Assembly: GCA_030648715.1 (NCBI GenBank)
Contig: JAUSGZ010000017.1
Span: 5,108 to 69,107, forward strand
Source of the DNA: a bacterium
Lineage (GTDB): Bacteria; Patescibacteriota; Patescibacteriia; Buchananbacterales; GWA2-38-13
Direction of reading: 5' to 3'
DNA: 64,000 nucleotides
In this document: positions 1 to 64,000 of the stretch, piece after piece
Layout of the letters: every line of letters starts with the position of its first letter
Position numbering within the stretch: the stretch's first letter is position 1
The notes under the pieces: generated by a model
What the model was told of the DNA's origin: nothing
Database searches by the model: none
The model's input: the letters and a program-made list of their open reading frames with translations, nothing else
Made by a program: the position numbers and the translations under genes

Positions 1-147
1 TGGGCGGTTCGATCGGTAGATCCATCGTCCACGACGATGATCTCGTGAACGACGGCGGCGCACTTCTCCTTGATATCGGCAATAACGCGCGCGATCGCCG
101 ACTCTTCATTCAAGGCCGGAATGATGATGGTGAGTGGCGGCATAATC
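1..147 (-). CDS. Glycosyltransferase family 2, N-terminal fragment (gene continues upstream of window start)
   Basis: rc of 1..147 translates MPPLTIIIPALNEESAIARVIADIKEKCAAVVHEIIVVDDGSTDRTA. This is the classic GT2 start (IIIPxxNE...VVDDGSxD). The ATG is at 145..147; the rest of the gene lies off-window. Confidence 0.6.
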
Positions 148-157
148 GTCCTGCGGT

Positions 158-907
158 TTAACGCTTTTCCCACTGACAAAGAGTAAAACAAGAAAACTGT
201 TTTCCCAACAGCGGCGATAGGGTTGCTTCAATGGCGAGCAGCAACGGTGTATACCAATGTTTCAAACCAAGAGGGATGCGTAGAACCAGAGAATTCAATA
301 CGAACAGGTACGCGATACTCCCACCGTACTTTTCTTGACGAAAAAGGAAACGGTCGGAAAATAACGATTTGATCGCCTCCAAATCGATCGCCCGCTCGTT
401 GCGTTCAAAGAGCGGGTCTCGCGGGTACCACCGCCTGCGAACGCGGTCGGGGAGCGACCCTTGGTGCGGCTCGACAAAACAGAGAATACCGCCGGGCTTG
501 AGGATGCGATGAATTTCTTGAAGCGCAGCTGGTACCTCCGGATGGAGATGGTGCAGCCCCCCAATGATGGCGACGCAACCGAATGCGTTATTCGGAAACC
601 CAGAGCTCAGCACCGAGGAACGGATCGCACGGCATTGGGGCCAGCGCCGACGGTACAACTCTACCGCAGCCTCGGAAATATCCAACCCAGTTACCCGCGC
701 TCCCTGGGTCAGTAGGTATCCCGTCGCGGAACCGCCGCCGCACATCGCATCAAGCGCCTCCACGTTGCCGAGCGCGACGCCGCGAAACATGGGCTTGAAA
801 AAAAAACGCTCCCGGTATCGCTGGCTGCAGGCATCATCGTAGTGAGCCTCGTAGGCATGAAAAATCCTATTATAATGCGCCTGCTGGAGTTGTTCCTGCT
901 GATTCAT
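158..907 (-). CDS. Class I SAM-dependent methyltransferase
   Basis: ORF 158..1066 trimmed to the internal ATG at 905..907 (MNQQEQLQQAHYNRIFHAYEAHYDD). It carries the SAM-binding motif LDAMCGGGSATGYLLTQGARVTGLDISEAAV and the LKPGGILCFVEP motif (Methyltransf_11/25-like). Confidence 0.75.
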   Translation of the reverse strand: MNQQEQLQQAHYNRIFHAYEAHYDDACSQRYRERFFFKPMFRGVALGNVEALDAMCGGGSATGYLLTQGARVTGLDISEAAVELYRRRWPQCRAIRSSVLSSGFPNNAFGCVAIIGGLHHLHPEVPAALQEIHRILKPGGILCFVEPHQGSLPDRVRRRWYPRDPLFERNERAIDLEAIKSLFSDRFLFRQEKYGGSIAYLFVLNSLVLRIPLGLKHWYTPLLLAIEATLSPLLGKQFSCFTLCQWEKR

Positions 908-986
908 ACATGCCGAGCTCACCGAACGGTAGCGTGGTACCGAGCCATTTTTTTTAACATGATACAACGACCCACCGAGAAAAAAA

Positions 987-1940
987 CTAGACGCCGTAAA
1001 ACTTCCGATACCAAGAGACGAACGCCAGAACGCCATCGCGGGCGTCGGTCCTCGGTTGCCAGTCAAGCAACCGTTGCGCCTTGGCGATATCGGCGAACGT
1101 CAGCCGCACGTCGCCTGGTTGCATTCCAGTGAGTTCGATTTTTGCCTTGATGCCGAGCGCATGCTCGAGCATTGCCACCAGGTCGGTCAATGCAACCGGC
1201 CGATTATTGCCAAGATTGATGATCTCGTAGGGGAAGGGACGGTCGATCGCTGCCACCACCCCCGCGACGATATCATCAATATACGTAAAATCGCGGGCCA
1301 TCCGACCGTGATTGAACAGCGTAAGAGGCCGAGACGCAAGCATTTTTTGTATGAAGATAAACATCGCCATATCCGGCCGACCCCAAGGCCCATAGACCGT
1401 GAAAAACCGCAGACCGGTGCTTGGAAGCCCGTAGATACTATGGTAAGCATGCGCCAAGAGCTCAGTAGAACGCTTGGTCGCCGCATAGAGCGACAACGGC
1501 TGATCGACGCGGTCATCCTCCGAAAACGGCAACTTATCGTTCGCACCGTACACGGATGAAGAGGACGCGTAGATAAACGGGACGTTTCCGTTCAGGCGCG
1601 CCAACTCCAGCAGCGTCAGCGTACCAACAACATTCGATTGCGCGTAGACGAAAGGATTCTCCAATGAATACCGCACGCCGGCCTGAGCGGCTAAGTGACA
1701 GACACGATCGAAGCGATATTCGCTGAATATCCTTCCCATAACATCACGATCAGCAATATCGGCGCGCACAATGACTGGCTTGAATTCGGACAAAAAGTGC
1801 CGGACCCGCGCTTCCTTGAGCGTTGGATCGTAGTAATTATTGAAATTATCGACGATGACGATCTGGTCGCCACGGATAAGCAACGTCCGCCCGACTGCAG
1901 AACCAATGAACCCCGCCCCACCAGTAAGAAGGATTTTCAT
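987..1940 (-). CDS. NAD-dependent epimerase/dehydratase (UDP-sugar 4-epimerase-like, SDR family)
   Basis: Start MKILLTGGAGFIGS (Rossmann GxxGxxG), catalytic YAATK (YxxxK), 318 aa. The ORF-track start at 2195 was trimmed to the ATG at 1938..1940. Confidence 0.85.
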   Translation of the reverse strand: MKILLTGGAGFIGSAVGRTLLIRGDQIVIVDNFNNYYDPTLKEARVRHFLSEFKPVIVRADIADRDVMGRIFSEYRFDRVCHLAAQAGVRYSLENPFVYAQSNVVGTLTLLELARLNGNVPFIYASSSSVYGANDKLPFSEDDRVDQPLSLYAATKRSTELLAHAYHSIYGLPSTGLRFFTVYGPWGRPDMAMFIFIQKMLASRPLTLFNHGRMARDFTYIDDIVAGVVAAIDRPFPYEIINLGNNRPVALTDLVAMLEHALGIKAKIELTGMQPGDVRLTFADIAKAQRLLDWQPRTDARDGVLAFVSWYRKFYGV

Positions 1941-2077
1941 ACAAATAGTTACTCTTTTATACCACTTTAAACCACACAGTGCCAACAATGTTGTAGCAGT
2001 ATAGGCCCCACGAACAAACGGTAAAATATGGCCTAAACCAAAAAGAAAACTGGGCGGAGCGAAGGAGATAAATTCCA

Positions 2078-2105
2078 TTGACTTTGGATGAAAAAACGCT
2101 ATACT
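2078..2105 (+). promoter_or_regulatory. Putative sigma70-type promoter for the plus-strand glycosylation operon
   Basis: TTGACT (2078..2083), 16-nt spacer, TATACT (2100..2105), about 30 nt upstream of the flippase ATG. It lies in a divergent intergenic region. Confidence 0.35.
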
Positions 2106-2135
2106 ATCAACAGTTTTCACCTTTCCCATCCCCCG

Positions 2136-3515
2136 ATGTCGGAGGAAATTGGCATCGCAGCCACCCCGCCCCAAGGGCGCGCGCACCCTCATCAAGCCGG
2201 GCGGAGATCGTCACCGGTTTTTTTTCTGACCGCCGCGAACGTGCTTTCCGCCGTCATTGGGCTCGTCGCCAGCGTCATGACCGCCCGCTGGCTGGGCGAA
2301 GCATCGTACGGGGTCATGGGCGTCATCTGGGGGGTGAACGCCACCGTCCTCTCGTTCGTGGATCCGCGGCTGACCGACCTGATGGTCAAGCGCTACTACC
2401 AACCCCCTCCGCCGGGCGTCGAACTTCTGCGGCATCGGGCAAATGTCCTGCAGGTTACCTTCATCTCCTATTTCGGCCTGGCCGTTTGCGCGTTCCTGCT
2501 GGGGGCGATCGCCAACCTGGGGCTTATTGGCTTGTTCACGGCACAGCCGGTCAAGCTGAGCTGGATCGCGGCGGGCGCCTTCACCCTGTCCTCCAGCTAC
2601 CTACTCAACCCACTCACCCAGATGCACCGCCTGCAAGGCCGCTTCTATTTCCTCGGCCTGACGAATCTTGCGACCACGCTCGTGCTCTCGGGCACCGTGC
2701 TCGGGTGGTTGTATTTCAATCGCAGCCTCGATGGTTTCTACACCGGGTCGGCAGTCGGGGCTTTTACTACCACGGCGCTGTTCCTAACGGTGTCGGCCTA
2801 CCTTTGGACCGCCCGCGATCGCCTGCCGTTGTTCCAGAGATTGCACGGACCAACGCTCACCCAGTTCAAAAGGAATTATAAATTTTTATTCTGGAGCAAT
2901 ACGCTCGGCTACGTCAAAATGGGCCATCGCGCCGCCGATATTCTTTTCGTCGGTCTGCTGACCAACGACCAACTCACCGGCGTGTACAAGCTCGCGCGCT
3001 CGCTGACCGACAAGCTGTACTATCTGTTCGACGCCACCAACCAGGTCTACCAGCCGGACTTCATGCAATATCTCGCCGCCGGGCAACCGACAGAATACCG
3101 CCGCCTGGCTCGGCGGCTGCTCTCTTGGGCAGGGCTGGCGACGGGAGCGATCGTCGCCGTCGAACTCGCGGGCTACCCGCTATTCCAGCACTGGCTACTG
3201 GCGGGAAAATTCGCCGGTTCGCAAGCGGCCGTGGTCATCCTCACGCTGCCGCTGTTCCTGGTCCTGGGTGGGTATCTCTGGATTTGGCCCATCATTCTCC
3301 ACCACAACCTGCTCCGCTCCTTTACGGTGCTCGGATTGAGCGGTGTGGTGGCGCAGTACGCCGTGGGTTGGTTCCTGTTCACCGCCACCGGTCTGCCGGC
3401 CGCGTTCCCCATAGGCTACCTTACCTACTATCTGGTCCTCATCGGCGGAGCATTGCTTCAGATAAAAAAACTGCACCCGCGCTGGCTTCCCGGCACGTTC
3501 TATGCGCACCCCTAG
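2136..3515 (+). CDS. Polysaccharide/oligosaccharide flippase (Wzx-like, MOP superfamily), polytopic membrane protein
   Basis: About 12 predicted hydrophobic helices. It has the typical polysaccharide-biosynthesis-protein N-terminus (LTAANVLSAVIGLVASVMTARWLG) and heads the GT operon. The start was chosen at MSEEIGIA. Confidence 0.65.
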   Translation: MSEEIGIAATPPQGRAHPHQAGRRSSPVFFLTAANVLSAVIGLVASVMTARWLGEASYGVMGVIWGVNATVLSFVDPRLTDLMVKRYYQPPPPGVELLRHRANVLQVTFISYFGLAVCAFLLGAIANLGLIGLFTAQPVKLSWIAAGAFTLSSSYLLNPLTQMHRLQGRFYFLGLTNLATTLVLSGTVLGWLYFNRSLDGFYTGSAVGAFTTTALFLTVSAYLWTARDRLPLFQRLHGPTLTQFKRNYKFLFWSNTLGYVKMGHRAADILFVGLLTNDQLTGVYKLARSLTDKLYYLFDATNQVYQPDFMQYLAAGQPTEYRRLARRLLSWAGLATGAIVAVELAGYPLFQHWLLAGKFAGSQAAVVILTLPLFLVLGGYLWIWPIILHHNLLRSFTVLGLSGVVAQYAVGWFLFTATGLPAAFPIGYLTYYLVLIGGALLQIKKLHPRWLPGTFYAHP

Positions 3516-5382
3516 CACACGAACACCTCCCCGCGAACCGCCTGGCATCCACGTCGTACAAATCAGCTACGACGAAACCCTGGCGGCGGGCACGGCGGTC
3601 TCGGAGGCGATGGAACGGCAGACAACCTACGCACGGCAGCTGGCCAAGTTGCTGCCGGGGAGCCAGGTCACCATCCTGCTCCTGACCCGCGATCAAAACG
3701 TCGGTGGGCAGGCCGCGGACAACCTCGCCATCCGTCCAATCCTCTACCACTCCTGGTTGACCATCCCCTTCGTGGTCCGGCGTGCACTTCGGTCGCTCCA
3801 CGCGAATGATCCGATCGCCGTGGTCACCACGCAGACCACCCATGAAGACGGCATCGGCGCACTCCTCTTCCGCCGACAAACTCGCGTCCCCGTCATCGCG
3901 CAGGTCCACTACGATTGCTTCGACCGTTCGGCAAGAGCGCACGTGCTCGGCGGCGGCCTTTCTGGCGCGTTGCGGTGGCAACTATCGCGCTCCTGCTACC
4001 AACGGTACGATGCCATCCGGGTCGTCGCCCGGCTCACTGCCGCCCAGCTGGCAGAGCGTGGGTGGCACACGAATATCCATGTTATTCCCGTACCGGTTGC
4101 GTTGATCGCCGAAGCTCCAATACCGAGGTTCGCACCAACGAAAGCGCCGCAGGTCCTGTACGTCGGCCGGCTCGCGCCGGAAAAACGCCTTGACCGCTGG
4201 CTGCGCGTTGCCCGCCGGATCGCCGACCGCATTCCCACCGCGAGGTTTGACCTTGTGGGGGACGGGCCCGAACGACCCGCGTTGGAACAATTGACGCACG
4301 ACCTTGGCCTAGACGAACGCGTGCATTTCCACGGATTCGTTCCTCATGACCGCCTCGGACCACAGTACCAGAATGCCACGGTATTTCTGTTCACCTCCGA
4401 GGCGGAAGGTTTTGGACGCGTGCTGGCGGAGGCAAGCGCCCACGGCCTGCCGATCGTGAGCAGCCGCGTCGCAGGGAGCCGGGACATTATCGAAGACGGC
4501 GTAAGCGGCTACCTGTTGGCGGGTGATGATACTGAGGGCATGGCGAACCGCGTGATCGAGCTCGCGCACGATGACGAGCGCCGCCGAATGTTCGGCGCCG
4601 CGGGCCATGCCCGCGTGCTCCGCGACTTTTCGCCGGACGCGCTGGTTCGTCAATGGGTAGATCTCTGGCGAACCGTGGCCAAACCGGACACGCGCCTCCC
4701 GCGATCACTGCTCGCGCCGAAACGCCCAACCTGGAAACGATGGCGCCGCATCGCCTGGTCGCCCCACTCGCTGCTGCGGTCACTGGAGTATGAAGTGCTC
4801 CGTGGGCTGCCATTGACCGGGCGCACCCTGGACATCGGCGGCGGGGTACGAAATAGCTACATCGCGCTCTTCCGAACCTCGGGGACGATCGATTCAGTGA
4901 ACATTGACCCCGCGATGCAGCCCACCTACCTGGCCGACCTCAATCAACCGCTCGCTATCCCCGATGGAACCTACGATAACGTCATCAGCTTCAATACGTT
5001 CGAGCATATCGCTGACGATGGCACGGCGATCCGTGAGGCACTGCGCGTCCTGAAGCCGGGCGGCCGATGCTATTTCCTTGTGCCATTCCTCTACAAGGTG
5101 CATGGCTCGCCAAACGATTATCATCGCCACACCGCGTGGTGGTGGCACGACACACTGACGGCGCTCGGCATTTCGGAACCCACGCTGTCCATCGACCCGC
5201 TGGTCTGGGACCCATCCTCGTCAGGCGGAGCATTGCGGAACTTCAGTGATCGGCGGTGGCAAAAAGCGCTGGCGCTGTGCCGAGGTCCGCTCCGCCACGG
5301 CTGGAACGCCAGTGAACGGCTGCCCAGTTACGACTGCAGCGACTACGCGCTGGGGTATTACCTGACTGGAACCAAACAGTAG
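3502..5382 (+). CDS. Bifunctional glycosyltransferase family 4 (N-terminal) / SAM-dependent methyltransferase (C-terminal) fusion protein
   Basis: The N-terminal ~400 aa form a GT4 fold (LYVGRLAPEKRLD...FTSEAEGFGRVLAEASAHGLPIVSSRVAGSRDIIEDGVSGYLL). The C-terminal ~200 aa form a methyltransferase domain (LDIGGGVRNSYI...DNVISFNTFEHIADDGTAIREALRVLKPGGRCYF). Confidence 0.8.
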   Translation: MRTPSTRTPPREPPGIHVVQISYDETLAAGTAVSEAMERQTTYARQLAKLLPGSQVTILLLTRDQNVGGQAADNLAIRPILYHSWLTIPFVVRRALRSLHANDPIAVVTTQTTHEDGIGALLFRRQTRVPVIAQVHYDCFDRSARAHVLGGGLSGALRWQLSRSCYQRYDAIRVVARLTAAQLAERGWHTNIHVIPVPVALIAEAPIPRFAPTKAPQVLYVGRLAPEKRLDRWLRVARRIADRIPTARFDLVGDGPERPALEQLTHDLGLDERVHFHGFVPHDRLGPQYQNATVFLFTSEAEGFGRVLAEASAHGLPIVSSRVAGSRDIIEDGVSGYLLAGDDTEGMANRVIELAHDDERRRMFGAAGHARVLRDFSPDALVRQWVDLWRTVAKPDTRLPRSLLAPKRPTWKRWRRIAWSPHSLLRSLEYEVLRGLPLTGRTLDIGGGVRNSYIALFRTSGTIDSVNIDPAMQPTYLADLNQPLAIPDGTYDNVISFNTFEHIADDGTAIREALRVLKPGGRCYFLVPFLYKVHGSPNDYHRHTAWWWHDTLTALGISEPTLSIDPLVWDPSSSGGALRNFSDRRWQKALALCRGPLRHGWNASERLPSYDCSDYALGYYLTGTKQ

Positions 5383-5395
5383 CGCACCATACTTT

Positions 5396-6211
5396 ATGTT
5401 CGGACTATCGCATCTCCGACAAACCTGGTACCTGACCCGCCGGTACGGAGCGCTCACCTCGCACCCATGGAAAGCACTCTCTTTTTTCCTCTTGGGCAGT
5501 CGTCGACCTGATCGCACCCTTGATTTTTCGTGGGACGGCCAGCCGCTGGTATTCCGCTGGCGCGACTGGGGATGCGTCGAAGAGATCGTCGGCAGCGACG
5601 AATATGGATTCACCCGCGAGTTGCTGACGGGTACAGCTTCGCCGCTGGTGGTCGACCTCGGGGCGAACATCGGTTTGTTCTCGCTGCACATTTTCCGCCA
5701 TGCTCCGCAGGCGGAGGTGCATGCGGCCGAAGCCAGCGCGGAAACCTTCCGCGTCCTGGAGCGCAATCGCGCCCTGCAGCCGCAACGTCGCTGGCGCACC
5801 TACCACGTCGCCGTATGGAAAGAGGACGGCACGGTGCCCTTCCTTGACCTGCCGGCCAGCACCTCGAGCCGTATCAGTTTCACCCCAGCCGCAGCCACAA
5901 CGGTCCCCGCACAGTCATTGCCGTCCCTGCTCGAAAGAATGGTGGGGCCGCGTACGGTGGACCTCCTGAAAATGGACATCGAAGGCGCTGAACTGGCGGT
6001 ACTGCCGACCAGCGCGTCCTCGCTGACCCGCGTTCGCCATCTGCTGGTCGAGCTCCACACGAATATCGGACCGATCCACGACGCCGTTACCGCGCTCCGC
6101 CAGGCGTTCCCCCACCTCTATCGCATCCCGGGCCGACGATCGCAAAAACCGCTGGTCTTGGCAACCCGCGACCCGCAAGCACTGCCGACTTTTTCCACGG
6201 ACGACGCATGA
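5396..6211 (+). CDS. FkbM-family methyltransferase
   Basis: Motifs VVDLGANIGLFSLHIF and DLLKMDIEGAELAVL are typical of Methyltransf_21 (FkbM). Confidence 0.8.
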   Translation: MFGLSHLRQTWYLTRRYGALTSHPWKALSFFLLGSRRPDRTLDFSWDGQPLVFRWRDWGCVEEIVGSDEYGFTRELLTGTASPLVVDLGANIGLFSLHIFRHAPQAEVHAAEASAETFRVLERNRALQPQRRWRTYHVAVWKEDGTVPFLDLPASTSSRISFTPAAATTVPAQSLPSLLERMVGPRTVDLLKMDIEGAELAVLPTSASSLTRVRHLLVELHTNIGPIHDAVTALRQAFPHLYRIPGRRSQKPLVLATRDPQALPTFSTDDA

Positions 6212-7308
6212 ACGAGCCGCACGCATTTCCGGACGCTGCGACATCCTCCTCGCTTCGGCTGCTGGTGGTCAACTTTGAAATGGACGAATGCTCGCCGGTG
6301 CTCGCCTGGCAGGCCGGGGTCGTAAACGCGCTGGCGCAACGCTGCGCACAGGTACTCGTCCTGACCGAACGGATCGGCGAATACCGCGCCCCCGCCAATG
6401 TCAGCGTGCAGCGCCTCAATGTTCGGCCAGCCGGCATTCCCTACCGCGTCGGCGGATGCCTCATCGTACTGTGGCAATGTTTCTCTCTCATGCGCGCCCA
6501 CCGCGTGAATGCCTGTTTCATCCACATGAATCATCCGTGGGCCTACCGGCTGTACCCCGCGTTCCGCCGGCTCCGCGTGCCGGTGCTGCTGTGGTACGCG
6601 CACGGCACCGTTACGCCATCGCTGCGGCTGGCTCTCAAGTGCGTATCCAGGGTTATCACTTCGACACCGGAAGGGTTCCGCATCGCTTCCCCGAAAGTCC
6701 GCATTATCGGCCAGGGCATTGATACGGAACGATTCCGCCTTCCCGCCGGCACTCAAGTGCGACAAGGCCTGATCACGGTCGGCCGCCTATCGCGCCGCAA
6801 ACGTCTTGACCTGCTGCTCGAAGCGATGGCGCAGCTGAAGGCACTGCTTCCCAGCCACAGGGTGCACCTGCGCATCATCGGTGCCCCGCTGACGGCGGAC
6901 GATAACGAATACGTCCACGAACTGCACGCCAAAAAAATATCGCTCGGGCTCCAGAACCTCGTCGAATTCGTCGGCGCAGTCCCCCAGACGGAACTGCCAA
7001 ACATCTACGGGAGCGCACAACTGATGCTCAATGTCAGCGAAACCGGCAGCCTCGATAAGGTCATCCTGGAGGCCTTGGCCTGCGGCTGCCCCATACTTAC
7101 CAGCAATCCGGCCGCGCGCGAAACGCTGGCCGCATATCCTGAATTCTTCACCGCAACGGACGACCCGAAGGCGTTGGCGCACAGCTTAGCAACGCTGCTC
7201 CAGCGGGCATCCGCATACCAACCCGCCGCGCTGCGGGCGCTGGTTTCCGGCCGCCACGACCTCAATACGTACGCCCAACAAATATTCCATCATCTTGAGG
7301 AGATCTGA
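6208..7308 (+). CDS. Glycosyltransferase family 4
   Basis: LITVGRLSRRKRLDLLLEAM...ETGSLDKVILEALACGCPILTS (EX7E-like GT4 C-terminal domain). ATGA overlap with the upstream gene. Confidence 0.85.
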   Translation: MNEPHAFPDAATSSSLRLLVVNFEMDECSPVLAWQAGVVNALAQRCAQVLVLTERIGEYRAPANVSVQRLNVRPAGIPYRVGGCLIVLWQCFSLMRAHRVNACFIHMNHPWAYRLYPAFRRLRVPVLLWYAHGTVTPSLRLALKCVSRVITSTPEGFRIASPKVRIIGQGIDTERFRLPAGTQVRQGLITVGRLSRRKRLDLLLEAMAQLKALLPSHRVHLRIIGAPLTADDNEYVHELHAKKISLGLQNLVEFVGAVPQTELPNIYGSAQLMLNVSETGSLDKVILEALACGCPILTSNPAARETLAAYPEFFTATDDPKALAHSLATLLQRASAYQPAALRALVSGRHDLNTYAQQIFHHLEEI

Positions 7309-8432
7309 TGAAATCCCTGCTGCTCATCACCGATATTTTTCCACCGGAGATCGGCGGACCGGCAAGCTTTATGGTGCGGCTGGCCGCTACGCTGGCTGCC
7401 CGTGGTAGCAAAGTCACGGTGGTGTGTGCGACGCCTGCCGAGGGTCACGACGACCGGCAATTCCCGTTCAGAGTGTATCGCCACTCACGCCGACAGTTTG
7501 GTTTCCGCACCCGCACCGCTCTGCGAATCGCACGGGAGCTGCTCGCCCACGATGCATGCCTGGTGAACGGCCTGGAATACCTGACCGCCATTGCCGCGCG
7601 GATAGTTCGCCGCCCCTACACCATCAAGATCGTCGGTGATATCGTCTGGGAGATGGCGCGGCATTACGCTCTCACGGCGTCCGATATCGATGCCTTCCAA
7701 TCCCTGCTGCCTCCCTCGGAGAAATTGCGAACGCTGGCACGACGCCGGCGGTGGTACCTGAACGGTGCCGCAACCGTCATCGTCCCCAGCAACTACCTGC
7801 GCGGCCTGGTGCGCGGCTGGGGTATTCCCGCTGAGAAGATCCGAGTCATCCAAAACGGCATCCCCACCGAGGACTACCGTCAATGGCAGCCCCAACGAAG
7901 AGGGGCGTCCACACCGCTGCGCGTCGCATTCTGCGGACGCCTGACCAACTGGAAAGGGGTGGACACGCTCTTGGAAGCCGCCGCGGCGATAAAAAATATT
8001 AACATCGATATTATCGGCGACGGCCCCGAACGCGCAGCCCTGGAAAAAATCGTGACCGCGCGGGGGGTCAACGAACGGGTGACCTTTACCGGACGCCTTG
8101 ACGAAAAAGCCGCCAGGGACCGGCTCGCAAAATCCCACGTGCTGGTTCTTGACTCCGCCTACGAAGGGCACTCGCACGTACTGCTGGAAGCGGGAGCATT
8201 GGGCCTGGCGCCGATCGCCAGCCGCTGCGGCGGGAACCCCGAGATCGTCCGCGATGGCGAAAACGGCATCCTGGTCGCGCCCCATGACGTGCCCGCCTTG
8301 CGCGATGCGTTAGAACGACTGGAGGAAGATGAACCGCTCCGATTCCGACTCGCCTCGGCGGCAAAAAACGGAAGCCAGCGCTACTCGTTCAGCAACACTA
8401 TGACCGCCATTCTCGACCTGATCTCCGGCTGA
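7308..8432 (+). CDS. Glycosyltransferase family 4
   Basis: MKSLLLITDIFPPEIGGPASFMVRLA...FCGRLTNWKGVDTLLEA...YEGHSHVLLEAGALGLAPIASRCGGNPEIVRDGENGILV. ATGA overlap with the previous gene. Confidence 0.85.
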   Translation: MKSLLLITDIFPPEIGGPASFMVRLAATLAARGSKVTVVCATPAEGHDDRQFPFRVYRHSRRQFGFRTRTALRIARELLAHDACLVNGLEYLTAIAARIVRRPYTIKIVGDIVWEMARHYALTASDIDAFQSLLPPSEKLRTLARRRRWYLNGAATVIVPSNYLRGLVRGWGIPAEKIRVIQNGIPTEDYRQWQPQRRGASTPLRVAFCGRLTNWKGVDTLLEAAAAIKNINIDIIGDGPERAALEKIVTARGVNERVTFTGRLDEKAARDRLAKSHVLVLDSAYEGHSHVLLEAGALGLAPIASRCGGNPEIVRDGENGILVAPHDVPALRDALERLEEDEPLRFRLASAAKNGSQRYSFSNTMTAILDLISG

Positions 8433-8501
8433 ACCCATGGTTGCCAAGCCAAGCGCATTACGCCTACAATGACTACCACAACGTGACCGCTGACCACGCC
8501 T

Positions 8502-9395
8502 ATGACCTACCAAATTCTCCTCAACAAAACCATGGACCGCGCCGACCTTCAAGGTCAGGAGGCGCAAACCGTGCTCCATGAGCTCAACGAGCTCATCCGA
8601 AAACTCCGCAAAAAAAATCTCAACATCAGTTCCTGGTACGGCTATTTCTCGCTGCCGCCGGTATGGCAGCACTATGAAACGGCCAACCGCGGATTCAACT
8701 ACCAGGCGTTGCCCGAAGCCATCGACGACCGCCATTTTCCCTGGTTTCTGTATTGGGAGATCGCCTGGGTGGTCATCAACAACCACTGGCAGCCGGGTAT
8801 GCGGGTGTTGGACCTGGGCGGAAGCTCGTCACTGTTCTCCTATTACCTTGCGTCCAAGGGACTCGAGGTGACCACGGTGGATCTCCAACCGGAGCTGGTC
8901 GACAACGCCAATCGCGTGGCCGCAGCCATGGGATGGCGCCTGAACAACCTGGTGATGGACATGCGCCACCTCACCGTGCCCGGGCCATTCGACCATATCA
9001 CGTCGATCTGCGTCTACGAGCATCTCCCCTGGCACGATCGGGTCGCGGTCAACCAAGAGGTGCGGCGGTTGTTGATGCCCAGGGGTAATTTCAGCATTAC
9101 CTTCGACTACCGCAACCCTTCGCAGCAGGCCCGCATTAGTTCGCCCGATGACGTCGCCGCGCAGTTCATCGCCCCCTCTGGCCTGGTGCCGCGCGGGAAC
9201 CTTCGGTTCCATGATTCCGGCTCCAGTCACCTCCTACACCCCTTCTTTTCCCCCAACGCAGACTGGCGGTGGAAGCTACAGTCCATCCGGCGCCGGGAAT
9301 TCCGCCTCACCGACTGGCCGAAAAAGAAGTTTGCTAATGACTATACGTTCGGAGCGCTGTTCTTGACGCAGCCGACTGCACCGCCGACGGCGTAA
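8502..9395 (+). CDS. Class I SAM-dependent methyltransferase
   Basis: MRVLDLGGSSSLFSYYLASKGLEVTTVDLQ...ITSICVYEHLPWHDRV...LLMPRGNFSITF. Confidence 0.75.
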   Translation: MTYQILLNKTMDRADLQGQEAQTVLHELNELIRKLRKKNLNISSWYGYFSLPPVWQHYETANRGFNYQALPEAIDDRHFPWFLYWEIAWVVINNHWQPGMRVLDLGGSSSLFSYYLASKGLEVTTVDLQPELVDNANRVAAAMGWRLNNLVMDMRHLTVPGPFDHITSICVYEHLPWHDRVAVNQEVRRLLMPRGNFSITFDYRNPSQQARISSPDDVAAQFIAPSGLVPRGNLRFHDSGSSHLLHPFFSPNADWRWKLQSIRRREFRLTDWPKKKFANDYTFGALFLTQPTAPPTA

Positions 9396-9425
9396 CAACG
9401 CCACCGCCAGGCTGCTGCTTCCTGC

Positions 9426-10571
9426 ATGCGGGTTACTCACGTCATCAACGTTGCTGAAATCCCTGGTCGCCCCCTGTTCTCCGGATCGGAACAGCACGTC
9501 TTCGTATTGATGGCCGAGCAGCAGTCGCGCGGCCTGCAGGTTGAATTTGCTCCCCAGGTTTTCCGTGACGGCCCCAACTTGCAAAAAAAATTCTCGGAAC
9601 TGCAGGCGGCGGGGATAACGGTGGCCCCGACGCTCGTCAATGGCCCGTACCACTGGCAGACGAATCTGCGACTGCTGCCGCGACTCCTACCTTTCTTTCG
9701 CACGCGCCGCCAACGATTGATCCACACCCACCTTGACGGCGTGGACTACGCCGCGCGTTTTGCCGCTGGGCTTGCCGGATGCCGCCGGGTGATCAGCACG
9801 GTGCATAATAATGAACCCCACTACGCCCGGCGGCGGGAGCGGCTGCAGCTGCAATTCCTGGACCGCTGGAATGCGCGGTACATCGCCATTTCAGAATGTG
9901 TGCACCGCTACCTGGTCGACCGACTCGGACTCCCCCCAAAAAAAATCGTAACCATTTACTACGGATTACCGGCGCCTGCCGCCATCCTCACGCGAACAGA
10001 GGCGCGTCGCCGCCTCGGACTGGACCCGGATGACCCGCGATTCACCGTGGGTTTTATCGGACGCTTTGAACCGCAAAAAGATCCACACAGCCTACTGCGC
10101 GCCGCCGCGGAAATTCCCGAACTTCAACTGGTCATGGTCGGCGCCGGCAGTCTCGCCGTCGACCTTCTCCGCGACGCGCAAAGACTCCCCGACGGTCAGG
10201 TGCATTTCATCCCGTACCGGCCGGATGCTGCCGACTTGATACCGGCATTCGACCTACTCTGTCTTCCCTCGCGCTGGGAAGGTTTTGGCCTGGTGCTGCT
10301 GGAGGCCATGGTACGCAATGTACCGATTGCCGGCAGCACCGCAGGCGCGATCCCGGAGATCCTTGACCACGGTCGGTGCGGTCTCCTATTCGACCCATCC
10401 CAACCTTCAGCGCTGACCACGTGCCTTCGGTACGCCATGGCGCAACGCCAAGAATTGTCGCTCCTCGCGCAGCGGGCTGCGGCATGGGCCGAATCGCGCT
10501 TCACCACTGCCGCGATGGTGGAGCAGACTCTTACCGTTTATCGTGAAGTATCGGGGAAACAAAAATCGTAG
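9426..10571 (+). CDS. Glycosyltransferase family 4
   Basis: FIGRFEPQKDPHSLLRAAAE...SRWEGFGLVLLEAMVRNVPIAGSTAGAIPEILDHGRCGLLFDP. Confidence 0.85.
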   Translation: MRVTHVINVAEIPGRPLFSGSEQHVFVLMAEQQSRGLQVEFAPQVFRDGPNLQKKFSELQAAGITVAPTLVNGPYHWQTNLRLLPRLLPFFRTRRQRLIHTHLDGVDYAARFAAGLAGCRRVISTVHNNEPHYARRRERLQLQFLDRWNARYIAISECVHRYLVDRLGLPPKKIVTIYYGLPAPAAILTRTEARRRLGLDPDDPRFTVGFIGRFEPQKDPHSLLRAAAEIPELQLVMVGAGSLAVDLLRDAQRLPDGQVHFIPYRPDAADLIPAFDLLCLPSRWEGFGLVLLEAMVRNVPIAGSTAGAIPEILDHGRCGLLFDPSQPSALTTCLRYAMAQRQELSLLAQRAAAWAESRFTTAAMVEQTLTVYREVSGKQKS

Positions 10572-10572
10572 T

Positions 10573-11415
10573 ATGGCAAATCCGCTCATTTCCATCATTA
10601 TCCCGACCTACAACCGGCCGCAACAGGCCGTTGCAGCAGTCCAAAGTTTTCTCCGTCAAACCTACCAGCGCTTCGAGGTGATCGTCGTGAATGATGGCGG
10701 CACCCAAGAGGTCGGGCCGGCGGTGAGCGCGCTGGACGATCCGCGTATCCGCTTCGTCTCAAAACTGAACGGCGGTTTAGCCTCGGCCCGCAACTACGGA
10801 TTGCGGCTCGCGCAAGGTGAATTCGTCACCTTCTGTGATGATGACGACGACGTGTACCCGCAGCGCCTCGAGTTGCATCTCGCGCACGTCGAGGCCGCCG
10901 GCGCGGCGATTTCCTTCTGCAACGCCCACATCGTGACCGGCCGCCGGACCCGGCTATTTTTCGGCCACGCGCCCCAACCCTCCTTCACCGGCCTCTTCTG
11001 CCGCCGCAATCCGCCCGTTCACGCCTTCCTGGTTGCGCGCGAGTGTATTGAACGTGCCGGCGGTTTTAACGAACGTTTGCGCGTCTGCGAAGACTATGAT
11101 CTGTGGCTGCGGCTGCTGCCGCGGTACCGTTTTGACTATTTCCACCTGCCGCTGGTCCGGTATGTACGGCATCCCGGCGCGATGAGCAACGACTTGCCGA
11201 CGATGTCGCGCGAGATTTGCCGCCTGGCGGAAAATTACGTCCGTGTCCATACGGCAGAACTGCCCCCGGAATTCCTACAAAAATTCCGACGCCTGATGCT
11301 CCTGCGCCAGGGCAAGCGGCAATTGCGGGAACACGATTTCCTCGGCAGCCTGATGACGGCGTATGAGTGGCTGACCGCCGCCTGGTCGCGTCCCCGTACG
11401 CCAAACGCATCCTGA
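10573..11415 (+). CDS. Glycosyltransferase family 2
   Basis: MANPLISIIIPTYNRPQQAVAAVQSFLRQTYQRFEVIVVNDGGT...DDDDVYPQRLE (DxD). The start was trimmed to MANPL. Confidence 0.85.
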   Translation: MANPLISIIIPTYNRPQQAVAAVQSFLRQTYQRFEVIVVNDGGTQEVGPAVSALDDPRIRFVSKLNGGLASARNYGLRLAQGEFVTFCDDDDDVYPQRLELHLAHVEAAGAAISFCNAHIVTGRRTRLFFGHAPQPSFTGLFCRRNPPVHAFLVARECIERAGGFNERLRVCEDYDLWLRLLPRYRFDYFHLPLVRYVRHPGAMSNDLPTMSREICRLAENYVRVHTAELPPEFLQKFRRLMLLRQGKRQLREHDFLGSLMTAYEWLTAAWSRPRTPNAS

Positions 11416-11417
11416 CC

Positions 11418-12587
11418 ATGCAACGAACCCCCCAACCGCTCCATGTCCTCCATATCGTCGAGGCAACACTGACGGGCACGCGACGGCACGTGACCGACCT
11501 GGTGTTGCAGGCAACCCCGGCCGTGCAGCCAACGCTGATATTTTCCAGAGTACGTGCCGACCGCGAATTTACAAACTCGCTGGCAGCAATCCAAGCGCGC
11601 GGGATTCCGCTGGTCGAGGTACCGATGTATCGGGTCTTCAAACCGTTCCAAAACTTCCGAGCTGGCCTGCAAATTTGCGCCCACATCGCCCGCACGCGTC
11701 CGCACATCGTCCACACCCACGGCGCGATCGCCGGCATTATCGGCCGCTGGGCGGCACACCGTGCGCGTGTTCCCGTTATCGTCCACACCCCGAATGCCTG
11801 GCCGTTCCTCGCGACCGGTGAGTGGCTGCTGCGGAGTCTGTACCGCGGGCTAGAGCGCTGGACGGCGCGCTGGTCGGACGCCATTATCTGCGTCTCCGAC
11901 CACGAACGACGGCTCGGCCTCACCTACCGCATCGCGCCGCCGGAAAGACTTATCCTCATTCCCAACGGCACGGATCTGACGGCAATCCACGGCGACCGAA
12001 CAGCGGCCCGCACGCTCCTGGGTCTGCCGTCCGATGCGCTGGTCTTTGGCAGCGTGACCCGTTTTGCCCCCCAGAAAGACCCCCTCGGCCTGATCTCCGC
12101 GCTGCAACCGCTCACCGCTCGCTTCCCGCGCTTCCACCTGGTGATGGTCGGCGAAGGACCGCTCCTTGCCGCCGCTACAAAATTCGTGACGCGCCACCAT
12201 GTAGAGCGGCAGATCCACCTCACCGGATTTAGAACTGATGCGACCGCGCTGCTCTTTGGTTTCGACGCGTTCCTCCTCTCCTCGCGCTATGAGGGGCTTG
12301 CGTACGGCGTGCTGGAGGCGATGGCCGCCGGACTCCCCATCATCACCACCGCCGGCGGCAATGAGCAGGCCGTACGCCACGGAGTGAACGGCCTGGTGGT
12401 ACCCGTGGACGACCAGGTGGCGTTGCAAACAGCGGTCACGACCCTGCTGCAGGACCACCACCTGCGCCAGTCCTTCGGACAACAGAGCCGAGTTCGGGTA
12501 CAGCAGTTCACCGTTGATGGCATGGTCGGAAAGACGGAAGCGCTCTATCGGCGATTAGTGGAAGAGAAAGGACTTCTGCTAGAGTAA
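11418..12587 (+). CDS. Glycosyltransferase family 4
   Basis: HVLHIVEATLTGTRRHV...GSVTRFAPQKDPLGLISA...SSRYEGLAYGVLEAMAAGLPIITTAGGNEQAVRHGVNGLVV. The start was trimmed to the ATG at 11418. Confidence 0.85.
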   Translation: MQRTPQPLHVLHIVEATLTGTRRHVTDLVLQATPAVQPTLIFSRVRADREFTNSLAAIQARGIPLVEVPMYRVFKPFQNFRAGLQICAHIARTRPHIVHTHGAIAGIIGRWAAHRARVPVIVHTPNAWPFLATGEWLLRSLYRGLERWTARWSDAIICVSDHERRLGLTYRIAPPERLILIPNGTDLTAIHGDRTAARTLLGLPSDALVFGSVTRFAPQKDPLGLISALQPLTARFPRFHLVMVGEGPLLAAATKFVTRHHVERQIHLTGFRTDATALLFGFDAFLLSSRYEGLAYGVLEAMAAGLPIITTAGGNEQAVRHGVNGLVVPVDDQVALQTAVTTLLQDHHLRQSFGQQSRVRVQQFTVDGMVGKTEALYRRLVEEKGLLLE

Positions 12588-12593
12588 GCGGGT

Positions 12594-13937
12594 ATGATGT
12601 GGCTTTTGATCGCGAGCGACATCCTCATGCTTCAGGCGAGTTTTTGGCTGGCCTATGCGGCGCGCACCGGCACGTTCTTCGCTACTACGCTGGAAGTACT
12701 GCCGCCCATGGCGGTATATCTGGCTGCCTTGCCCTGGTCGGCCGCGCTCCTCGTGGCGATCTTTTACGTCCGCGGGCTCTACTGGCCGGCCCGCCGGCTC
12801 ACACCCGCGGTCGAGGCCTACGAAGTGGTCAAGGGAGTGACCGCGTGGGCGCTGCTGGTGATGTCGGGTTCCTATCTGGTGAAATTCGATTACTCGCGCA
12901 TCGTCGTCCTTGCGACCTGGCTGCTGGCCGTGGTCCTGGTGACCGGAGGACGCTGGATCTCCAGCCGCATCATCAGCGTACTTGCCCGCCGCGGCGTGGG
13001 TGCGCTCAACGTCCTGATCATCGGTTCGGGGAAACCGGCCCGCATCATTGCCCAACAGCTTCAGCCGTACGCTCGTCTCGGCTATCGCCTCGTGGGCTGT
13101 GTCGGGGACGGTGGAATCAACGGATTGCCATGCCTCGGTACCGCCGACGACGTACCGCGCCTGATCAACGCTCATAGTATCCGACAAGTCTACGTGGCGG
13201 AACCCGCGCTCTCGTACGACGCCATCCTGACCATGGTCTACACCTGTCCGTCCAAGAACGTCCAATTCCGCATCGCCGCAAATATCTTCCCCCGCTTCCA
13301 CGCTCCCCGCTCGCTGACCGAACTCGAGGGCTTCCCGTCACTGGATGTGCGGCGCGCGGAACCCGCGCTCTGGTACCGGGCCGCCAAGCGCCTCCTGGAT
13401 ATCCTTTTGAGCGGTTTCCTGCTGATGTTCAGCCTGCCGCTCTGGGGACTGATCGTGCTTTTTATCCGCCGCGATTCCTCAGGCCCCGCGCTCCTCACGC
13501 AGCCGCGCGTCGGCTACCGCGGACGGCGTTTCATCCTCTATAAATTCCGCTCCATGGTTGCCGCTACCGAACGCGACGCGACGCCACCCTCCAGCTTGCA
13601 GGATTCCCGCATCACCAATGTGGGCCGATTTCTGCGGCGCACCAGCCTGGACGAGCTGCCGCAATTGCTCAACATTCTCCGCGGCGACATGAGCCTGGTC
13701 GGCCCGCGTCCGGAACTGGAATCGCTCGCCGCGCGCTACCAGGGATGGCAGCTGCGCCGATTCGACGCCAAGCCGGGGCTGACCGGGCTGTGGCAGATCC
13801 TGGGACGCAAAGATCTCAGCCTGGAACAAAAACTGGAATACGATTTCTATTACGTCAACAATCAATCTCTGCTCCTCGATCTGATGATCATGGTCCGGAC
13901 CATCCCCCAGATCATTTTCGGCAAGGGTGCGTATTAA
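12594..13937 (+). CDS. Undecaprenyl-phosphate sugar phosphotransferase (WbaP/exopolysaccharide priming glycosyltransferase family)
   Basis: N-terminal TM helices, then the bacterial sugar transferase domain [57 protein letters not shown]...[22 protein letters not shown]. Confidence 0.9.
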
Positions 13938-13938
13938 T

Positions 13939-15816
13939 ATGACCCTGCTGCGCACGGACAAAGTGGTTGCCGCCGGCACGCTGGCCGCGGTGCTGCTGGC
14001 GGCAGGCTTGGGCTGGAACAGCCGCGAACCGTGGGGAATGCTTCTGATCTCCGGCACGGTCCTCACGCTGGTGCTTTCCAGCCTGGCCGCCAAAAAACGG
14101 TCGGCGGCACAGCCATTCCCTGCCCCCCTGCTGCTGTTTGCCCTGGCGACCGCCATTGCCACGGCGACCTCAAGCTACGTGTATGGCTCGCTACTGGCCG
14201 CCCTGCCCATCCTCACCGGTATCGCGGCATTTTACCTTGGCCAGCAACATTTCCATTCGGTGCGGCGCCAACAGTGGCTGGCCGCAACGGTGGTTATCAC
14301 CGGGGTGGTCCTTGCGGTGGATGGGTTGCGCCGCGTCCCCGGCCTTGACAACCCCGAGCTTGGCATCGCGTCGGTGTTCCTGTGGAAAAACGCCTACGCC
14401 GGATGGCTGGCGATGACCTTGCCCATCGCCGTAGGGCTGGTTGCTGCCAGCCGCCGCCCGCTCCTTTTTTGGCTGAACATTGGCGGCTTGAGCACCATTG
14501 CCGCGGCGCTGTTCTTCACTTCGTCACAAGCGGGATGGCTGGCCGCAGGCGCGGGTATTGGTCTGGTGATCGCGGCATCGGCATGGCAACACCGGAGCGT
14601 TCCCAGGCGAGCGCTGCTGAGCCTCCTGATCGCCGGACTGGGAAGTGCCGCCATCATCGGCGTGCTGTGGCGGCTGCAAACGGACGGCATTGGGCCGCAG
14701 GGCAGCCCGGCAGCGCTCTCCCGCGTGGCCGGGTTCATCCCCGAGTCCACCAGCACCCGCCAGAACTACTGGAAAACAACGCTTGAGATGATCGCCGACT
14801 ACCCCTGGTACGGCGTTGGTCCGGGCAACTTCACCGCCTGGTACCCCCACTACTTCAAACAACCATGGCTGTACACTATCAGCCCGCATAATGTCGCCTT
14901 GCTTTATGCGGCGACGCTGGGCGTGCCCGCCACGATCTTCCTGCTCATGTTCTTAGGCCAACTTTTTTGGCGTACGCTCCGAGGCTGGCAACAGCAGTGC
15001 CGCGTCAACCAGGAAAAAGATTCTTGTGCGTGGACAGTGGTTTGGACCGGGAGCGCGCTGACCGGCATCGCGCATGCACTGCTGGACTTGACCTTTGAAG
15101 TGCCGGCAATCCTCCTGCTGTGGTGGCTGTTGCTCGGCCTGCTACACGGCAGCCAGGCACCGGAGGGAGCAGCAGTGCGTACCTCCAAGGTTGTTCGCGC
15201 AAGTCTGGCCAGTGTTGCCACCGCAACGCTGGTCCTGGTTTTTGTGCTGCTGATCGCCGACAACGCCTACCGCCAGGCGGTGGTGCTGACCGGCGCGAAC
15301 GCGGCACAACGCCTCTCCTTGCTGCAACGTTCCCTGTCTCTAATGCCGCTAGCAGCACCGGCGCACGAGGCCATCGCCCAACACTACTGGGAAATGGTGA
15401 CCGCCCACAACGGCGACCGCGGCGCCAACTTACGGGCCATGGTTGCCGCTGCGCGACGAGCGGCGGAACTTGAACCCGCCTCTGCACACCGACAGTGGTT
15501 CCTCGGCTACGCGTACTACCTGGGACAGACACCCGAACATGCCTACTGGCCGTTCATTATTGACCATCTCACCCGTGCTATCGCCTACGATTTTCACGAC
15601 CCGACGTACTATCGGACGCTGGCGGAAGTCTACCTGCGTCTTGGGTGGCCACAGCAGGCACGCGCGACGATCACCACGGTACTGGATCTGTACTCCGAAC
15701 AAGAGCTTTCCCGCATCACCTTCGGCGGGGTCATCTACGAGCAACTCGGCCTCCGGGAACGGCTGGAAGCACTGCGCGGGTTGCTGCGCTACACCGAACT
15801 TCCCGCGCGGAAGTGA
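13939..15816 (+). CDS. O-antigen ligase (Wzy_C/WaaL) family polytopic membrane protein with C-terminal TPR-like repeats; candidate O-oligosaccharyltransferase or polymerase
   Basis: Multiple TM helices and a large loop with the ligase-like YPWYGVGPGNFTAWYPHYF. The C-terminal ~200 aa are helical repeats (TPR-like). The start was set to MTLLRT at 13939. Confidence 0.75.
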   Translation: MTLLRTDKVVAAGTLAAVLLAAGLGWNSREPWGMLLISGTVLTLVLSSLAAKKRSAAQPFPAPLLLFALATAIATATSSYVYGSLLAALPILTGIAAFYLGQQHFHSVRRQQWLAATVVITGVVLAVDGLRRVPGLDNPELGIASVFLWKNAYAGWLAMTLPIAVGLVAASRRPLLFWLNIGGLSTIAAALFFTSSQAGWLAAGAGIGLVIAASAWQHRSVPRRALLSLLIAGLGSAAIIGVLWRLQTDGIGPQGSPAALSRVAGFIPESTSTRQNYWKTTLEMIADYPWYGVGPGNFTAWYPHYFKQPWLYTISPHNVALLYAATLGVPATIFLLMFLGQLFWRTLRGWQQQCRVNQEKDSCAWTVVWTGSALTGIAHALLDLTFEVPAILLLWWLLLGLLHGSQAPEGAAVRTSKVVRASLASVATATLVLVFVLLIADNAYRQAVVLTGANAAQRLSLLQRSLSLMPLAAPAHEAIAQHYWEMVTAHNGDRGANLRAMVAAARRAAELEPASAHRQWFLGYAYYLGQTPEHAYWPFIIDHLTRAIAYDFHDPTYYRTLAEVYLRLGWPQQARATITTVLDLYSEQELSRITFGGVIYEQLGLRERLEALRGLLRYTELPARK

Positions 15817-15850
15817 CGCAACATTCGCGTACGATCAGACGAACAAAAGA

Positions 15851-15872
15851 ACGGCATATGCCGTTCTTTGCC
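15851..15872. terminator. Hairpin (agaacggcatatgccgttct) between the convergent O-antigen-ligase-like gene and pilin gene; likely bidirectional terminator
   Basis: Perfect 9-bp stem around a 4-nt loop, flanked by aaaag on the plus side (T-run for the minus-strand pilin). Confidence 0.4.
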
Positions 15873-15888
15873 TATCGCGAAAGCCCTA

Positions 15889-16398
15889 TTAGTGTGCGCA
15901 GCTTGGGCCAACTCCGGCTTCGGTACCGCACAGCAATCCGACACCCAGCTGGCCGGCGCCGACTTCCAGTCGGAAATGGATCTCGTAACGTTCGCCGCTC
16001 AAACGCGCGTACGAATAATTGCACGGGGTGCCAAAGGTCGCGCACGGCCGGTTGTGGTTGGGCACATCCGACGTGCTGGCGGGATCGCGGGGAGCCAACC
16101 CCATGTAGACCGGATTGGCGCAGGTGGTGTCCACTTCCCAGCCAAGGGCGCCGAGGCATCCGATGCCGTTCGTTGGGTTGCCGATCTCGCCGTCGGCCAG
16201 CGTCGGAGGGAAATCAACACTCGTGTTGAAGTACACTTCCAGCGCCTTGCGCAGCTGGGCGACATCACCGGAACGAATGGCATCGCGGGCTTTGGAACGG
16301 GCATTCCCGTACGCGATGAGCACCAGGGTCGACAGCAACCCGATGATGGCAATAACCACCAGCATCTCGATCAGCGTAAATCCGGTCCGTCGAATCAT
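15889..16398 (-). CDS. pilA: Type IV pilin (prepilin-type N-terminal cleavage/methylation domain)
   Basis: MIRRTGFTLIEMLVVIAIIGLLSTLVLIA carries the G|FTLIE class III signal. The C-terminal globular domain has several Cys. Trimmed to the ATG at 16396..16398. Confidence 0.85.
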   Translation of the reverse strand: MIRRTGFTLIEMLVVIAIIGLLSTLVLIAYGNARSKARDAIRSGDVAQLRKALEVYFNTSVDFPPTLADGEIGNPTNGIGCLGALGWEVDTTCANPVYMGLAPRDPASTSDVPNHNRPCATFGTPCNYSYARLSGERYEIHFRLEVGAGQLGVGLLCGTEAGVGPSCAH

Positions 16399-16470
16399 GG
16401 TATTGGTAACATCTCCAGTATAACAGACTGCTCCCCTAGACGAAAACCGGCTGTGCACAGCAGCCCAACG

Positions 16471-16500
16471 AAAATTCCCGCTCTTGCGAGCGGGAATTTT
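16471..16500 (-). terminator. Rho-independent terminator downstream of pilin 2
   Basis: aaaattcccgctcttgcgagcgggaatttt: an 8-9-bp GC stem. On the transcribed (minus) strand it is followed by a T-run. Confidence 0.45.
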
Positions 16501-16526
16501 TCTCCCGATACTAGAGTCCCAATTAC

Positions 16527-17054
16527 TTAGTGGGAGCAGCTCCCGCCAGTGCCGGCTTCGGTCGCGCAGTTCAACCCGCTGTTCAGGCCACCGGTATTCG
16601 CCTCAAGGCGGAAGTGGATCTCATACCCGTTGGCGGTCCCGGTGCCGACGTTGATCTGGTCGTAGGAGTAGTTGCACGGCAACGCCCCTTCCGTTTCGCA
16701 GGGGTTATCGCTCCCCGGGTTGGAGGCGGTGTTGCTCGGATCGCGCGGCGTCAACCCCATGTAGATCGGAGCGGCGCAGGACGTATCCAGCTCCCAGCCG
16801 AGGTCGCCCAGACAACCTTGCCCGTTGGTGGGGTTGCCAATCTCGCCGTCGCCGGATTCCGGCGCGTAGGCGCCCTTGTCGTTGAAGTAGATCTCGAGTG
16901 CCGTTTGCAGCTGCTTCATGTCGGACACGCGCTTGGAGTCCCGAGCCTTCTGCCGGGCGGAGTTAAGGGCCACCACGGCGAGGGTTGACAGCAGACCAAT
17001 GATCGCGATCACGACCAACAGCTCAATTAACGTAAAACCTTTTCTGGTCTTCAT
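16527..17054 (-). CDS. pilA: Type IV pilin paralog
   Basis: MKTRKGFTLIELLVVIAIIGLLSTLAVVAL. It shares the internal GEIGNPTNGxGCLGxLGWExDTxCAxPxYMGLxPRDP block and the C-terminal YEIHFRLE...TEAG.G.SC.H block with the adjacent pilin. Confidence 0.85.
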   Translation of the reverse strand: MKTRKGFTLIELLVVIAIIGLLSTLAVVALNSARQKARDSKRVSDMKQLQTALEIYFNDKGAYAPESGDGEIGNPTNGQGCLGDLGWELDTSCAAPIYMGLTPRDPSNTASNPGSDNPCETEGALPCNYSYDQINVGTGTANGYEIHFRLEANTGGLNSGLNCATEAGTGGSCSH

Positions 17055-17258
17055 TGTGTCACCCCCTTTCCTTATAGAATTGACAGCGGAAATATTGTTT
17101 CCGCGTGCCTCGTGGTAGACGCTGAGCGTTGTCCGTACCACATCGGCTACGCTCAGTATAGCCGATTTCCAGTCCTTAGGTAAACCGTAAAGTTATCAAC
17201 AGTCACCCGGTACTGCTTGACTCAGTATAGCAAAAAAATGAGATAACAGCAATGAAAA

Positions 17259-18464
17259 TCAAATATTTTCGGACAGCTGATACAAGGGCAGGATGACGGC
17301 GGCGACCATCAGCCCGACCGCAATACCCATCATGCCGATCACCAACGGTTCAATGAGAGAAACGAGGTTCCGCACCACATTATCGATCTCGCGGGTATAA
17401 AAATTGGTCATTTTCTCCAACACGTGGTCCAGGCGTCCGGTCTTCTCGCCAACGTTCAGCATCTGCGCCACCATGAACGGCACGACCGAGGAGTGCAAAA
17501 ACACCGACGCGATGGGGTTGCCATCCTCCACCTCGCGGATGGTATCGGTAATGACCTTGCGGTAGACCTCGTTGCCGACCACATCCGCGGTAATGGCCAG
17601 CGCCTGGGGCAGGTTCACGCCGCCGACGATCAGCGTGTGCAGGCTGCGGGAAAACCGCACCAGCGCGATCTTCTGGAACAGCTTGCCGAATATCGGGACG
17701 TGCAATTTCACGGTATCCCACGTGCGGCGCCCTTCCTTGGTCCGGATGAGAAAAAAAAGTCCGATCCCTCCTGCGATGCCGCCGAGGAGCAAGAGCAGCC
17801 AGTAGTTGGAAAGAAAATCGCTGACCCAGATCAGCAAGCGCGTGGAAATGGGCAGCTCGGCTCCGCTCTCTTGCAGGATGGTGGTGATCTTCGGCACCAC
17901 GAACGTCATCATCATGAACCCGACAATGACCAGGCCGCTCAAAATGAACACGGGATAGATCATCGCGCCCCGGATACGGCTGGTCAGGTCGTAATCTTTC
18001 TCCAATTGGTTGGCCAGATACTCGAGTACTTCATCGAGTTTGCCCGACGTTTCGCCTGAACGGATGATGTTGACGTAGAACGCGTCGAACACCCGCTTGT
18101 GTTTCGCGAGGGCCACGGAAAACTTCGTGCCCGCCTCCACATCGTCGGCAACCTCGGAGACGATGACCTTGAGGTGCCGGTTCGGGGTTTGCGTGATAAG
18201 AATACGCAAACTCTGCACCAAGGGAACGTTCGCCGACACCAACACCGCCAACTGCCGCGAGAATACCACGACGTCGCGGATGGACACGCGCTTGAGCACG
18301 TCCAACGACTTCCCCAGGATGGAGGAAGATACCTCGTGCAGGTACACGATGGTCAACCCCCGCTCCCGCAGACTGTCGGCGGCCAGATCCTCCGTGGCCG
18401 CCTGTACCAGGCCGCTGACAGTCACATTCTCGGCAGTCTTGGCTTTGTAGGCGTATTCAGGCAC
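17259..18464 (-). CDS. pilC: Type IV pilus inner-membrane platform protein PilC (GspF family)
   Basis: 401 aa with two T2SSF repeats and 3 TM segments (MIYPVFILSGLVIVGFMMM...; IEPLVIGMMGIAVGLMVAAVILPLYQL). GTG start. Confidence 0.9.
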   Translation of the reverse strand: MPEYAYKAKTAENVTVSGLVQAATEDLAADSLRERGLTIVYLHEVSSSILGKSLDVLKRVSIRDVVVFSRQLAVLVSANVPLVQSLRILITQTPNRHLKVIVSEVADDVEAGTKFSVALAKHKRVFDAFYVNIIRSGETSGKLDEVLEYLANQLEKDYDLTSRIRGAMIYPVFILSGLVIVGFMMMTFVVPKITTILQESGAELPISTRLLIWVSDFLSNYWLLLLLGGIAGGIGLFFLIRTKEGRRTWDTVKLHVPIFGKLFQKIALVRFSRSLHTLIVGGVNLPQALAITADVVGNEVYRKVITDTIREVEDGNPIASVFLHSSVVPFMVAQMLNVGEKTGRLDHVLEKMTNFYTREIDNVVRNLVSLIEPLVIGMMGIAVGLMVAAVILPLYQLSENI

Positions 18465-18577
18465 AACGTAAGCTCAAAACGTAAAATGCAAAACGAAAAT
18501 CTTAGGAATCGGTCCCGCCGACGGCGGGACTTTGATAGTTTGCGCTTTGCATTTTGCGCTTTGCATTTTGCATTTCT

Positions 18578-19657
18578 CTATCCGTACCCGCGCGTCATCA
18601 TTTTCAGGTGTTCGGGGTCAACCGCCTCCGCCAATGCCTGCGGCTGCGCCACGATCCCGGCCTTGACCAGCGCCGCCAGCGACTGGTCCAGGCTCACCAT
18701 CCCCTCCTGTTGCGACGTCTGCAGCACCGATTGCAGCTGCGGGAACCGACCCTCGCGCAACAACGAATGGGTGGCTGATGTCAGGGTCAGGATCTCCATC
18801 GCCGCGACCCGGCCGCCGTCCATGCGCGGCAACAAACGCTGGCAGATGACCGCACCCAGGCTTTCCGCGAGTTGCTCTTGTGCCTGCCCGCGGACGTCCT
18901 GGGGGAACGTGGAAACGAGCCGTTCAATGGCCTGCACGGCGGTCACCGCGTTCATCGTCACATACACCAGCCGGCCGAACGCCGCCAGCTCCACGGCCGC
19001 CCGCAGCACGCCCGGCTCATCCGTTTCCCCCACCAACACCACGGTTACGTCCTCCTGCCCGCATTCCTCGAGCGCCTGACGGAACGTCGGCACGTCGCGC
19101 CCGACCTCGCGCTGGACCACGATGCTCTTGGCGTTCGTGATCAGGTACTCGATCGGCTGTTCGACGGTGAGGATGTTCTCGGACCTCCGCTGGTTGATCT
19201 GCTCCACCATCGCCGCCGCAGTCGTCGAGCGACCGGAATTGTACGGCCCGCAGGCCACGATCAGCCCGCGCTTGCGGTCCACTAGCTGCCCGATGAATGC
19301 CGGCAACCCCAGCTGATCAAGGTTGGGCACGGTCGTGGAGATCAGACGCCAGGTGAACGCCAGCCCACCCTTCTGATAGAACGCGGTTATCCGCACCCGC
19401 AGCTTCCCCTCATAGAGATAGATGAACCGGACGGAACGGTGCTGCTCCAGCGTTTCCCGCTGCATGGGATCAAGCAGTTCGTCGCGGAGCGCCTCCAAAA
19501 AATCCTTGGTCAGCACCGACGCATCGGTCACTTCGATCAACCCCGTATCCAGCCGCAGCACCGGCAGACTGCCGGCCAGCAGGTGGATATCGGAAGCCTG
19601 GCGCTTGGCGGCGGTAGCCAGGATCTTCCCGACCTCAAGATGGACTGCGGTATTCAT
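18578..19657 (-). CDS. pilT: PilT-family twitching-motility ATPase homolog with degenerate catalytic motifs
   Basis: PilT-like length and N-terminus (DIHLLAGSLPVLRLDTGLI), but Walker A reads GPYNSGRSTT (canonical GPTGSGKSTT) and the His box reads TMNAVTA (canonical TLHTNSA). The Walker B/Asp-box region VVLVGETDE is retained. Confidence 0.8.
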   Translation of the reverse strand: MNTAVHLEVGKILATAAKRQASDIHLLAGSLPVLRLDTGLIEVTDASVLTKDFLEALRDELLDPMQRETLEQHRSVRFIYLYEGKLRVRITAFYQKGGLAFTWRLISTTVPNLDQLGLPAFIGQLVDRKRGLIVACGPYNSGRSTTAAAMVEQINQRRSENILTVEQPIEYLITNAKSIVVQREVGRDVPTFRQALEECGQEDVTVVLVGETDEPGVLRAAVELAAFGRLVYVTMNAVTAVQAIERLVSTFPQDVRGQAQEQLAESLGAVICQRLLPRMDGGRVAAMEILTLTSATHSLLREGRFPQLQSVLQTSQQEGMVSLDQSLAALVKAGIVAQPQALAEAVDPEHLKMMTRGYG

Positions 19658-20037
19658 TGTGGTACAAGCGCCTTAATTTTCTTGACGACCTCCGATGGCA
19701 TGAAGTGCGCCTTGATCAGGTAGTCGGCCGCGCCCAGGTCGAGCCCGCGCTTGACCTCGTCCTTCTGGCTCAAGTTCGTCAGGAGAATGACCGGGATATC
19801 CTTGGTGGCCGCGCCCTCCTTGAGTCCCTTGAGCACCTCGAAGCCGTCGAGTTTCGGCAGAATGATATCCAGCAGCACCAGCGCCGGTTGCTTGTCCTGG
19901 GCGAGTTTTAGCCCTTTCTTCCCGTCGGCCGCGGACAGCACCTCGAACCCCTCCAAGTTCAGCTTCGTCGCATAGAGCTCGGCGAGGAATTCATCGTCTT
20001 CGACCAGGAGGATCACTTTCTTCGCGGATGTGGACAT
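19654..20037 (-). CDS. Single-domain response regulator (CheY-like receiver)
   Basis: KKVILLVEDDEFLAELY...LVLLDIILPKLDGFEVLK...KDIPVILLTNLSQKD...GAADYLIK. The phospho-acceptor Asp and conserved Lys are present. ATGA overlap with the pilT start. Confidence 0.85.
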   Translation of the reverse strand: MSTSAKKVILLVEDDEFLAELYATKLNLEGFEVLSAADGKKGLKLAQDKQPALVLLDIILPKLDGFEVLKGLKEGAATKDIPVILLTNLSQKDEVKRGLDLGAADYLIKAHFMPSEVVKKIKALVPQ

Positions 20038-20054
20038 AGGCAGCGTATCCCCAG

Positions 20055-21785
20055 TTAGAGTTTGGTCACGCGGTACACCTCTTCGAGCGTGGTTTTCCCG
20101 GACAGCACCTTCAGCAAGCCGTCCAGACGCAAGGTGATGTACTTTTGCTTCGCCAGGGCGATAGTAACCTCGCGCGGATGAAACCCCGAGGTAATGAGCT
20201 CTTGGAGTTCGGGGGTGAATTCGATGGCTTCAACGACCGCCACTCGGCCTTGATACCCGGAATTCGCGCACCGCGTGCAACCCTTTCCCTTCGTGAATGA
20301 CAGCTTCTCATGCGACACTCCCTTGGGCCAGTATTCGTCGGGAATCGCCACAATTTCCGCTTTGATCGCCGCCACCGTTGCCGCGGGCACCTCAACCGGC
20401 TTGGCACAGTACCCGCAGATACGTCGCGCCAAACGCTGCGCCATTACGACGTTCACCGTCGAGGCGAGCAGGAACGGCTCAACCCCCATATCCATCAGGC
20501 GCGGAACCGCACCGACAGCGTCGTTCGTGTGCAGGGTCGAAAGCACCAGGTGGCCGGTGAGGCTGGCGTGAATCACGAGCTCGGCCGATTCCTGGTCGCG
20601 GATCTCGCCGAGCATGATGATATTCGGGTCCTGGCGCAAAATGCTGCGCAATCCCGACGCGAACGTGTAGCCCACCTCCGGATTGATCTGCGACTGGTTC
20701 ACTCCCTCCACGTAGTACTCCACGGGGTCTTCCAGGGTAATAATATTCACGCCCTCCTTATTCAGCATGGTCAGGATAGTGTAGAGCGTGGTTGTTTTCC
20801 CTGAACCGGTCGGGCCGGTCATCAGCAGCAACCCGTTGGGCTTGGCAATACCGCGGGAAATGATCGCAATATGCGGCGCGGAAAACCCCAGGTCCTCCAG
20901 CGTCGGAACCTTCAGCGAGACATCCAGCACGCGCATCACTACCTTTTCCCCCTCGAACAGCGGCAAGGTGGAGACGCGGAAGTCGATCTCGCGCCCTTCA
21001 ATGGTCAGGCGGATGCGGCCGTCCTGGGGTTTGCGGGTCTCATCGAGCTTGAGGTTCGCCAACACCTTGATGCGGGCGACGATCGCCGAATGAATGTAGC
21101 GCGGGAGCCGCAGGCTGGTGCGCAGAATGCCGTCAATGCGGTAACGGACGCGCGTTTCATGCGGCTCGGGCTCGATATGGATGTCGGAAGCGCGGCCGTC
21201 GATAGCGTGCCGGATGATGACGAGCACCATCTTGGACACCGGCGCCGATTTCACGACCTCCTGCAGATCTTTTTCCGTCACGCGCGTATCCAGCTCCGTC
21301 ACCTGTTCGTTGACGCCCGCCAGCGCCTCCTCGGCCTCCTTGCTGAGTTCGCCGTACTGCCGGGAGGTTTGACGCCAGCCCGTTCCCGAGATCATGAAGT
21401 AGCGCGCCGTAAACCCGCTCTCCTGGGCAAGGAAATCAACGGCCTCGATCGCTTTAAAATTCTGCGGATCGACCATCGCGACCTTGACTTCGTTGCCCTC
21501 GCGGTCAAAGGCGATCATCTGGTAGTTCTCGGCCGCGGACGCGGGGATCGTATTGAGCACGTTGGGGGCAATGACCTTGCCGGTCAGGTCAATATAGGGC
21601 ACACCCAGCATCGCCGCCTTCACCTGGGTCAGCGTTTCCTCATCCATCAACCCCTCCTTCACGATCTGCCGCTCAAGCGCGACGGGGTCGGCGCCGGCCT
21701 GCTGCAATAAGGCGTCCGCCTGCTGGGCGGAGATGGTATTGCGTTCCTGGAGCGCGGTGATCAGCAGTTTTACATCGATCGGCAT
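20055..21785 (-). CDS. pilB: Type IV pilus assembly ATPase PilB (GspE family)
   Basis: Walker A LMTGPTGSGKTTTLYTIL, Asp box, His box LSTLHTNDAVGAVPRL, and a C-terminal CxxC...CxxC Zn motif (CGYCAK...CTRCANSGY). Trimmed to MPIDVKLL (ATG at 21783..21785). Confidence 0.9.
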   Translation of the reverse strand: MPIDVKLLITALQERNTISAQQADALLQQAGADPVALERQIVKEGLMDEETLTQVKAAMLGVPYIDLTGKVIAPNVLNTIPASAAENYQMIAFDREGNEVKVAMVDPQNFKAIEAVDFLAQESGFTARYFMISGTGWRQTSRQYGELSKEAEEALAGVNEQVTELDTRVTEKDLQEVVKSAPVSKMVLVIIRHAIDGRASDIHIEPEPHETRVRYRIDGILRTSLRLPRYIHSAIVARIKVLANLKLDETRKPQDGRIRLTIEGREIDFRVSTLPLFEGEKVVMRVLDVSLKVPTLEDLGFSAPHIAIISRGIAKPNGLLLMTGPTGSGKTTTLYTILTMLNKEGVNIITLEDPVEYYVEGVNQSQINPEVGYTFASGLRSILRQDPNIIMLGEIRDQESAELVIHASLTGHLVLSTLHTNDAVGAVPRLMDMGVEPFLLASTVNVVMAQRLARRICGYCAKPVEVPAATVAAIKAEIVAIPDEYWPKGVSHEKLSFTKGKGCTRCANSGYQGRVAVVEAIEFTPELQELITSGFHPREVTIALAKQKYITLRLDGLLKVLSGKTTLEEVYRVTKL

Positions 21786-21801
21786 ACGCGAGCAAAAAAC
21801 T

Positions 21802-22140
21802 TCATTGCGTCGTGGGGGTCGTGGTCCCAATGTAGGGCAGCGGTTCGAACGGATTGGTACGGCCGGTCGGCCCGGCCTCGACGGGCAACGGCACCACCTG
21901 TCGCAACTCGGTGAACTGCCGGCTGGTAAAGACCGGCGGTTCCGCATTGAATGCCGGCGGCGGCGGGTACTGCACTTGGGCGCTATCGGCAAACTCTTGC
22001 TGCCATTGGGTCGGGACCACGGCGGTATCGGTGTTCACCACGTTGGTATACAACAGCCAGCCGATCGTCACGATCGTCACTACCAGCACAAGGGTAAGGC
22101 TGATGAGTTTCCCGGGGCTTGTTCGGCGGGGGGCGAGCAT
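21802..22140 (-). CDS. Small single-pass membrane protein of the pilus operon (unknown function, Pro-rich periplasmic tail)
   Basis: MLAPRRTSPGKLISLTLVLVVTIVTIGWLLY, then a Pro-rich segment. It is tightly packed between pilO and pilB and has no prepilin motif. Confidence 0.4.
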   Translation of the reverse strand: MLAPRRTSPGKLISLTLVLVVTIVTIGWLLYTNVVNTDTAVVPTQWQQEFADSAQVQYPPPPAFNAEPPVFTSRQFTELRQVVPLPVEAGPTGRTNPFEPLPYIGTTTPTTQ

Positions 22141-22148
22141 AGTTGGTG

Positions 22149-22766
22149 CTAACGCGGCCAATAGTACGCCTGCATCGAAATGGAGAATACCGTATCGTCG
22201 CTGGCGGTAAAATTGATACTGATCACGTCGATCAGCCGGAGGTTGGATTCAAGGTTCGTCAGCAGCTGCTTGATCCTGCCGTAGTTGCCGCGGGAAACGC
22301 TCAAATCGATACGTACGGACCGCAGATCGGACAATGGCCGCGCTTCCGGCGGCACAGCTGCCTCGCCCGCGCCGCCACTGCTCGCAGCGTACTCGGTGAA
22401 TTGGACGCCATTCACCAGCAACCCGCTCTGCCGCGCGATCTCGGCGACCTGCACCAGCAGTCCGGGCAGGTCCGGCTCGGCGGGCAGCAACGACTTGAAT
22501 CGCTCGATCTGCGACAAATTGAAACGGCTTTTCCGCTCCTGCAGGGTGTGCAAGGCTTTCAGATGACCGTCCAAATAATCGGCCTGCGTCCTGGTCTGGA
22601 GCAGATTATAACGACGATGCGTGCGAATTTCCTCCCACCCTCCTTTGATGAACCACAGATACCCGCACACCAAGACGATCACCACGCTCAAAATAATGAG
22701 CTCAAGGTAAAAGCGGGAAAATACCTTGAACAGCTGGACGCGGATTTTCGGCCACGAAATGCTCAT
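22149..22766 (-). CDS. pilO: Type IV pilus assembly protein PilO
   Basis: N-terminal TM (LELIILSVVIVLVCGYLWFI), a coiled-coil segment and a C-terminal PilO-like domain (LPGLLVQVAEIARQSGLLV...ISMQAYYW). ATGA coupling with pilN. Confidence 0.7.
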   Translation of the reverse strand: MSISWPKIRVQLFKVFSRFYLELIILSVVIVLVCGYLWFIKGGWEEIRTHRRYNLLQTRTQADYLDGHLKALHTLQERKSRFNLSQIERFKSLLPAEPDLPGLLVQVAEIARQSGLLVNGVQFTEYAASSGGAGEAAVPPEARPLSDLRSVRIDLSVSRGNYGRIKQLLTNLESNLRLIDVISINFTASDDTVFSISMQAYYWPR

Positions 22767-24556
22767 GGGGCAAACTCCAAGGGCTCAAAGAATACTTCGG
22801 GGCGAAGTATCAACCCGACGGAAAAGTCCACCTGCAGGATCTGCTTGGTCACTGCGTCGGTGATGGCCGTCGCGCTGGAAATATCCGCCCGCTGGATGAC
22901 ATCAGCGGCCTGACGGAACGCGACGATCTGCCGCGCCACGCTGCGGTAGTCGCGGCCGTGCGCCGAGAGTGCCAGCGAACCGTCCGCGCCTGAAGCGAAT
23001 GTGGTGTAGTACACTTCGTCGATGGTGGTGCGCTCCAGCGCGGCAAGCGCCTTGGTCCAGTGGCGGTGCCGCTGCAGCAGATCTTCCAGCAATTTCACAT
23101 CGCGCTGGATCGCGGAGGCTTCGTCGACGAGACCGCGGTACTGGTCGATCTGTTCCACCAGGATCTTAATGCGCTGTTCTTCCCGCTCGATCTCATTGCC
23201 GATGAGATAATCGTACCAGCTGATGAGTTGGCTCATGGTCAGGACCACGAACACGCTGACGCCGATCGCCGACAGGTAGAGCAAGAACTTCCGCGATAAG
23301 TTCAATTCGGGGTGTCGGGCGTACTCTTCCGGGATCAGGTTGATCGCCAAAGTTTTTGTCGGACGCTCCACTGTTTTGCCAGGCTTGAGGGGAAGTTTGG
23401 GTGGTACCGGTTGCGGCGTGATCTTTGGAACAGGTACCGGCTGAAGTTTGGGAGCGGCCATCGCGGTTTTTGCCGGCGCTGGCGGCGGGACAGTCGTTGG
23501 CGGCAACATCGTCAGCCGAGGCGGGACCGGGGGAGCAGCCGGCGGCATCGGCTTTGGCGGCGGGGGTGGCACGGGTTTTACGGGCGGCAACGGCGCGAGC
23601 TTGGGCAGCGGCGGCAGTGACAATTTCACCGGTTTTGGCTTGCGGCGGAACAGCGACTTCAGCCATGCCCAAAACGTTCGCCGCGGCTTTTTTTGCAACG
23701 GCTGCTTTCCCGGCACGGACAACGGCCGCGGTGAAACGATCTTGACGGCGGGGACGGTCGGCTTGGGGGGCGGAGGCGGCGGAAGGAGCGGCTTGAGCTG
23801 TGGCAGCGTCGGCTTTACCGGCTTGGGAGGACGGGCAAACAACTGGAGCAGGCGCTGCCACAACGACTTTCTCGGCGGACGCGGCATCCGCGGCAACGCG
23901 GGACGGATAACGACCGGCGGTAGCACGGGAACTTTAACCTCCACGCGCGGCAGCAAAGGCGGCGGCAACGGCTGCGGCCTGACCGGCGGTACCGCGGGTG
24001 CCACCACGGGCCGGGTTAACGGCAAGGGCGGCCGCGTGAAAAACGATCTCAACCAGCCCCAAAAACCGCGGCGCGGTTTTTTGAACACCCCCACGGCCAC
24101 CCCGCGGCTCACGGATTTGCGCTGAGCGGCTTCCACCTCGCGCCTCACCGCCTCCGCCAGTTTTGCGACCTCGCGATCGTTCAGATGGTACGCACTCGGG
24201 CGCACGGACGGCGCGGCGGGCGAAACTCGCGGTGGCGCTGCCGGCCTGGCGGGCAGCGGCGGCAAGGTGGTAATGGCGGGTTTTGCCGCACCCCCACGCG
24301 GCACCACCACACGTTCCAGTCTTGGTAACGGCGTTGCGGGTAATGGCGGCAATAGTGGCTCGTTCGGGGGCAACGGCCCGGGCCGAGGGACGACCGGCCG
24401 GCCCATGCCGGCGCCCCCGTGCTGCAGCTTTGATCCTCCTGGACGGTCGGGGTTGGTCAGACGCATCTCCACCACCTTGGGCGTTTTGCTCAAACGCTTG
24501 CGCTCGGCCTCTTCCTGGCCGCGCAGTTCGTCAGGTAATAGGTTGATCTCAACCAT
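22763..24556 (-). CDS. pilN: PilN-like protein with ~410-aa proline-rich cytoplasmic N-terminal extension
   Basis: The C-terminal ~180 aa are a canonical PilN (INLIPEEY...TM helix LLYLSAIGVSVFVVLTM...coiled coil...periplasmic domain). The N-terminus begins with a second MVEINLLPDEL motif and is followed by ~400 aa of P/K/V-rich low complexity. Confidence 0.7.
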   Translation of the reverse strand: MVEINLLPDELRGQEEAERKRLSKTPKVVEMRLTNPDRPGGSKLQHGGAGMGRPVVPRPGPLPPNEPLLPPLPATPLPRLERVVVPRGGAAKPAITTLPPLPARPAAPPRVSPAAPSVRPSAYHLNDREVAKLAEAVRREVEAAQRKSVSRGVAVGVFKKPRRGFWGWLRSFFTRPPLPLTRPVVAPAVPPVRPQPLPPPLLPRVEVKVPVLPPVVIRPALPRMPRPPRKSLWQRLLQLFARPPKPVKPTLPQLKPLLPPPPPPKPTVPAVKIVSPRPLSVPGKQPLQKKPRRTFWAWLKSLFRRKPKPVKLSLPPLPKLAPLPPVKPVPPPPPKPMPPAAPPVPPRLTMLPPTTVPPPAPAKTAMAAPKLQPVPVPKITPQPVPPKLPLKPGKTVERPTKTLAINLIPEEYARHPELNLSRKFLLYLSAIGVSVFVVLTMSQLISWYDYLIGNEIEREEQRIKILVEQIDQYRGLVDEASAIQRDVKLLEDLLQRHRHWTKALAALERTTIDEVYYTTFASGADGSLALSAHGRDYRSVARQIVAFRQAADVIQRADISSATAITDAVTKQILQVDFSVGLILRPEVFFEPLEFAP

Positions 24557-24561
24557 GCTGC

Positions 24562-25704
24562 TTAGGAAATCTCTTTCATTCCCAGACCGATAGCGACGGA
24601 AAACCGCGGACCGATCTCATCCAGTGCCGGCTTCAGTTCCTCGGGACAGATGACGCGCGCCCACGGATCGCCCAAAAACACGCGGAGTTGCAGCAGATTC
24701 CCCAAGTATTGCGGAAGGTTCGCGAGCAGCGACGACCCGCCGGTGAGGATCACGCGCTCGATCGGCGGCCGGCCCTGGCTGCGGTAGAGGTTCAGGCTGT
24801 AGCGGATCTCATCGACCACCGGCGCCAGCGCCTGGACGATGGTCGTGGGGATGCTGCCCGCCGCGGTCCCCTGCTGCATGCCGATGTCGTATTTGAGTTG
24901 CTCGGCGCGGTCGAGCGAGACGTTGAGCGCCGTGGCGATTCCCCGGGTGATGGTCAGCCCGCCGACGTTGATGCTGCGGTTCAAGTACGGCACCCCGTTC
25001 TGGGCGATCATGATATTGGTCACGGTGAAATCCATATCCACCAGCATGACCGTCGCCGGGTCTGAACCGATCAAGCTGCGCACCAGCGAGAATGACTCGG
25101 TATCCAGCGCCAGCAGCGTCAACCCGGCCTCGCGGAACAGCGTCAAGTAGCGCCGCACGAGCGCTTTCGGCGCGGCCGTCAGCAGCACTCGGGTATTGCC
25201 CGCCTGCTTGCGATGTACCATCTTGCCGAAGAACCGCATGCCGTTGAACGACAGCTTCTCGGGGTCATTGGGGGTGTGTCCGCTGGCCTTGCCATCCGCC
25301 ACGGCGACCGGCGCATCGGTCGGCAGAATATCCCAATGCAGGTTCATTTCATCGATCGGCAGCGGAATGACCTTCTTGGCCTCCCAGCGCACGGCCGCGG
25401 CCAGCTCCTTGGCGGACAGTTCCGGCAACGTGATGACCGAAGAGAACACCGAAAATGCCGGCAGCGCGGAGATGGCCACGCGACTTCCCACTTTAGCCTT
25501 GCGCACCGTTTCACGGATCAAGCCAGCCGTCATCCGCAGGTCCTGTTCGCTGTCGTCCTTGGATTGGTAGTCCAATGGATGGTCAAAATAGCCGTACGTC
25601 AAGAGCCGCGGCCGGCCGCGGTCATTCTTCAGCTCAACGATTTTCACGCTGTGACTGTCGACGTCCACTCCCAGATAGCTGGTAGCAGCGGAAAAAAGAG
25701 CCAT
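24562..25704 (-). CDS. pilM: Type IV pilus assembly protein PilM (actin-like ATPase fold)
   Basis: SYLGVDVDSHSVKIVELK at the N-terminus and the PilM_2/FtsA-like fold. It is the first gene of the pilMNO-...-pilB-pilT-pilC operon. Confidence 0.85.
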   Translation of the reverse strand: MALFSAATSYLGVDVDSHSVKIVELKNDRGRPRLLTYGYFDHPLDYQSKDDSEQDLRMTAGLIRETVRKAKVGSRVAISALPAFSVFSSVITLPELSAKELAAAVRWEAKKVIPLPIDEMNLHWDILPTDAPVAVADGKASGHTPNDPEKLSFNGMRFFGKMVHRKQAGNTRVLLTAAPKALVRRYLTLFREAGLTLLALDTESFSLVRSLIGSDPATVMLVDMDFTVTNIMIAQNGVPYLNRSINVGGLTITRGIATALNVSLDRAEQLKYDIGMQQGTAAGSIPTTIVQALAPVVDEIRYSLNLYRSQGRPPIERVILTGGSSLLANLPQYLGNLLQLRVFLGDPWARVICPEELKPALDEIGPRFSVAIGLGMKEIS

Positions 25705-26075
25705 TGGGGGATGAAAAACTAAATAATTAAGCGGTAATTTCGAAGTATTTGTAACTTACAACAGGTACGATTCTGTACCCGACCGAGCGCCTGTTGATGA
25801 GCGCTGAAGTAGAAAAATTATACCACAAAATCCATGGTTCCGGATTGTGGATAGATGTCAAAAAAAATAAGCCTACGTAAGCACAAGAACCCGCCTCCAG
25901 CCCGCGAATACGGCTACTAGGGAAATCTTGAGAATTGGGCGCGAAAAACCGCCTGCGGCTGGCAAAACAATTTCCATCATCCTGCTGCCAACTTGCGGCG
26001 GGTTAATTTCCCGCACGCCTCGCTGCGGTCGTCCGCCCTAGGCGGACTCCCTTGCTGCGGCGGCGGGTAATTAAA

Positions 26076-26108
26076 AAGAGCCCGGTAACCGTGAGGTTCC
26101 CGGGCGAG
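26076..26108 (-). terminator. Rho-independent terminator downstream of the dockerin-protein gene
   Basis: Minus strand reads gcccgggaacctcacggttaccgggc followed by tcttttt. Confidence 0.4.
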
Positions 26109-26135
26109 AGAGCGGGCTGTGCGGGGCGGAACCGC

Positions 26136-27608
26136 TCAGCGGGAAGAGGGCGGGTAGCGGGCACACCCGAGCGCATCGTCGGTCGGATCGACCCCAATGC
26201 CAGGGTATGGAAGGGGCAGCTTCAACGGACTGCCGAGGAAAAGGTGCCCCAACGTCGCGACGGCGTCGGAAATATCGACATCACTGTCGTCGTTCACGTC
26301 AGCCGCGTCCAGGCAGGACAGGTCCGGGCCGCCAAGGAAGAGGTACGTCAGGGTGTAGACGGGGTCCGAAATGTCGCGCTCGCCATCGACGTTGCTGTCG
26401 CCGCGCATGAACGTGACGAGCAGCGGCACGGTCCTGATGACCAGGATGTCGTAGTTGGGAGTCGGTGACTCCTGGACAACCCCGTACCCTGTGATGAGGT
26501 AGCTGCCATCCGGGGCAACGCCAAGGTATCTAGGCACATCGCGGCCAGCGGTGCCGTAGTGGGCCTCCCACTGGAGGTTGCCTGCGGCATCGGTCTTGAC
26601 GAGGTAAACGTCAACATTGCCGGCAGTGGTGCCGTCCGTGGTGCCGGCGAGTATGAACCCGCCGTCGCTATCCTGCGCCAAGCGCAACCCGTCTTCGTGA
26701 AACTCGGGAAGCCCGAACTGCTGGTACCATGCAAGCTCGCCGGCAACATCCACCTTCAGCAGAAAGGCGTCGAAGGGCCTGCTGATGTTGGCGTACGCGG
26801 CGCCGCAAATAACGACCCCGTCGTCCACGGCGACCATCGAACGGCCGGAAAGGTGCACGGCAGCGCCGTACGAACGCTGGCCGACGACGTTGCCGCCAGA
26901 ATCGGTAGTGATGAGGACCACCTCAACCTTGCCATCGGTACTGGCACCAGAAAGCAGGAGGTACCCTCCACCGTCCAGCTCCAAAACGGCACTGGCGCTG
27001 GTGATACTGTCATCACCGAGCAACTGCAACCACTGCTGGTTGCCTTCAGCATCCACCTTTAGTAAGAGGATACGATTGATGGCGCCGTTCTCGACCGGAA
27101 CCTGGCTAGCATCGCCGACTGCCACATAGCCGCCGTCGCTGGTGGCCCGTACATCATAGAGACCATCATAGCCATCAGTTCCGTAGGTCTGCTGCCACTG
27201 CAGCACCCCGATGTCGCTCACCTTCATCAGAACGACATCGGGAACCTCCAGCACTGGAGGGTTCTGGAACACTCCAGCCATAACGAACCCATCGCTGGTT
27301 TGGTACGCGACCTGCGGTACCTCGTACCCCTCGCTGCCGAAGGCAGCTGCGGTGTTCATCCCCCCGCCTGGGTCGAGCGACAGGAGACAACTGAGGTTAT
27401 CTCCTACGCCGTACTCACGCGACACCGCGATGACGCTCAATGAACCGCCAGTACCGGACACCGCGCCGATCCCGACGTCCATCGAGCCGCCGCCGTAGGT
27501 GCGGACCACCGCCTCCGGCGGATTGCCCGCAATTGCGGGAACAACGAACATCGCGATGCAGAGCATCACCCCCACTGCGCCCAGACCGAACTGAACCCGT
27601 GTAGCCAT
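26136..27608 (-). CDS. Secreted repeat (beta-propeller-like) protein with C-terminal type-I dockerin-like domain
   Basis: Signal peptide MATRVQFGLGAVGVMLCIAMFVVPAIAG. There are ~6 repeats of a DGG[YF]hhhG ~50-aa unit. The C-terminus carries two Ca-binding dockerin loops, DSNVDGERDISD and DVNDDSDVDISD, each followed by an amphipathic helix. Confidence 0.7.
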   Translation of the reverse strand: MATRVQFGLGAVGVMLCIAMFVVPAIAGNPPEAVVRTYGGGSMDVGIGAVSGTGGSLSVIAVSREYGVGDNLSCLLSLDPGGGMNTAAAFGSEGYEVPQVAYQTSDGFVMAGVFQNPPVLEVPDVVLMKVSDIGVLQWQQTYGTDGYDGLYDVRATSDGGYVAVGDASQVPVENGAINRILLLKVDAEGNQQWLQLLGDDSITSASAVLELDGGGYLLLSGASTDGKVEVVLITTDSGGNVVGQRSYGAAVHLSGRSMVAVDDGVVICGAAYANISRPFDAFLLKVDVAGELAWYQQFGLPEFHEDGLRLAQDSDGGFILAGTTDGTTAGNVDVYLVKTDAAGNLQWEAHYGTAGRDVPRYLGVAPDGSYLITGYGVVQESPTPNYDILVIRTVPLLVTFMRGDSNVDGERDISDPVYTLTYLFLGGPDLSCLDAADVNDDSDVDISDAVATLGHLFLGSPLKLPLPYPGIGVDPTDDALGCARYPPSSR

Positions 27609-27838
27609 GGAAAGACCTCCTTTCGAGAGTTGTTGCCTGTTTTCCAGGCACGGGCACACCAAATTTTTTGCCGTACCACACAATGGCGCGGCCAAAGTTC
27701 ATAGCAATTGACTGATTTTCAAAGTACCGGACGTAACGTATCAACTGCCATCAATAAATATATATCATACGTCATCATCCACCAACCGAAGTATACTAAA
27801 ATTACAAAATTTTGTCAAGAGTAAGCCAAAATTTCCGC

Positions 27839-30800
27839 CTACTTCCAGACCGGCAGCGATTGAACGGCCTGTTCCAGCCCCAAGGGAGTATTTGCGAGGA
27901 TTCGGCCGTCGTAAATGAAGCGCTCGGCGGGATTCACCAGGTCGGGATAGACGCGTTCCAGCAGGAATTGCCGCGCCACAAATACCCCGCGCGCCGTCAA
28001 TGCCTTCGGTGACGCCGTATCGTCGCCGGTCATGATGCTGCCGCAGGTCAGAGGATCAGCGGCGGCGTTGCAGGCCGTCGCGCGGTTTGCCCAGTCGCCC
28101 AACGCAATGAGTGTGCTGTCCACCTGGGTAACGCTCGGGTCGATCTGCACGCCGCCCAAAACCAGCCACGCGGCAGACGCGATATTCTTCAGGCTGGTGG
28201 GGCCGGGCGCGTCGGTGTACTGAACGCCGTCACCAATATACAAGTTGCCGTTGATGAGGAACAGCGCCGACCCATCCTGACTGCCAAAATTATTGGCAAA
28301 TGAGAGCGCGCTCGAGGTGACGCAATCCCCGAGTGTACTGCCGTCCCAGTAGTAAATGTTGCCGCCCAGCACCGAGGGCAGCGACGACCCACTACCGTCG
28401 CAGGTATTGTACGTTGCCAGGTCGATGACGCGGGCGGCACCATAGCGGTTGCGCAACTTATCCAGCACCCCGCCAACGCTGGAAAAATTTGACCCGTTGA
28501 ACCCCTGCAAGAACCACAGGGTGCCTGCCGGCGTGCTGAAATCGTTGGTATAGCTGGGGAAAGACTTGGTCCAACCGGCATTGCTGTAGAATGGCAGTTT
28601 GCACGCTCCGCTGCCGAAATCGGCCCCGGATGCGCAGGTGGACGACCAGTTGTTGATGCTGCCGCCCGAAGTCAGGAGGAACGTGCTGTTCAGCGTCGGC
28701 GGCGGCGTCAGCGCCTCAAGGTTGTGTCCGGCAAAGACATCGCCGTACTGGGTCTGTGCCCACGGCTTGGGGTCGGAGAAAAGGCAATTGCTGACATTTC
28801 CAAAGTCATCGAGCGCGCAGATGTTGAAGTAGATCGTGCCGGTCAGCTTGGTCCACAACTGCGTCAAACAATTCGCTCCTTGATTACAGGTAATAACGCC
28901 AAGGTTGGCATCAAGTCGCGGACGCACCGTCCAGTCGCAGGCTAATGTATCCTCCTCGTGCGGCAACCCGCTCGCCGCGGCGGAGATATCCTCCCACACG
29001 AACGGGCCATCCGCGGCGTTGCCGTTGGTATCTTGACGGGCGATTATATCGGCGCTGATACTGCCAAACCAAATCTCGTAGTGCGCTTGGTTGTTCGTCC
29101 ACGACTGATACTCGCCCGAGGTCACCTCGCCGGTCGCCCACGGCCAGGTAATATCGTAGCGATTGACCGTATAGGCGCAAGGGAAATCATCCGACGTGCC
29201 CTGTGCCCCAAAGTTTGGGACCGGCAACGCCGGCAACGTCGGCCCTTGCAAGTCCAGCATCATCCGCTGGCGGCGCGTCCATTCTTTCCTGGTTTCTGCG
29301 TCGGCTTGGGTGCACGCCTGCGTGCAGGACGGCTGGCAACTGGCATCGCAGAGGGTGATGTTATTGTACAATCCTGGCCCAGAGAAACAGCCCGGGTCGG
29401 TATCCCACGGACAGCTGCTGTTGCCCTGCTCGAAATTATTCACTTCCAGCCACACTGGCAGACGCCGGTTGGCATACGTCACGCTGCCGGCCGGACAGCC
29501 TTCCCCATAGTTGAAGCAGCTGCTGGCCGCCGCCCAGTAGAACGTCACGTCGGTTAAATAGTTGAGATCAAAACCAGTGTTGGGCGCCGGCCAGGGGCGC
29601 GTTACGACGGGATCCGTCTGGCCGATGCGCGACGTCAGCGGCCAAAACTCATAGCCATTGTCCACCGAAGGATGCGGGGGGGGTGGCGGCTGCGGCAATC
29701 CCGCAGGCGGTTGCATTTTTGGCAGCGGCAGCGGCGGATCGGCTGGCGACAACGGCTGCTGGCTTGTATTGTCGCTAAAGTAGCTCTCGGAACACCAATA
29801 GCTTTCGCCGTCGCAGAACGGCCACCAGCCCGTGCCGGGCGGCGTCGTACTTATGTCTGATGGGTCTTTCCAGGTTGCCTGCTCGGTCGCAAACCACAGG
29901 CCAAGCTTCAGGTCTGACCCCTCGTAGTCGCCCATTTGGACCGTGATCTTCACGTCGCCGCGCGCCAATTCGCGCGTCGCCAGGTCGGAACTCCGCAAGG
30001 GTTTATCCTGGGTCGCGAACCGGTCGGCGTTGCCCGCCGCATCACCATGGAAACGAATGATGGGTGCAACGCACGAAGCCGCGGTATTTGGTATTCCCTC
30101 TTCATAGAAGTAGTTCAAGTCGTCCTTATACGGCGACGCATAGGATGCCGGCCACGTATTGCCGCCGAGGTAGCTGCGATTGCCGCAAAAGTTAATGTCA
30201 CTGGTACAGTCCGGGTCCATTACCGCCGGACAATCGGCGTCGCACACCCCATCATCGGCCGCCAGGCAACAATTTCCGGCCGTATTCGTGCAGCCATTGA
30301 TACAGTCGGGGTCCACTGCGAGGCCGCCGGCATCAATACTGCAATCCGGGTCGCAACGGTTGTCGGTATTGGCCTGGCAGCAACCGTCCGCCGAATTGTT
30401 ACAGAGCGTCGCGCAGTCCGGGTCCGCGGGCAGCCCGTCCGAGTAGGTAAAGCCGCAATTGTAGTCGCAGACGCCGTTCAACCGGCGGTCGCAGGCAGCG
30501 CCCGAATAGGCGATGGTCAGCGCGCCACAATCCGGGTCACGGCCGGCGGGACATCCATAGTCGCACATCCCGTCCAGCCATGGCTGGCAGCTGGCGACGG
30601 CCGGCCACTGCGCAGGAGTCGTACAGTCAGGGTCCACGCCTGCAGCGCAGTCGGTATCGCAAGCGTTATCGACGGCCGGGAAGCAGCAATCCACCGCCAC
30701 GCAATCAGGGTCCACCGGCTGGCCGCCGGTCAGCGGGCCGCAATCAATATCGCACACGCCGTTACTCCGGGCAAAGCCGGTGGCGGGATCGGTATTGCAG

Positions 30801-33800
30801 CCGGCGCCGCCGTCGGTGGAAACCGTATTGCCGGGAACATACGCCGGCCGCCAGGAGCAGAGGCCGGTGCGGCAATCCGGGTCGTTGGAACCGCTCACTC
30901 CCCTCTCCAGACAATCCGGGTCGCAGATACTGTCGCTTTGGCCGTTGCACGTGCCGTCCGGCCCGTCGTCACCGCTCCCGTTGGTGCCGCAGTTGGGGTC
31001 CAAGCCCGCCGGACAGTCGGGATCGCAGAACCCATCGCTGGCAACCGGCCAGCAGCCGTCGTCGCTGCCATTGCCGATGCCGCCGCAATCCGGGTCGACG
31101 ATGCTGGCAGCGAACGACCCATACGTGCAGTCCGCATCGCAATCGTCCGGCTCGTCATTGCTGGCATTGCAGCAGCCGTCGGTCGCATTGCTGCACACGC
31201 GCGGGCCGCAGTCGCGGTCGTAATTTCCGCTAAATGAGCAGTCGTAATCGCAGCCATCGCCCACCGGCGGCGGGTTGGGGCACGAAAAATTCTTGACCGC
31301 ATTCGCCGGCTTCCAGCAGTCCGGGTCAACCGCGCCCGGACAGTCGGCGTCGCAGACCGTATCGATGACGGGCAGGCAGCAATTACCGGCAGCGCTGGTA
31401 CAGACCGGACAATCCGGGTCCACAACCTTCCCCTCCGCATCCAAACCGCAATCCGGGTCGCAGACATCCGGGGTGTCATTCTGGGCCAGGCAGCACCAAT
31501 CATGGCCGTTCTGGCACGCCTGTTCGAACGCCCCGCGGTCGGCTGCCGCCGAGCCGATGGATGACTTTTGGATATTGCCGGTCGTCATCCCGCCCACCTG
31601 CACCTCCCAGAACCGGTTGGCCGGATCGGCTCCGTGGCGGAGGTCGTTGCGGCCGGTCAAGGCGCCGCCGCCCGTCCCGCCGCCGCCCAACGGATCGCTC
31701 GTGCAGTCAACGCACGACAGGTCGAAATTGGCCACGCTCTTCATGCTGATATTGTCGCCTTCCATGGTGCCGCTGCCCGGCGTAATGCGCGCATCAAGGA
31801 TGGTGACCTGGCTGCTGTCAGTAACCTCCACGCCATGGCCGAACGGGTTACGGATCTCCAAGCCATCGAACGTCGTGGTCGCATCGCTGAATCCGGTATT
31901 CCTCCCGACGATGCGGACGCACGGCCCGATGCAATTTTCGAGTTCAAGGTTCCGCGCATTCACCGGACCGGCGTAGTTGAATTCCAGCGGGTCGGCGCCC
32001 GACAATTTGCTCGCCACCCCCTTGAGGTTGGTGAACTGAAAAAAGGTGCTGTTGTTGGCGACTTGGAGGTGGTAGGTGCGCAACGGCGTACAGGTAGCGC
32101 CAATGCCGGCGCAGTCGGCGGCCGCGGTACACCGTTTTCCCCAGTCCAGCGTCGAACCCTGGCAGGTTTTCTCGAATTCCGGGTTGCTCAATGTCTGCAC
32201 CACGCCAGCGTCAACGTACTCACTCGTACCGTAGAAGTAGTAAAGCGGCGGGTGCAGGGCGCAGGTCACCGTCAGCTTCGGACGGTTCGCCGCCGTGCCA
32301 TTCTCCTCCTTATCGAAAGCGAACCCATCATCGTCGGCGGCGCCGTTATCGGGCGCGATCAGCAAACCTTCCGCGAGCCGCAGCCCCGACACCCACTCCT
32401 GCACCAGCTGACGGCCGTAGGCGTTGAGGGTATGGGTGTAGCTTCCCAATACCCCCGTACCGAAGCCCGTACCGCTGGCTAAATTGATGCCGTCCTGGTC
32501 CTGGAACGTGGATTTCGCCCCAGGAATGTTCCACGAGCCGGACGCAAACGGCCTATTCCAAGTCGCCTCGGCATCAATAAAGTAGTTCCGCAGCCCGTAG
32601 ATGGCAAACCGGTCCGCGGAGCTGTTCGTGACGTTGACCGTGAGCTTCACGTCCAGGACGGTGCAGCCGGGGGGCAGCACAAGATCCTGGGTTGAAAAGG
32701 GCACCCACCGGAGAAGTACGCGTGTCTCCTTGCCGGTGCCGTTGTTGTCGATATCACCGTCCACCGCCAAGGTCGCGTCGCCGTTCTTGGGCGTCGTCGG
32801 CTCCTTCTCATTAATGACGGTGTCGGACGTATCGTTGAACGTGGCCGTCGGACCCACGCCATCCTGCAGCTGGTAAGTGACGACGGTCGCGGACCCGCTG
32901 GGGCCGGCCGCATTCGTGCGCGCGACCGTGTGGCTGTAGTACTGGGTCGCGGAAAAATCCTCTGCGCCGTCGACGACGCGCGAGCCCGGGATACGCCCGA
33001 CCCAGAAGTAGGGCTGCTTGAGCGCGGTACCGGTGGAGGTCACGCGGTTGCCGAACCAGGTGATCTGCGTCGAATCGCCGATACGGATGCCCGGCGGGTC
33101 CTCCACATCCAGGCCGCCGAACCGGTCCGGGATCTGAACAACGTTGCCGCGAAAGATCATATTCCGAGCGTAGGAAAGCTGGATGCCCGGCCCATTGTTG
33201 TCTAAAAATTGATTGCCATCCACATCGGTGTAGCCGGACTGGAGGTACTCGTCCTCGGAAAACGCGGCCCCGCCTTGCGCGTTGCCGTTGAAGGAATTGA
33301 ACGCGATCTGCGTGCCGCTGCCGGCATCCTCCGCGCGCAGCCCCCACCCGGTATTGTTATTCACGGCGCTGTAGTTGAGGTACTGGTTGAATGGCCCGTC
33401 CAGCCATATCCCATCGCTCCCCTCGCGGAGCGTGGCGCCGGCGGCGTTCTTGCCATTCTCCACGCTGGCGAGCTTGTAGAACACATTGAGTCCGTATCCG
33501 CGGAGGTGCATGCCACCCGCAAAATTCCGGGTCGTGGTGTTGTTATACTCGTTCGGCTGGAGCCCGATCGGCCAGGTCCGAACATCATAGACGGAATACC
33601 CGTAGCACGGCGACGTGGGCGAGATATAGTTGCAGCTCGAGCCAAAACCCACATTCCACCCGAAAAAATTCCCCCAACCGGATTGCCCGCCCTCCGCGTA
33701 CACGCCGTACCGGCTGACGCTCCCCGAGAACGTATTGCGCCAAAAGAAGTTGTGGGTCGTGTCGGCATCGCGGCCGCTGTACGAACGCGTGAGCGCGACA

Positions 33801-36361
33801 TTGTCGCCCTGGCTGTCGGAGATGGTGTTCTCGTAGAACTGGCCGTACTGCGAGCCGTAGAGGAGGAGGCCGATGGCGTCCGTCGCGCCCCCCGTCCCGG
33901 TATCGTCAATGGTCGTATGATGGGTAATGACCTGGTCCACGTCGTACGCTAGGAGCCCGCCGTTGGTATTGGCCGAGAAAAGCGCGTTCCACACCAGCAG
34001 CCGGTTGGCGACGACCCCGCGCGACTGCGCCCGCACCCCCTCGTTGTTGGTCAGCAGCTGGATGCAGCCGGCAGTCGCACACCCCAGCGTCGTGCTGGAC
34101 GTGTCGAACATCAGCACGCCGTAGCCGTTGCTGGAAAACTGGCTGTTGCTGACCGCAATGTTGTAGCTGTTGACCGCATAAAGCCCGACCTGCGCGCCGC
34201 TGACCGAAACGTTGGTGACCTTTTGGGACGAGGCAACGGCCGTGTCGCATTTCCCATTGTCCAGGCTCATGCCGACGCACGCCAATTTCAGCGGGTCGCC
34301 GTTGGCGAGCGCCATGCCGCCCCCCAACAGACCGCCGAAATTCCGCACTTCGATGTTCTTGGCGCCAACGATGGTCAGGTGGCCAAGGTTGGCGAGGAAC
34401 GGGTCGGTAACGCCGTCAAATACCAGACCGTCAATGGTCGGCCCGAAATAGTAGAGCACCTGTTTGCCGGTGACACCCAGCCAGTTGAACGGCATGGGTG
34501 CGCCGCCGCCGGGCCGATAGGCGGGATTGGCGAAGACGTGACGGTAGTCGTTCAGCCGCAGACCCGCGGGGTAATTGGGGTCAACATCGGAAACGCCGTC
34601 CCCATCCACTCCTTTTTCGCAATACACGCCATCGCCATCCTTATCCGGGAAACAATCCTGGAGGTGGTCGGACAGCACGTTGTAGTACTGGCCGTAGCGG
34701 CCGTCGCGGATGGTCCAGACATTATTCCAGCGCAGGAGAAAATCCTCGGTGTTCTCGAGCTTGATGCCGTTGCCAAACCCCTCCAGCTCGCAGCCGACGA
34801 TAGTGCCGCGCCGGCGCGTTTGGTACGTGTTGTTGCTGGCAAGCCGCGTGGACGTGGCGTGGATGCCGACTGTGCTGGTGGCAAAAAGGTCCAATACCGC
34901 CGGGTTCAGCCGCAGCTTGCCGCCGAAGTCAAACTGTGCCTCCCAGTCGCAGTCCAAAATGAGATTGTCGGCCGCAAAACCGATGGCATCGCGCGTGCCA
35001 TCCCCCGGCGGATACGGCGGATCGAACGTGTAGAGGGTATTAGGCGCCAGACACGTGTTTTCCTGGAGAATTCTCGAAGAAGTCCACGTCCCGCCCGCCA
35101 GGCACGCCTTGCGATAATTCTCGGCGTTGTAGAGATCGGTTCGCGGCAGCCCATAACAATCGGGGTCGACGGATGGAGTGACGCAGTCGTAATCGCATAG
35201 ATTGTTGCTCGCGGTGTTGCAGCTGCCTGGCGTTCCGGTATCCTGCGGTTCGACGCTTGTGAAAATGTTGTCCTTTGTGACATCGTTGCCCGGCGATTGG
35301 AAACTGATGTCGTGACCGACCGACTCCAGACGGATACCCACCCCGCGGCCTGAAAATACGTTGTTGTAAACGTTGATGTAGTCCATCCGCGGGGTCAACG
35401 CGCCGCCGTTGTCCAAATACAGGTCGTTGAGCGTGCAGTCGGTGCTCATCGGCACGGTTTTGGTCGCACAGTCAATGTAGTTGGAGTGGATAGGCAGCCG
35501 GGCGGCGGCCTGGCCCAGCGGCGTACTCAAATAGATACCGGCCTCATTGGTGTAACTGTCGGCCGCCGTCTCGTAGACGGTGACGCGGTTGCCGGAAATT
35601 TCGCTGTCGGGCATGTGCAGGTTGGCAAGGTAGATACCCTGCTGGCCCACCTCCAGGATGTCGTTCTCCAAAATTTTTATGCCGGTCCCGTTACTGGCGC
35701 CGAAACTCCCGCGAATGCCGATCTCGGTCGTTGCCAGCACGCTGCCGGTCCAACGGCTGCGGATGGTATTGTTCTGCAGCGTCCAGTTGACCGTACTCTG
35801 AAAGCTGATGCCCTGGTCGAATCCTTCAATGACGCAATTTTTAATGGTGACGTTCTGTTTGCAGGCATCCTGACCGCCGCTGGCGCAGGGCTGCGAGCAG
35901 GTGTCATACTGCCGGGCCTCCGCAAAGCAGGCGGTACACGACCAGCCCCCGCGGAAGTAATCCCAGCGCGCGTCGATGCCGACGCCGGGAATGTTGCCGA
36001 TGTTATTGCGGTTCGTGTACAAGCGGTGCCCCTGGCAATCAATGGTGATGGGGGTGGCATCGTCGGTCGCGGCGATGCGCAAACCGTAAAAATATTCATC
36101 CGACTGCACGTTGCAGTGGCCCTCGCCGGCGTAGTAATCGGACTCATACCCATCGCACGGCCCCAGGTCGCTCGCCAGGGTAACATCGCCCACCACGTAG
36201 CTCCCGCAGGCGCACTGCCCCTGCCCGCCGCCGCACTCGTCATAGGAATACTGCTGGGCACCGACCGCGCGGGGCAGCAGGAACATCGCGCCGGCAGCAA
36301 CCGCTGCCGCTGCCCACGAGCGTACCCTGAACCCTTGCTGCAAAATACTGAGATGCCGCAT
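27839..36361 (-). CDS. Giant secreted protein (2841 aa): parallel beta-helix repeats, TSP3-like Ca-binding motif, Cys/Asp-rich tandem repeat array, large C-terminal domain; probable surface adhesin/fibre
   Basis: Signal peptide MRHLSILQQGFRVRSWAAAAVAAGAMFLLPRAVGAQQ. Right-handed beta-helix repeat signatures occur throughout (NNTIR...G.Y...N, GVLMFDTSSTTL...). It contains DKDGDGVYCEKGVDGDGVSD and ~13 CDxDC-x(5-10)-DPDC repeats. A GTG at 36427 is an alternative start. Confidence 0.8.
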   Translation of the reverse strand: MRHLSILQQGFRVRSWAAAAVAAGAMFLLPRAVGAQQYSYDECGGGQGQCACGSYVVGDVTLASDLGPCDGYESDYYAGEGHCNVQSDEYFYGLRIAATDDATPITIDCQGHRLYTNRNNIGNIPGVGIDARWDYFRGGWSCTACFAEARQYDTCSQPCASGGQDACKQNVTIKNCVIEGFDQGISFQSTVNWTLQNNTIRSRWTGSVLATTEIGIRGSFGASNGTGIKILENDILEVGQQGIYLANLHMPDSEISGNRVTVYETAADSYTNEAGIYLSTPLGQAAARLPIHSNYIDCATKTVPMSTDCTLNDLYLDNGGALTPRMDYINVYNNVFSGRGVGIRLESVGHDISFQSPGNDVTKDNIFTSVEPQDTGTPGSCNTASNNLCDYDCVTPSVDPDCYGLPRTDLYNAENYRKACLAGGTWTSSRILQENTCLAPNTLYTFDPPYPPGDGTRDAIGFAADNLILDCDWEAQFDFGGKLRLNPAVLDLFATSTVGIHATSTRLASNNTYQTRRRGTIVGCELEGFGNGIKLENTEDFLLRWNNVWTIRDGRYGQYYNVLSDHLQDCFPDKDGDGVYCEKGVDGDGVSDVDPNYPAGLRLNDYRHVFANPAYRPGGGAPMPFNWLGVTGKQVLYYFGPTIDGLVFDGVTDPFLANLGHLTIVGAKNIEVRNFGGLLGGGMALANGDPLKLACVGMSLDNGKCDTAVASSQKVTNVSVSGAQVGLYAVNSYNIAVSNSQFSSNGYGVLMFDTSSTTLGCATAGCIQLLTNNEGVRAQSRGVVANRLLVWNALFSANTNGGLLAYDVDQVITHHTTIDDTGTGGATDAIGLLLYGSQYGQFYENTISDSQGDNVALTRSYSGRDADTTHNFFWRNTFSGSVSRYGVYAEGGQSGWGNFFGWNVGFGSSCNYISPTSPCYGYSVYDVRTWPIGLQPNEYNNTTTRNFAGGMHLRGYGLNVFYKLASVENGKNAAGATLREGSDGIWLDGPFNQYLNYSAVNNNTGWGLRAEDAGSGTQIAFNSFNGNAQGGAAFSEDEYLQSGYTDVDGNQFLDNNGPGIQLSYARNMIFRGNVVQIPDRFGGLDVEDPPGIRIGDSTQITWFGNRVTSTGTALKQPYFWVGRIPGSRVVDGAEDFSATQYYSHTVARTNAAGPSGSATVVTYQLQDGVGPTATFNDTSDTVINEKEPTTPKNGDATLAVDGDIDNNGTGKETRVLLRWVPFSTQDLVLPPGCTVLDVKLTVNVTNSSADRFAIYGLRNYFIDAEATWNRPFASGSWNIPGAKSTFQDQDGINLASGTGFGTGVLGSYTHTLNAYGRQLVQEWVSGLRLAEGLLIAPDNGAADDDGFAFDKEENGTAANRPKLTVTCALHPPLYYFYGTSEYVDAGVVQTLSNPEFEKTCQGSTLDWGKRCTAAADCAGIGATCTPLRTYHLQVANNSTFFQFTNLKGVASKLSGADPLEFNYAGPVNARNLELENCIGPCVRIVGRNTGFSDATTTFDGLEIRNPFGHGVEVTDSSQVTILDARITPGSGTMEGDNISMKSVANFDLSCVDCTSDPLGGGGTGGGALTGRNDLRHGADPANRFWEVQVGGMTTGNIQKSSIGSAAADRGAFEQACQNGHDWCCLAQNDTPDVCDPDCGLDAEGKVVDPDCPVCTSAAGNCCLPVIDTVCDADCPGAVDPDCWKPANAVKNFSCPNPPPVGDGCDYDCSFSGNYDRDCGPRVCSNATDGCCNASNDEPDDCDADCTYGSFAASIVDPDCGGIGNGSDDGCWPVASDGFCDPDCPAGLDPNCGTNGSGDDGPDGTCNGQSDSICDPDCLERGVSGSNDPDCRTGLCSWRPAYVPGNTVSTDGGAGCNTDPATGFARSNGVCDIDCGPLTGGQPVDPDCVAVDCCFPAVDNACDTDCAAGVDPDCTTPAQWPAVASCQPWLDGMCDYGCPAGRDPDCGALTIAYSGAACDRRLNGVCDYNCGFTYSDGLPADPDCATLCNNSADGCCQANTDNRCDPDCSIDAGGLAVDPDCINGCTNTAGNCCLAADDGVCDADCPAVMDPDCTSDINFCGNRSYLGGNTWPASYASPYKDDLNYFYEEGIPNTAASCVAPIIRFHGDAAGNADRFATQDKPLRSSDLATRELARGDVKITVQMGDYEGSDLKLGLWFATEQATWKDPSDISTTPPGTGWWPFCDGESYWCSESYFSDNTSQQPLSPADPPLPLPKMQPPAGLPQPPPPPHPSVDNGYEFWPLTSRIGQTDPVVTRPWPAPNTGFDLNYLTDVTFYWAAASSCFNYGEGCPAGSVTYANRRLPVWLEVNNFEQGNSSCPWDTDPGCFSGPGLYNNITLCDASCQPSCTQACTQADAETRKEWTRRQRMMLDLQGPTLPALPVPNFGAQGTSDDFPCAYTVNRYDITWPWATGEVTSGEYQSWTNNQAHYEIWFGSISADIIARQDTNGNAADGPFVWEDISAAASGLPHEEDTLACDWTVRPRLDANLGVITCNQGANCLTQLWTKLTGTIYFNICALDDFGNVSNCLFSDPKPWAQTQYGDVFAGHNLEALTPPPTLNSTFLLTSGGSINNWSSTCASGADFGSGACKLPFYSNAGWTKSFPSYTNDFSTPAGTLWFLQGFNGSNFSSVGGVLDKLRNRYGAARVIDLATYNTCDGSGSSLPSVLGGNIYYWDGSTLGDCVTSSALSFANNFGSQDGSALFLINGNLYIGDGVQYTDAPGPTSLKNIASAAWLVLGGVQIDPSVTQVDSTLIALGDWANRATACNAAADPLTCGSIMTGDDTASPKALTARGVFVARQFLLERVYPDLVNPAERFIYDGRILANTPLGLEQAVQSLPVWK
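30180..31516 (-). repeat. Coding tandem repeat array within the giant protein: ~13 copies of a 25-40-aa Cys/Asp-rich module (CC-x6-8-C-D-x-D-C-x5-10-[VL]DPDC)
   Basis: Examples are CCLAQNDTPDVCDPDCGLDAEGKVVDPDC, CCLPVIDTVCDADCPGAVDPDC, CCQANTDNRCDPDCSIDAGGLAVDPDC and CCLAADDGVCDADCPAVMDPDC. It is mirrored on the plus strand as 'QSGS'-repeat shadow ORFs. Confidence 0.6.
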
Positions 36362-36405
36362 CACTGGAGGGAAATGCAGAACAGCGTTATACTGAAACCG
36401 TCCGT

Positions 36406-36909
36406 ATGGGAAAAAATCGCGCTCCACTTGCCGGCCTCGTCATTGCCCTTGGGCTCGTCGTACTTGGGTTGTTCCTGGGCGCGCGCTGGCTGACCACATC
36501 GCGACGTGCACCCGTCGCACCGGTAACCGTCTGGGGCCGGTATCTTGAGCGTACCCCCGACTCGCTGACAGTGACCGTTGACCAGTTGCCGCCGGCGGCA
36601 ACCCAACAGGCAAATCTCCTGCCGATGGGCACGGAACGGCGTACAGTCTTTCCGCTCACGCCGCAAACGACCATGGTGGCGGAATATTTCATGGGCGACG
36701 GTGAACTGGCAACGCTCATCCTGTCGGAACCGCTGAATTTCAATAACCTCTTGCCGGGTACCGTACTCCAGATCGAAGCCGTTCCCCTCGGCCGGGGAAA
36801 ATGGCGCACGCTGGCAGTCCGGCGCCGCCAGTCCATTGCCCGCCCGGATCCTGCTGCGGAAGATACTGCTGCTACTACGAACATCCCGCCACCTATCAGC
36901 CCCCCATAA
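36406..36909 (+). CDS. Hypothetical membrane-anchored protein (divergent from giant-protein gene)
   Basis: N-terminal TM LAGLVIALGLVVLGLFLGARWL, 167 aa, no recognisable family. Confidence 0.4.
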   Translation: MGKNRAPLAGLVIALGLVVLGLFLGARWLTTSRRAPVAPVTVWGRYLERTPDSLTVTVDQLPPAATQQANLLPMGTERRTVFPLTPQTTMVAEYFMGDGELATLILSEPLNFNNLLPGTVLQIEAVPLGRGKWRTLAVRRRQSIARPDPAAEDTAATTNIPPPISPP

Positions 36910-36936
36910 CGAGTGTGACGGCAGCGGGAAAATCTT

Positions 36937-36966
36937 TTGACAATGGAGGGCATTTTATTTTATAAT
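36937..36966 (+). promoter_or_regulatory. Consensus sigma70-type promoter upstream of lemA
   Basis: TTGACA (36937..36942), 18-nt spacer, TATAAT (36961..36966), about 65 nt upstream of the lemA ATG. Confidence 0.5.
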
Positions 36967-37031
36967 GCAACCGTTGGGATCACTTTTTTTATCCCTCAAG
37001 TCTAATTATTATACCACAAACGAACCCACGT

Positions 37032-37589
37032 ATGAATTTCAATGTACTCTACGTCCTCCTCGGAGTCGTCTTGGTCGTCGGCATCTGGCTGATCGCCGTC
37101 TATAACGGCTTAATCCGCCTGAAAAACCGGGTCCAAGAGGCCTGGTCGGACATTGAAGTCCAGCTCAAGCGACGCTACGACCTTATCCCCAACCTGATCG
37201 AAACGGTCAAGGGCTACGCCACCCACGAGCGCGAGTTGCTGGAAAAGGTCACCGCGGCCCGCACCGCGGCGATGACCTCGGGGTCCCTGGCGGAAAAAGC
37301 GCAGGCCGAGAACATGCTGTCGCAAACGCTCAAGTCGCTGTTCGCGGTGGCGGAGAACTACCCGCAATTGCGCGCGTCCGAGAACTTCGCCAAGCTACAG
37401 GATGAACTTTCCGACACCGAGAACAAGATCCAAGCCGCGCGGCGCTTCTACAACAGCCAGGTACGCGACTTCAACACCAAGATCCAGGTCTTCCCCAACA
37501 ATTTGATGGCGTCCAGCCTCGGCTTCAAGTCCCAGGAATTCTTCGACGCGGAAGCGGAGGCCGAGCAGCCGGTCAAAGTGAAATTTTAA
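37032..37589 (+). CDS. lemA: LemA family protein
   Basis: N-terminal TM, then the LemA signature NGLIRLKNRVQEAWSDIEVQLKRRYDLIPNLIETVKGYATHERELLEKVTAAR. Confidence 0.9.
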   Translation: MNFNVLYVLLGVVLVVGIWLIAVYNGLIRLKNRVQEAWSDIEVQLKRRYDLIPNLIETVKGYATHERELLEKVTAARTAAMTSGSLAEKAQAENMLSQTLKSLFAVAENYPQLRASENFAKLQDELSDTENKIQAARRFYNSQVRDFNTKIQVFPNNLMASSLGFKSQEFFDAEAEAEQPVKVKF

Positions 37590-37599
37590 ACAATTTACA

Positions 37600-37671
37600 T
37601 TTGACCATTAACCTTTGACCGTTGACTTTTAACGCGGTCGTCACCCAAGGTCAAATGGTAAATGTCAAAGG
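37600..37671. promoter_or_regulatory. Composite heptad-repeat element upstream of htpX: 4 tandem TTTGACC-type heptads, 21-nt spacer, 3 tandem GGTCAAA-type heptads in inverted orientation
   Basis: TTTGACC ATTAACC TTTGACC GTTGACT (37600..37627), then GGTCAAA TGGTAAA TGTCAAA (37649..37669). The element ends ~20 nt before the htpX ATG. Confidence 0.5.
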
Positions 37672-37689
37672 TTAAGTGTCGCGCCACGC

Positions 37690-38577
37690 ATGTATTCCCA
37701 GATCACGGCCAATAAGCGAAAAACCTGGCTGCTGATCGCGATCTTCACCGTCGTTATCCTGACGGCCGGGTATGCGTTCGGCGAATACGCCGGCATCGGC
37801 TACGGCGGACTGGCGTTTGCCGTTATCGTTTCCCTGACGATGACGCTCTTTTCGTATTTCGCCGGGGATAAGGTGGCGCTGGCAACCGCAGGGGCCAAAT
37901 TGGTCGACCAACAGCAAAACCCTTACCTCTACCGGATGGTGGAAAATCTGGCCATCACCGCTGGACTCCCCATGCCCCGAGTCTACGTCATCAACGACGG
38001 AGCGATCAACGCGTTTGCGACCGGCCGCGACCCGCACCACGCGTCGGTCGCCGTTACCACCGGCGCGATGGAAAAATTGGAGAACGAGGAATTGGAAGGA
38101 GTGCTGGCCCACGAGTTGTCCCACATCGGCAACTACGACATCCGGCTTATGACGATGGTTATCGTGCTCGTCGGCCTCGCCACCCTGCTGTCTGACCTGT
38201 TCTTTCGTGCGCGCTGGTATGGCGGCAGCCGCGGGCGTTCCGACAGCCGCGGCGGCAACGGCATCATCCTGGTCATCGGTATGATCGCGCTCATCCTGGC
38301 GCCCATCCTCGGCAAACTCATCCAGCTGGCGGTGTCTCGCAAACGAGAATTCTTAGCGGATGCGAGCGGAGCCCTGCTCACCCGCTACCCCGAGGGGCTG
38401 GCGCGAGCGTTGGAAAAGATCGGCGCCACAAACGTTGCGCCGATGCGCGGCGCGCACGAAGCGACCGCGCACCTCTACATCAGCTCACCGTTCGGTGCGG
38501 GAAATCGGGTAGCGAAACTCTTCTCCACGCACCCGCCGCTCCAAGAACGTATTAAGGTGCTGCGCCAAATGGCGTAA
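37690..38577 (+). CDS. htpX: Zinc metalloprotease HtpX (peptidase M48)
   Basis: HELSHIGNYD (HExxH), 4 TM segments, C-terminal LFSTHPPLQERI. Confidence 0.9.
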   Translation: MYSQITANKRKTWLLIAIFTVVILTAGYAFGEYAGIGYGGLAFAVIVSLTMTLFSYFAGDKVALATAGAKLVDQQQNPYLYRMVENLAITAGLPMPRVYVINDGAINAFATGRDPHHASVAVTTGAMEKLENEELEGVLAHELSHIGNYDIRLMTMVIVLVGLATLLSDLFFRARWYGGSRGRSDSRGGNGIILVIGMIALILAPILGKLIQLAVSRKREFLADASGALLTRYPEGLARALEKIGATNVAPMRGAHEATAHLYISSPFGAGNRVAKLFSTHPPLQERIKVLRQMA

Positions 38578-38583
38578 GACAAA

Positions 38584-38683
38584 CCATTGACATCTAACCA
38601 TTAACAATTGACTATCGCCCGAAGAACGTCAACGGTGAATGGTCAACAGTCAAACGTCAATGGTCAAGGGTCAACGGTGAACA
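38584..38683. promoter_or_regulatory. Composite heptad-repeat element upstream of clpC: 4 forward (n)ATTGAC-type heptads then 8 in-phase GTCAAnn heptads
   Basis: CATTGAC ATCTAAC CATTAAC AATTGAC (38584..38611), then GTCAACG GTGAATG GTCAACA GTCAAAC GTCAATG GTCAAGG GTCAACG GTGAACA (38628..38683). It ends 4 nt before the clpC ATG. Confidence 0.5.
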
Positions 38684-38687
38684 CCGT

Positions 38688-41162
38688 ATGGACATTCTGG
38701 AAAAATTCTCTACCCACGGCCGTGCGGCCCTCCGCCAGGCATTTTTACTCAGCCGCGAGTGCGGGAGCCTGACGGTCGAACCCGAGCACTTGCTGTGCGG
38801 CATCGCCTTGCAGCGGGGCTCGATCGGCGCGGAAATGCTGGCCAAGGCCAATCTCAATATCCAAACCATCCAACAGGCGCTGCCGACGCAATCTCCAAAA
38901 GCCGCTTTGCTGCCGCGGCTGTCCGAAACGTCGCGGCGCAGCCTTGAACGCGCGACGCTGCTGTCCAGCCGCTTCGGGCACCGGTACATCGGCACCGAAC
39001 ACCTGCTCGCGGGACTGCTGGAGCAATCGGCGGGCCGGCTGGAACGGCTGCTGGCCGTCCAAGGCGTCTCGCGGGAACAGTTGCGCGACCGGCTGGGCGT
39101 CGTGTTCAAAAGCACCACGAAATTTCCCGAGCTGGCGGAAGCGCTGGATATCATGGGCGGAAGCGCCCACGAAGACGAGGCGATGCCTTCGACGACCCGC
39201 GTCGCAGCCAGGCCCGGCAACTCGCCGCTCGCCAGCTACGCCATTGAACTCACTGATGATGTGGTGCAGCGGCGCATTGACCCGCTGATCGGCCGCGAAG
39301 CTGAAGTGGAACGGCTGATACAGATCCTGTGCCGGCGCACGAAGAACAATCCCCTGCTGCTGGGCGACCCCGGCGTCGGCAAGACCGCCATCGTTGAGGG
39401 CCTGGCAAAAAAGATCGTGCAGGGCGACGTGCCCGATCCGCTGCGGCGGCGGCACATCTGGCAGTTGGATCTCGGGCTGCTGGTCGCCGGGTCATCTTAC
39501 CGCGGCGAATTCGAGCAGCGGCTGAAGCTTTTGCTGGCCGAGATCCGCCAGCGGCCCGACGTCATCCTCTTCATCGATGAGCTGCATGCGATCGTCGGCG
39601 CGGGGTCGGCGAGCGGTTCCATGGATGCGGCGAATCTGATGAAACCGGCGCTGGCGCGCGGCGAGGTACGCTGCATTGGTGCCACCACCCAGGAGGATTA
39701 CAAACGTCACGTGGAGCATGATGCCGCGCTGGAACGCCGTTTCCAGCCCATCCTCGTCCGCCAGCCCGACCAGCGCCAGACGGTCGCCATTTTGCGCGGC
39801 CTGCGCCAAAGCTACGAGCGCTTCCACGGGGTCGCCATTACCGATGAGGCCATCAGTGCGGCGGTGCAGCTGGCCGACCGTTACGTGATGGGAAAAGCCC
39901 AGCCGGACAAATCCATCGACGTACTGGATGAAGCCGCGGCGATCCGCAAGATCACCAGCGTCAAGGCGGGAGGCCGCGATCCGTTGCGGACGGCTGAACA
40001 GCAGCTGGATGAGCTCCTGGCCGGCAAACAGCGCGCGGTGGCAGATGAACGATTCGAAGATGCGCTGCAATTGCGCGACCATGAAGCGCGCCTGCGGACA
40101 AAGATGACGCGGCTGAAAGAGCGTCGCGCGCAGCTGCCGCCCATCGCCCTGCCGCGCGTTACCGTTGCCGACGTGCACGCGGTCATCGCGAAAATGACCG
40201 GGGTGCAATTGGCGGTGCTGCGCACGGGCGAACGGCAGCAATTACGCCGCCTGGAACGGCAGCTGGGAGAGCGAATTGCCGGCCAAACCGAGGCGCTCCG
40301 CAAGGTCGCCCAAGTCATCCGGCGCGCCAAGACCGGCGTTGCCAACGTCCGCCGTCCCCTGGGTTCCTTCCTCTTTCTCGGCCCATCCGGCGTCGGAAAA
40401 ACCGAATTGGCGCGGGTGCTGGCCGATACCGTCTTTGGGGGTGTGGATGCGCTCGTGCGGCTGGATATGTCCGAATTCGCCGAACCCTTCACCGTCTCGA
40501 GGCTGATCGGAGCGCCCGCCGGCTACGTGGGCTACCGTGACAGCGCACAGCTCACCGACCTGGTACGCAAACGTCCGCACAGCGTCGTGCTCTTCGACGA
40601 AGTGGAGAAAGCCCATCCCCAGGTACTGACCCTGCTGCTACAGATCCTGGAAGACGGGGTCCTCACCGACGCAACGGGAAAAACCGCCAGCTTCCGCAAC
40701 GCCGTGGTCATCATGACGGCCAACCTTGGCACGGAAGAATTCCTGCAGCAGGCCGCGATCGGTTTTGACGACCGCGAGGCCGAGCACGATGAGCGCTTCG
40801 CCGCGGTACAGCAGGCGGTGTTAGCCACGGTCGCGCAGGAGTTTCCCCCGGAGCTGCTCAATCGTATCGATCAAACGATCATTTTCAAACCCCTTTCGCT
40901 GCCGACGGTCGCGCAGATCGCCCATCGCCAGCTCCAGGAACTGGCGGCGCGGCTGAAAGAACAGGGCACGCAGCTGCGCTGGGGCCCGGCCGTTTGCCGC
41001 GCCATTGCCCAGGTCAGTTTTTCACCCGACCAGGGCGCGCGCGCAGTTCGGCGCACCATCCAAGACCTGGTGGAAACGCCGACGGCCGATCGGCTGTTGC
41101 GGAATCGGCGTCCCCCGCGCCTGACGATCCGCGCGCGCGGCGGCGTCATTACGCTCGCCTAA
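38688..41162 (+). CDS. clpC: ATP-dependent Clp protease ATP-binding subunit ClpC (Clp_N + two AAA+ modules)
   Basis: Double Clp_N repeat at the N-terminus, D1 Walker [20 protein letters not shown]2 Walker [22 protein letters not shown], and the sensor/arginine-finger regions. Confidence 0.9.
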
Positions 41163-41166
41163 CTGT

Positions 41167-42405
41167 ATGGTCCGCCTGCAACGCGCCTTGCTCATCTTCA
41201 CCTTTGTCCTGGTCACCATCATGCTGGGGGTACTGCTCTATGCGGTCTTTTTCGGCGGCGGTTTTTCCGATCTCGGCGGTAACGAACAGGCGGGCGGCAG
41301 CGGCAGCGCGATCTACGGCGACCAACAGGGCCCGCTCGGGAGCGGCGGTCAGCTCCCCACCGGCCGCCCCTCGCCAAGCCCGAACGTTTCCCCCGCGGCC
41401 AGGCCCAGCCCGGCAGCATCGGTGGCCAGCGGCGGCACCACCGTCACCCAACGCGTGGTTGATGCCGACGCCCAACAGCTGACCTTGGACCGCGACGGGG
41501 TCAGCGTACTGTACTACAACCCCGCGGATGGGCGCTTCTACCGGTTGACGCCCCGCGGCACCGTGGAAACGCTGGATGACCGGGTGTTCCATAACGTCGA
41601 GCGCATCACCTGGTCGGATGACCGCCAGCGGGCGGTGCTGGAATATCCGGATGGCGCGAATATCGTGTACGACTTTTCAACGGAGCGGCAAACCACCCTG
41701 CCCAAGCACTGGGAAGCCTTTGATTTCGCCCCGGGCGGCGACCAATTGATCGCCAAAAGCATCGGCTTGGACGCCGAGAACCGCTGGCTGGTCGTCACGG
41801 ATGCCAGCGGCAGCAGAACACGCCCCATTGTGGCACTCGGCGACAATGCCGACTCCGTCATCCCCTCCTGGTCACCCAACGGTCAGATGGTTGCCATACA
41901 GGTCGAAAATAGCGGCGCGCAGCGGCAGGAGGTATTCTTCATCGGACAGAACGACGAGCGTTTTCCTTCGGCACAAGTGCCAGGCTGGGGGTTTGAAGCC
42001 GAATGGACCCCAAGCGGGAATCAACTCCTCTACTCGGTCTACAGCAACCGCTCCGGTAACCGGCCGGAATTATGGCTCTCCGATGCCACCCCCGCAAGCG
42101 TCGGTACCAACCGCTTGTCGGTGGGTTTACAGACCTGGGCGCACAAATGCACGTTCAGTAGCCCGTCGGTCGCCTATTGCGCGGTCCCCAATGAGCTCCC
42201 CAGCGGTGCCGGGCTTTTCCCGAATGAAATGGATACCGGGGTGGACAGCGTCTATCGGGTCGATCTGGCGAGCGGCGCCACCTCGCTGGTAGCAACCCCC
42301 AACCAGCCGCACACGATGGGTCAGCTGCTGGTCTCCGGTGACGGACGCTCCCTCTATTACACCGCCAAACAGGACGGCAACGTCTACCGGCTCCAGCTGA
42401 AGTAG
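41167..42405 (+). CDS. Membrane-anchored TolB-like beta-propeller (PD40/WD40-like) protein
   Basis: N-terminal TM LLIFTFVLVTIMLGVLLYAVFF, a Gly/Pro-rich linker, then repeated S(W/P)SPNG/DG.....Y... motifs (IPSWSPNGQMVAIQ, WTPSGNQLLYSV, LVSGDGRSLYYT). Confidence 0.6.
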   Translation: MVRLQRALLIFTFVLVTIMLGVLLYAVFFGGGFSDLGGNEQAGGSGSAIYGDQQGPLGSGGQLPTGRPSPSPNVSPAARPSPAASVASGGTTVTQRVVDADAQQLTLDRDGVSVLYYNPADGRFYRLTPRGTVETLDDRVFHNVERITWSDDRQRAVLEYPDGANIVYDFSTERQTTLPKHWEAFDFAPGGDQLIAKSIGLDAENRWLVVTDASGSRTRPIVALGDNADSVIPSWSPNGQMVAIQVENSGAQRQEVFFIGQNDERFPSAQVPGWGFEAEWTPSGNQLLYSVYSNRSGNRPELWLSDATPASVGTNRLSVGLQTWAHKCTFSSPSVAYCAVPNELPSGAGLFPNEMDTGVDSVYRVDLASGATSLVATPNQPHTMGQLLVSGDGRSLYYTAKQDGNVYRLQLK

Positions 42406-42465
42406 CCAGTCGCGCGGGAGCACGCCCCGAATTCCAGATTCTCGTTGCGGGAGGTGGATTTTTTT

Positions 42466-43818
42466 ATGCCCAAGGCCAAAGCCGTGTACGTCTGCGCCAA
42501 ATGCGACGCCCAGTTCCCGAAGTGGCTCGGGCGCTGCGCGGAGTGCGGAGGATGGGGAACCATCGCGAGTACTCCCGTTGCGGTCAGCGCGCCCGCGCCG
42601 ACCCGCCCACCGTCCGGCCAGGTCATCAGTTTTGCCGACGTCCTCGGCGACAACGTCAAACGGCTGCCCAGCGGCATGGATGAATTCGATCGCGTGGTCG
42701 GTGGAGGTTTAAGCCAAGGGTCCGTCACGCTGCTGACCGGCGAACCCGGCATCGGCAAATCGACGCTCGTGCTCCAGGTGGCCGACCGGATCGCCCGCCA
42801 CTCCGGCAAAACGGTGCTGTACGTATCCGGCGAAGAATCCGCGAGCCAGATCAAGGACCGCATCACCCGCTTGGGCGTGACGGCGGCGGGGATTTCCTAC
42901 CTCGGCGCGACGTCCGCGGAAACCATCGCCGCCACCATCACCGCGCATCGTCCGCCGCTGGCGATCGTAGATTCCGTTCAGACGGTCCGTGCCGACCGGA
43001 ACGCCGGTGAACCCGGGAGCGTCGGCCAGATCCGCGCTGCGACCGCAGTACTCATAGAGGCGGCGAAAACCTCGGCGACCGCGGTCCTGCTCATCGGCCA
43101 TATCACGAAAAGCGGCGACGTCGCCGGGCCAAAAACGCTCGAACACCTCGTGGATACGGTCATTGGACTTGAAGGCGACGGCACCCAGCACTACCGTCTG
43201 CTCCGGACGGTCAAGAACCGATTCGGCGCCGCCAATGAGCTGGGCGTTTTTGAAATGAAGGGCGGCGGCCTGCAAGAGGTAACGAACCCCTCGGCGATGT
43301 TCTTGGCCGGACGGGTTACCCAGCAGCCGGGCGCCGTCGTCGCCCCGGTCGTGATCGGCACCCGCGTATTTTTGGCCGAGATCCAGGCGCTCGTGTCATG
43401 GACGCGGTTCGGCTACCCGCAACGCAAGGCGGTGGGCTACGACTTCAACCGCCTCAACCTCATCGCCACGGTACTTGACCAGCGGGCCGGCATCCGGCTC
43501 GCGAAAAGCGACATCCACGTAAAGATCGCCGGGGGCCTGCGCGTCAACGACCCGGCCGCCGACCTGGCAGTCGCACTGGCCATCATCTCCGCACAACGCA
43601 AACGAACGATCGACCCCCATACCGCCGCGTGCGGCGAACTGGGACTCAGCGGCGAGATCCGGCCGATCGCACGGTTGGATGCGCGACTGCAGGAATCGAC
43701 GAAACTCGGCTTTACGTCCGTTCTGTGCCCCCGTCCGGGAGATTCGGCCCAGTTGCCGCCCGCAGCGCTCCCGATCGACAGCATACAAACCGCAGTGCGC
43801 GAGCTGTGGGACGGCTGA
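42466..43818 (+). CDS. radA: DNA repair protein RadA (Sms)
   Basis: N-terminal Zn finger CAKCDAQFPKWLGRCAECGGWG, Walker A LLTGEPGIGKSTLVLQVA, KNRFG motif, and a Lon-protease-like C-terminal domain. Confidence 0.9.
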   Translation: MPKAKAVYVCAKCDAQFPKWLGRCAECGGWGTIASTPVAVSAPAPTRPPSGQVISFADVLGDNVKRLPSGMDEFDRVVGGGLSQGSVTLLTGEPGIGKSTLVLQVADRIARHSGKTVLYVSGEESASQIKDRITRLGVTAAGISYLGATSAETIAATITAHRPPLAIVDSVQTVRADRNAGEPGSVGQIRAATAVLIEAAKTSATAVLLIGHITKSGDVAGPKTLEHLVDTVIGLEGDGTQHYRLLRTVKNRFGAANELGVFEMKGGGLQEVTNPSAMFLAGRVTQQPGAVVAPVVIGTRVFLAEIQALVSWTRFGYPQRKAVGYDFNRLNLIATVLDQRAGIRLAKSDIHVKIAGGLRVNDPAADLAVALAIISAQRKRTIDPHTAACGELGLSGEIRPIARLDARLQESTKLGFTSVLCPRPGDSAQLPPAALPIDSIQTAVRELWDG

Positions 43819-43830
43819 ATCCCCCCGCGC

Positions 43831-45912
43831 TCACTCCAAATGGACAAGGGCTTGTAAGTCCGCGACCTGCTTGCGCAGGACCGCGTGCTGGGCAAGCTCA
43901 GGGTCTTGGTGAAGGAGTGCGGCCGCCTCATGCTTCGCGATCTCGGCCACCTCCAGATCGGCTAACGTCGCCAGGCGCAAGTGGGAAAAACCGGACTGCA
44001 GCGTCCCCAGCAACTGCCCCGGCCCGCGAAATTTCAGATCCAATTCCGCCAGTGCAAAGCCATCTTTCGCCTGCAAGAATGCGGCGAGCCGCTCGAGAAC
44101 TTCGGGGCTGGTCGCGTCGGCGCAGAGAAAACAGTACGATTGGTGGCCCGAACGGCCGACCCTTCCGCGCAATTGGTGCAGTTGACTCAGCCCGAACCGC
44201 TCGGCCCCTTCGATCACGATGATGGTGGCATTGGGTACATCCACGCCCACTTCCACGACCGTGGTCGTCACCAGCACCGACGTCCGATTCGCCAAAAAAT
44301 CCGCCATGGTGGTGGTCTTTTTTTCCGCCGAAAGTTTGCCATGGAGGACGCCGACGCGAAGGTCGGGAAAAACGCGCTGCTGCAGTTCCGCCAGCTCGGC
44401 AGTGACCGCCTTGACCCCGAACCGATCCGACGGATCGATCAGCGGACAAACCACGAACGCCTGCCGCCCAACTGCGACCTGGTCGCGAATGAACTGGTAT
44501 AATCGCTGCCGTGCAGCCGCCGAAACCAGCTGGGTCACCACGGTCTTGCGTTCGCGCGGCCGCTGACGAATGGCGCTGATCGCGAGGTCGCCGTACAGCA
44601 CCAGCGCAAGCGATCGCGGGATCGGTGTTGCCGTCAACGACAGGAAATGAGGACTGGCGCCGCTCCCCGCCGCGACCAGAAGCTGGCGCTGCTGGACGCC
44701 GAACCGGTGCTGCTCGTCAACCGCGGCAAGCGTCAGTTGTTGCCAGCGCACCGACTCCTGCAACAACGCGTGCGTACCGACCACAAGGTCGAGCTCTCCG
44801 CGGCCAAGCATGGCAAGAATTTCTGCTTTTTTGAATCGGCCGGGCTGCGGCGCGGTGGCGTCACGCGCCTGGACGAACCGCTGCGTACGCGTGAACAAAC
44901 CGACGGCAACGGGAAAGTCGGCAAACATCCGACAAAATGTTTGAAAATGCTGGACGGCCAAGATCTCGGTCGGCGCCATCACCGCGGTTTGCCCGCCGGA
45001 CAGGGCGACGTTCAACGCGGCAATGGCAACCACCACCGTCTTGCCGGCGCCGACATCGCCTTCGAGCAACCGATGCATCGGCACCGATCGCTGGAGGTCC
45101 TGCAAAATTTTCCACGCCGCTGCTCGCTGGTCTTGGGTCAGCGTGAATGGGAACGATTGCACCAGCCGCGTCGTCGCGTCGCGCTGGAATGGCACGGCAT
45201 GAGCAGCGATCTGGGACATCTGCCAGCGCGCCTGTTGCAATGCCAGCTGCAGAACGAAAAATTCGTCGAATTTCAAACGCCGCAGCGCTGACTCCAGCGC
45301 CTGGCGATGTTGGGGAAAATGCACCTGCTGAATCGCCCACCCCCGCGTCGCCAGCTGCAAACGCTGACGGAGCGCCGGCGGCAAACCATCGGGCACCAGG
45401 CTTGCCGCCGGCAGCGCCTGCTGCACCAGCGCGCGGATCTGCCGCTGGGTGACCCCCTCGGTAGCGGGGTACACCGGTACCAAACGCGCCGTGTGCAAGG
45501 TGAGCTGACGATAGAGTTCAATGCTCGGATTCACGAGCTGCAGCTGGCGGAATTCGTAGCTCGCCTGTCCCGCCAGATACACGTCATCACCGGGGCGAAA
45601 CTGACGAACTAAATAGGGCTGATTGAACCACACCGCCAGAATCGAACCGGTGGCGTCAACGATAACTGCTTCGGTGAGCATGAGACGTCGCCGCGGGCTG
45701 CGCCGATTCTCGATCAGCTCGATACGGCCTCGCACGGTGGCTACCGTGCCCGCTGCCAAACGACCAATGGGCAATATCGTCCCGAAATCATCGTACCGGA
45801 ACGGATAATGGCGCAGGAGGTCGTGGACCGTGCGAAGACCCAAACGACTGAGCCGCGCGGCGGTGGCGCTGCCGACCCGACTCAGATGCCCCAACGCCAT
45901 CCCCGGCGTCAT
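43831..45912 (-). CDS. recG: ATP-dependent DNA helicase RecG
   Basis: N-terminal wedge domain, helicase motif I GDVGAGKTVVVAIAAL, DEQHRFGV (motif II), TATPIPRSL, and the C-terminal helicase domain. The start is ambiguous (45912, 45900 or 45933). Confidence 0.85.
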   Translation of the reverse strand: MTPGMALGHLSRVGSATAARLSRLGLRTVHDLLRHYPFRYDDFGTILPIGRLAAGTVATVRGRIELIENRRSPRRRLMLTEAVIVDATGSILAVWFNQPYLVRQFRPGDDVYLAGQASYEFRQLQLVNPSIELYRQLTLHTARLVPVYPATEGVTQRQIRALVQQALPAASLVPDGLPPALRQRLQLATRGWAIQQVHFPQHRQALESALRRLKFDEFFVLQLALQQARWQMSQIAAHAVPFQRDATTRLVQSFPFTLTQDQRAAAWKILQDLQRSVPMHRLLEGDVGAGKTVVVAIAALNVALSGGQTAVMAPTEILAVQHFQTFCRMFADFPVAVGLFTRTQRFVQARDATAPQPGRFKKAEILAMLGRGELDLVVGTHALLQESVRWQQLTLAAVDEQHRFGVQQRQLLVAAGSGASPHFLSLTATPIPRSLALVLYGDLAISAIRQRPRERKTVVTQLVSAAARQRLYQFIRDQVAVGRQAFVVCPLIDPSDRFGVKAVTAELAELQQRVFPDLRVGVLHGKLSAEKKTTTMADFLANRTSVLVTTTVVEVGVDVPNATIIVIEGAERFGLSQLHQLRGRVGRSGHQSYCFLCADATSPEVLERLAAFLQAKDGFALAELDLKFRGPGQLLGTLQSGFSHLRLATLADLEVAEIAKHEAAALLHQDPELAQHAVLRKQVADLQALVHLE

Positions 45913-46076
45913 TCCGACATCGGCTGCTCTCATACGTCCGTCAGTATACCAGAAGCAATTAAAAAAACGGCTCGCTCATAGGCGAACCGCGCTCGACCGT
46001 TGTCTCCCCTTTGCGCCCGGCAGGGCTTTCACCCCACACCTTTTTGGTATGGATGAGAGGTATATCTTTTTACCTT

Positions 46077-46150
46077 TGCGCCCGGCAGGGCTCGAACCTG
46101 CGGCCTCAAGGTCCGCAACCTTGCGCTCTGTCCAGCTGAGCTACGGGCGC
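46077..46150 (-). tRNA. tRNA-Arg (anticodon GCG as folded by eye)
   Basis: GCGCCCGTAGCTCAGCTGGACAGAGCGCAAGGTTGCGGACCTTGAGGCCGCAGGTTCGAGCCCTGCCGGGCGCA. The cloverleaf is perfect, with 7-bp acceptor, Arg-type D loop (AGCTGGAYAGAGC) and T-loop TTCGAGC. No CCA is encoded. Confidence 0.7.
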
Positions 46151-46295
46151 AAAGGTAAAAAGACAATATGAGAGTACACGGGAAAAAGGTGTGGGGCAAG
46201 CCTGCGGCCTTCCCGCCAACGGCGGGACGCTCTGGGCCGCTGAGCCCTGCCGGCAGGCAGGTACGGGCGCAAAGGGGAGACAACGGTCGTGCCTC

Positions 46296-46805
46296 CTATA
46301 ATTTCAATAATCGCGAGATCTGATCCAGGACCGGCTCATCCTCCCGCCGCAAGTCCTCCGACAAATAATCCAAGAGCGCGTGCCGTGCCGTCACCGGATT
46401 CTGCGAGCCCAGTGGCAGAGGGAGGTACGGTTTGAACGGGTTTCGAAACTCCAGGTACAAATTCTTCACCTCGGGCGGCTGATAGATGATCCAAAAGCGT
46501 TTCAGTTCCTGGTAGGAATAAAAGGTCCGGCCCGCGGCCACCCCGTTGTCGGTGATGGCAAAGCTCATGGTCTTGGACGGCTGGCGGCGCATCAGCCCAT
46601 AGGTTAAGCCGAACAGTACCAGTAACCCGGAAAAAAGGAAATCCCCCATCCATACTCCGTAGGCGATCAGCAGGACGGCAACGACACCGGCGATCACATA
46701 CCAGCGATGGCTGCGCGGCTGTTGGGTTCCATCGTCGCATTGCCACTGGACAATCACCCGACCGATGCCGGGAGGCAAGCCTGGTGAAGTTATCGGTTCT
46801 GCCAT
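46296..46805 (-). CDS. Hypothetical small membrane protein (2 TM)
   Basis: WYVIAGVVAVLLIAYGVWMGDFLFSGLLVLFGLTYGL. No recognisable family. Confidence 0.45.
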   Translation of the reverse strand: MAEPITSPGLPPGIGRVIVQWQCDDGTQQPRSHRWYVIAGVVAVLLIAYGVWMGDFLFSGLLVLFGLTYGLMRRQPSKTMSFAITDNGVAAGRTFYSYQELKRFWIIYQPPEVKNLYLEFRNPFKPYLPLPLGSQNPVTARHALLDYLSEDLRREDEPVLDQISRLLKL

Positions 46806-46973
46806 ACACGAAAATTCTTACACTATTTCTTCCGGCTGCGGCTCGGCATGCAGGGCGGGGAAGATGTCCGGAACTTTGAACCGAAAATCTCTTTAAAATT
46901 CAACGATCTTAATAAAACAATACCAAAATTGAGAGCTATATACAAAGAGCATCCAGAGTGATTTGAAGTGCCT

Positions 46974-47936
46974 TCATCTACTTATTAGAAATTCTAACAA
47001 GCCTTCATGTAAATGTTTCTGACCGCCCCAAACCACAGTATTGTAACCCTCCAAAAATTCTGCAGGATTTTCTTCTCGAAAAGTAATAGAACGAACTTTT
47101 TCGGGCAGCGCTTCGCTCATGTGCCTATCAGTCCCGCCTCTTATAACTGAAAATTTATCTCCCCAAACTTCTATATTATCTGGCTTTAGCCTTTCTTTTG
47201 CTAAACCAACGGCTCTCAAAACTTCTTCGTTACCTAAAATATATTTAATAGCTGTAGTTTTTGATACCCCTTTAATAGCCAAATCGATAGCAAATACTCC
47301 TGCTAACCTCGGAGAAATTGGTAAATTATTTTCTTGCAATAGCTGATCAATTCGCTCAACAATGGGAACTCTCAAATCCAAATTGCCGTGAGTATTCGGA
47401 ACGCTGATTTCCAATGCCTTTTCTTGCTCTGGCGTTAAATCGTAACCATTTATCACCTCTAAAGTTATTTGTGGGCCCCTGTCTTCCAGCATGATCGCTA
47501 ACGGATTATTCCCAACCTTAGATTTAAACTCTGTTAGCGGCGTTGCTGGGTAAACCTGTAACTTAAATTCCTTTATTATTTGATTTACTATATCTCGCCA
47601 TCTCTTTTTTTGATTCTCAGTTAAAGCGTTTTCATACAGGCTGTAAAAAGGCTTGGCGTTTACATAACCCGATTCATCAAACCCCCAAACTTCAGCTCCA
47701 CTGCAATGACCAACTAATACTTTCTTTCTTAACTTTGATTTAACATGGTCAGTAATGCGCCATTGAACACTTTTAATGCTCTGTCCCGTAATAAAAAATA
47801 CTACAGTCCCTTGTTCCAAAATCTTTTCCAACTCTCTACATATTTCAGGAGTGGCGGCAGTATATAGATCTGCAACTGTTTCATCGACATCAGATAAAAT
47901 CAACCTTAAACTGTTATTCCATTTGATAGTTGCCAT
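46974..47936 (-). CDS. HAD-superfamily hydrolase-like protein (DxDET motif), encoded by an atypically low-GC gene
   Basis: LILSDVDETVADL matches the motif-I DxDxT of HAD phosphatases (class-B acid-phosphatase-like DIDET). The gene GC is visibly far below the ~64% flanks and there is an AT-rich intergenic region at 46810..46975. Confidence 0.45.
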   Translation of the reverse strand: MATIKWNNSLRLILSDVDETVADLYTAATPEICRELEKILEQGTVVFFITGQSIKSVQWRITDHVKSKLRKKVLVGHCSGAEVWGFDESGYVNAKPFYSLYENALTENQKKRWRDIVNQIIKEFKLQVYPATPLTEFKSKVGNNPLAIMLEDRGPQITLEVINGYDLTPEQEKALEISVPNTHGNLDLRVPIVERIDQLLQENNLPISPRLAGVFAIDLAIKGVSKTTAIKYILGNEEVLRAVGLAKERLKPDNIEVWGDKFSVIRGGTDRHMSEALPEKVRSITFREENPAEFLEGYNTVVWGGQKHLHEGLLEFLISR

Positions 47937-48088
47937 GTGTTGGTTCAAAGTTGGACATCTGGCCGTGGCGGTGGGGGTGAGATTCTCTGCCTTCGGGAAA
48001 CCACCCGTAGGGTGGGTACCCACAGTACCCTTGCTGGTTCAGCAGTTTTTCCGCCTGCGGCGGATCCGCCGTAATATTTATTTTAGAA

Positions 48089-48175
48089 CGGAGGGGGCGA
48101 GATTCGAACTCGCGAGACCATTCCTGGTCTACTGGTTTTCAAGACCAGCCCTTTCAACCGCTCAGGCACCCCTCC
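48089..48175 (-). tRNA. tRNA-Ser (anticodon TGA), class II with long variable arm
   Basis: GGAGGGGTGCCTGAGCGGTTGAAAGGGCTGGTCTTGAAAACCAGTAGACCAGGAATGGTCTCGCGAGTTCGAATCTCGCCCCCTCCG. Anticodon loop CTTGAAA, variable-arm stem AGACC/GGTCT, T-loop TTCGAAT. Confidence 0.85.
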
Positions 48176-48190
48176 GTTCTAAAATCCTTA

Positions 48191-48325
48191 CCTATGGAGG
48201 CGGACAAGACCAGCGCATTCGTCCACTCTGCCAACCCACCAAAACTAGATGGTGGTTTTTCACCCTTCGGGTGATCCCCCGTAGGGGGACAAGACCGTCC
48301 CGTTCGTCCACTCTGGCACCCCTCC
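48191..48325 (-). other. Two tandem tRNA 5'-half-like fragments (acceptor+D-arm+anticodon-stem-like, no T-arm) separated by two small GC hairpins; probable pseudo-tRNA remnants
   Basis: rc of 48283..48325 is GGAGGGGTGCCAGAGTGGACGAACGGGACGGTCTTGTCCCCC. rc of 48194..48240 is GGTGGGTTGGCAGAGTGGACGAATGCGCTGGTCTTGTCCGCCTCC. Both resemble the 5' half of the adjacent tRNA-Ser. No TTCGAAT T-arm follows either. Confidence 0.4.
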
Positions 48326-48349
48326 GATCGGGCAAGGATGCGACCCTCC

Positions 48350-48670
48350 CTAGCGCGCCACCGAATTCTTGCGGTCCAAAAATCGCGTGACTTGGCCCTC
48401 CAATTTATCCACCGACAGATCGAGTGCTTTATGCAGCGCGTGGCTGGTCGCCTGCGCATACCCTTCATCCCATGACGGCACTCCCAGCTGCAGCGTGACC
48501 TCAAAAGCGTTGTGATGGCGGAAGTAGACGGCGTGCACCTGCAGACTGACGCTGTCGGTCGGGTAGTGCGAAAGCAGTTTCTCAAGCCGGGCTTGCTTCT
48601 GATCCAGATAGGCGCGAAAACCATCTTTCGCATTCTCGGCAACATCCTGGAATGTGACCGTCACCAGCAT
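48350..48670 (-). CDS. hpf: Ribosome hibernation-promoting factor / RaiA-like (ribosomal S30AE family)
   Basis: 106 aa, MLVTVTFQDVAENAKDGFRAYLDQKQARLEKLLSHY...VHAVYFR...FEVTLQL. This is the short HPF/YfiA architecture. Confidence 0.75.
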   Translation of the reverse strand: MLVTVTFQDVAENAKDGFRAYLDQKQARLEKLLSHYPTDSVSLQVHAVYFRHHNAFEVTLQLGVPSWDEGYAQATSHALHKALDLSVDKLEGQVTRFLDRKNSVAR

Positions 48671-48679
48671 AGAAAAGGA

Positions 48680-48766
48680 AAATTAAAATCGGAGAGGGTG
48701 GGATTCGAACCCACGAGGGACTTTCATCCCCAACGCCTTAGCACGGCGCCGCTTTCGACCGCTCAG
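48680..48766 (-). tRNA. tRNA-Ser (anticodon GCT), class II
   Basis: GGAGAGGTGGCTGAGCGGTCGAAAGCGGCGCCGTGCTAAGGCGTTGGGGATGAAAGTCCCTCGTGGGTTCGAATCCCACCCTCTCCG. Anticodon stem GCGCC/GGCGT, loop GTGCTAA, long variable arm, T-loop TTCGAAT. Confidence 0.8.
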
Positions 48767-48867
48767 CCACCTCTCCACAGGCGTACTCCGTCAAGGCACG
48801 ACATCGGTCAATAATTTTTTTTAACCGACCGTGTCATCATACCAGAAATGTCGCCTCCTGTCCAGCC

Positions 48868-49608
48868 TTAGCCGTGCGCCAGGGCCAGGGCAACCACCTC
48901 GTGGGACCCCGCATCCCGCAACGCTTGGGCGCAGGCGCGCATCGTGCTGGCGGTGGTCACCACGTCGTCCACCAGCAGGACTCGGCGCGGCGCCATACCG
49001 CTGACCGAGAACGCTCCCCTGACGTTTTTCAGCCGCGTTCGCTGCGGAAGTCCGACCTGCGGCCGGGTCGCCCGCACGCGGAACAGGACATCCTCACGCA
49101 AAGGCCAGCTGAAATGTTGCGCCACGGGGACGGCGAGCAAGGCCGCCTGCTGGTAGCCGCGCGCCAGGAGTCGACGCCGGTGCAGGGGTACGGGAATGAC
49201 CGCGTCAAATGCTTTTGACCATGCCCCGGCATAACGAAAGTGTTCAAGATGTGCAATGAGCAGTTCCGCCAACGGATCTGCTAAGGCTTGCACCCCGGTG
49301 TACTTCAACGACTCCACAGCCCTCGCCAGGGGGTTCTGCCGATACGGACAAGCGGCAAACAGCTGGGTCAGGGGGCAGGCAGCAACGCACGTAAGGCACG
49401 GACGGCCATCCGTGGACGGCCGCAAACAGCCGGGACAAAACCCGCTCCCACACTGCCGCAGGCCTGACAAACAGGCGGCGCACAGCCAGCTGCCCCGCTC
49501 CGCGCACCCGACGCAATGGGATGGGAACAGCGTTTCCAGAATACGCGCACGGACCTTGGCGGCCCACCTCGATTGCAACACAAATTTTTCTTCCCGAATT
49601 TCGGCCAA
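48868..49608 (-). CDS. comFC: ComF family protein (ComFC/GntX phosphoribosyltransferase-like competence protein)
   Basis: N-terminal 4-Cys Zn motif (CVGCAERGSWLCAAC...CPGC) and a C-terminal PRTase fold with RVLLVDDVVTTASTMRACAQALRDAG. Confidence 0.8.
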   Translation of the reverse strand: MAEIREEKFVLQSRWAAKVRARILETLFPSHCVGCAERGSWLCAACLSGLRQCGSGFCPGCLRPSTDGRPCLTCVAACPLTQLFAACPYRQNPLARAVESLKYTGVQALADPLAELLIAHLEHFRYAGAWSKAFDAVIPVPLHRRRLLARGYQQAALLAVPVAQHFSWPLREDVLFRVRATRPQVGLPQRTRLKNVRGAFSVSGMAPRRVLLVDDVVTTASTMRACAQALRDAGSHEVVALALAHG

Positions 49609-49631
49609 CGTTCAGGGGCAAAACGTCAGGC

Positions 49632-50204
49632 TCACTGCCATGAGGCCCCGTCGACGCGCCAACCTGCGGTATTCTTTACCAGGGTCACCGTCAATTTCTG
49701 GTAAAACTGCTGCCGTCCCCCACCGGTCCGGGTTTCGGAGCGCTGCGTCTGCACCACGACCTGCGCCTCCGTTTCCTCGCTGTTCAGAGCAACGATCTCG
49801 GCCGACAATACTTTGGTCGTAACGCCGTAGAAGCCGTCGCCCAGAAGTACCTGCTGCTGGGCCGAACGCGCGGTAACGGCGAATTGCTCGGTCATCAGCG
49901 GTTGGAGCTGCTGCAAATTCGTGCTCCCGCCGTGCGTGGAAAAACTGCCGAAACGCTCCGCGAAGGTCTTGGCCAGCGCCTCGAGCGTGGCCTGGGTTTT
50001 TGGCTCTTTGGTCACCGGCGGCTCCACGGGTTGGGTCACGGTTCCCCCAACGGGCGGCAGCGTCGTACCGGCCCCAGGCAAGGGTGACACCTGCTCGGGG
50101 CCCAATGGACGCGCCGGACGCGGAGCACGCGCGATGAGCACCAGCGCAAGCACCACCACGAGCGCCAATACGAGAATAACGATTATTTTTGTCCGTTTGG
50201 TCAT
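49632..50204 (-). CDS. Membrane-anchored hypothetical protein, last gene of the VirB4 operon before comFC (possible VirB8-like/accessory component)
   Basis: N-terminal TM KIIVILVLALVVVLALVLIA, Pro-rich linker, ~120-aa globular C-terminal domain. ATGA-type overlap with the VirB4-like stop. Confidence 0.45.
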   Translation of the reverse strand: MTKRTKIIVILVLALVVVLALVLIARAPRPARPLGPEQVSPLPGAGTTLPPVGGTVTQPVEPPVTKEPKTQATLEALAKTFAERFGSFSTHGGSTNLQQLQPLMTEQFAVTARSAQQQVLLGDGFYGVTTKVLSAEIVALNSEETEAQVVVQTQRSETRTGGGRQQFYQKLTVTLVKNTAGWRVDGASWQ

Positions 50205-52168
50205 ACGTTTTCACGTTGATGAGCGGCTGTTTTCCGCTCCTTGGGAGCGCCGGTCTGGTCTTCCATCGACTGCGCGAAGTCCTTTTTGGCCTGCTCGATC
50301 TCCAGCAGCTGCCGCGGGTCCGACGTGATGAGCTGGTCTTCGGCGTACGAAGCGACGACCTTGATGGCCGCGTGCTTGTCACCGGCGAAAAAGATCCCCT
50401 CCCCGACGCCGCACTCCAGCAGCAGGTACTTTTCGCCGTCGGTCAGAACGAATGTTTTGGCGATGAGGTCGATGGATGCGGATGACTGGCGCATCAGCAC
50501 CTGGATGGAACTGTTGGTGACGATCGCCGACCCATACGGCGAAAGCAGGAAATCATTGACGTCCTGGGTGATGGTGGTCACCCCCAGGTAGTACTTGCGG
50601 CAGCGCTTCACGAGGGCATAGATGAACTTTGCCGAGTCCTCATATTGCATCAGCCACCAGGCTTCATCGATGACCATGATGCGGCGCTTCAGCTCGGAGC
50701 GCACGACGTTCCAGATGTAATTGATGATGGTGTAAATCGCGATCGGCCGCAGCTCGTCTTCGAGGTCCCGAACGGAAAAGACCACCAGCTGGTTGTGCAC
50801 GTCGATGTTGGTGGGGCTGTTGAACAAACCGGAGAACGTTCCCTGCGTGTACTTCTGCAGCCGAATGACCAGGTCGCCCGACCCCTCCATACCTTCCAGC
50901 ACCTCTTGGAAATCCTGCATGATCGGTGCTTCCACCGTGGCGAGGTCGGAGTTGGCCGTGATGTCTTTCTTGGCGTAGGTTTCCAGCAGCGCGCGGTCGA
51001 TGAGCGAGTCTTCCTGCGGAGAGAAACCGAGCTTACCCGAATCACCGATAGGCTTGCCCAGCATGATGCGCAGCAGCCCCTTGAGCGTGATGACCGCGCC
51101 GCGGATGATGTCGCCGGCGCGCTGGTCGCCGACGGGCCGCGGGAGGTCGAACGGATTGAGCTTGCTCTCCGAGGACAAAGAAATATTGATGTAGGTGCCG
51201 CCGACCGCGTCGCACAGATGCTGGTACTCGCGCTCGGGGTCGATAATGATGACGTCGGTGCCCAGCATCAGGGACCGCAGAACCTCCAGTTTGATGGTGT
51301 AACTCTTGCCGGCGCCGGAGGTGGCGAACACCACCATGTTCGCGTTCTGCAGGCTAAAACGGTCGAACAGGATCAGGCTGTTGTTGTGGCGGTTGATGCC
51401 ATACAGGACGCCATCATCCGAGGTCAGCTCCGACGAAATGAACGGGAATGAGCTGGCGATGGGCGACGAGTTCATGTTGAATGCGATCATCAGCATATCC
51501 TCACCCAACGGCATCGTCGAGGTGAACCCCTGCTCGGCCTGATAGAGTACCTTGCGCGAGTACACCAGCTTGCTGCCGAACAACGCCTCCACGTCGTCGG
51601 TCAGTCGCTCCAAAATCTTTCGGTCCTCGGCGTAGAGCGTCACGTACAGCCCAAATTGGAAGAAATGCTCGATCCCCTGGGTCAAGTCATCCCGCAGCTG
51701 CTCGATGTCGCGCAATGCCGTCTCGCGGATGGGGTCGCGGGGAGCGCCTTTCTCGCGGTCGGCGAGGATCTGCGCCTCAAGGTTACCGACCCGCTTCTTC
51801 AGCTGCTTGAGAATGACATCCGACCGCACGGGGTAGAAATACATTGAGATATCGAGCGGCAGGTTGAGGTTGATGATGGGCGCGAACCATCCGACCGTGA
51901 TGTACCTGGGGTAGCCGATGACGAACAGCGTCCGCACGAACAGGTCTCCCAGCATCAGGAAGGACGGCTTGACCTGGAAAGCCGCCGGCGCGATCAGGTC
52001 CCGGATGGAAATGAGGCCTTCGCGGTAGACGCGCTCTTCCTCGAGGATGACCTTCTCCTCGGTGATCTGCCGCTGCTCCAGCCGCTTGCGCTCCTCGGCC
52101 GACAGTGTCGGGGTCACGGGCTTCCCCGCCTGTTTTTCCTCGCGCTCGATTTGCTGTGGTTTGAACAT
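50201..52168 (-). CDS. virB4: VirB4/TrbE/ConE-family type IV secretion ATPase
   Basis: Walker A VVFATSGAGKSYTIK, Walker B VIIIDPEREY, C-terminal VMIDEAWWLM. The overall VirB4 (CagE_TrbE_VirB / AAA_10) architecture is present, 655 aa. Confidence 0.85.
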   Translation of the reverse strand: MFKPQQIEREEKQAGKPVTPTLSAEERKRLEQRQITEEKVILEEERVYREGLISIRDLIAPAAFQVKPSFLMLGDLFVRTLFVIGYPRYITVGWFAPIINLNLPLDISMYFYPVRSDVILKQLKKRVGNLEAQILADREKGAPRDPIRETALRDIEQLRDDLTQGIEHFFQFGLYVTLYAEDRKILERLTDDVEALFGSKLVYSRKVLYQAEQGFTSTMPLGEDMLMIAFNMNSSPIASSFPFISSELTSDDGVLYGINRHNNSLILFDRFSLQNANMVVFATSGAGKSYTIKLEVLRSLMLGTDVIIIDPEREYQHLCDAVGGTYINISLSSESKLNPFDLPRPVGDQRAGDIIRGAVITLKGLLRIMLGKPIGDSGKLGFSPQEDSLIDRALLETYAKKDITANSDLATVEAPIMQDFQEVLEGMEGSGDLVIRLQKYTQGTFSGLFNSPTNIDVHNQLVVFSVRDLEDELRPIAIYTIINYIWNVVRSELKRRIMVIDEAWWLMQYEDSAKFIYALVKRCRKYYLGVTTITQDVNDFLLSPYGSAIVTNSSIQVLMRQSSASIDLIAKTFVLTDGEKYLLLECGVGEGIFFAGDKHAAIKVVASYAEDQLITSDPRQLLEIEQAKKDFAQSMEDQTGAPKERKTAAHQRENV

Positions 52169-52272
52169 TGATGTTTGGGGCTAGTACCCGGTGCTCTGTA
52201 CCCAGTGCTCCGTGCGTATCGTCACCGTCGTAACTATACTGAGCACGGTGTACTGAGTACTGAGCACATGCG

Positions 52273-52995
52273 CTAGGGCTCGACCTGCAGTTGGTTAAGA
52301 TCGGCGAGCTTCTGCCGCTCGGATGCGCCGGGGTTGTAGGTGTTGTAGTACAGCTCAATCAGCCCCTGGGTGTCCAAGAGCGCCGCCTTCAACCCGATGC
52401 TGCCGAGCGACGCCACGACATGATCGACCCGCTGCATCAAGTCGCGCCGCCGCTGCAGGAACCGTTCGCGCGACAGCCGCACCGACCCCGCCGCCTTAAA
52501 GACCTCCAGCAGGCGCCTAAACCACCCCTTCTGCTTGTCGGACAGGGGATTGTGCGGCACCACAACGTAGAAGCGCTTGGTCATGATCTCGCCCAGCTCC
52601 ACCAGTTCGGTGACGTAGTTGCGGTACTCGGCAATCTGGAGTTTCAGCAGTTCATTGGTCTGCTCCTTTTCTTTCTGTTCCAGGCGCGTCAAGTAGCCGC
52701 TGATGTTGAGCTTACGCGACTGGATCAGGATCTGGAGCGGAAAATCGATGGCATTCAGGAAATTCACGTACGCCGCGATGATCGCGTTTTGCTCCTCCTC
52801 CGACTTGAGGGAAAAATTGATGCTGGATACCAGCAGCACCGCCCGCAGGGTACCGTCTTTGAGCACCGCGCAGTCCTCTTTGATCTCGGTGATCGGCAGA
52901 TGCCGCTGCGTTGACGGAGTTTTTGCCGCCGAACGCGCCGGCACTCCGGTGGAAGCGGCGCCCTTTGCGGTTGCGGTTTTTTTCAATTTAGCCAT
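52273..52995 (-). CDS. Hypothetical T4SS-associated protein (possibly VirB4 N-terminal-like accessory domain encoded as separate ORF)
   Basis: ITEIKEDCAVLKDGTLRAVLLVSSINFSLKSEEEQNAIIAAYVNFLNAIDFPLQILIQSRKLNI. It sits immediately upstream of the VirB4 ATPase. The start was trimmed to MAKLKK (ATG at 52993..52995) to avoid overlap. Confidence 0.45.
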   Translation of the reverse strand: MAKLKKTATAKGAASTGVPARSAAKTPSTQRHLPITEIKEDCAVLKDGTLRAVLLVSSINFSLKSEEEQNAIIAAYVNFLNAIDFPLQILIQSRKLNISGYLTRLEQKEKEQTNELLKLQIAEYRNYVTELVELGEIMTKRFYVVVPHNPLSDKQKGWFRRLLEVFKAAGSVRLSRERFLQRRRDLMQRVDHVVASLGSIGLKAALLDTQGLIELYYNTYNPGASERQKLADLNQLQVEP

Positions 52996-53008
52996 AGCGA
53001 AGTTCAAC

Positions 53009-53446
53009 TCAATCCTGGGCGGTTTCGCCCTCGTAGACGCCACCGGTATCCACGATCAAGGATAGCTCCACGAGCCGCGAGCTCCCCACCAGGGGCTTGT
53101 GGCGGGGCGGAACGATGGGTTTGGTCGTGATCTCCTTCATGGCCAGCTGGAGCTCGGCCGGCGTCAGCCGCTTGTCCCAGAGCGTGAGGCGCGGCCGCTT
53201 CATGGTTTGGATAAAATTGAGGATGAAATAATGGACCGGACGGCCGTTGATCTTGATGAACGCGAACACGATCGTCAACACCGCGATCACCAGCAGCCAG
53301 AACAGGAACAGGGTGAAGTCGGAGATCTTGTACGCCAGGAACACCATCCCGCCGGACACCAGTAAAATAATGAACTGGCGCACCGTGATGGGGCCGATCA
53401 CCTTGTCTTCCACATCGAGGAATTGCGGAACCACGAACTGCTGCAT
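53009..53446 (-). CDS. Small 2-TM membrane protein, PrgI/VirB3-like first gene of the T4SS-like sub-operon
   Basis: 145 aa with two hydrophobic helices (FIILLVSGGMVFLAYKI; LFLFWLLVIAVLTIVFAFI). It is positioned directly before the VirB4 genes. Confidence 0.5.
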   Translation of the reverse strand: MQQFVVPQFLDVEDKVIGPITVRQFIILLVSGGMVFLAYKISDFTLFLFWLLVIAVLTIVFAFIKINGRPVHYFILNFIQTMKRPRLTLWDKRLTPAELQLAMKEITTKPIVPPRHKPLVGSSRLVELSLIVDTGGVYEGETAQD

Positions 53447-53461
53447 AATGGAACATTTAAC

Positions 53462-53547
53462 ATTTGACCCTTAACCATTGACCGTGATTCGATTGTTCAG
53501 GTCAAATGTCAATTGTCAAAGGTTAATTGTTAACGATTAAAACCTCA
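53462..53547. promoter_or_regulatory. Third copy of the composite heptad element (4 forward nTTnACC heptads + 6 GGTCAAA-type heptads) between the Pro-rich gene and the PrgI-like gene
   Basis: TTTAACA TTTGACC CTTAACC ATTGACC (53462..53489), then GGTCAAA TGTCAAT TGTCAAA GGTTAAT TGTTAAC GATTAAA (53506..53547). Confidence 0.5.
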
Positions 53548-54721
53548 ACGTCCGATTAAAATCAGCAATCGCCTCGAACTCGGCCACGCTCAGGATCGAC
53601 GTTCCGGGGGTTGCATTTGAGCCCAGCATTTCACTGATCGGCCGCTTCTCCGCCATCGCGCGACCAGCGGTCGCCGTGTAAAGGTTGAATACTTCGCAGG
53701 ACCGCCAGGCGGCGATGGCGGCCGCTTTGTGAGCAAAGGATTGCTGTTCAAGCAGGACGATCTTTTCGCGTAAACGATCCGTCGCGCGGCGCGGGTCGGC
53801 ATCCAAACGGCGAAAGTCTTGCAGAGTCATCTGGCCGATCTCTTCCAGGGGGCCAACCAGCTGCGGCCGGTACCGTACTGCCGGCACTTCCTCTGCCATG
53901 GGCTCTGGGGACGGCGTGAACGGTTCCGTTGCTCGAGCTACGGGCGGCAGCATTGCTGGCGGCGCGAGAGGTGGAACAGCGGGCACTGGTTGCGGGAACC
54001 TCGTCGGCACCGGTAATGATGGCGGCTCCAGCGGTACCGCCGACGGGACCGGCGAAACAGCGGCGGAGGGGCGGCTCATCAACGGAGGACGCGTCGGGGG
54101 ACGGACTGGCGGGAGTGGCGGCACCGTCGGAGGAAGAGCGGCGGGCGGTAACGGCTGCAGGGACATGCGCCGCGGCGGCGCGATCGGCGCGGCAGGTACG
54201 GGTGCGGAAGGCGTTAGCGGCGCAACCTCGCTGACGTTGGCCTGCAGCTGGGCGACGGCTTGGTCCTGCTGCCGGCGGCTGGCTTCGCTGAAACGGCGGT
54301 AGTGTCTTTCGATGACCACGGACGACGTTTCGGCCTGCTCGGCCGTGAACCCGAGCCCGCCGACCTTCAGTGGCCGCGCCATTGCCTCGCGGGTTTCAAT
54401 GGCATCCCGCACATCCTTGAACCGCGCCAAGATATGGGTACGCAGACGTTTTTGGAGTACCGGGTCGGGCAACGGCAACGCCAACTCCTTGATGACTTGT
54501 TCAACGAACGATTCCACGGGGGACGATTGGGAGGGAAGCGCCGCAGGCACGGACGCAGGAAGTAACGGCACGGCCGTCGGTACGGCGCTACGCCACGGCT
54601 CCACGATACCGCCGCGCAACACCTTCAGCTGCCCATCGGCGTCCTTAAAGAGTACCTCCTCGCTGCCGGTAAACGGATTGTACACAGCCTCTGGCATGGG
54701 TAACAGGTTCACGGCAACCAC
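53537..54721 (-). CDS. Hypothetical proline-rich protein
   Basis: 394 aa with a central ~130-aa segment of PxxP/PPLPP repeats and a folded C-terminal region. Translationally coupled (13-nt overlap) to the upstream gene. Confidence 0.5.
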   Translation of the reverse strand: MVAVNLLPMPEAVYNPFTGSEEVLFKDADGQLKVLRGGIVEPWRSAVPTAVPLLPASVPAALPSQSSPVESFVEQVIKELALPLPDPVLQKRLRTHILARFKDVRDAIETREAMARPLKVGGLGFTAEQAETSSVVIERHYRRFSEASRRQQDQAVAQLQANVSEVAPLTPSAPVPAAPIAPPRRMSLQPLPPAALPPTVPPLPPVRPPTRPPLMSRPSAAVSPVPSAVPLEPPSLPVPTRFPQPVPAVPPLAPPAMLPPVARATEPFTPSPEPMAEEVPAVRYRPQLVGPLEEIGQMTLQDFRRLDADPRRATDRLREKIVLLEQQSFAHKAAAIAAWRSCEVFNLYTATAGRAMAEKRPISEMLGSNATPGTSILSVAEFEAIADFNRTLRF

Positions 54722-56001
54722 TTGAAGGTCTTTTCCCGGACATCAAAGTACGCCAATTTTTCATACTGATGCCGCCCGCGCTGCTTAAAAATATTGGATA
54801 GCTGCGCACCGACGCGCGCGGCATCATGCTCGGGCACATCCAAACGCTCCTGTAGCACATATTGTATAAACAACTGCACCGACTGTCTACTCAACGGCTG
54901 CCGCACGAGCGTGTCCGCCGCCGCTTGGCCGTACAACGATGGCCACACCGACCGCAGGTGCTGCTGCAACGCCTGGTCATTGGCGAGTAACCGCTCCAGC
55001 TGGTCGTTCTCCGCCAACAAGCGCATCGTCGCGACCGTGCGAGGCACGTTCCGCGACTGCACCGCCGCGAAGAACTCGGCGGCCAATTTTTTCTGGTCAT
55101 TACCGGCCTTGGCGCGGATGCCAGACACGGCCTCAGTGACCGCCCGCTGGTCGGCATCGCCGCCGCGGTAGGCAGCGACGATATGCCCCAACGCGGGGGC
55201 AGTCACCGCTGCGGAGGCGAAATCCGTGATCGCTTTACCGCCAACCCGTTCCACCACCGGTTCCTGGACGGTGCGCTCTTCCACGATGGGCGCCTTGTGC
55301 GGGAAGCGCAACAGGTCGTAGGTCTCCAGCAGTTTGGTGAGAATTTCACGGTCGGCGTTGTTCAGCCGCTTGACGTTGGCATCCCGCTGCAAAAAATGGG
55401 CGCGTTCCACCGGTCCGCGTTCCTGGTTCAGGGGGAACGAACCGTTGTAGGCCCGCAGCCAATTCTGCACCGTCGGGTCTAAACGCTCCGGGTTCTCCGG
55501 CACGGTGAGCGGCGTTTCTCCGATCGTTTCCAAATTCAACCCGATAACCCGTAAAATGGTGTTGCTTGCGTTCACCGCCAATTCGGGTTCGCCATAACTG
55601 ATGAGCGCTGCTTGCAGCCCAGCGGCCAGATTCAAGCCCGCTCGCAAGGCCATGACGGTGCTGGCTTGGAATACCCCCTCAACATCGCGAATCCGCAGTA
55701 AGGCAACTCCGACAACCTTCAAAATGGCGATGATCTGCTGGAGTCGTTCTTCATCGGTAGCATCCAGAAGCGTTCGGTCCGAGCTGGAAGAAAGCAGCCC
55801 CTGCAGCCGTCGCGCCAGTTGCAGCGCCAATCCCCATTCATGCGCTTCATCCAGATAGAGCGCAGTGGCATAGAGCCGTTCGAACGCCCTGGGCTGCTTC
55901 AACCAATGCACATCAACAAATGCGAACTCTTCCTCGGTCAAACCCTGGTCAAGGTCGGGTTTCCGGGTCGCGAGAAAGTGATATGTCAGATGTTCGGCCA
56001 T
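54709..56001 (-). CDS. Hypothetical cytoplasmic protein (430 aa) translationally coupled to the giant TrbL-like gene
   Basis: No TM segments and no recognisable family. The start lies 5 nt after the stop of the giant gene. Confidence 0.5.
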   Translation of the reverse strand: MAEHLTYHFLATRKPDLDQGLTEEEFAFVDVHWLKQPRAFERLYATALYLDEAHEWGLALQLARRLQGLLSSSSDRTLLDATDEERLQQIIAILKVVGVALLRIRDVEGVFQASTVMALRAGLNLAAGLQAALISYGEPELAVNASNTILRVIGLNLETIGETPLTVPENPERLDPTVQNWLRAYNGSFPLNQERGPVERAHFLQRDANVKRLNNADREILTKLLETYDLLRFPHKAPIVEERTVQEPVVERVGGKAITDFASAAVTAPALGHIVAAYRGGDADQRAVTEAVSGIRAKAGNDQKKLAAEFFAAVQSRNVPRTVATMRLLAENDQLERLLANDQALQQHLRSVWPSLYGQAAADTLVRQPLSRQSVQLFIQYVLQERLDVPEHDAARVGAQLSNIFKQRGRHQYEKLAYFDVREKTFKWLP

Positions 56002-56006
56002 ACTGC

Positions 56007-59000
56007 TTAAATGGTTGGTCGGCCTTTCGGCGGTTCGCCGGATAAGGATTCTGGAGAAATTGCAGGGATTTCTGGTACGCCGGTTGACCCTTCCTTGCTC
56101 TGCGCCATCTCCTGCAAAGACTTATTGATCTGGAAAAGAAGGTCTGCAAGCTCGTCGGCTTGTTCCCTTGTCACCCCAGCCCCGGCTTCGGCAGATACCT
56201 GCGCCTCGCCGATACGCGCCACACCATCACGCAAATTCTTGCCCAAAACATCAAATTTCTTGCTTGCGTCTTTATCGGTCATGCCAGCCTTTTCCTCCTG
56301 TTCGGATAACGTTGTCGCAAGCGACTGTACGCTGCCAGAAACCTGCGCCAGCGCTTCGCTCATGGTCTTGAGCATCTTGTTCAGGGTGGCGAGGTCGGCA
56401 GTCGGAAACGCTTTTACCACCTCCGCCTGCCGCTCAACTTGTTCTGCGGCGTGCGCTGCTATCTTTTGGGACGTCACGGTCGCAGCCGGAGGCGTCGGTG
56501 AATCCGCTGGTTGTACGGGCGCGGGGGAAGACGGATGTGCAGCTACTGGGGATGGCTCTTGGACGGGTTGGGACGCTCGAGGCGATGTGGACTTACGAGC
56601 CGCACGCCTTGCCTCCACTTCCTTGGCCAAGTTATCGGTATGTGATGTACCCCCGCGATCAATACCGCGGCCAACCGCCGAAAGCTGGTTACCGAAAAGA
56701 TTTCGGGCAACCGCGGCTGCCTTCTGGACATCCTCAGGGGTCGCGCCGTGCATCACCACGTTATCAAATCTATATTTCGCCCGTTGCCCGGTTGGAGCAA
56801 CTTTCACTTGGCCGTTATAGCCTGCCTTCGCCAAAGCCGCCATAAATTGATTCAAGCGTTCCGGCGTAAGATCCCGCAGCGTGTCTTTGAACGTCAAATA
56901 ACCTTTGTGGGTTTCTCCCGTTGATTCTTTGCCTTTGCCAACCTGGTAATTCAGCCAATCCGACTCTGCTCCGATAGCGCGGACATTCTCAACTTGGGTC
57001 TTCCCACTCCCTACTTCATTCCAATTGTTAGTTTGTTTTTTACCGAACTCCTTCAATGATTCAAGCAACCCGGGAGTTGAAGCCATCTCTTTGGCGATAT
57101 CAGACTCTTGCAAGTGGCGCAGTTCCGCCTTTCGCGTCAATAGATTGTAGACATCCGCGCCAGTTACCTCTAAACGATTTTGGGTCAGATACTCCGCAAA
57201 TTCATCCTGGGACATGGCGGCAATCTCATGTTGAGATGGCGAATGCAGCGCAGACGGCGCGGAACCTAGTCCTGCAGTTCCTGTGGGGGGTTGCGCCGGC
57301 CCGGCAGCTGTTTTGGCAGAAATCTTTGGCGGCGGAACAGCCCGTACCGAGGGCGGCTCAATGCCCTCAGCCGCGGCTTCGGCCGCACGACCAACATTTT
57401 CTTCCGCCGCAGTGGCGGTGGCCTCCACCTGTTCAACCAACCCGACCAGACCCGCGGAGAAATCCTGAATTTCTCCCATTCTTTGTTCGATCTGCCCCAT
57501 CTCTTCGGTTCGTTGAGCGATCGCCTGCTGCGCCTTGCGCAGGGCGGCAACATTACCCGTTGACCGGGCCTTCTGGGCAGCCGCCCCCTGCTGCTGCAGC
57601 GCAGCCCCTGCCGCAATACGACGCTTGTCCAACTTCTCGTACTCTTTGCTCATGGCTGGGATTTCCTGCTCCCCGATCGTTTTCGCTTCTTGCAAACGAC
57701 GCTGAGCGATCACCAACTCTTCTTGCGCGAGCACGAGATCGCTCACATCGGCAGCGTTCTTCAGCACCAAATCATCCCACTCGCCGATCTCCTTATCGAC
57801 ACCCTTGATCTGGCCACCCACCGTATTGAAACGGTCTTGGGCGGCCTTCACCGCATCATCAGCGCGCTTGCGTTCCGTACCCGGCGCGGCCTGGGCCTGC
57901 CGCTCTTGCTGCTTCCGCAGGTCTTTCTCCGCGGCTTGATGCTGCTTGACCAACCCTGTCCGCTTCTCGGCGAGCTCGGCATAGTTGAAATCACGCTTCA
58001 CTTTTGCGACATTGAGCTCCTGGTCCGCATCTTTCAAGCCGCTACCCTTGACTTTGGGGGCTAGACCGAGACGGCGACGCTTCACGGTGTAATCCAGCTG
58101 GTCGCGAATGATCTGCGCTCGCTGCGCGCGGTCGTGCGCCGCCCGAGCGCCCGCCGCATCCCCTTGGGTCGCCTTTTCTTCCGCCTCCTTGTTATTCGCT
58201 TCCAATTCGGACTGGGCATGGCTAAGTTGCTGGGCCAGTTCATCCTTACTCAATGTGCCAGCCGCGTCCCGAACAGCGGCAGCGAACGTTTCCAGAGACT
58301 GCACGGATTCCTCAACCCGGCGCCGGTAATCGGCTTGCGCGCCTTCCAGCGCCTGGGAGTCCCTGGCGACGACGTCCTGCTGTTCAGTAACGGCATCGGT
58401 GGCGGCGGTAACCTCCTGCTGCTTGGCACGGGCCAACGTTTGGGCCTCCTCCTGGGCCTGGTAGTTCCCCTCTTCGACTGCCCGGCGGGCCTGCGCGTTC
58501 AATTCCGCGAGCTCAAGCTGCCGCTGGTCGCGCACCTTGACGCGATTTCCCAATTCCTGCTGGCTAGCCCGCACGATCTGTTCCTTGGCGCCGATCTCCT
58601 GCTTGGCACCCGCCACCTCCTCACGGTTTCCCTGGCGCGCCGTCAAAAACTTCTCTTCCACGGCAGTCAGCGACTGCTGGCCCTTGCTGACCGGTACGGG
58701 CTTAGGTTGCAACGCCTGCACCGCGCGCTCCTTGGCCTGTACCTCCTGCTGCTGTTTTGCGATGCGCTGTTGCGCGGTACGCAGATCCCGTTCCGCGGCC
58801 TGGGCCAGGCGTTCCTGCCTCCCGGCTTCTTCCTGGCTGCCTTGGTCTGCGGCCCGCTTCCTCAAGCGGTTATGCACCTGGGCGCGACGGGCAAGCTCAT
58901 CGCGATTCTGTTCCAATTCCGTCAATTTGCCGCGGCTTTCCGACAGCTCCTGCTGCGCGCGCGCCGCTACATTCTCGGGCTTTGCCGCCTCGCGGCGCTG

Positions 59001-62000
59001 CTGGGTTTGACTGACGCGCTCCTGCAACGTCGTCATGAGCTCGGGGAACGACTGGTCCGCCTGCCGCGCGTTGTCCAGCGCCGCCTCCTTGCCCGCCACG
59101 TCGCGACGCTTGGCGCCAATGGTCTGATCAAGCTGCGCCAGCTGCTGAGCGGACTGGTCGGCTTGCTGGCGAGCTGCGGCGATCTCCTGGGGCGTCAGGC
59201 CAACACCTGCCTGCCGCACCGCCGCCTGGTTGATCTGCACGGCTTCGCCCAACGCCTGCTGGTCAGAACGATGCTGCATTAGCGTACGCTTGGACTCCTG
59301 CAGGCGAAGGTACTCGGCGTCGTACGCCTGACGTTTGACCCCGACGTCCTGGCGCGCCGTCTCGTCGCGTTGAACGGCTGCCGCAACACGCGTCTCCTGC
59401 GCGGCCTTGGCCGAGCTCTGCGTCTCGATCTGCTGGTTCAGCTGCGCCAATGGTGCGGCGATCTTTCCCTCTGCAGCAGCTGCCAACGCCTGCTCACGGG
59501 TCGCTTCCTCAAGCGCCTGCTGTTCGGCCAAAGCGTTGCCACTCGCCCTCGCGGCGTTCAAACGCTGGCTGGCGGCGTTCTGGTTGGTGAGATGTTGGTC
59601 GCGTTCGCGAGTCAAGACATCGCGATTTCCCATCAACGCCGTCAACTGGGTTTGTATCGCCTGCAAAGCCGATCTCTCTTGCCCCGCTGCCGCCGCCGCT
59701 TCGGGCAGCTCCACCTTAGCGTTCTGCAGCTCGATGCGGGCATGCTCGACATTTTCCTCCTGGGTCTGCACCACCTGCTCCTGTTCGTTGACGCGTTGAT
59801 CGGCCGCACCCAACTGCCCCGCGCTGCGGTTATACGCTTCCTGCGCCGCGCTCACGTCACGCGCCTCGGCATACCGGGCAGCCTGCTGGCGCACCAACGT
59901 CAAGGACTTCAGCTTGCTGCGGTCGCCTTCTAACGCTGCCAACTCACCGCGCTCTCCCTCCAACGCCGATCTCGACTCCTCGGTTGCCGCCCCCCACTGG
60001 GGACTGACCTCGGCCAGGACTTTTTCTGCGATCCCGTCCAGCTCCGCGTCCGACAGTTGGTCAAGGGATCTTTGCAATGTCGCTGCGAACGCTTGGCTGC
60101 TGGGCCCCGCGCTCGCGGCTGCCTGCTGGCGCAGGGCTTCGGCCTGCGTCAGGGCCTGCTGGCGCTGGTCTACCACGCCCCGCTGGGTCGCGACCTGCGT
60201 ATTGAGGACATTCAACTGCGGCTGCACCTTCGCCTGGGAATCGCGCGCCAAATCGCGCTCCGTCATGGCTTCGCGGTCATTCGCAGCAAAACCCAATTTG
60301 TCGCCGCGCGCTTTTGCCTGCTCCGCCCGCTGGCGTGCCGCCTGGCCCTTGGCGATATGCGCATCCGTTTCCCGCAACAATTCCCCGCGCTGGCCTTCCA
60401 GCTGGGTAAGCTTTTGCTGTTCCGCGGTAAGGGAGGCGTTCGCTTGCTGTACCTGCGCTTCGGCCCGGGTAACCTCCTGGGCGCGCGAACCTTGCTGGCC
60501 CGCTGCGTCCGTCAAAATTTTCCCGATCTGCACATCAGGCTTTTGCTGCCGCTGACGGTGAATTTCTTCGATCTCTTCGTTGGTGATGGCGCGCTCTGCC
60601 TTCTCCTGCGGGGCAAGCGGTTCGTCCGGCTTGAGTTTGCGGCCGCGGTAGCGCGCACCCTTGGCAACCTTTCCGGTCTTGTCCGTCACTTCCAGCTCAT
60701 CAAGGAAATTCCGCGTCTGTTCGGACAACGTGTGGGCGTTATCGTTCACGCCCAACGCGTGCGCCAGATATTCTTCCGGCGTTTCCTGGTCGAACAATTG
60801 CTGCTGCTCCTCGGACAACGTGCCCCGGAACGTCTGACGCTGCTCGTCGTTCAGCTGATTAGCAAGAGTATGGCCGTACTCGTGGCGACGGGCGGTGAAA
60901 CGACTGCCGAACGCGGCGTTGTTATGCAAGGACAGTGTGGAAGCGGAATCCAGCCGCTTTTTGAATTCGGCCTGGCGCTGCTGGGCACTGACCTCTCCAG
61001 CCGCCAGCGAGGAAACATCCTTGTCCTGGGACATCTGCCGCAGCGCCTCACCCTGCTGGGCGCCCAGCACCGCCGCATCCCTATAGTGGTAGCCCGCCAC
61101 CGCGCCCGAAGCATCGCGAACCTCCTCAACGCGCCCAGCGGCGTTGCCCTCCTTGAACTCAGCCGCCGCCCATTGCCCGACCACGCGGTCGGCATATTGT
61201 TTGTCCGCGTCCGCCGGTTTCAATGTTTGGTATTTCGCGGCGTAACCGTCGCGCAATTCCTCATCCGTGACGGCGTCGGGCTGCTTGCCCAACCCTTGGG
61301 CAACCTCCTGTCGGAACGCGGCTCCTTTGCCGACCAACTCTTTCCCGTAATCCTCCGCCAAATTCTTGGCGACGATATCTTTGTTCGCCTTACGCTCTGC
61401 GGTTGACTCATCGTAGTTGACGGCAGTCATTCCCGGAACGACGCCATACCGCTGACCGGCTTCGGCGGACTCGAAGTTCACACCGATACCGGCCACCGCC
61501 TTTCGTCCATATTCCGCCAATGGGCCTTCGGCGTAGCCCTCGGCTGGCCGCCGCTCGATGGAGGCAACACCCCGCATCGCATCCAGGCTCTCGCTCCGTT
61601 TTTCCTCCACCTGCTCATGGCGGATAATTGCCGACGTAGCATACAACGTCCCGGCGCGTATTTCTTCCTGGTGCAGGCGCCCATACGCTTCATTGGCCTC
61701 GGACTCCGACATTCCGGCAGCCAGCAGCTGCTGGTACGCTTCCTGCGAAGCGGCCTGGACCTCGGGGCTGTAGGTCTCCATCAACGGGCGTCCGCCCTTC
61801 GGGGCGTACCCACCATGCAGCCGCCATTCTTCGGGAATCTCCTCATGTTGCGACGCCGCTGGTCTTCCATTGATATCCAAAGCCCCGGGTGTCCCATGCT
61901 GTAAATACGTCTCCCATTCTGGGCCGGTTCGGCTATTGACGTAGGTTTCCAACTCGGGCGAAAGCGGCCCCGCACGAGCGGCGGCATAACTTGTAGGCTC

Positions 62001-64000
62001 GTAGGTCTTTCCTGATTTTGTAAACGCTTCCTCTGCATACTTATCTAATTCAATCCCAGGGGTGCCATCGTAGTTCCGAACCCCGGCTTTATTCATAATT
62101 CTTTCAACCGCTACGGCTTGTTCCGGAGAAATATTCTTTTGTCCAAAAAGGTTGGCTACCCCATGGTGGCCCTTCGCCTTGAATTGGTCGTAGACCGACC
62201 TAATATCCAGCGCCATGGAACCGGTTTTTTGGTCAAAACGGAAGCCGGCGAACTCCGCGGCGCGCGGCTGCAGGCCGTGTCCTCGTTGCGCCACCACGCG
62301 ACCGAAGAATACGGTATCGAATTTCGCCGACGCGATCTTACCCAAACGGTCCATCCGGCCCATGCGAGAATGGACGACCTTTCCGCCCGACAGCACGTCC
62401 TCGAACGGCTGCGCGGTGGGATGGAATTTGAAAAAGGCCTTGCCTTCGGTCTTGGCAACAAAATTTTCCATTTTTCCGCGGCCGATGATCGTACCGAACT
62501 CTTCGCCGAACTTCTCCTCGAGTTTCCGCAAGACATTCGCTTGGATCCGTGGATTATTGTCGATGGTCGGATGCTTTTTGTACTCCACTTCAAGTTCTTC
62601 CCGGGCGCTGTCTTCGGACACCAGCACGTTCTCCACGTCGCCGGTGGGGCGTCCTTTGCTGTCAAGTACGGGGCGCGTGAACCCGTAGCCAAATCCGCGC
62701 AGGAGCGCGCTCTCCTCTGATTGGTCCTTCAGCAACACGCCCAGGTCGCCCGCAGACCGTTTGCCGAAAGTGCCGCCGATGCGCTTCATCAAATGTTCGC
62801 GGAAACTGGTTTGTGAGTGTTCTTGGTCTCCGTACTCATCGGGGTACCGCTGCGCCATGTAGCCCATGTAGTCGTCGGTGTGGTTGCCCTTGTTCAGCGC
62901 CAGGGCGGCCGCGAACGAGCGCACCTGGTTTTTGTTCTTGATGGCAAGGTCAAATTCGCTGGCTTTTTCCGTTTCCGTCAGGTTATTCAGTTCGGACATT
63001 TCCTTGCTGACGAGCGAACGGAATGCCTTGTCACCTTCCTTGGTTTTTTCACCTTCCAGCCGAGGAATAGCTCCGACGGTTACGCCCGCGATCTTGACCC
63101 GCTGCCAACGCAGGCGTGGTTTGGTCACGCTGTTGAGAAAGTCGGCCATGTCGCCAACGGATTTACCGAACGACTGCTGCTCCGCCATCTGTCGCGAACG
63201 CGCCGTGCCTTGCCGGCGAACGGTCGGGCTTAATAATCCCGCAATCGTTGAATACCACCGCTTGTCTTGCACGCGCCGACCGAGCCATCGGTCGGTCAAG
63301 CGGCCCGCGCCGTAGGTGCCTTCCCGCGCCAGCCAACCGGCGCCGCGCAACGGCGAGGTACCCGCACGGATGCCGGCGCGGGCCATGCGCTGGCCGTACG
63401 ACCGCAAACTGCCCATGACCGAGCCGGCGAACTGCGAACCGGCAACGCCGGCCTTCTGGGCGGCCACCAGCCCGCCCAGCATCAGGCAGGTCATCACCAA
63501 AAACTTCAACACGTTCTCTTTCTCTCCGGCCTTGCCGATACCCACCCGCAATGACGGTTCCAATTGGGCGACGCCCCCTTCGCTCAAGGCGGTGGTTGGC
63601 GCACGCGTGGTATCCAGCGTGGTCGTGAAGGCCTGTTCCGAGGTCGCGATCGCCAGCCAGAAGAAGAACATCAGGATGGGCCCGACGGTCACGTACTTGG
63701 AGAAGGTCTGCCACCACTCGCGGCTGTAGCGCTCCCCCTGCGGGAAGGCCGACAGCACGTAGGCGAGCGGCGAAAGGATGATCAGTATCCACAGCGCAAC
63801 GATACGCAACGCAAACACCACGAGGTACGCCAGGATGACGGAAAACGCGATGATGAGCATGACGGTTGCGAGCAGCAGCGACAGGAAGAGGTAGAACAAG
63901 GCGATATTCTCCTCGCCGGACCCCGGCAGGAACGCGTCCTGGCTGACCGCGAACAACTCGGCGAGCCCGAACTTGGCGTAGATGTTGCCGGCGGTCACCT
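56007..64000 (-). CDS. Giant (>2663 aa, 5' end outside window) TrbL/VirB6-like polytopic membrane protein with >1000-aa Q/A/E/R-rich coiled coil and C-terminal globular/Pro-rich regions
   Basis: The visible N-terminal part has 5-6 TM helices with a TrbL-like pattern (LRIVALWILIILSPLAYVLSAFPQGERYSREWWQTFSKYVTVGPILMFFFWLAI). Heptad-pattern coiled coil is encoded across ~57.6-60.8 kb. The C-terminus is Pro/Ser-rich. The ORF is open to the window edge. Confidence 0.6.
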   Translation of the reverse strand, partial: VTAGNIYAKFGLAELFAVSQDAFLPGSGEENIALFYLFLSLLLATVMLIIAFSVILAYLVVFALRIVALWILIILSPLAYVLSAFPQGERYSREWWQTFSKYVTVGPILMFFFWLAIATSEQAFTTTLDTTRAPTTALSEGGVAQLEPSLRVGIGKAGEKENVLKFLVMTCLMLGGLVAAQKAGVAGSQFAGSVMGSLRSYGQRMARAGIRAGTSPLRGAGWLAREGTYGAGRLTDRWLGRRVQDKRWYSTIAGLLSPTVRRQGTARSRQMAEQQSFGKSVGDMADFLNSVTKPRLRWQRVKIAGVTVGAIPRLEGEKTKEGDKAFRSLVSKEMSELNNLTETEKASEFDLAIKNKNQVRSFAAALALNKGNHTDDYMGYMAQRYPDEYGDQEHSQTSFREHLMKRIGGTFGKRSAGDLGVLLKDQSEESALLRGFGYGFTRPVLDSKGRPTGDVENVLVSEDSAREELEVEYKKHPTIDNNPRIQANVLRKLEEKFGEEFGTIIGRGKMENFVAKTEGKAFFKFHPTAQPFEDVLSGGKVVHSRMGRMDRLGKIASAKFDTVFFGRVVAQRGHGLQPRAAEFAGFRFDQKTGSMALDIRSVYDQFKAKGHHGVANLFGQKNISPEQAVAVERIMNKAGVRNYDGTPGIELDKYAEEAFTKSGKTYEPTSYAAARAGPLSPELETYVNSRTGPEWETYLQHGTPGALDINGRPAASQHEEIPEEWRLHGGYAPKGGRPLMETYSPEVQAASQEAYQQLLAAGMSESEANEAYGRLHQEEIRAGTLYATSAIIRHEQVEEKRSESLDAMRGVASIERRPAEGYAEGPLAEYGRKAVAGIGVNFESAEAGQRYGVVPGMTAVNYDESTAERKANKDIVAKNLAEDYGKELVGKGAAFRQEVAQGLGKQPDAVTDEELRDGYAAKYQTLKPADADKQYADRVVGQWAAAEFKEGNAAGRVEEVRDASGAVAGYHYRDAAVLGAQQGEALRQMSQDKDVSSLAAGEVSAQQRQAEFKKRLDSASTLSLHNNAAFGSRFTARRHEYGHTLANQLNDEQRQTFRGTLSEEQQQLFDQETPEEYLAHALGVNDNAHTLSEQTRNFLDELEVTDKTGKVAKGARYRGRKLKPDEPLAPQEKAERAITNEEIEEIHRQRQQKPDVQIGKILTDAAGQQGSRAQEVTRAEAQVQQANASLTAEQQKLTQLEGQRGELLRETDAHIAKGQAARQRAEQAKARGDKLGFAANDREAMTERDLARDSQAKVQPQLNVLNTQVATQRGVVDQRQQALTQAEALRQQAAASAGPSSQAFAATLQRSLDQLSDAELDGIAEKVLAEVSPQWGAATEESRSALEGERGELAALEGDRSKLKSLTLVRQQAARYAEARDVSAAQEAYNRSAGQLGAADQRVNEQEQVVQTQEENVEHARIELQNAKVELPEAAAAAGQERSALQAIQTQLTALMGNRDVLTRERDQHLTNQNAASQRLNAARASGNALAEQQALEEATREQALAAAAEGKIAAPLAQLNQQIETQSSAKAAQETRVAAAVQRDETARQDVGVKRQAYDAEYLRLQESKRTLMQHRSDQQALGEAVQINQAAVRQAGVGLTPQEIAAARQQADQSAQQLAQLDQTIGAKRRDVAGKEAALDNARQADQSFPELMTTLQERVSQTQQRREAAKPENVAARAQQELSESRGKLTELEQNRDELARRAQVHNRLRKRAADQGSQEEAGRQERLAQAAERDLRTAQQRIAKQQQEVQAKERAVQALQPKPVPVSKGQQSLTAVEEKFLTARQGNREEVAGAKQEIGAKEQIVRASQQELGNRVKVRDQRQLELAELNAQARRAVEEGNYQAQEEAQTLARAKQQEVTAATDAVTEQQDVVARDSQALEGAQADYRRRVEESVQSLETFAAAVRDAAGTLSKDELAQQLSHAQSELEANNKEAEEKATQGDAAGARAAHDRAQRAQIIRDQLDYTVKRRRLGLAPKVKGSGLKDADQELNVAKVKRDFNYAELAEKRTGLVKQHQAAEKDLRKQQERQAQAAPGTERKRADDAVKAAQDRFNTVGGQIKGVDKEIGEWDDLVLKNAADVSDLVLAQEELVIAQRRLQEAKTIGEQEIPAMSKEYEKLDKRRIAAGAALQQQGAAAQKARSTGNVAALRKAQQAIAQRTEEMGQIEQRMGEIQDFSAGLVGLVEQVEATATAAEENVGRAAEAAAEGIEPPSVRAVPPPKISAKTAAGPAQPPTGTAGLGSAPSALHSPSQHEIAAMSQDEFAEYLTQNRLEVTGADVYNLLTRKAELRHLQESDIAKEMASTPGLLESLKEFGKKQTNNWNEVGSGKTQVENVRAIGAESDWLNYQVGKGKESTGETHKGYLTFKDTLRDLTPERLNQFMAALAKAGYNGQVKVAPTGQRAKYRFDNVVMHGATPEDVQKAAAVARNLFGNQLSAVGRGIDRGGTSHTDNLAKEVEARRAARKSTSPRASQPVQEPSPVAAHPSSPAPVQPADSPTPPAATVTSQKIAAHAAEQVERQAEVVKAFPTADLATLNKMLKTMSEALAQVSGSVQSLATTLSEQEEKAGMTDKDASKKFDVLGKNLRDGVARIGEAQVSAEAGAGVTREQADELADLLFQINKSLQEMAQSKEGSTGVPEIPAISPESLSGEPPKGRPTI

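Follow-up and report, generated by a model that had tools for sequence, protein, structure and literature searches.

Organization of the locus

A gene encoding a giant secreted protein was identified in the window, the whole stretch of 64,000 nucleotides of DNA that was analysed. The organism is an ultra-small bacterium of the Parcubacteria (CPR). The features of the giant gene are as follows.

27839..36361, minus strand, giant secreted protein gene (open reading frame list and translation; stop codon counted in)
36257..36361, minus strand, predicted Sec-type signal peptide MRHLSILQQGFRVRSWAAAAVAAGAMFLLPRAVGA (by eye from the translation)
35156..35251, minus strand, isolated Cys/Asp unit, aa 393-424 (…GSCNTASNNLCDYDCVTPSVDPDC; regular expression, HMM 20-29 bits)
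34568..34645, minus strand, acidic TSP3-like stretch DKDGDGVYCEKGVDGDGVSDVDPNYP, aa 595-620 (under the TSP_3 family threshold)
33023..33511, minus strand, best right-handed beta-helix segment, aa 973-1135 (Pfam Beta_helix 3.3e-20, NosD 5.9e-18)
30206..31522, minus strand, Cys/Asp array, 12 units in tandem, aa 1636-2074 (regular expression and HMM dissection)
31522-31409, 31408-31316, 31315-31208, 31207-31085, minus strand, array units 1-4 (high to low)
31084-30989, 30988-30872, 30871-30701, 30700-30623, minus strand, array units 5-8 (high to low)
30622-30527, 30526-30413, 30412-30302, 30301-30206, minus strand, array units 9-12 (high to low)
27842..30205, minus strand, C-terminal region of 788 aa (strongly conserved in orthologue alignment A4)

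The NCBI call of the giant (P0035, identical in sequence) has 2840 aa, starts with the ATG at 36361 and is titled 'MAG: right-handed parallel beta-helix repeat-containing protein [bacterium]'; the longest open reading frame (27839..36427, minus strand) starts with the GTG at 36427 and encodes 2862 aa. The n-region of the predicted signal peptide is basic, its core is hydrophobic and rich in Ala, and the peptide contains an AVGA motif. Beta_helix (PF13229) and NosD (PF05048) match the N-terminal region, outside the Cys/Asp array, with 72.7 and 65.5 bits against gathering cutoffs of 25.9 and 23.6, respectively, and other, weaker beta-helix matches are spread over the N-terminal 1600 aa. These scores and the predicted signal peptide agree with an earlier reading made from the sequence alone (the sequence-only reading), which had described a secreted beta-helix protein. 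The TSP3-like DxDxDG motif of that reading exists as the stretch at aa 595-620, which is kept in the orthologue consensus, but its TSP_3 score (13 bits, E = 0.087) is below the Pfam cutoff of 25. The C-terminal region has no Pfam match and no PDB sequence match.

The neighbouring genes lie on the same strand as the giant gene.

26136..27695, minus strand, secreted protein of 519 aa, downstream of the giant, which has SDGG-type repeats and ends in an acidic, dockerin-like C-terminus (translation)
16527..25704, minus strand, type IV pilus gene cluster (Pfam)
24562-25704, minus strand, PilM (PilM_2 2e-33)
22763-24556, minus strand, Pro-rich PilN-like protein
22149-22766, minus strand, 205-aa open reading frame
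20055-21992, minus strand, PilB-type ATPase (T2SSE 4.6e-125)
18578-19657, minus strand, second T2SSE ATPase, PilT-like by size and position (T2SSE 9.1e-21)
17259-18464, minus strand, PilC (T2SSF 3.2e-60)
16527-17141, minus strand, prepilin with N_methyl motif (N_methyl 8.5e-09)

The 519-aa protein, which is syntenic in genomes L001 and L003, matches nothing in Pfam at 1e-3, and its C-terminus scores just 7.1 bits with Dockerin_1 (E = 8.2), so the dockerin attributed to this neighbour was not borne out. A promoter-like TTGACA-17-TATACT site (27818-27790) lies between this gene and the giant gene; there is thus no firm case for co-transcription of the giant with the pilus genes. In four genomes (the window, L001, L002 and L003), the giant gene adjoins the type IV pilus cluster, the pilus genes being assigned by Pfam scan in the window and by open reading frame size and order in the other three. 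This conserved place would fit the surface fibre/adhesin role suggested by the sequence-only reading. In cultivated Saccharibacteria, episymbiosis requires type IV pili (PMC9894109).

The Cys/Asp array

The repeat reported by the sequence-only reading is real, but 12 copies are consecutive, not the approximately 13 that it counted. The lone N-terminal copy that it had also noticed, located here at aa 393-424 and kept in position in the L001 and L003 orthologues and in P0005 and P0006, brings the total to 13. The dissection also moves the array limits from 30180..31516 to 30206..31522. All 12+1 units (26-57 aa) fit the four-Cys register C-x7-8-C-D-x-D-C-x4-14-D-P-D-C. The 'CC' doublet of the earlier consensus occurs in just 6 of the 12 array units. 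The x of CDxDC is P, A, Y, I or T, with CDYGC and CDYNC in two units; the loop before DPDC has 4-10 residues in the array, and in place of the final DPDC two units have DRDC and DPNC.

The array contains 13.5% Cys and 17% Asp. The units carry 6, 6, 4, 6, 4, 4, 5, 5, 4, 4, 6 and 6 Cys, respectively; the two 5-Cys units adjoin each other, and the array total is 60. The pattern C-x(6-20)-C[DN]x[DNG]C-x(4-14)-D[PR][DN]C never turned up when the whole protein was shuffled 2000 times and had a mean of 0.0025 matches in 2000 same-composition shuffles of the array, which excludes a chance origin of the motif.

The repeat is old. Periodicity at the DNA level, proposed by the sequence-only reading as a check for recent expansion, was not found: TRF detected no tandem repeat in the DNA, the DNA copies of the units are 63-74% identical, and protein identity between units averages 36%. 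The skeleton Cys and Asp of the array are all invariant in five orthologues, which share 43-45% identity except for the P0003 fragment with 82%, and the array units are largely collinear among orthologues. With 12+1 units and skeleton residues invariant across orthologues, the repeat is real and under selection.

Consensus and predicted structure of the unit

An alignment of 108 units picked by HMM (A3) has the consensus xxC-x5-D-CC-x4-D-x2-CDxDC-x4-DPDC, of about 31 residues. Four Cys are invariant in all 108 of these HMM-selected units, and all four are kept in 173 of 178 near-full-length HMM matches. Six Cys are present in 85 units, four in 20 and five in 3, so the number is even in 105 of 108. 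Both members of the optional Cys pair (columns 2 and 10) are present in 80 units and both are missing in 20, and a column-22 Cys compensates in five units that have no column-2 Cys. Such joint gain and loss is a rule that disulfides predict, and the parity gives independent backing to the disulfide-stabilised module of the sequence-only reading. In a natural variant, P0013, C2 and C4 are lost together, a hint that C1 may pair with C3 and C2 with C4. The units are presumably disulfide-bonded; extracytoplasmic disulfides are less certain in anoxic groundwater, which is home to many CPR and DPANN.

The acidic positions hold Asp in 81-100% of the 108 units, and Asn is the commonest replacement at most of them. 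This pattern resembles that of Ca2+-ligand positions, and Ca2+ binding by the conserved Asp/Asn is plausible, since the Asp positions are invariant save for an Asn now and then. The inter-Cys loops (4-14 residues) vary freely in length and sequence. The conserved Asp-Pro could form Asx-Pro turns instead of serving as metal ligands. AF2 with an MSA derived from the units gave a model with pLDDT 83 and pTM 0.64, without helix or strand; the pLDDT was 38 without the MSA.

Distribution of the unit

An HMM search, of the kind that the sequence-only reading had advised, retrieved 34 multi-copy proteins in a full scan of 1.84 billion proteins. These are giants of Parcubacteria/Patescibacteria and surface proteins of Woesearchaeota/Nanoarchaeota. 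At least 120 further contigs came from a scan for the motif in DNA, usually with one or two units preceded by a variable ectodomain and followed by a C-terminal membrane anchor. At least 47 small metagenomic proteins consist of an ectodomain, one or two units, and a Thr-rich linker with a TM anchor; their ectodomains are unrelated (DUF333, BatD/CARDB-like and unknown). Relatives carry signal peptides or C-terminal TM anchors, as read by eye. A CxxC bridges neighbouring units in the regular 31-aa arrays, its two Cys being the last of one unit and the first of the following one. The module is common to CPR bacteria and DPANN archaea and also occurs singly, in a membrane-proximal position. Myxococcus-type motifs (e.g., in P0026 and P0016) and MopE-type motifs share archaeal proteins with Cys/Asp units.

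Proposed function and alternatives

We consider it fairly probable that the array is an autonomous disulfide-knotted acidic stalk module, possibly Ca2+-caging, in a cell-surface fibre or adhesin. Each unit would be an autonomous extracellular mini-domain without regular secondary structure, held by two invariant disulfides and mostly by a third, optional one, with Asp/Asn side chains at five near-invariant positions that may cage Ca2+. A head-to-tail string of units would make a stiff rod resistant to proteases. In the Parcubacteria giant, this rod would lie between the N-terminal beta-helix region (about 1600 aa) and some 790 aa of conserved C-terminal sequence, and in the archaeal relatives it would separate the variable ectodomain from the membrane anchor. 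We infer the stalk role from domain order only. The whole giant, with its gene next to the type IV pilus genes, would most likely be a cell-surface fibre or adhesin of an episymbiotic bacterium.

The array itself might instead bind a ligand, as a multivalent adhesive surface for host envelope glycans or proteins, not a passive spacer. LDL-A modules bind basic ligands via their acidic Ca2+ face, and the array surface is highly acidic and conserved. Its units are conserved position by position in orthologues and are not homogenised, as if each had its own partner, and the bacterium is an episymbiont with pilus genes beside the giant gene. We regard this as unlikely, since the small archaeal proteins have the unit next to the membrane and the variable ectodomain is the likelier binder; the inter-Cys loops are also free in length and sequence, and the hhalign probability for LDL-A is 1.4%.

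It is quite improbable that the units are metal-thiolate sites (Zn2+, Fe or Cu; zinc-ribbon or metallothionein-like), through which the array would sequester metal, or would owe its stability to metal and not to disulfides. Four invariant Cys per unit, the junctional CxxC of the regular arrays, the probably anoxic habitats and the AF2 model, which lacks secondary structure like small metal-knuckle folds, speak for such sites. The proteins are, however, secreted or surface-anchored by the same by-eye reading, and the strict pairing of the optional Cys with compensatory relocation fits a disulfide and not a tetrahedral site. The junctional CxxC is missing from four-Cys units, and the zinc-binding families of Pfam give no match. 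Zinc ribbons typically have paired CxxC knuckles, unlike the spacing C-x7-C-x3-C-x8-18-C found here.

Comparison with known modules

None of the family and structure libraries covered by the analysis contains the Cys/Asp repeat. In hmmscan against Pfam-A and NCBIfam (E <= 10), no TSP3, LDL-A, dockerin, MopE-type or Myxococcus-type family was found for the array, the regular arrays or a consensus concatemer, and the Pfam/NCBIfam models gave nothing on the array, its most regular relatives or the synthetic consensus. The sequence-only reading had placed the repeat outside the named Pfam families, and its counter-case, a known family with the same spacing, was found neither by hmmscan nor by hhalign. 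A two-unit profile had no match among PDB sequences (E <= 10), whereas an LDL-A control profile found 97 at E <= 1e-5, and Foldseek gave 0 matches in PDB and BFVD.

In extracellular proteins, TSP3 repeats wrap round Ca2+ and make up an extended 'wire'. Like the unit as proposed here, they are Asp-rich, disulfide-linked and coil-only, but have DxDxDGxxDxxD with one or two Cys per repeat, in contrast to CDxDC and DPDC with 4-6 Cys. The TSP3 models (PF02412, PF18884) match neither the 447-aa array nor single units (E <= 10), nor the whole protein (E <= 1).

LDL-A modules (PF00057), like the unit as proposed here, are small (about 40 aa), extracellular and used in tandem, with three disulfides, hardly any secondary structure and an Asp/Glu cluster between Cys (CDxxxDCxDGSDE), which in LDL-A cages one Ca2+. 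Their register is CDGxxDCxDGSDE and they belong to animals, whereas the Cys/Asp unit (CDxDC…DPDC; four obligatory and two optional Cys) belongs to CPR bacteria and archaea. The hmmscan of the array was empty for LDL-A, and hhalign of A3 against an LDLR LA1-7 alignment, which was validated on PDB (LDLR 1n7d at 2.7e-110), gave its 1.4% over 7 columns. The array has no match to Dockerin_1 (PF00404).

The Myxococcus cysteine-rich repeat (TIGR02232/DUF4215) is prokaryotic, extracellular, Cys-rich and tandem and occurs in the same large archaeal surface proteins, but its motif differs (CGNGxxExGEECD…, about 50 aa); NCBIfam/Pfam searches were empty, and hhalign against 11 P0026 repeats gave 0.8%. To our knowledge, the Cys spacing of the unit is unlike that of the TSP3, LDL-A, dockerin, MopE-type and Myxococcus-type families. 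That the unit is a highly divergent member of one of these families, hence not new, is very improbable given the empty hmmscan, PDB profile and Foldseek searches and the hhalign values, although its Cys-bracketed Asp clusters and coil-only fold recall TSP3 and LDL-A and the Myxococcus- and MopE-type motifs co-occur with it in archaeal proteins.

Large Cys-rich extracellular proteins of CPR (Peribacteria) have been proposed to act in attachment, with the Myxococcus cysteine-rich repeat cited for them, and the same genomes hold type IV pilus genes (PMC4736985). They resemble the giant in kind of organism, size, secretion, Cys content and proposed attachment role, a likeness at the level of description; that study covers overall Cys content, not the CDxDC-DPDC module.

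Implications

Cys-bracketed acidic repeats are already familiar as extracellular spacers, and the proposed stalk module is no new biological principle. The assembly of host-attachment surface structures in CPR and DPANN is nearly undocumented, and their largest proteins are mostly 'hypothetical'. The module profile is searchable and annotates a conserved part both of the Parcubacteria giants and of many surface proteins of archaea; it also ties one CPR giant to a type IV pilus locus. It probably marks its carriers as extracellular and oxidatively folded. The unit, being compact (about 31 aa), apparently autonomous and presumably disulfide-rich, with variable loops, may interest protein engineers. 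In a more tentative reading, less likely than not, the CDxDC-DPDC unit would be an undescribed fold and a surface-stalk block mainly of CPR bacteria and DPANN archaea, the two ultra-small episymbiont radiations, and would have passed from one domain to the other; the giant fibre of Parcubacteria would act jointly with the type IV pilus in attaching to hosts. In that case its sequence would serve as a marker of the apparatus by which episymbionts attach, and the unit would be a candidate for gene transfer between domains.

A new Cys/Asp-rich repeat in a giant secreted protein

The Cys/Asp-rich array lies inside a single very long open reading frame (27839..36427, reverse strand), which has 2862 codons when counted from a GTG. 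The public gene call starts at an ATG at 36361 and gives a protein of 2840 aa. Its NCBI entry, from a contig of 73 kb, is titled 'MAG: right-handed parallel beta-helix repeat-containing protein [bacterium]'. Two features were identified in this protein by regular expression and HMM dissection:

30206..31522, reverse strand: tandem array of 12 consecutive units (aa 1636-2074)
35156..35251, reverse strand: one isolated unit (aa 393-424)

The units of the array are 26-57 aa long and contain 6, 6, 4, 6, 4, 4, 5, 5, 4, 4, 6 and 6 Cys, respectively. The unit motif was absent from 2000 shuffles of the whole protein and occurred with a mean of 0.0025 in 2000 shuffles of the array only, and the tandem repeat is regarded as real. 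The sequence-only reading had described about 13 consecutive copies with a CC doublet in the consensus. The array was found where it had been placed, with limits shifted by a few codons, whereas the copy number is 12 and the doublet is present in only half of the units. A non-coding or compositional artefact was ruled out, as the orthologues keep the open reading frame from end to end.

Residues 1195-1389 (32261..32845, reverse strand), which separate the beta-helix region from the array, resemble by eye a carbohydrate-binding or 'DNRLRE/disaggregatase-related' beta-sandwich. An adjacent fragment of the giant protein, beginning at aa 1310, gave a sub-threshold match to Disaggr_repeat (E = 0.25), which is the sole database signal in that part.

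Age and conservation of the array

No DNA tandem repeat was detected by Tandem Repeats Finder at 29800-31800, which rules out the recent DNA-level expansion for which a check of periodicity had been suggested. The best DNA copies of the array units are 63-74% identical, and the protein units have a mean identity of 36% and a maximum of 62% (unit 2 versus unit 12). The giant protein was aligned with its orthologues P0003 (a fragment, 82% identity), P0004, P0005 and P0006 (43-45%), and essentially all Cys and Asp that make up the skeleton of the repeat are invariant in this alignment. Position for position, roughly two-thirds of the units can be matched in P0004 and P0006, and all but one or two in the closest orthologue (locus L001). 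The orthologues also conserve the isolated unit near the N-terminus. The absence of a DNA repeat, the divergence of the units, the invariant Cys and Asp and the positional matching indicate that the array is old, position-specific and under purifying selection, and that it has not expanded recently.

Distribution and domain architectures

A profile built from 23 units was searched against 1.84 billion representative proteins, and only 34 proteins matched at E <= 1e-3. These belong to the following groups:

Orthologous giants (P0003-P0006)
A set of 430-690-aa secreted proteins with a common N-terminal domain
Very large proteins with a C-terminal transmembrane anchor and a Lys-rich tail

Where source names are given, the giants come from Patescibacteria or Parcubacteria MAGs and the other matches from Candidatus Woesearchaeota, Nanoarchaeota or 'archaeon'. 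Among species-representative genomes, the closest orthologue (76% identity) is that of 'Parcubacteria group bacterium Gr01-1014_31', and another is present in a Patescibacteria MAG. The same scan found two more orthologues (loci L002 and L004) in MAGs labelled 'uncultured Gammaproteobacteria'; L002 is probably mis-binned, because its contig shares the pilus-gene order of the Parcubacteria loci.

Proteins with one or two units miss the E-value threshold of the 31-position profile, and metagenome contigs were therefore scanned with a degenerate DNA pattern for CDxDC-x4-DPDC. At least 120 contigs matched, 98 of them with an HMM-confirmed unit. Among the matches listed, the commonest context (47 open reading frames) is a protein of 230-310 aa that starts with a signal peptide and a variable ectodomain (DUF333, BatD/CARDB-like or unknown), continues with a CGDGxCExxENxxxCPxDCP motif and then one or two four-Cys units, and ends, in this order, with a Thr-rich linker, a transmembrane helix and a basic tail. 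One contig of this class, L072, is archaeal, because it encodes the large subunit of archaeal DNA polymerase D (PolD DP2). An Rfam scan of 11 long metagenomic loci, aimed at assigning them to a domain of life, detected tRNAs only. The unit is judged to be autonomous since single occurrences exist, and it is joined to unrelated domains, typically in a membrane-adjacent position. A putative stalk or spacer role rests mainly on this architecture. So far, the module appears to occur only in CPR bacteria and in archaea, the latter being DPANN where a name is given.

Several loci (L010, L026, L028, L033, L100, L105 and others) encode small membrane-anchored proteins in which a DUF333 ('putative hemolysin') ectodomain is combined with CGDGxCExxENxxxCPxDCP and a CDxDC-DPDC unit; these proteins are probably archaeal, L072 alone being shown to be so. 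The CGDGxC…CPxDC motif is a recurrent four-Cys element that had no Pfam match in these scans. The archaeal giants P0017, P0021, P0028, P0031, P0019, P0023 and P0024 carry long arrays of another Cys repeat of ~33 aa (C-x2-G-x-CD-x4-KWC-x-G-x-W-x5-YC-x-C-x3-D-x-C), and pairs of CDxDC-DPDC units border these arrays at either end.

Cysteine parity and predicted structure

An alignment of 108 units drawn from 35 proteins gave the consensus xxC-x5-D-CC-x4-D-x2-C-D-x-D-C-x4-D-P-D-C, which is about 31 aa long and has four invariant Cys. Two optional Cys, at columns 2 and 10 of the alignment, are jointly present in 80 units and jointly missing in 20, and five units without the column-2 Cys have a compensating Cys at column 22. 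An odd number of Cys was found in only 3 of the 108 units. The two 5-Cys units in the window neighbour each other, so the array total is even (60 Cys). Such parity is what disulfide pairs classically leave in a sequence and provides the chief new support for the disulfide-stabilised module proposed earlier. The related protein P0013 contains a natural variant (aa 74-109) that lacks both the second and the fourth core Cys, which hints at core pairing of C1-C3 and C2-C4.

At the five acidic positions, 81-100% of the aligned units have Asp, and Asn is the most frequent replacement at most of them. This pattern fits metal ligands and also Asx-Pro turns. By the logic of LDL-A and TSP3 modules, Ca2+ loading of the units is plausible.

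AF2 prediction of 178 aa without an alignment was unusable (pLDDT 38). A model of units 11-12 generated from 35 aligned rows of two-unit windows reached a pLDDT of 83 and a pTM of 0.64, and contains neither a helix nor a strand of three or more residues. A coil-only model would be expected for a fold held by cross-links or metal.

In the best-supported reading, the unit is an autonomous, disulfide-knotted, acidic mini-domain. Units strung together would form a rigid extracellular rod, which in the giant protein would connect the beta-helix and conserved C-terminal regions. The array itself is possibly a ligand-binding surface; its position-specific conservation favours this, and the free variation of the loops and the membrane-proximal position of the unit disfavour it. 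Metal-thiolate sites in place of the disulfides are disfavoured, since the proteins are secreted and Cys are gained or lost pairwise.

Comparison with known families

The giant protein matched only Beta_helix and NosD in Pfam-A, both in its N-terminal part, and nothing relevant in NCBIfam. No relevant family was found for the 447-aa array, single units or double units at E <= 10, for ten relatives, for the most regular arrays (P0011 and P0016) in Pfam or NCBIfam, for a four-fold consensus concatemer in Pfam, or for the array of the window in a further NCBIfam scan. These results uphold the earlier statement that the repeat falls outside the named Pfam families, with the caveat that hmmscan also missed MopE-like motifs that can be seen in P0011 by eye, so that short repeats rich in Cys are a hard case for it.

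Profile-profile comparison with the unit profile gave a probability of 1.4% for LDL-receptor class A modules and 0.8% for Myxococcus-type Cys-rich repeats (from P0026). The LDL-A alignment was checked against PDB, where it matched 97 distinct sequences at E <= 1e-5; among the 60 matches listed of these 97, LDL-receptor-family proteins are at the top. Searches of PDB sequences at E <= 10 gave nothing meaningful for the two-unit profile or for the array (phmmer; one weak match, E = 0.29), and the N-terminal 1613 aa and the C-terminal 788 aa yielded nothing useful as queries. Literature searches on DPDC or Cys-rich repeats of CPR/DPANN gave no description of the motif.

Membership of the array in the TSP3, LDL-A, dockerin and Myxococcus-repeat families was rejected on motif and profile comparisons. 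The features remarked on in passing as TSP3-like and dockerin score below the family thresholds. A hidden member of a known family is disfavoured, all available tests counting against it, and the repeat is a sequence family that is new but belongs to a familiar kind.

Other features of the window

A second giant open reading frame (56007..63998, reverse strand; 2663 aa or more) begins two bases short of the window end and may run on. Its product is Ala/Glu/Gln-rich and coiled-coil-like, with N-terminal hydrophobic segments and no Pfam match. A TraG/VirB4-type P-loop ATPase (PF19044, 8.4e-30) is encoded nearby (50201..52168, reverse strand). The pair resembles the conjugation-type type IV secretion cluster reported for Patescibacteria (PMC12102498).

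The GC content at 46001..48000 is 0.47, versus about 0.61 elsewhere. This region is bordered by tRNA-Arg (46076-46151) and tRNA-Ser (48088-48176), with a second tRNA-Ser beyond (48689-48777), and holds a 349-aa open reading frame without a Pfam match. It may be an insertion beside tRNA genes.

Genomic neighbourhood and implications

The giant gene is surrounded by the following genes:

Downstream, same strand: 519-aa secreted repeat protein
Downstream, same strand, pilus genes: PilM, proline-rich PilN-like protein, 205-aa open reading frame, PilB-type ATPase
Further downstream, same strand, pilus genes: second T2SSE ATPase (taken as PilT-like), PilC, prepilin
Upstream, other strand: LemA, M48 peptidase, Clp ATPase, PD40 protein, RadA

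Matched by size and order, equal-sized open reading frames follow the giant gene in identical order at the orthologue loci L001 and L003, and L002 has the same order with the 519-aa gene missing. A strong promoter-like site (TTGACA-17-TATACT) lies directly after the giant gene; the giant gene and the pilus genes are therefore described as a conserved neighbourhood rather than an operon.

The PilN-like protein (22763..24556, reverse strand; 597 aa) has an extremely proline-rich (P/K/V/L) N-terminal region of ~400 residues, a single transmembrane helix and a PilN/O-like C-terminus. At L001 and L003, open reading frames of ~610 aa take its place.

Cultivated Saccharibacteria are reported to need type IV pili for their episymbiotic attachment (PMC9894109), and attachment has been proposed as a role of large Cys-rich extracellular CPR proteins (PMC4736985). 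The observation made in the sequence-only reading was right and its main inference reasonable. The repeat is of moderate interest, being confined so far to CPR bacteria and archaea and linked to a pilus locus.

Follow-up and report, generated by a model that had tools for sequence, protein, structure and literature searches.

A chromosomal type IV secretion locus ending in comFC in an ABY1-class Patescibacterium, and its possible role in DNA import

Layout of the locus

Within the window, the whole 64,000-nucleotide stretch of DNA analysed here, the minus strand between positions 48868 and 53446 carries genes for a PrgI/VirB3-like protein, a 240-aa protein, a VirB4 ATPase, a membrane protein and ComFC, in this order (Table 1). 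Pfam and NCBIfam scans of the open reading frames (ORFs) bear out a preliminary description of this segment as a module resembling a type IV secretion system (T4SS) and organised as a tight string of genes that ends in comFC. The VirB4 gene overlaps the gene for the 190-aa membrane protein by 4 nt; the spacing from there to comFC is likewise tight, although the gap measures 23 nt (49608/49632) and not the 24 nt originally given. The genes assigned to the module also stand, but its limits do not, as it further takes in p394, p430 and a giant gene. As the giant gene probably encodes an extended VirB6/TrbL-like protein, the module reaches position 63998, where the window ends, or beyond.

Other tRNA genes besides the one that closes the unit lie close by, downstream of comFC. 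A terminator scan detected no terminator-like site in the intergenic spaces of the T4SS and comFC genes, and the frequency of such sites was not above that in shuffled sequence. Judged by gene order and spacing, the T4SS genes and comFC may be co-transcribed. A promoter-like site in the 90-nt gap 5′ of the PrgI-like gene may be an internal promoter of the PrgI-to-comFC unit, though it is a candidate only, since such sites are no commoner than in shuffled sequence.

Table 1. Features of the T4SS-comFC locus and its surroundings, with window coordinates.
Feature	Coordinates	Strand	Remarks
Type IV pilus locus	16527-25704		pilin, PilC, PilT, response regulator, PilB, PilO-like, PilM
RadA/Sms-like recombination protein	42445..43818	+	Pfam zinc ribbon, KaiC-type ATPase, Lon_C/ChlI; context
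RecG helicase	43831..45933	-	NCBIfam RecG 5.9e-232; conserved context, outside operon
tRNA-Ser	48689-48777		3′ of comFC, closes the unit
ComFC (ComF/GntX family)	48868..49608	-	N-terminal double zinc ribbon and type I phosphoribosyltransferase-like domain; last gene
VirB8-like bitopic membrane protein, 190 aa	49632..50204	-	one N-terminal transmembrane helix
VirB4-family ATPase	50201..52168	-	without the usual N-terminal ~150 residues
TrsD-like protein, 240 aa	52273..52995	-	stand-alone homologue of VirB4 N-terminal domain
PrgI/VirB3-like small membrane protein	53009..53446	-	Pfam PrgI 6.6e-9, 36.6 bits against 27-bit cut-off
Promoter-like site	53492..53519	-	TTGACA-16 nt-AACAAT; consensus scan
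p394, conserved T4SS-associated protein	53537..54721	-	fold unknown, without transmembrane helix
p430, soluble protein of unknown function	54709..56001	-	between VirB6-like gene and p394
Probable extended VirB6/TrbL-like protein (giant gene)	56007..63998	-	gene continues past window end

Components and their conservation

A scan for relatives retained 80 species genomes and confirmed at least 432 candidate stretches as relatives. The order p394-PrgI-TrsD-VirB4-VirB8-like is nearly universal among the retained genomes (in the matches listed), a recurrence that places the arrangement beyond chance. The comparison also bore out the suggestion of a monoderm CPR cell and identifies the organism as an ABY1-class Patescibacterium near Uhrbacteria and Magasanikbacteria.

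The VirB4-family ATPase matches Pfam P-loop_TraG (8.4e-30) and AAA_10, and exceeds the cut-off of NCBIfam conju_CD1110 (1.3e-99; 334.5 bits against 325; model positions 154-730 of 752). Its nearest solved relative is a Thermoanaerobacter VirB4 (PDB 4AG5, 2.3e-45, against 2.5e-5 for TrwK). Walker A (ATSGAGKS) lies at residue 282, and the translation shows a Walker-B-like VIDEAW. NCBIfam and PDB similarity scores, rather than a tree, place the protein in the Gram-positive FATA/CD1110 type. Its sequence is 68-90% identical across at least 80 related species genomes, and among the matches listed its median identity (72%) is above that of RecG (45%).

The 240-aa protein, whose longest ORF extends to 53043, matches NCBIfam VirB4_plasma (1.1e-11; model 102-235), NCBIfam TrsD/TraD (3.4e-8), positions 3-103 of the CD1110 VirB4 model and Pfam TraC_F_IV (1.5e-3). 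All of these matches fall below the curated cut-offs and the homology is thus remote; a profile search of PDB sequences returned nothing. Its gene sits directly 5′ of virB4 in 75 of 75 loci, with a median identity of 58% (among the matches listed). Judged by these alignments, the TrsD-like protein and the 655-aa ATPase appear to amount to a split VirB4.

Three membrane proteins accompany the motor. Of the Pfam families proposed earlier as search targets, AAA_10 was matched by VirB4, and the small membrane protein scores above the PrgI cut-off and matches TcpE (4.6e-5). It has two transmembrane helices (residues 16-34 and 46-64), and its gene was found in 74 of 74 loci (among the matches listed). 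The 190-aa protein has the bitopic NTF2-fold architecture of VirB8, with a transmembrane helix (residues 3-25), a linker and an NTF2-like domain (residues 68-189); the assignment is structure-based and was added by the present analysis. By sequence match, at least 55 of 74 loci (among the matches listed) have its gene immediately between virB4 and comFC. The family comprises about 2,000 clusters and is without a Pfam model; only about 50 VirB8 homologues were detected in an earlier survey (PMC12102498).

The giant gene encodes an unusually long protein (>2,663 aa, with about 180-220 N-terminal residues outside the window), whose polytopic membrane domain leads into a ~2,400-aa hydrophilic extension with a high content of Ala, Glu, Gln and Arg. 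Transmembrane segments lie within the first 180 residues present in the window. Residues 2 to ~250 align with residues ~180-450 of a polytopic protein at the same position in 53 of the 53 relatives compared; these proteins have 810-1,832 aa and 4-10 transmembrane segments. The one Pfam family that recurs among the orthologues is TrbL (8 of 51; best 5.9e-6, 26.6 bits against 25.9), against which the window's partial copy scores no better than E=0.39. A profile search of PDB sequences matched nothing. With the giant gene product taken as VirB6-like, the string holds all four minimal components of a monoderm translocon: VirB6-like, PrgI/VirB3-like, split VirB4 and VirB8-like. Neither the TrsD-like identity of the 240-aa protein nor the VirB8-like nature of the membrane protein nor the probable VirB6-like nature of the giant gene product (a channel subunit) figured in the preliminary description.

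Two further products, p430 and p394, are lineage-specific soluble proteins encoded in the T4SS string. p394 comprises a small beta domain and a helical domain and, beyond a proline-rich linker, a conserved domain of helices at the C terminus; the NCBI annotation gives it 386 aa and a start at 54697. p430 matches no Pfam or NCBIfam family and nothing in the PDB. It is detectable only in closer relatives (16 loci by tblastn; 9 of 55 with enough upstream room, among the matches listed), and its position in other relatives is taken by zero to three unrelated soluble proteins of 300-760 aa.

ComFC matches Pfam Pribosyltran (4e-6) and DZR_2 (4e-5) and aligns at full length with NCBIfam GntX (1.1e-33; model 22-223 of 227) and TIGR00201 ComF (9.5e-24), below the equivalog cut-offs. 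It has the features that mark ComF/ComFC proteins, a four-cysteine zinc finger (C32, C35, C43, C46) and a type I PRT-like domain with a PRPP-loop motif DD..T...T (D214, D215, T218, T222), and these residues are invariant in 60 orthologues. H. pylori ComF (7p0h) aligns with it at the PRT core only. The position of the TTG start carries an uncertainty of about 10 codons, and the protein evolves fast relative to VirB4 (median identity 32% in related loci, among the matches listed). To our knowledge, ssDNA binding and a role in transformation are known for ComF homologues only in H. pylori, B. subtilis and S. pneumoniae.

Among the matches listed, 55 of 62 loci (89%) have comFC on the same strand no more than 2 kb downstream, conserving the linkage first noted in this genome, and 7 of 70 lack it after the T4SS genes. 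The gap from the VirB8-like gene to comFC has a median of about 1.5 nt when maximal ORFs are taken, and the genes often overlap in relatives (same matches). The next conserved neighbours, p169 and RecG (the latter downstream on the same strand), are each kept in 13 of 37 loci with enough room (35%, among the matches listed). This difference in retention, together with the near-contiguity of the genes, exceeds what passive synteny would be expected to produce. The flanking order tRNA-Ser, tRNA-Ser, p169, tRNA-Arg, RecG is itself partly syntenic in relatives, however, so some of the comFC linkage could be frozen gene order. A RadA/Sms-like gene was found in at least 16 related loci.

Relation to known systems

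Pfam scans of about 40 major ORFs across the 64-kb window turned up neither a relaxase nor a VirD4/TcpA-type coupling protein nor VirB9/VirB10, so that the early observation concerning relaxase and VirD4 holds for the ORFs scanned across the window; no integrase was found in it either. Upstream of the VirB6-like gene in relatives (18 ORFs sampled) there was again no relaxase, coupling protein (T4CP) or integrase; this region encodes M23-peptidase surface proteins, a T4SS_pilin-domain protein (in relative L031) and carbohydrate-binding proteins. No pilin/VirB2 gene lies between the giant gene and comFC in the window. The T4SS genes have a GC3 of 0.71-0.84, the same as the rest of the genome. 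Together with vertical inheritance across at least 80 species, these findings agree with the initial view of a T4SS-like system that is not a classical conjugative element.

The locus is a chromosomal, vertically inherited, non-conjugative T4SS typical of ABY1, derived from Gram-positive (MPF_FATA) conjugation machinery without its DNA-processing parts. We regard the identity of the parts as close to certain. A T4SS clade without relaxases, in which co-location with comF, recG and radA is specific to ABY1, has been described previously (Quinonero-Coronel et al., 2025, Microb Genom, PMC12102498); for most of the other classes a position near dnaA and dnaN is common (PMC12102498). The ORFs of our window show the marks of this clade, with ComFC, RecG and RadA present and relaxase and coupling protein not found. 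The published ABY1-type locus shares with it the FATA-like VirB4 clade, TrsD and PrgI/VirB3 adjoining virB4, a VirB8-like protein, chromosomal location, comF/recG/radA nearby and no relaxase or coupling protein in the vicinity. The VirB6-like protein of the published locus probably has its counterpart in the giant gene product. There is no essential difference, and the window is an instance of that locus. Since both the arrangement and the hypothesis that the Patescibacteria T4SS imports DNA or other macromolecules were already published (PMC12102498), the identification is secure and its novelty low: it is a rediscovery. The additions made here are modest and consist of the VirB8 and extended VirB6-like assignments, the split-VirB4 reading, the synteny numbers and p394 as a conserved component.

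The conjugative MPF_FATA systems (pGO1, pCF10, pIP501, CTn2) have in common with the window VirB4 (CD1110), TrsD (pGO1 subclass), PrgI, a VirB8-like NTF2 protein (PrgL, TraM, TraH) and the lack of an outer-membrane complex. They also have a relaxase, a T4CP (PcfC or TcpA), oriT, adhesins and a mobile-element location, whereas the window T4SS has none of these conjugative features and persists in the chromosome throughout a bacterial class. The T4SS of Southlakia epibionticum (SEML1_0006-0019) is likewise Gram-positive-like and chromosomal, and neither a relaxase nor a coupling protein can be recognised in it (Wang et al., 2023, Cell, PMC10633639); its genes include TrsD, PrgI and VirB6 homologues. 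It differs in its array of VirB2-like pilins and cell-wall hydrolases, which is essential, and in its lack of comF linkage, and essentiality of the T4SS has been shown for Southlakia only (PMC10633639).

Two DNA importers invite comparison. Helicobacter pylori ComB also lacks VirD4, VirB11 and a relaxase, has VirB4 as its sole ATPase and cooperates with competence proteins in charge of ssDNA at the inner membrane (PMC12857230). It differs as a diderm, MPF_T-type system in which VirB2 and a VirB7/9/10 outer-membrane core serve dsDNA passage across the outer membrane; the window T4SS is monoderm and FATA-type, and no VirB9, VirB10, TrbI or CagX family match, and hence no outer-membrane core, was found in the ORFs scanned. 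We know of no H. pylori comB operon that includes comFC. The archaeal Ced system (Sulfolobales) is alike in concept, as a VirB4/HerA-like ATPase and membrane proteins import DNA with the assistance of type IV pili. We rejected homology to Ced as a system: VirB4 matches the CedB model in the P-loop region only (43 bits against a 700-bit cut-off), and no CedA-like protein or other Ced family was matched.

What the system may transport

The ultra-small Patescibacteria account for much of bacterial diversity; they are unable to synthesise nucleotides and spend their lives attached to other microbes. Theirs is the only T4SS known to be essential to its bearer's survival. The ABY1 operon ending in comFC is the best genomic hint of a tie between this T4SS and the handling of incoming DNA, at least in ABY1. 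In the model considered here, VirB3, VirB4, VirB6 and VirB8 components would build a conduit through membrane and cell wall at the site of host contact, powered by a VirB4 hexamer. Having neither relaxase nor coupling protein, the conduit could not launch conjugative DNA, and its likeliest substrate in ABY1 would be nucleic acid entering from a host cell or the environment. On the cytoplasmic side ComFC would accept it in the form of ssDNA, for processing by RecG and RadA, which are encoded nearby, and the system would be functionally analogous to ComB or Ced in a monoderm setting. If so, conjugation machinery would have been turned into a DNA importer a third time independently, ComB and Ced being the other two cases, and this would explain how cells unable to make nucleotides are supplied with nucleotides and genes.

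Two readings of the locus carry little weight. A degenerate or cryptic Gram-positive-type integrative and conjugative element (ICE), with relaxase and coupling protein outside the window, would account for the homology of VirB4, TrsD, PrgI and the VirB8-like protein to MPF_FATA components and for the tRNA genes just downstream, and the window does end within the giant gene, leaving its upstream side beyond view. It is nevertheless very improbable, and a conjugative element is largely refuted: relaxase, T4CP and mobility signatures were not found in 64 kb or upstream in the sampled relatives, the same chromosomal context including the tRNAs recurs in many species, GC3 is host-like and VirB4 is more conserved than RecG (among the matches listed). 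Relaxases in surveyed Patescibacteria number only 109, in 103 genomes, and are rarely near virB4 (PMC12102498). The ComB-type label first attached to the system fares no better. The ATPase-poor composition and competence-gene association that it shares with ComB (PMC12857230) speak for orthology to the Helicobacter system, yet VirB4 is of the Gram-positive CD1110/FATA type (4AG5, 2e-45), published phylogeny groups the Patescibacteria VirB4 clade with MPF_FATA and not with ComB4/MPF_T (PMC12102498), the organism is monoderm, and neither a VirB7/VirB9/VirB10 core nor a VirB2 gene between giant gene and comFC was found. Strict ComB orthology is therefore scarcely credible.

The serious contest is between DNA import and a host-interaction conduit, which would export proteins or effectors or act as a pilus or channel for non-DNA nutrients taken from the host cell, with comFC a passenger through co-expression upon host contact or historical accident. 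We hold the two about equally likely: that the ABY1 T4SS imports DNA and hands it to ComFC is a tentative proposal, given somewhat less than even odds in our judgement, and the conduit has a comparable claim. For import we counted the conserved, close coupling to comFC (55 of 62 loci, among the matches listed), the invariant zinc-finger cysteines and PRT loop of ComFC, and the precedent of ComB, a DNA importer whose sole ATPase is VirB4 (PMC12857230). The adjacency of often overlapping or near-contiguous genes, kept far more often than the next neighbours (matches listed), likewise sits poorly with a passenger comFC, and window scans found no effector candidates and no coupling protein for recruiting protein substrates. 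The conduit draws on Saccharimonadia, for which a role of this kind has been proposed, the authors of the Southlakia study suggesting protein export or some other function (PMC10633639). In Southlakia, a member of that class and the one Patescibacterium tested genetically, the T4SS is essential, ComEC, ComF and DprA do not rank among the fitness genes and cells deleted for comEC are viable (PMC10633639, PMC12857230), which argues that the conserved core role of the T4SS is not Com-dependent DNA uptake. Strong VirB4 conservation (among the matches listed) fits an essential lifestyle function, T4SS_pilin-like and M23-peptidase surface proteins are encoded upstream in relatives, and relatives also keep part of the flanking order of tRNA, p169 and RecG. 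The confinement of the comFC link to ABY1 (PMC12102498) and, among the matches listed, the 7 of 70 loci without comFC and its low median identity also count against import, as does the complete type IV pilus locus in the window, since competence in Southlakia is attributed to type IV pili and ComEC (PMC10633639, PMC12857230). That pilus locus was correctly recognised at the outset, but its suggested link to the T4SS is weak, as it lies 23 kb away behind unrelated genes.

A more specific form of the DNA-import proposal, which we consider unlikely, would make the ABY1 T4SS a contact-dependent importer that pulls host DNA through VirB6, VirB8, VirB3 and the split VirB4 and passes it directly to ComFC. 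VirB4 and ComFC would then replace the monoderm ComFA-ComFC motor, possibly bypassing ComEC, and p394, p430 and the ~2,400-aa VirB6 extension would be lineage-specific adaptors for reversed transport.

Gene content of the T4SS–comFC locus

The preliminary description had placed a PrgI-family protein, a 240-aa protein, a VirB4 ATPase, a membrane protein and comFC on the minus strand at 48868-53446, and Pfam and NCBIfam searches confirm all five there. The T4SS gene string is wider than these coordinates, and also includes the adjoining genes p394 and p430 and a giant VirB6-like gene. Its spacing is operon-like: the VirB4 gene and the 190-aa VirB8-like gene overlap by 4 nt, 23 nt separate the latter from comFC, and no intergenic terminator-like sites occur within the string, such sites being no commoner than in shuffled sequence. 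The translated VirB4 contains both a Walker A motif and a Walker-B-like VIDEAW motif. VirB3, VirB4, VirB6 and VirB8 types, the full protein set of a minimal monoderm T4SS, are thus encoded together in one string.

Features of the window, with positions and assignments
Feature	Position	Strand	Assignment
Glycosyltransferase/methyltransferase cluster	158-15816		GT4, GT2, several SAM methyltransferases, initiating sugar transferase (Bac_transf), Wzy_C/O-antigen-ligase-like protein
Type IV pilus locus	16527-25704	-	pilin with N-methylation motif, PilC, 359-aa PilT-like ATPase, response regulator, PilB with MshEN domain, PilO-like, 597-aa unknown, PilM
519-aa protein	26136-27695	-	single TM helix
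2,862-aa protein	27839-36427	-	right-handed beta-helix/NosD repeats
RadA	42445-43818	+	
RecG	43831-45933	-	
p169	46296-46805	-	small membrane protein
HAD-IIB hydrolase	46974-48023	-	NCBIfam 6.8e-9
HPF-like, 106 aa	48350-48670	-	ribosome hibernation factor-like; Pfam Ribosomal_S30AE 1.6e-9
tRNA-Ser(GCT)	48689-48777		next after comFC
ComFC	48868-49608	-	double zinc ribbon and phosphoribosyltransferase-like domain; NCBIfam GntX 1e-33, ComF 1e-23, full length
VirB8-like, 190 aa	49632-50204	-	single N-terminal TM helix
VirB4 ATPase, 655 aa	50201-52168	-	Pfam P-loop_TraG 8e-30; NCBIfam CD1110-family VirB4 1e-99, exceeds curated cut-off
TrsD-like, 240 aa	52273-52995	-	VirB4 N-terminal model and TrsD/TraD matches
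PrgI family	53009-53446	-	two TM helices; Pfam PrgI exceeds gathering threshold
p394	53537-54721	-	
p430	54709-56001	-	
Giant VirB6-like ORF	56007 to beyond 63998	-	TM helices within first 180 residues present in window

The TrsD-like protein matches N-terminal VirB4 models (VirB4_plasma positions 102-235 and CD1110 positions 3-103) in addition to the TrsD/TraD family, and the ATPase spans positions 154-730 of the 752 in the CD1110 model. The gene pair thus amounts to a split VirB4. The VirB8-like assignment is structure-based. Sequence-profile searches against PDB chains returned no significant match for the VirB8-like, TrsD-like, VirB6-like or p430 families; ComFC had no match among PDB chains as a single sequence, and as a profile matched only the generic phosphoribosyltransferase (PRT) core.

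Residues 1 to ~250 of the part of the giant protein that falls in the window align to residues ~180-450 of a polytopic protein whose gene occupies the equivalent position in 53/53 relatives compared, which places ~200 N-terminal residues beyond the window. These orthologues comprise 810-1,832 aa with 4-10 TM segments, and the only Pfam family that recurs among them is TrbL/VirB6 (8 of 51, best 5.9e-6, over the gathering score). The link to TrbL was made through the orthologues because the giant protein itself has no Pfam match at E<=1e-3 (TrbL, window copy alone, E=0.39). We take the giant protein to be a channel protein of the VirB6-like type that is extended by a ~2,400-aa hydrophilic tail; this extension abounds in Ala, Glu, Gln and Arg and matches no family. 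AT skew on the plus strand is strongly negative over 56000-62000, down to -0.29, and coincides with this minus-strand extension. A homologue search with the N-terminal 350 aa retrieved one fragment only, and a p430 look-up aimed at the giant protein's N-terminus yielded only a 5.9-kb Logan contig ending short of it. For p394, the predicted model has two helical domains with a proline-rich linker between them, and no structural relatives of it were found. In the NCBI MAG, p394 bears the locus tag Q7S23_02065 and the VirB8-like protein Q7S23_02045, both on a 73,021-bp contig.

Conservation and neighbourhood

Loci from 80 species genomes (VirB4 identity 68-90%) were retained from a genome-collection scan that confirmed at least 432 candidate stretches as related. 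The informatively named relatives all belong to the Patescibacteria (Uhrbacteria, Magasanikbacteria, Falkowbacteria, Buchananbacteria and Parcubacteria). Many public TPA MAG records titled 'uncultured Gammaproteobacteria bacterium' (loci L002, L003, L005, L006, L009 and others) carry this Patescibacteria-type locus with 70-88% VirB4 identity; the titles are probably wrong placeholder taxonomy.

We searched these loci with the window proteins (tblastn; counts are loci with the gene over loci with room for it). The TrsD-like gene lies directly upstream of virB4 in 75/75 loci, with PrgI (74/74) and p394 (66/70) also upstream; p394 is a conserved component, and p430 is recognisable in closer relatives only. 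Downstream of virB4, the VirB8-like gene was found in at least 55/74 loci, divergence limiting its detection, and comFC follows on the same strand within 2 kb in 55/62. Further downstream, p169 and RecG are each retained in 13/37. The linkage to comFC proposed in the preliminary description therefore stands, and the link it drew to the type IV pilus locus is weak. Median identities are 72% for VirB4, 58% for TrsD, 48% for PrgI, 45% for RecG, 33% for the VirB8-like protein and 32% for ComFC, making VirB4 more constrained than RecG, a helicase with a housekeeping role.

The order comFC, tRNA-Ser, tRNA-Ser, p169, tRNA-Arg, RecG is seen again in many loci, and RadA is present in 16. No family could be assigned to p169, in which residues ~36-54 form a hydrophobic segment; its gene, found in 25/80 loci, tends in relatives to have the tRNA-Ser genes on one side and tRNA-Arg/RecG on the other. 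In relatives, the VirB6-like gene is preceded by genes for large surface proteins of the M23-peptidase type, a T4SS_pilin-domain protein, proteins that bind carbohydrate, or unknowns.

After the T4SS genes, comFC is missing in 7/70 loci. A hidden, diverged comFC was rejected for these, as the gene found there has neither CxxC pairs nor a PRT loop and in three encodes a membrane protein. In those three (L028 12817-14995, L034 3811-5944 and L076 12655-14924), a ~260-aa membrane protein and then a same-strand RadA replace comFC. A recombination gene thus stays next to the T4SS even where comFC does not.

Possible functions of the T4SS

This locus type is already known, and the window is one instance of it. 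A survey of Patescibacteria described VirB4 proteins that form a monophyletic clade with kinship to the Gram-positive MPF_FATA class, and TrsD, PrgI/VirB3, VirB6 and VirB2-like genes close to virB4; it detected very few homologues of VirB8, nearly all in the class ABY1, relaxases were almost absent and type IV coupling proteins (T4CPs) seldom nearby, and possible import of DNA or other macromolecules was proposed (Quinonero-Coronel et al., 2025, PMC12102498). The hypothesis of the preliminary description is the published one. Our refinements are the VirB8-like assignment and the size of its unannotated family, the recognition of the giant gene as an extended VirB6-like gene and of VirB4 as split, the synteny counts, and p394 as a conserved component.

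Among ~40 major ORFs of the window, Pfam identified no relaxase, VirD4/TcpA-type coupling protein, integrase, VirB9 or VirB10, and no relaxase or T4CP occurs upstream of the VirB6-like gene among the genes sampled in relatives. The module is thus non-conjugative, in line with the preliminary description. A conjugative element of the ICE type is very improbable, given these absences, GC3 values of the T4SS genes (0.71-0.84) like those of the rest of the genome and a context that recurs across species; the locus is a stable chromosomal system. With VirB9 and VirB10 not found in the window ORFs, strict orthology to ComB is hardly credible, and homology to Ced was rejected. The interpretation in the preliminary description is partly supported: the module is a non-conjugative T4SS linked to comFC, and is not of the ComB type that had been put forward as a candidate.

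We consider it quite possible, if short of probable, that this T4SS imports DNA and hands it over to ComFC. A conduit spanning membrane and cell wall and driven by VirB4 would be built from VirB3, VirB4 (with TrsD), VirB6 and VirB8, and imported DNA would pass from it to ComFC; without a relaxase or T4CP, such a conduit would be unable to export conjugative DNA. This reading is favoured by a comFC adjacency kept far better than that of other neighbours, by T4SS and comFC genes that are often overlapping or almost contiguous in relatives (median gap from the VirB8-like gene to comFC ~1.5 nt, maximal ORFs), by the nearby RecG and RadA and by the precedents of ComB and Ced for DNA import. It is about equally possible that the apparatus is a host-interaction or secretion conduit with which comFC is merely co-expressed. 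Southlakia genetics argues against DNA import: Tn-seq found the T4SS essential for epibiotic growth, whereas ComEC, ComF and DprA did not score as fitness genes, and deleting comEC abolished transformation but not growth (Wang et al., 2023, PMC10633639), and a 2025 review holds that T4SS essentiality there cannot stem from ComEC interaction (PMC12857230). Further points against import are the known competence route through type IV pili and ComEC, with a pilus locus in the same window, the restriction of the comFC link to one class (PMC12102498), a neighbourhood that is partly syntenic in general and the seven loci that lack comFC.

Surface-related genes and a probable local insertion

A stand-alone CheY-like response regulator is encoded between PilT and PilB in the pilus locus and may regulate extension and retraction. 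Adjoining this locus are the 2,862-aa and 519-aa proteins, candidate giant surface adhesins. The glycosyltransferase cluster suggests that this reduced genome specifies an elaborate, methylated polysaccharide at the cell surface. The window further encodes LemA, an M48 peptidase, a Clp ATPase, RadA, RecG and three tRNAs.

The HAD-IIB gene, with a GC3 of 0.34 in a 47% GC stretch (genome GC3 ~0.75), sits between tRNA-Ser(TGA) and p169, where the closest relative among the matches listed, L001, has only ~195 nt; the gene was probably inserted recently from a foreign source, beside a tRNA gene. The HPF-like gene lies between two tRNA-Ser genes that are nearly adjacent in other loci of ABY1, a Patescibacteria class; it is conserved, with codon-like substitutions, only in the two closest relatives among the matches listed, L001 and L002. 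An ORF at 48154-48645 (163 aa) overlaps tRNA-Ser and was rejected as spurious, the real gene being the HPF-like ORF of 106 aa, which is read in a different frame.

Follow-up and report, generated by a model that had tools for sequence, protein, structure and literature searches.

Element C fills a gap of 90 nt (53447-53536) in a T4SS-like operon of the 64-kb stretch of Patescibacteria DNA that we analyzed (the window), between the stop codon of a proline-rich ORF (61 of its 394 residues are Pro) and the ATG (53444-53446) of a PrgI-like gene, with both genes on the minus strand (Table 1). Read in the sense of the genes, the layout is the stop, six heptads of the form nTTRACn, 16 nt, four heptads of the form nGTYAAn, 9 nt (TGTTCCATT, 53447-53455) and the ATG; the TAA stop at 53537-53539, which ends the Pro-rich ORF, falls within the first upstream heptad. 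A first-pass annotation, made from the letters alone, had described this array, and the heptads that it quoted are all present, on the plus strand, as TTTAACA TTTGACC CTTAACC ATTGACC at 53456-53483 and GGTCAAA TGTCAAT TGTCAAA GGTTAAT TGTTAAC GATTAAA at 53500-53541, separated by the 16-nt spacer GTGATTCGATTGTTCA (53484-53499), although the span that it gave, 53462-53547, is about 6 nt off. Its naming of the downstream gene as PrgI-like agrees with the Pfam match, and it was right to call the element a third copy: TTRACNNTTRACNNTTRAC, allowing at most one mismatch, has 20 matches (0.02 expected), confined to 37594-37675, 38587-38681 and 53457-53540. In contrast, Pfam found no TrbL domain, which the annotation had placed in this operon, in the 2663-aa, 430-aa or 394-aa ORFs, and the gap is not, as claimed, the only sizeable one in the operon, because a 104-nt gap at 52169-52272 carries an inverted heptad array of its own. 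Element C had no match to plasmids by blastn.

Table 1. Coordinates of the arrays and neighboring features in the window.
Feature	Position	Strand	Remarks
Array gap pilT to pilC	18465..18577	-	Same architecture as C, other word
Sigma-70 promoter upstream of LemA	36937..36966	+	TTGACA-N17-TATAAT; conserved in relatives; control for a conserved cis element
TTRAC copy A	37590..37689	+	Fills LemA-htpX gap
TTRAC copy B	38578..38687	+	Fills htpX-clpC gap
Array gap TraC-like ORF to VirB4 ATPase ORF	52169..52272	-	104 nt; same T4SS-like operon as C; fold z=-6.3
PrgI/TcpE-like gene, 145 aa	53009..53446	-	PF12666, E=6.6e-9; 1075 homologs, Patescibacteria; directly 3' of C
Downstream arm of C	53456..53483	-	Four heptads, gene sense GGTCAAT GGTTAAG GGTCAAA TGTTAAA
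Spacer of C	53484..53499	-	16 nt, gene sense TGAACAATCGAATCAC; holds AACAAT, the only sigma-70-like -10 match, paired with heptad TTGACA at 16 nt
Upstream arm of C	53500..53541	-	Six heptads, gene sense TTTAATC GTTAACA ATTAACC TTTGACA ATTGACA TTTGACC
Pro-rich 394-aa ORF	53537..54721	-	Without Pfam match; stop codon within first heptad

Arrays of the Window

Lag-7 periodicity marks five loci in the window, all of them stop-to-start gaps between co-directional genes, in the T4P, LemA-htpX-clpC and T4SS-like operons. Three words occur in these arrays, as inverted pairs whose two arms flank a spacer of 15-37 nt inside the operon. The TTRAC/GTYAA core at period 7 fills the LemA-htpX and htpX-clpC gaps as well as that of element C, and two-heptad TTRAC matches (17 vs. 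0.27 expected) fall at these three gaps only within the window. Copy A consists of six heptads (37592-37633), a 16-nt spacer, four inverted heptads (37650-37677) and 12 nt before the ATG, and copy B of four heptads (38585-38612), a 15-nt spacer, eight inverted heptads (38628-38683) and 4 nt before the ATG. The arms of the TTRAC copies can be unequal in size (6:4, 4:8), the repeat copies are imperfect and there are 14-nt super-units. The array upstream of VirB4 has the word TGCTCAG/TACTCAG with the complement GAGCACn/GGGTACn, and that between pilT and pilC has ATGCAAA/GCGCAAA five times, a GC-rich hairpin spacer and, reaching to the GTG start, heptads of the TTTTGCA type. Variation within the TTRAC heptad is strongly non-uniform, as TT.AC is near-fixed and three positions vary (chi-square p=2e-10); over 32 in-register heptads each position of TT.AC has at most one exception, and 28 carry all four. 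No rRNA was found in the window by Rfam search.

Turnover of Words and Census of Arrays

Comparison with related loci (of which L001 is identical to the window) revealed that the gap before the PrgI gene carries an array in six of seven lineages, the array-free state being a gap of 30 nt. The TTRAC word stands at this site in the window, L206 and L207, but ATTTGnn/TGGAATT is found in L208 (89% identity), TTGAA in L124, TAGAACC in L125, GTGAGTA/TACTCAC together with an IVP gene in L212, and no array in L122 (81% identity). Words at orthologous sites differ within about 10% protein divergence, and those at the PrgI, htpX and clpC gaps are not conserved at 72-89% protein identity. For instance, the nearest homolog of the window's HtpX (80% identical) is accompanied by other words, and where HtpX identity is 72-80%, the words before htpX/clpC bear no relation to those of the window. 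The MAG GCA_028712155.1 carries CGCAAAA, AATTCC and ATTTTCA/CAATTTC, each at both its htpX/clpC and T4SS loci, and the TGCAAA word with its GC hairpin, located between pilT and pilC in the window, lies between htpX and clpC in L209. Judged by these comparisons, the word repertoire of each genome is apparently small and re-assorted among intergenic sites. At finer scale, a 14-mer is duplicated in L206 relative to the window, and heptad 5 differs between these loci at two positions, where pairing with its partner goes from G-U to A-U and from an A-G mismatch to C-G.

Our census covered the window and 84 related Patescibacteria loci, in which arrays were intergenic in 91 of 121 cases although intergenic DNA makes up only about 9%. 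Of the co-directional gaps 49/178 held arrays, of the convergent ones 8/27 and of the divergent ones 0/37 (Fisher p=2.9e-5); these gap classes carry some error because the relatives' gene calls are crude (longest-ORF greedy). Tandem arrays of 7-8-nt words, many as inverted pairs, thus occupy about 28% (57/205) of co-directional and convergent gaps, in genomes that are otherwise compact with numerous overlapping genes. Periodic segments were frequent at lag 7 (76) and lag 8 (39), compared to 7-12 each at lags 5, 10, 11 and 13. Members of this class consist of two opposed arrays, of a 7- or 8-nt word, that take up all of the stop-to-start space; they end 4-14 nt from a start codon with no SD present, in an organism that is SD-poor overall. 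There are also direct-only arrays, which are unable to pair, in L193, L149 and L125, and an array between duplicated htpX 3' ends in L193/L194; distant AT-rich relatives have at least five words within 4 kb. We found no mobility signature (target duplication, transposase) for the arrays. The class appears to be large and fast-changing in related Patescibacteria, with what seem to be few word families per genome that are common to related genomes. A scan of contigs for four TTRAC heptads was dominated by cyanobacterial and Bacteroidota heptamer repeats, and the one Patescibacteria match among the matches listed (L029) lies within an ORF and is laid out differently.

Predicted Folding and Pairing of the Arms

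Predicted stems cover about 80% of the gap; they begin a median of 6 nt past the stop codon and reach to 9 nt from the start codon, and folding z-scores average -3.7 over array gaps; element C has values of -5.3 for the gap alone and -3.3 for 131 nt with its flanks. The arms of C are complementary in three registers, offset by 7 nt, at 78%, 81% and 74%, so that complementarity is word-based and multi-register and not register-specific; such near-equal values in other in-phase registers make it unlikely that one hairpin alone is conserved or that one arm arose recently as a mirror copy of the other. We sought signs of selection at the RNA level in two ways, but the antisense strand folds better than the sense strand in 18 of 26 array gaps, and the arrays have no A+C orientation bias. 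Between 25 and 55°C the stem predicted for C does not change, its energy at 55°C being -16 kcal/mol. An Rfam search gave no match at the gathering threshold and only chance-level ones at E<=1 (speF, E=0.95; a plant miRNA model, 25 bits vs. a cutoff of 84). Within the five array gaps there is no intrinsic terminator (GC-rich stem and U tract), the few reported falling in flanking coding sequence.

TIGR02436 Genes between Arrays

In about 590 kb of Patescibacteria sequence five TIGR02436 genes were detected, and all five lie between inverted arrays of one word, representing three or four independent insertions (L122, L212 twice, and L193/L194). L212 carries IVP2 at the site orthologous to element C, which is the ORF-less form; in L212, IVP1 goes with the word AATTCCA and IVP2 with TACTCAC. 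The window has no TIGR02436 homolog, and in 120 non-Patescibacteria loci with TTRAC heptads we found two TIGR02436 genes, neither adjacent to those heptads. One of these two, in L077 (Chitinophagales), has arrays of a different word on its flanks.

Discussion

What does the occurrence of one repeat core at both a T4SS-like operon and the htpX/clpC genes signify? The first-pass annotation was correct that this sharing is far beyond chance, but the shared regulator that it derived from it is unsupported. The window and the clade as a whole contain arrays built in the same way from other words, the words at orthologous PrgI, htpX and clpC sites change at 72-89% identity while the LemA promoter is kept, and a related MAG has different words common to its own stress and T4SS loci. 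Indeed, with about three words per genome, the sharing of a word between stress and T4SS loci is expected by chance. Because element C is one of five stop-to-start arrays in the window, and its class is apparently large and fast-changing, we regard it as a genomic repeat and not as evidence of secretion/stress co-regulation; the three TTRAC copies are best read as paralogous repeats and not as a regulon signature.

Our preferred reading, to which we give a probability of roughly 0.4, is that element C belongs, as a copy without an ORF, to a lineage-specific TTRAC family within a clade-wide, IVS/REP-like class of intercistronic repeats, and that it is transcribed, with its paired arms acting in cis as an RNA stem. 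Under this reading C would be transcribed inside its operon, the TTRAC and GTYAA arrays would pair in any of several registers to give an interrupted stem of about 30 bp, and at the base of the stem the PrgI start would come to lie next to the upstream stop. Any action of the stem, if there is one, would be in cis: it may provide a processing or stability site between the cistrons, or couple their translation. Several observations count against this reading: there is no strand-specific signal of RNA-level selection, a plain hairpin function leaves the 7/8-nt periodicity and the near-invariance of TT.AC unexplained, some relatives have direct-only arrays, arms can be unequal, and the arrays showed no mobility signature.

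Are the words instead read in DNA by a protein? The arrays could be operators or roadblocks for a cooperative, word-specific DNA-binding protein, with one dimer per heptad in both arms and htpX, clpC and prgI co-controlled in this genome, and candidate binders are TIGR02436 four-helix-bundle proteins and ribbon-helix-helix proteins akin to omega, MetJ or ParG. A 7/8-bp period around a core of about 5 bp agrees with MetJ and ParG boxes. Together with variable linkers it is also the anatomy of omega heptad sites (PMC9499535), and the near-invariance of TT.AC over the 32 heptads, the occurrence of both orientations with word-based complementarity, the restriction of the core to exactly three window loci and the strand symmetry of folding are all in accord with operators; a small word repertoire per genome would suit a few paralogous binders. 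We nevertheless consider operators unlikely, if a serious candidate, as none of the 37 divergent promoter gaps has an array, the arrays hold no consistent promoter, their words are not conserved at orthologous sites where the LemA promoter is, at least five words can occur within 4 kb in distant AT-rich relatives, and neither a candidate binder (Pfam scan of the larger ORFs) nor a TIGR02436 homolog is found in the window. A heat-shock or stress element common to htpX, clpC and the T4SS genes, in the form of a CtsR-type operator or an RNA thermometer, is scarcely credible. The regions before htpX and clpC do contain the letters GGTCAAA/GTCAA, of which GGTCAAA agrees with the core of CtsR, and the order clpC...radA recalls the ctsR-clpC operon of Firmicutes; yet the period is 7 and not the 10 (7+3) of a CtsR box, no ctsR precedes clpC, the words there are unrelated in relatives with 72-80% HtpX identity and no Rfam model matches. 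A thermometer, in which a stem that masks the SD melts at 37-45°C, was rejected on the stability of C's predicted stem to 55°C and the lack of an SD to mask.

The first-pass annotation had also offered an internal promoter or attenuator, of which an attenuator-like RNA stem within the operon may still hold. In the promoter version, TTGACA-like heptads would supply the -35 of a sigma-70 promoter and the PrgI-VirB4 genes would receive their own, possibly near-leaderless transcript. TTGAC(A/C) does match the -35 consensus, C contains TTGACA-N16-AACAAT (10 of 12 consensus positions) with a -10 that improves to AATAAT in L206/L207, and -10 boxes in this organism are often 7-15 nt from the ATG. However, this single match is near the 0.4 expected in shuffles, copies A and B and the two other window arrays have none, and the organism's genuine promoters are of the TGnTATAMT or TTGACA-N17-TATAAT type, differ from the match in C and are conserved, whereas the arrays are without TGnTATAMT-type -10 boxes and the relatives' words TTGAA, TAGAACC and TACTCAC do not resemble a -35. 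Since the arrays also avoid the divergent gaps, which are the promoter-only ones (0/37 vs. 57/205, p=3e-5), we find an internal promoter very improbable. Could the arrays then be a non-functional by-product of mutation, in which slippage expands words and quasi-palindrome template switching mirrors them in AT-rich gaps, where they are tolerated as harmless? Rapid turnover and the many words are consistent with this, as are the imperfect copies, unequal arms and 14-nt super-units, the duplicated 14-mer of L206, the array between duplicated htpX 3' ends and the absence of strand asymmetry. On the other hand, mutation without function does not account for the non-uniform variation within heptads (p=2e-10), arrays at the same orthologous gap in 6/7 lineages despite the 30-nt array-free state, the same words at different sites across genomes, exclusion from divergent gaps and the compactness of genomes with many overlapping genes; we judge a pure by-product to be rather improbable.

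It is also conceivable, though doubtful, that the arrays and the TIGR02436/PF05635 four-helix-bundle proteins form one system in which every word family has a master copy with a gene for its own such protein between the arms, gene-less copies such as C are satellites and the protein would recognize the 7-8-nt word in DNA or RNA. Such master and satellite copies would be analogous to RAYT/REPIN or to ORF-bearing and ORF-less IVSs, and the protein might be what carries the element into new stop-to-start gaps, or it might govern processing and translation at every copy. Were this true, tiny genomes would possess a modular, fast-rewiring means of handling operon-internal expression, and a protein family that is very widespread but has no known role would gain a function.

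Patescibacteria have genomes of about 1 Mb with few recognizable regulators. Clade-wide inverted tandem arrays from stop to start, repeatedly with a TIGR02436/23S-rRNA-IVP gene, would be a new kind of genomic repeat, and the class may be a new layer of operon-internal control. It ties together three poorly understood subjects: start-codon heptamer repeats, intervening sequences of the rRNA type and what PF05635 proteins do. Our observations are also a warning that regulons should not be inferred from shared repeats in these genomes.

Comparison with Known Systems

TIGR-Tas-type arrays were set aside because the heptads have no interspersed spacers. The CtsR operator of Firmicutes (RGTCAAA-NAN-RGTCAAA) consists of two direct heptads with a 10-bp period, and the arrays here share its heptad letters and position upstream of clpC; they differ in having period 7 and 10-12 copies in two opposed arrays, in that the genes before clpC are LemA and the M48 HtpX, with no ctsR and a conserved promoter upstream of LemA, and in that the clpC-upstream word is not kept in relatives. 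A CtsR box was rejected on its core spacing (7, occasionally 14, in all three copies), gene context and non-conservation.

The sites of omega (ParB of pSM19035) are contiguous 7-bp repeats with a conserved core, direct and inverted, of which at least four copies are needed (PMC9499535, PMC2441792). Arms of at least four contiguous heptads with a conserved core are likewise found here (6+4, 6+4, 4+8). Omega sites, however, are uninterrupted and overlap the promoters that they repress, whereas these arrays have two arms around a spacer within operons, no evident promoter and, across the clade, many words; no omega-like protein was identified by Pfam among the window's larger ORFs. Direct TAACTGA heptamer repeats of Beggiatoaceae, Cyanobacteria and Bacteroidetes have an unknown function, for which a translational role was proposed (MacGregor 2015, PMC4679880). 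These repeats and the cyanobacterial STRR heptamers resemble our arrays as tandem heptamers that end a few nucleotides before SD-less starts. The TAACTGA repeats comprise one forward word genome-wide, whereas the Patescibacteria arrays have several word families, usually as inverted pairs from stop to start, and periods of both 7 and 8.

REP/BIME and REPIN-RAYT elements are extragenic imperfect palindromes that form families within a genome and lie in co-directional or convergent gaps, not divergent ones; each REP is one palindrome, about 20-40 nt long, whose consensus is fixed and which recurs in hundreds of copies, and the RAYT transposase gene is flanked by inverted copies. The arrays have the same distribution among gaps (0/37 divergent) and, in Patescibacteria relatives, a protein gene between inverted copies, with TIGR02436, which is not known to be a transposase, in place of RAYT; they differ in being tandem arrays of 7-8-nt words. 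The 64 kb hold three copies of the TTRAC family. The 23S rRNA IVS has a terminal inverted-repeat stem, a loop with an optional S23p/IVP (PF05635) ORF and excision by RNase III, ORF-less forms being about 100 nt, and intercistronic stems are known as the RNase III sites of phage T7 early mRNA. The inverted-repeat stem around a TIGR02436 ORF in L122, L212 (twice) and L193/L194 is of the IVS kind, although the elements here lie in mRNA operon gaps between protein genes and not in 23S rRNA helices, and tandem words, broken at regular intervals by internal loops, make up their stems.

Inverted heptad arrays in the window

The heptads that the first-pass annotation quoted for element C, the inverted arrays upstream of the PrgI-like gene, are present on the + strand of the window, and the genes on either side lie on the - strand. 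Read along the - strand, the 90-nt gap (53447-53536) starts from the TAA stop of a Pro-rich ORF (394 aa, 61 Pro) and holds six nTTRACn heptads, the first of which overlaps the stop, a 16-nt spacer, four nGTYAAn heptads and 9 nt before the ATG of a PrgI/TcpE-like gene (145 aa; PF12666, E=6.6e-9). The repeat search gave arm complementarities of 78%, 81% and 74% in three registers separated by 7-nt steps. That element C is a third copy of the arrays around htpX (copies A and B) is borne out, as all 20 three-heptad matches with no more than one mismatch (0.02 expected) and all 17 two-heptad matches in the window (0.27 expected) fall at these three loci. The TT.AC positions are nearly invariant across 32 in-register heptads, with non-consensus counts per position of 19, 1, 0, 14, 1, 1 and 15 (chi-square p=2e-10), so that almost all variation lies at the central R and two linker positions.

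Lag-7 autocorrelation of the whole window returned five loci, each a full stop-to-start gap between co-directional genes. Two of them have other words, indicating that the architecture is not bound to one word. One, a 104-nt gap in the same operon as element C, contradicts the earlier view that the 90-nt gap is that operon's only sizeable one; its TraC-like upstream flank is a 256-aa ORF. VirB4 appears to be split into two ORFs with this element between them, and the two-ORF layout is kept in relatives L122, L125 and L212. In the other, between pilT and pilC, a GC-rich hairpin (GTCCCGCC..GGCGGGAC) in the spacer is followed by TTTTGCA-type heptads up to the start; the same word-plus-hairpin design precedes clpC in L209 (9967-10100).

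Leaving aside the window's own lineage, 524 kb of Patescibacteria sequence contained a single run of three TTRAC heptads (L169). Among the matches listed (L002-L121), runs of four turn up often in Bacteroidota and in filamentous cyanobacteria (Microcoleus, Aerosakkonema, Nostocales), and some arrays exceed 20 copies (L054, L037).

The window also encodes glycosyltransferases, a type IV pilus operon, LemA, HtpX, ClpC, a PD40 protein, RadA and RecG, besides the T4SS-like operon (PrgI, TraC-like ORF, VirB4, ComFC). The annotated hosts of PrgI and HtpX homologs are Patescibacteria, among them Candidatus Buchananbacteria, Falkowbacteria and Uhrbacteria. A giant ORF with beta-helix/NosD repeats (2862 aa) has orthologs beside the LemA locus of both L209 and L210, and a second (2663 aa) has no Pfam match. 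A 349-aa ORF, also without a Pfam match, lies in a 40% GC stretch (GC3 0.34 versus ~0.75 elsewhere), with one tRNA gene immediately upstream and others further out on either side; the region is probably a horizontally acquired island.

Arrays, promoters and IVP genes in the window and in related loci (L-numbers are collected loci or contigs; identity is to the window's PrgI or HtpX)
Feature	Coordinates	Identity	Sequence or remark
Element C, four heptads	53456-53483		+ strand: TTTAACA TTTGACC CTTAACC ATTGACC
Element C, spacer	53484-53499		16 nt
Element C, six heptads	53500-53541		+ strand: GGTCAAA TGTCAAT TGTCAAA GGTTAAT TGTTAAC GATTAAA
Copy A, LemA-htpX gap	37590-37689		TTRAC core fills gap
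Copy B, htpX-clpC gap	38578-38687		TTRAC core fills gap
Array, TraC-like ORF to VirB4 ATPase ORF	52169-52272		TGCTCAG/TACTCAG, complement in opposite arm
Array, pilT-pilC	18465-18577		ATGCAAA/GCGCAAA
LemA upstream promoter	36937-36966		TTGACA-N17-TATAAT, canonical
Giant ORFs	27839-36427; 56007-63998		2862 aa; 2663 aa
Low-GC ORF	46974-48023		349 aa
tRNA genes near it	48089-48175; 46077-46150, 48690-48776		immediately upstream; further out
PrgI-upstream site, window		100% (reference)	TTRAC array
PrgI-upstream site, L206 / L207		96% / 94%	TTRAC array, three substitutions
PrgI-upstream site, L208		89%	ATTTGnn/TGGAATT
PrgI-upstream site, L122		81%	30-nt gap without array
PrgI-upstream site, L212		79%	gene enclosed by GTGAGTA/TACTCAC arms
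PrgI-upstream site, L124		73%	CTTGAAn x4, 13 nt, TTCAAnn x4
PrgI-upstream site, L125		69%	TAGAACC/TAAAACC
htpX locus, L209		80%	AATTCCA/AAATCC before htpX; ATGCAAA and GC hairpin before clpC
htpX locus, L210		72%	four successive gaps: CGCAAAA, AATTCC, ATTTTCA, AATTCC
IVP gene, L122	2375-2843		CAATTTC arm, gene, GAAATTG arm
IVP genes, L212	105-578 and 1752-2218		IVP1: AATTCCA arm, gene, TGGAATT arm, site orthologous to L122's, related word; IVP2: GTGAGTA arm, gene, TACTCAC arm, directly upstream of PrgI (element C site)
IVP gene, L193 (L194 identical)	L193:3529-3994		AATGTT arm, gene, AACATT arm; period 8; directly upstream of htpX
TIGR02436 gene, L077 (Chitinophagales)	38-750		flanked by CCTTAAA-type heptads

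Arrays across related genomes

Our relatives comprised 80 HtpX-relative metagenome loci and several PrgI- or HtpX-relative contigs. Periodic segments in 487 kb of this sequence numbered 76 at lag 7 and 39 at lag 8, against 7-12 each at lags 5, 10, 11 and 13; lags 6, 9, 12 and 15 represent coding repeats. The words differ widely (AATTTCC, ACAACCC, TAGAGCC, CTACGCA, GCATCTC, ACATTCCA), and 91 of 121 arrays are intergenic, compared with ~9% of the DNA. Among gaps of at least 40 nt, arrays occupy 49 of 178 co-directional, 8 of 27 convergent and 0 of 37 divergent ones (divergent versus all others, Fisher's exact p=2.9e-5); genes of the relatives were called by a crude longest-ORF procedure, and some "convergent" gaps contain tRNAs or are mis-called. 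In many gaps an array, a short spacer and an inverted array are all that separates stop from start, and the predicted stems span ~80% of such gaps, with medians of 6 nt between stop and stem and 9 nt between stem and start.

A second, non-tandem repeat family is seen in L212 as a perfect palindrome, GCTACCATGCTACGTAGCATGGTAGC, in two different gaps (5539-5725, 7271-7408). The last ~18 codons of htpX (LTHPP.EERV..LRGM) occur twice around an ATTTTTG heptad array in L193 (4838-4995) and in L194, which has a third copy of the htpX 3' end; these repeated ends suggest that arrays arise or insert along with duplication of flanking sequence.

At orthologous sites the words turn over. Of the PrgI-upstream sites compared, those of the window, L206 and L207 have the TTRAC array, and at the syntenic LemA-htpX-clpC-PD40-radA locus of L209 and L210 the words are unrelated to TTRAC. 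L210 and L122 belong to one MAG (GCA_028712155.1), which has the same three words at its stress and T4SS loci, and the TGCAAA-plus-hairpin type occurs in several genomes at different sites. A genome thus draws on few word families, which are kept across related genomes yet re-assorted among gaps. Given some three words in each genome, a word common to the T4SS operon and htpX/clpC is roughly a one-in-three event and no regulon signature, leaving the proposed secretion-stress co-regulon unsupported.

IVP genes between array arms

In the relatives, small four-helix-bundle genes of the 23S-rRNA intervening-sequence protein (IVP) family (TIGR02436/PF05635) sit exactly between array arms. All members detected in ~590 kb of Patescibacteria sequence are flanked by inverted 7-8-nt arrays; none was found in the window. 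In L212 the next two gaps also hold paired GTGAGTA/TACTCAC arms, these without a gene and with similar GC-rich spacers. RNase III cuts out the stems that make up 23S rRNA intervening sequences, which can contain an IVP ORF, and REPs lie on both sides of the RAYT transposase genes that mobilise them; the likeness of IVP-bearing arrays to either is structural only. In a CRISPR-discovery paper, "23S rRNA IVP" is listed as an array-associated protein but is not analysed further (PMC10910872).

What is element C?

We consider it possible, with a probability of about 0.4, that element C is an ORF-less TTRAC-family copy in a REP/BIME- or IVS-type repeat class, whose arms pair as an intercistronic stem. 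A genomic repeat class is argued for by exclusion from promoter-only gaps, operon-internal stop-to-start placement, word turnover beside a conserved promoter, re-assorted word families and nested IVP genes. The conserved promoter is that of LemA, shared by the window, L209 and L210, which probably drives LemA-htpX-clpC. Element C folds better than shuffles (z=-5.3 for the gap alone, -3.3 with flanks; array gaps average -3.7). Best-register arm complementarity (0.57-0.65) is nearly equalled by other in-phase registers (up to 0.64), so pairing is word-based and able to slide. In L206, two changes in heptad 5 turn a G-U pair and an A-G mismatch with the partner heptad into A-U and C-G; they also recreate a duplicated 14-mer. 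Transcribed inside the operon, element C would form an interrupted, register-flexible stem bringing the upstream stop beside the PrgI start, and could be a site for processing, stability or coupling. Shine-Dalgarno sequences are rare in the window's start contexts and extended -10 boxes (TGnTATAMT) are often no more than 7-15 nt away from ATG/GTG (e.g. 45934-45960, 17142-17170), suggesting leaderless or near-leaderless first cistrons; a stop-to-start stem device plausibly fits such an SD-poor, leaderless-prone organism.

Several features argue against pairing as the full explanation: both strands fold equally well (in 18 of 26 gaps the antisense has the more stable fold), periodicity is strict, TT.AC is nearly invariant and some arrays are direct-only; array gaps also have no A+C orientation bias. 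A cooperative, word-specific DNA-binding protein, the main rival, accounts well for the 7/8-bp period and for the pattern of core and linkers, but it fails on array distribution, conservation and missing promoters, and we regard it as unlikely. Somewhat more doubtful still is that the arrays are a pure by-product of slippage. An internal promoter, as the first-pass annotation had entertained, is highly improbable: element C has one weak match (TTGACA-N16-AACAAT, 0.4 expected), and no promoter- or terminator-like sites lie inside the other four array gaps of the window. A CtsR-like or thermometer stress element has the least claim, being very improbable indeed; the stem of element C is the same from 25 to 55 C.

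Relation to known systems

The array elements matched no Rfam family, and no plasmid similarity was found for element C. Full-text literature searches on such repeats in Patescibacteria or beside start codons, and on the IVP family and repeats, turned up no account of arrays of this kind in Patescibacteria. Element C does not fit the full definition of any family with which it was compared. In anatomy the arrays resemble omega heptad sites (PMC9499535), in position the TAACTGA heptamer repeats adjoining SD-less starts (PMC4679880), in distribution REP/BIME elements and, in their ORF-in-stem versions, rRNA intervening sequences.
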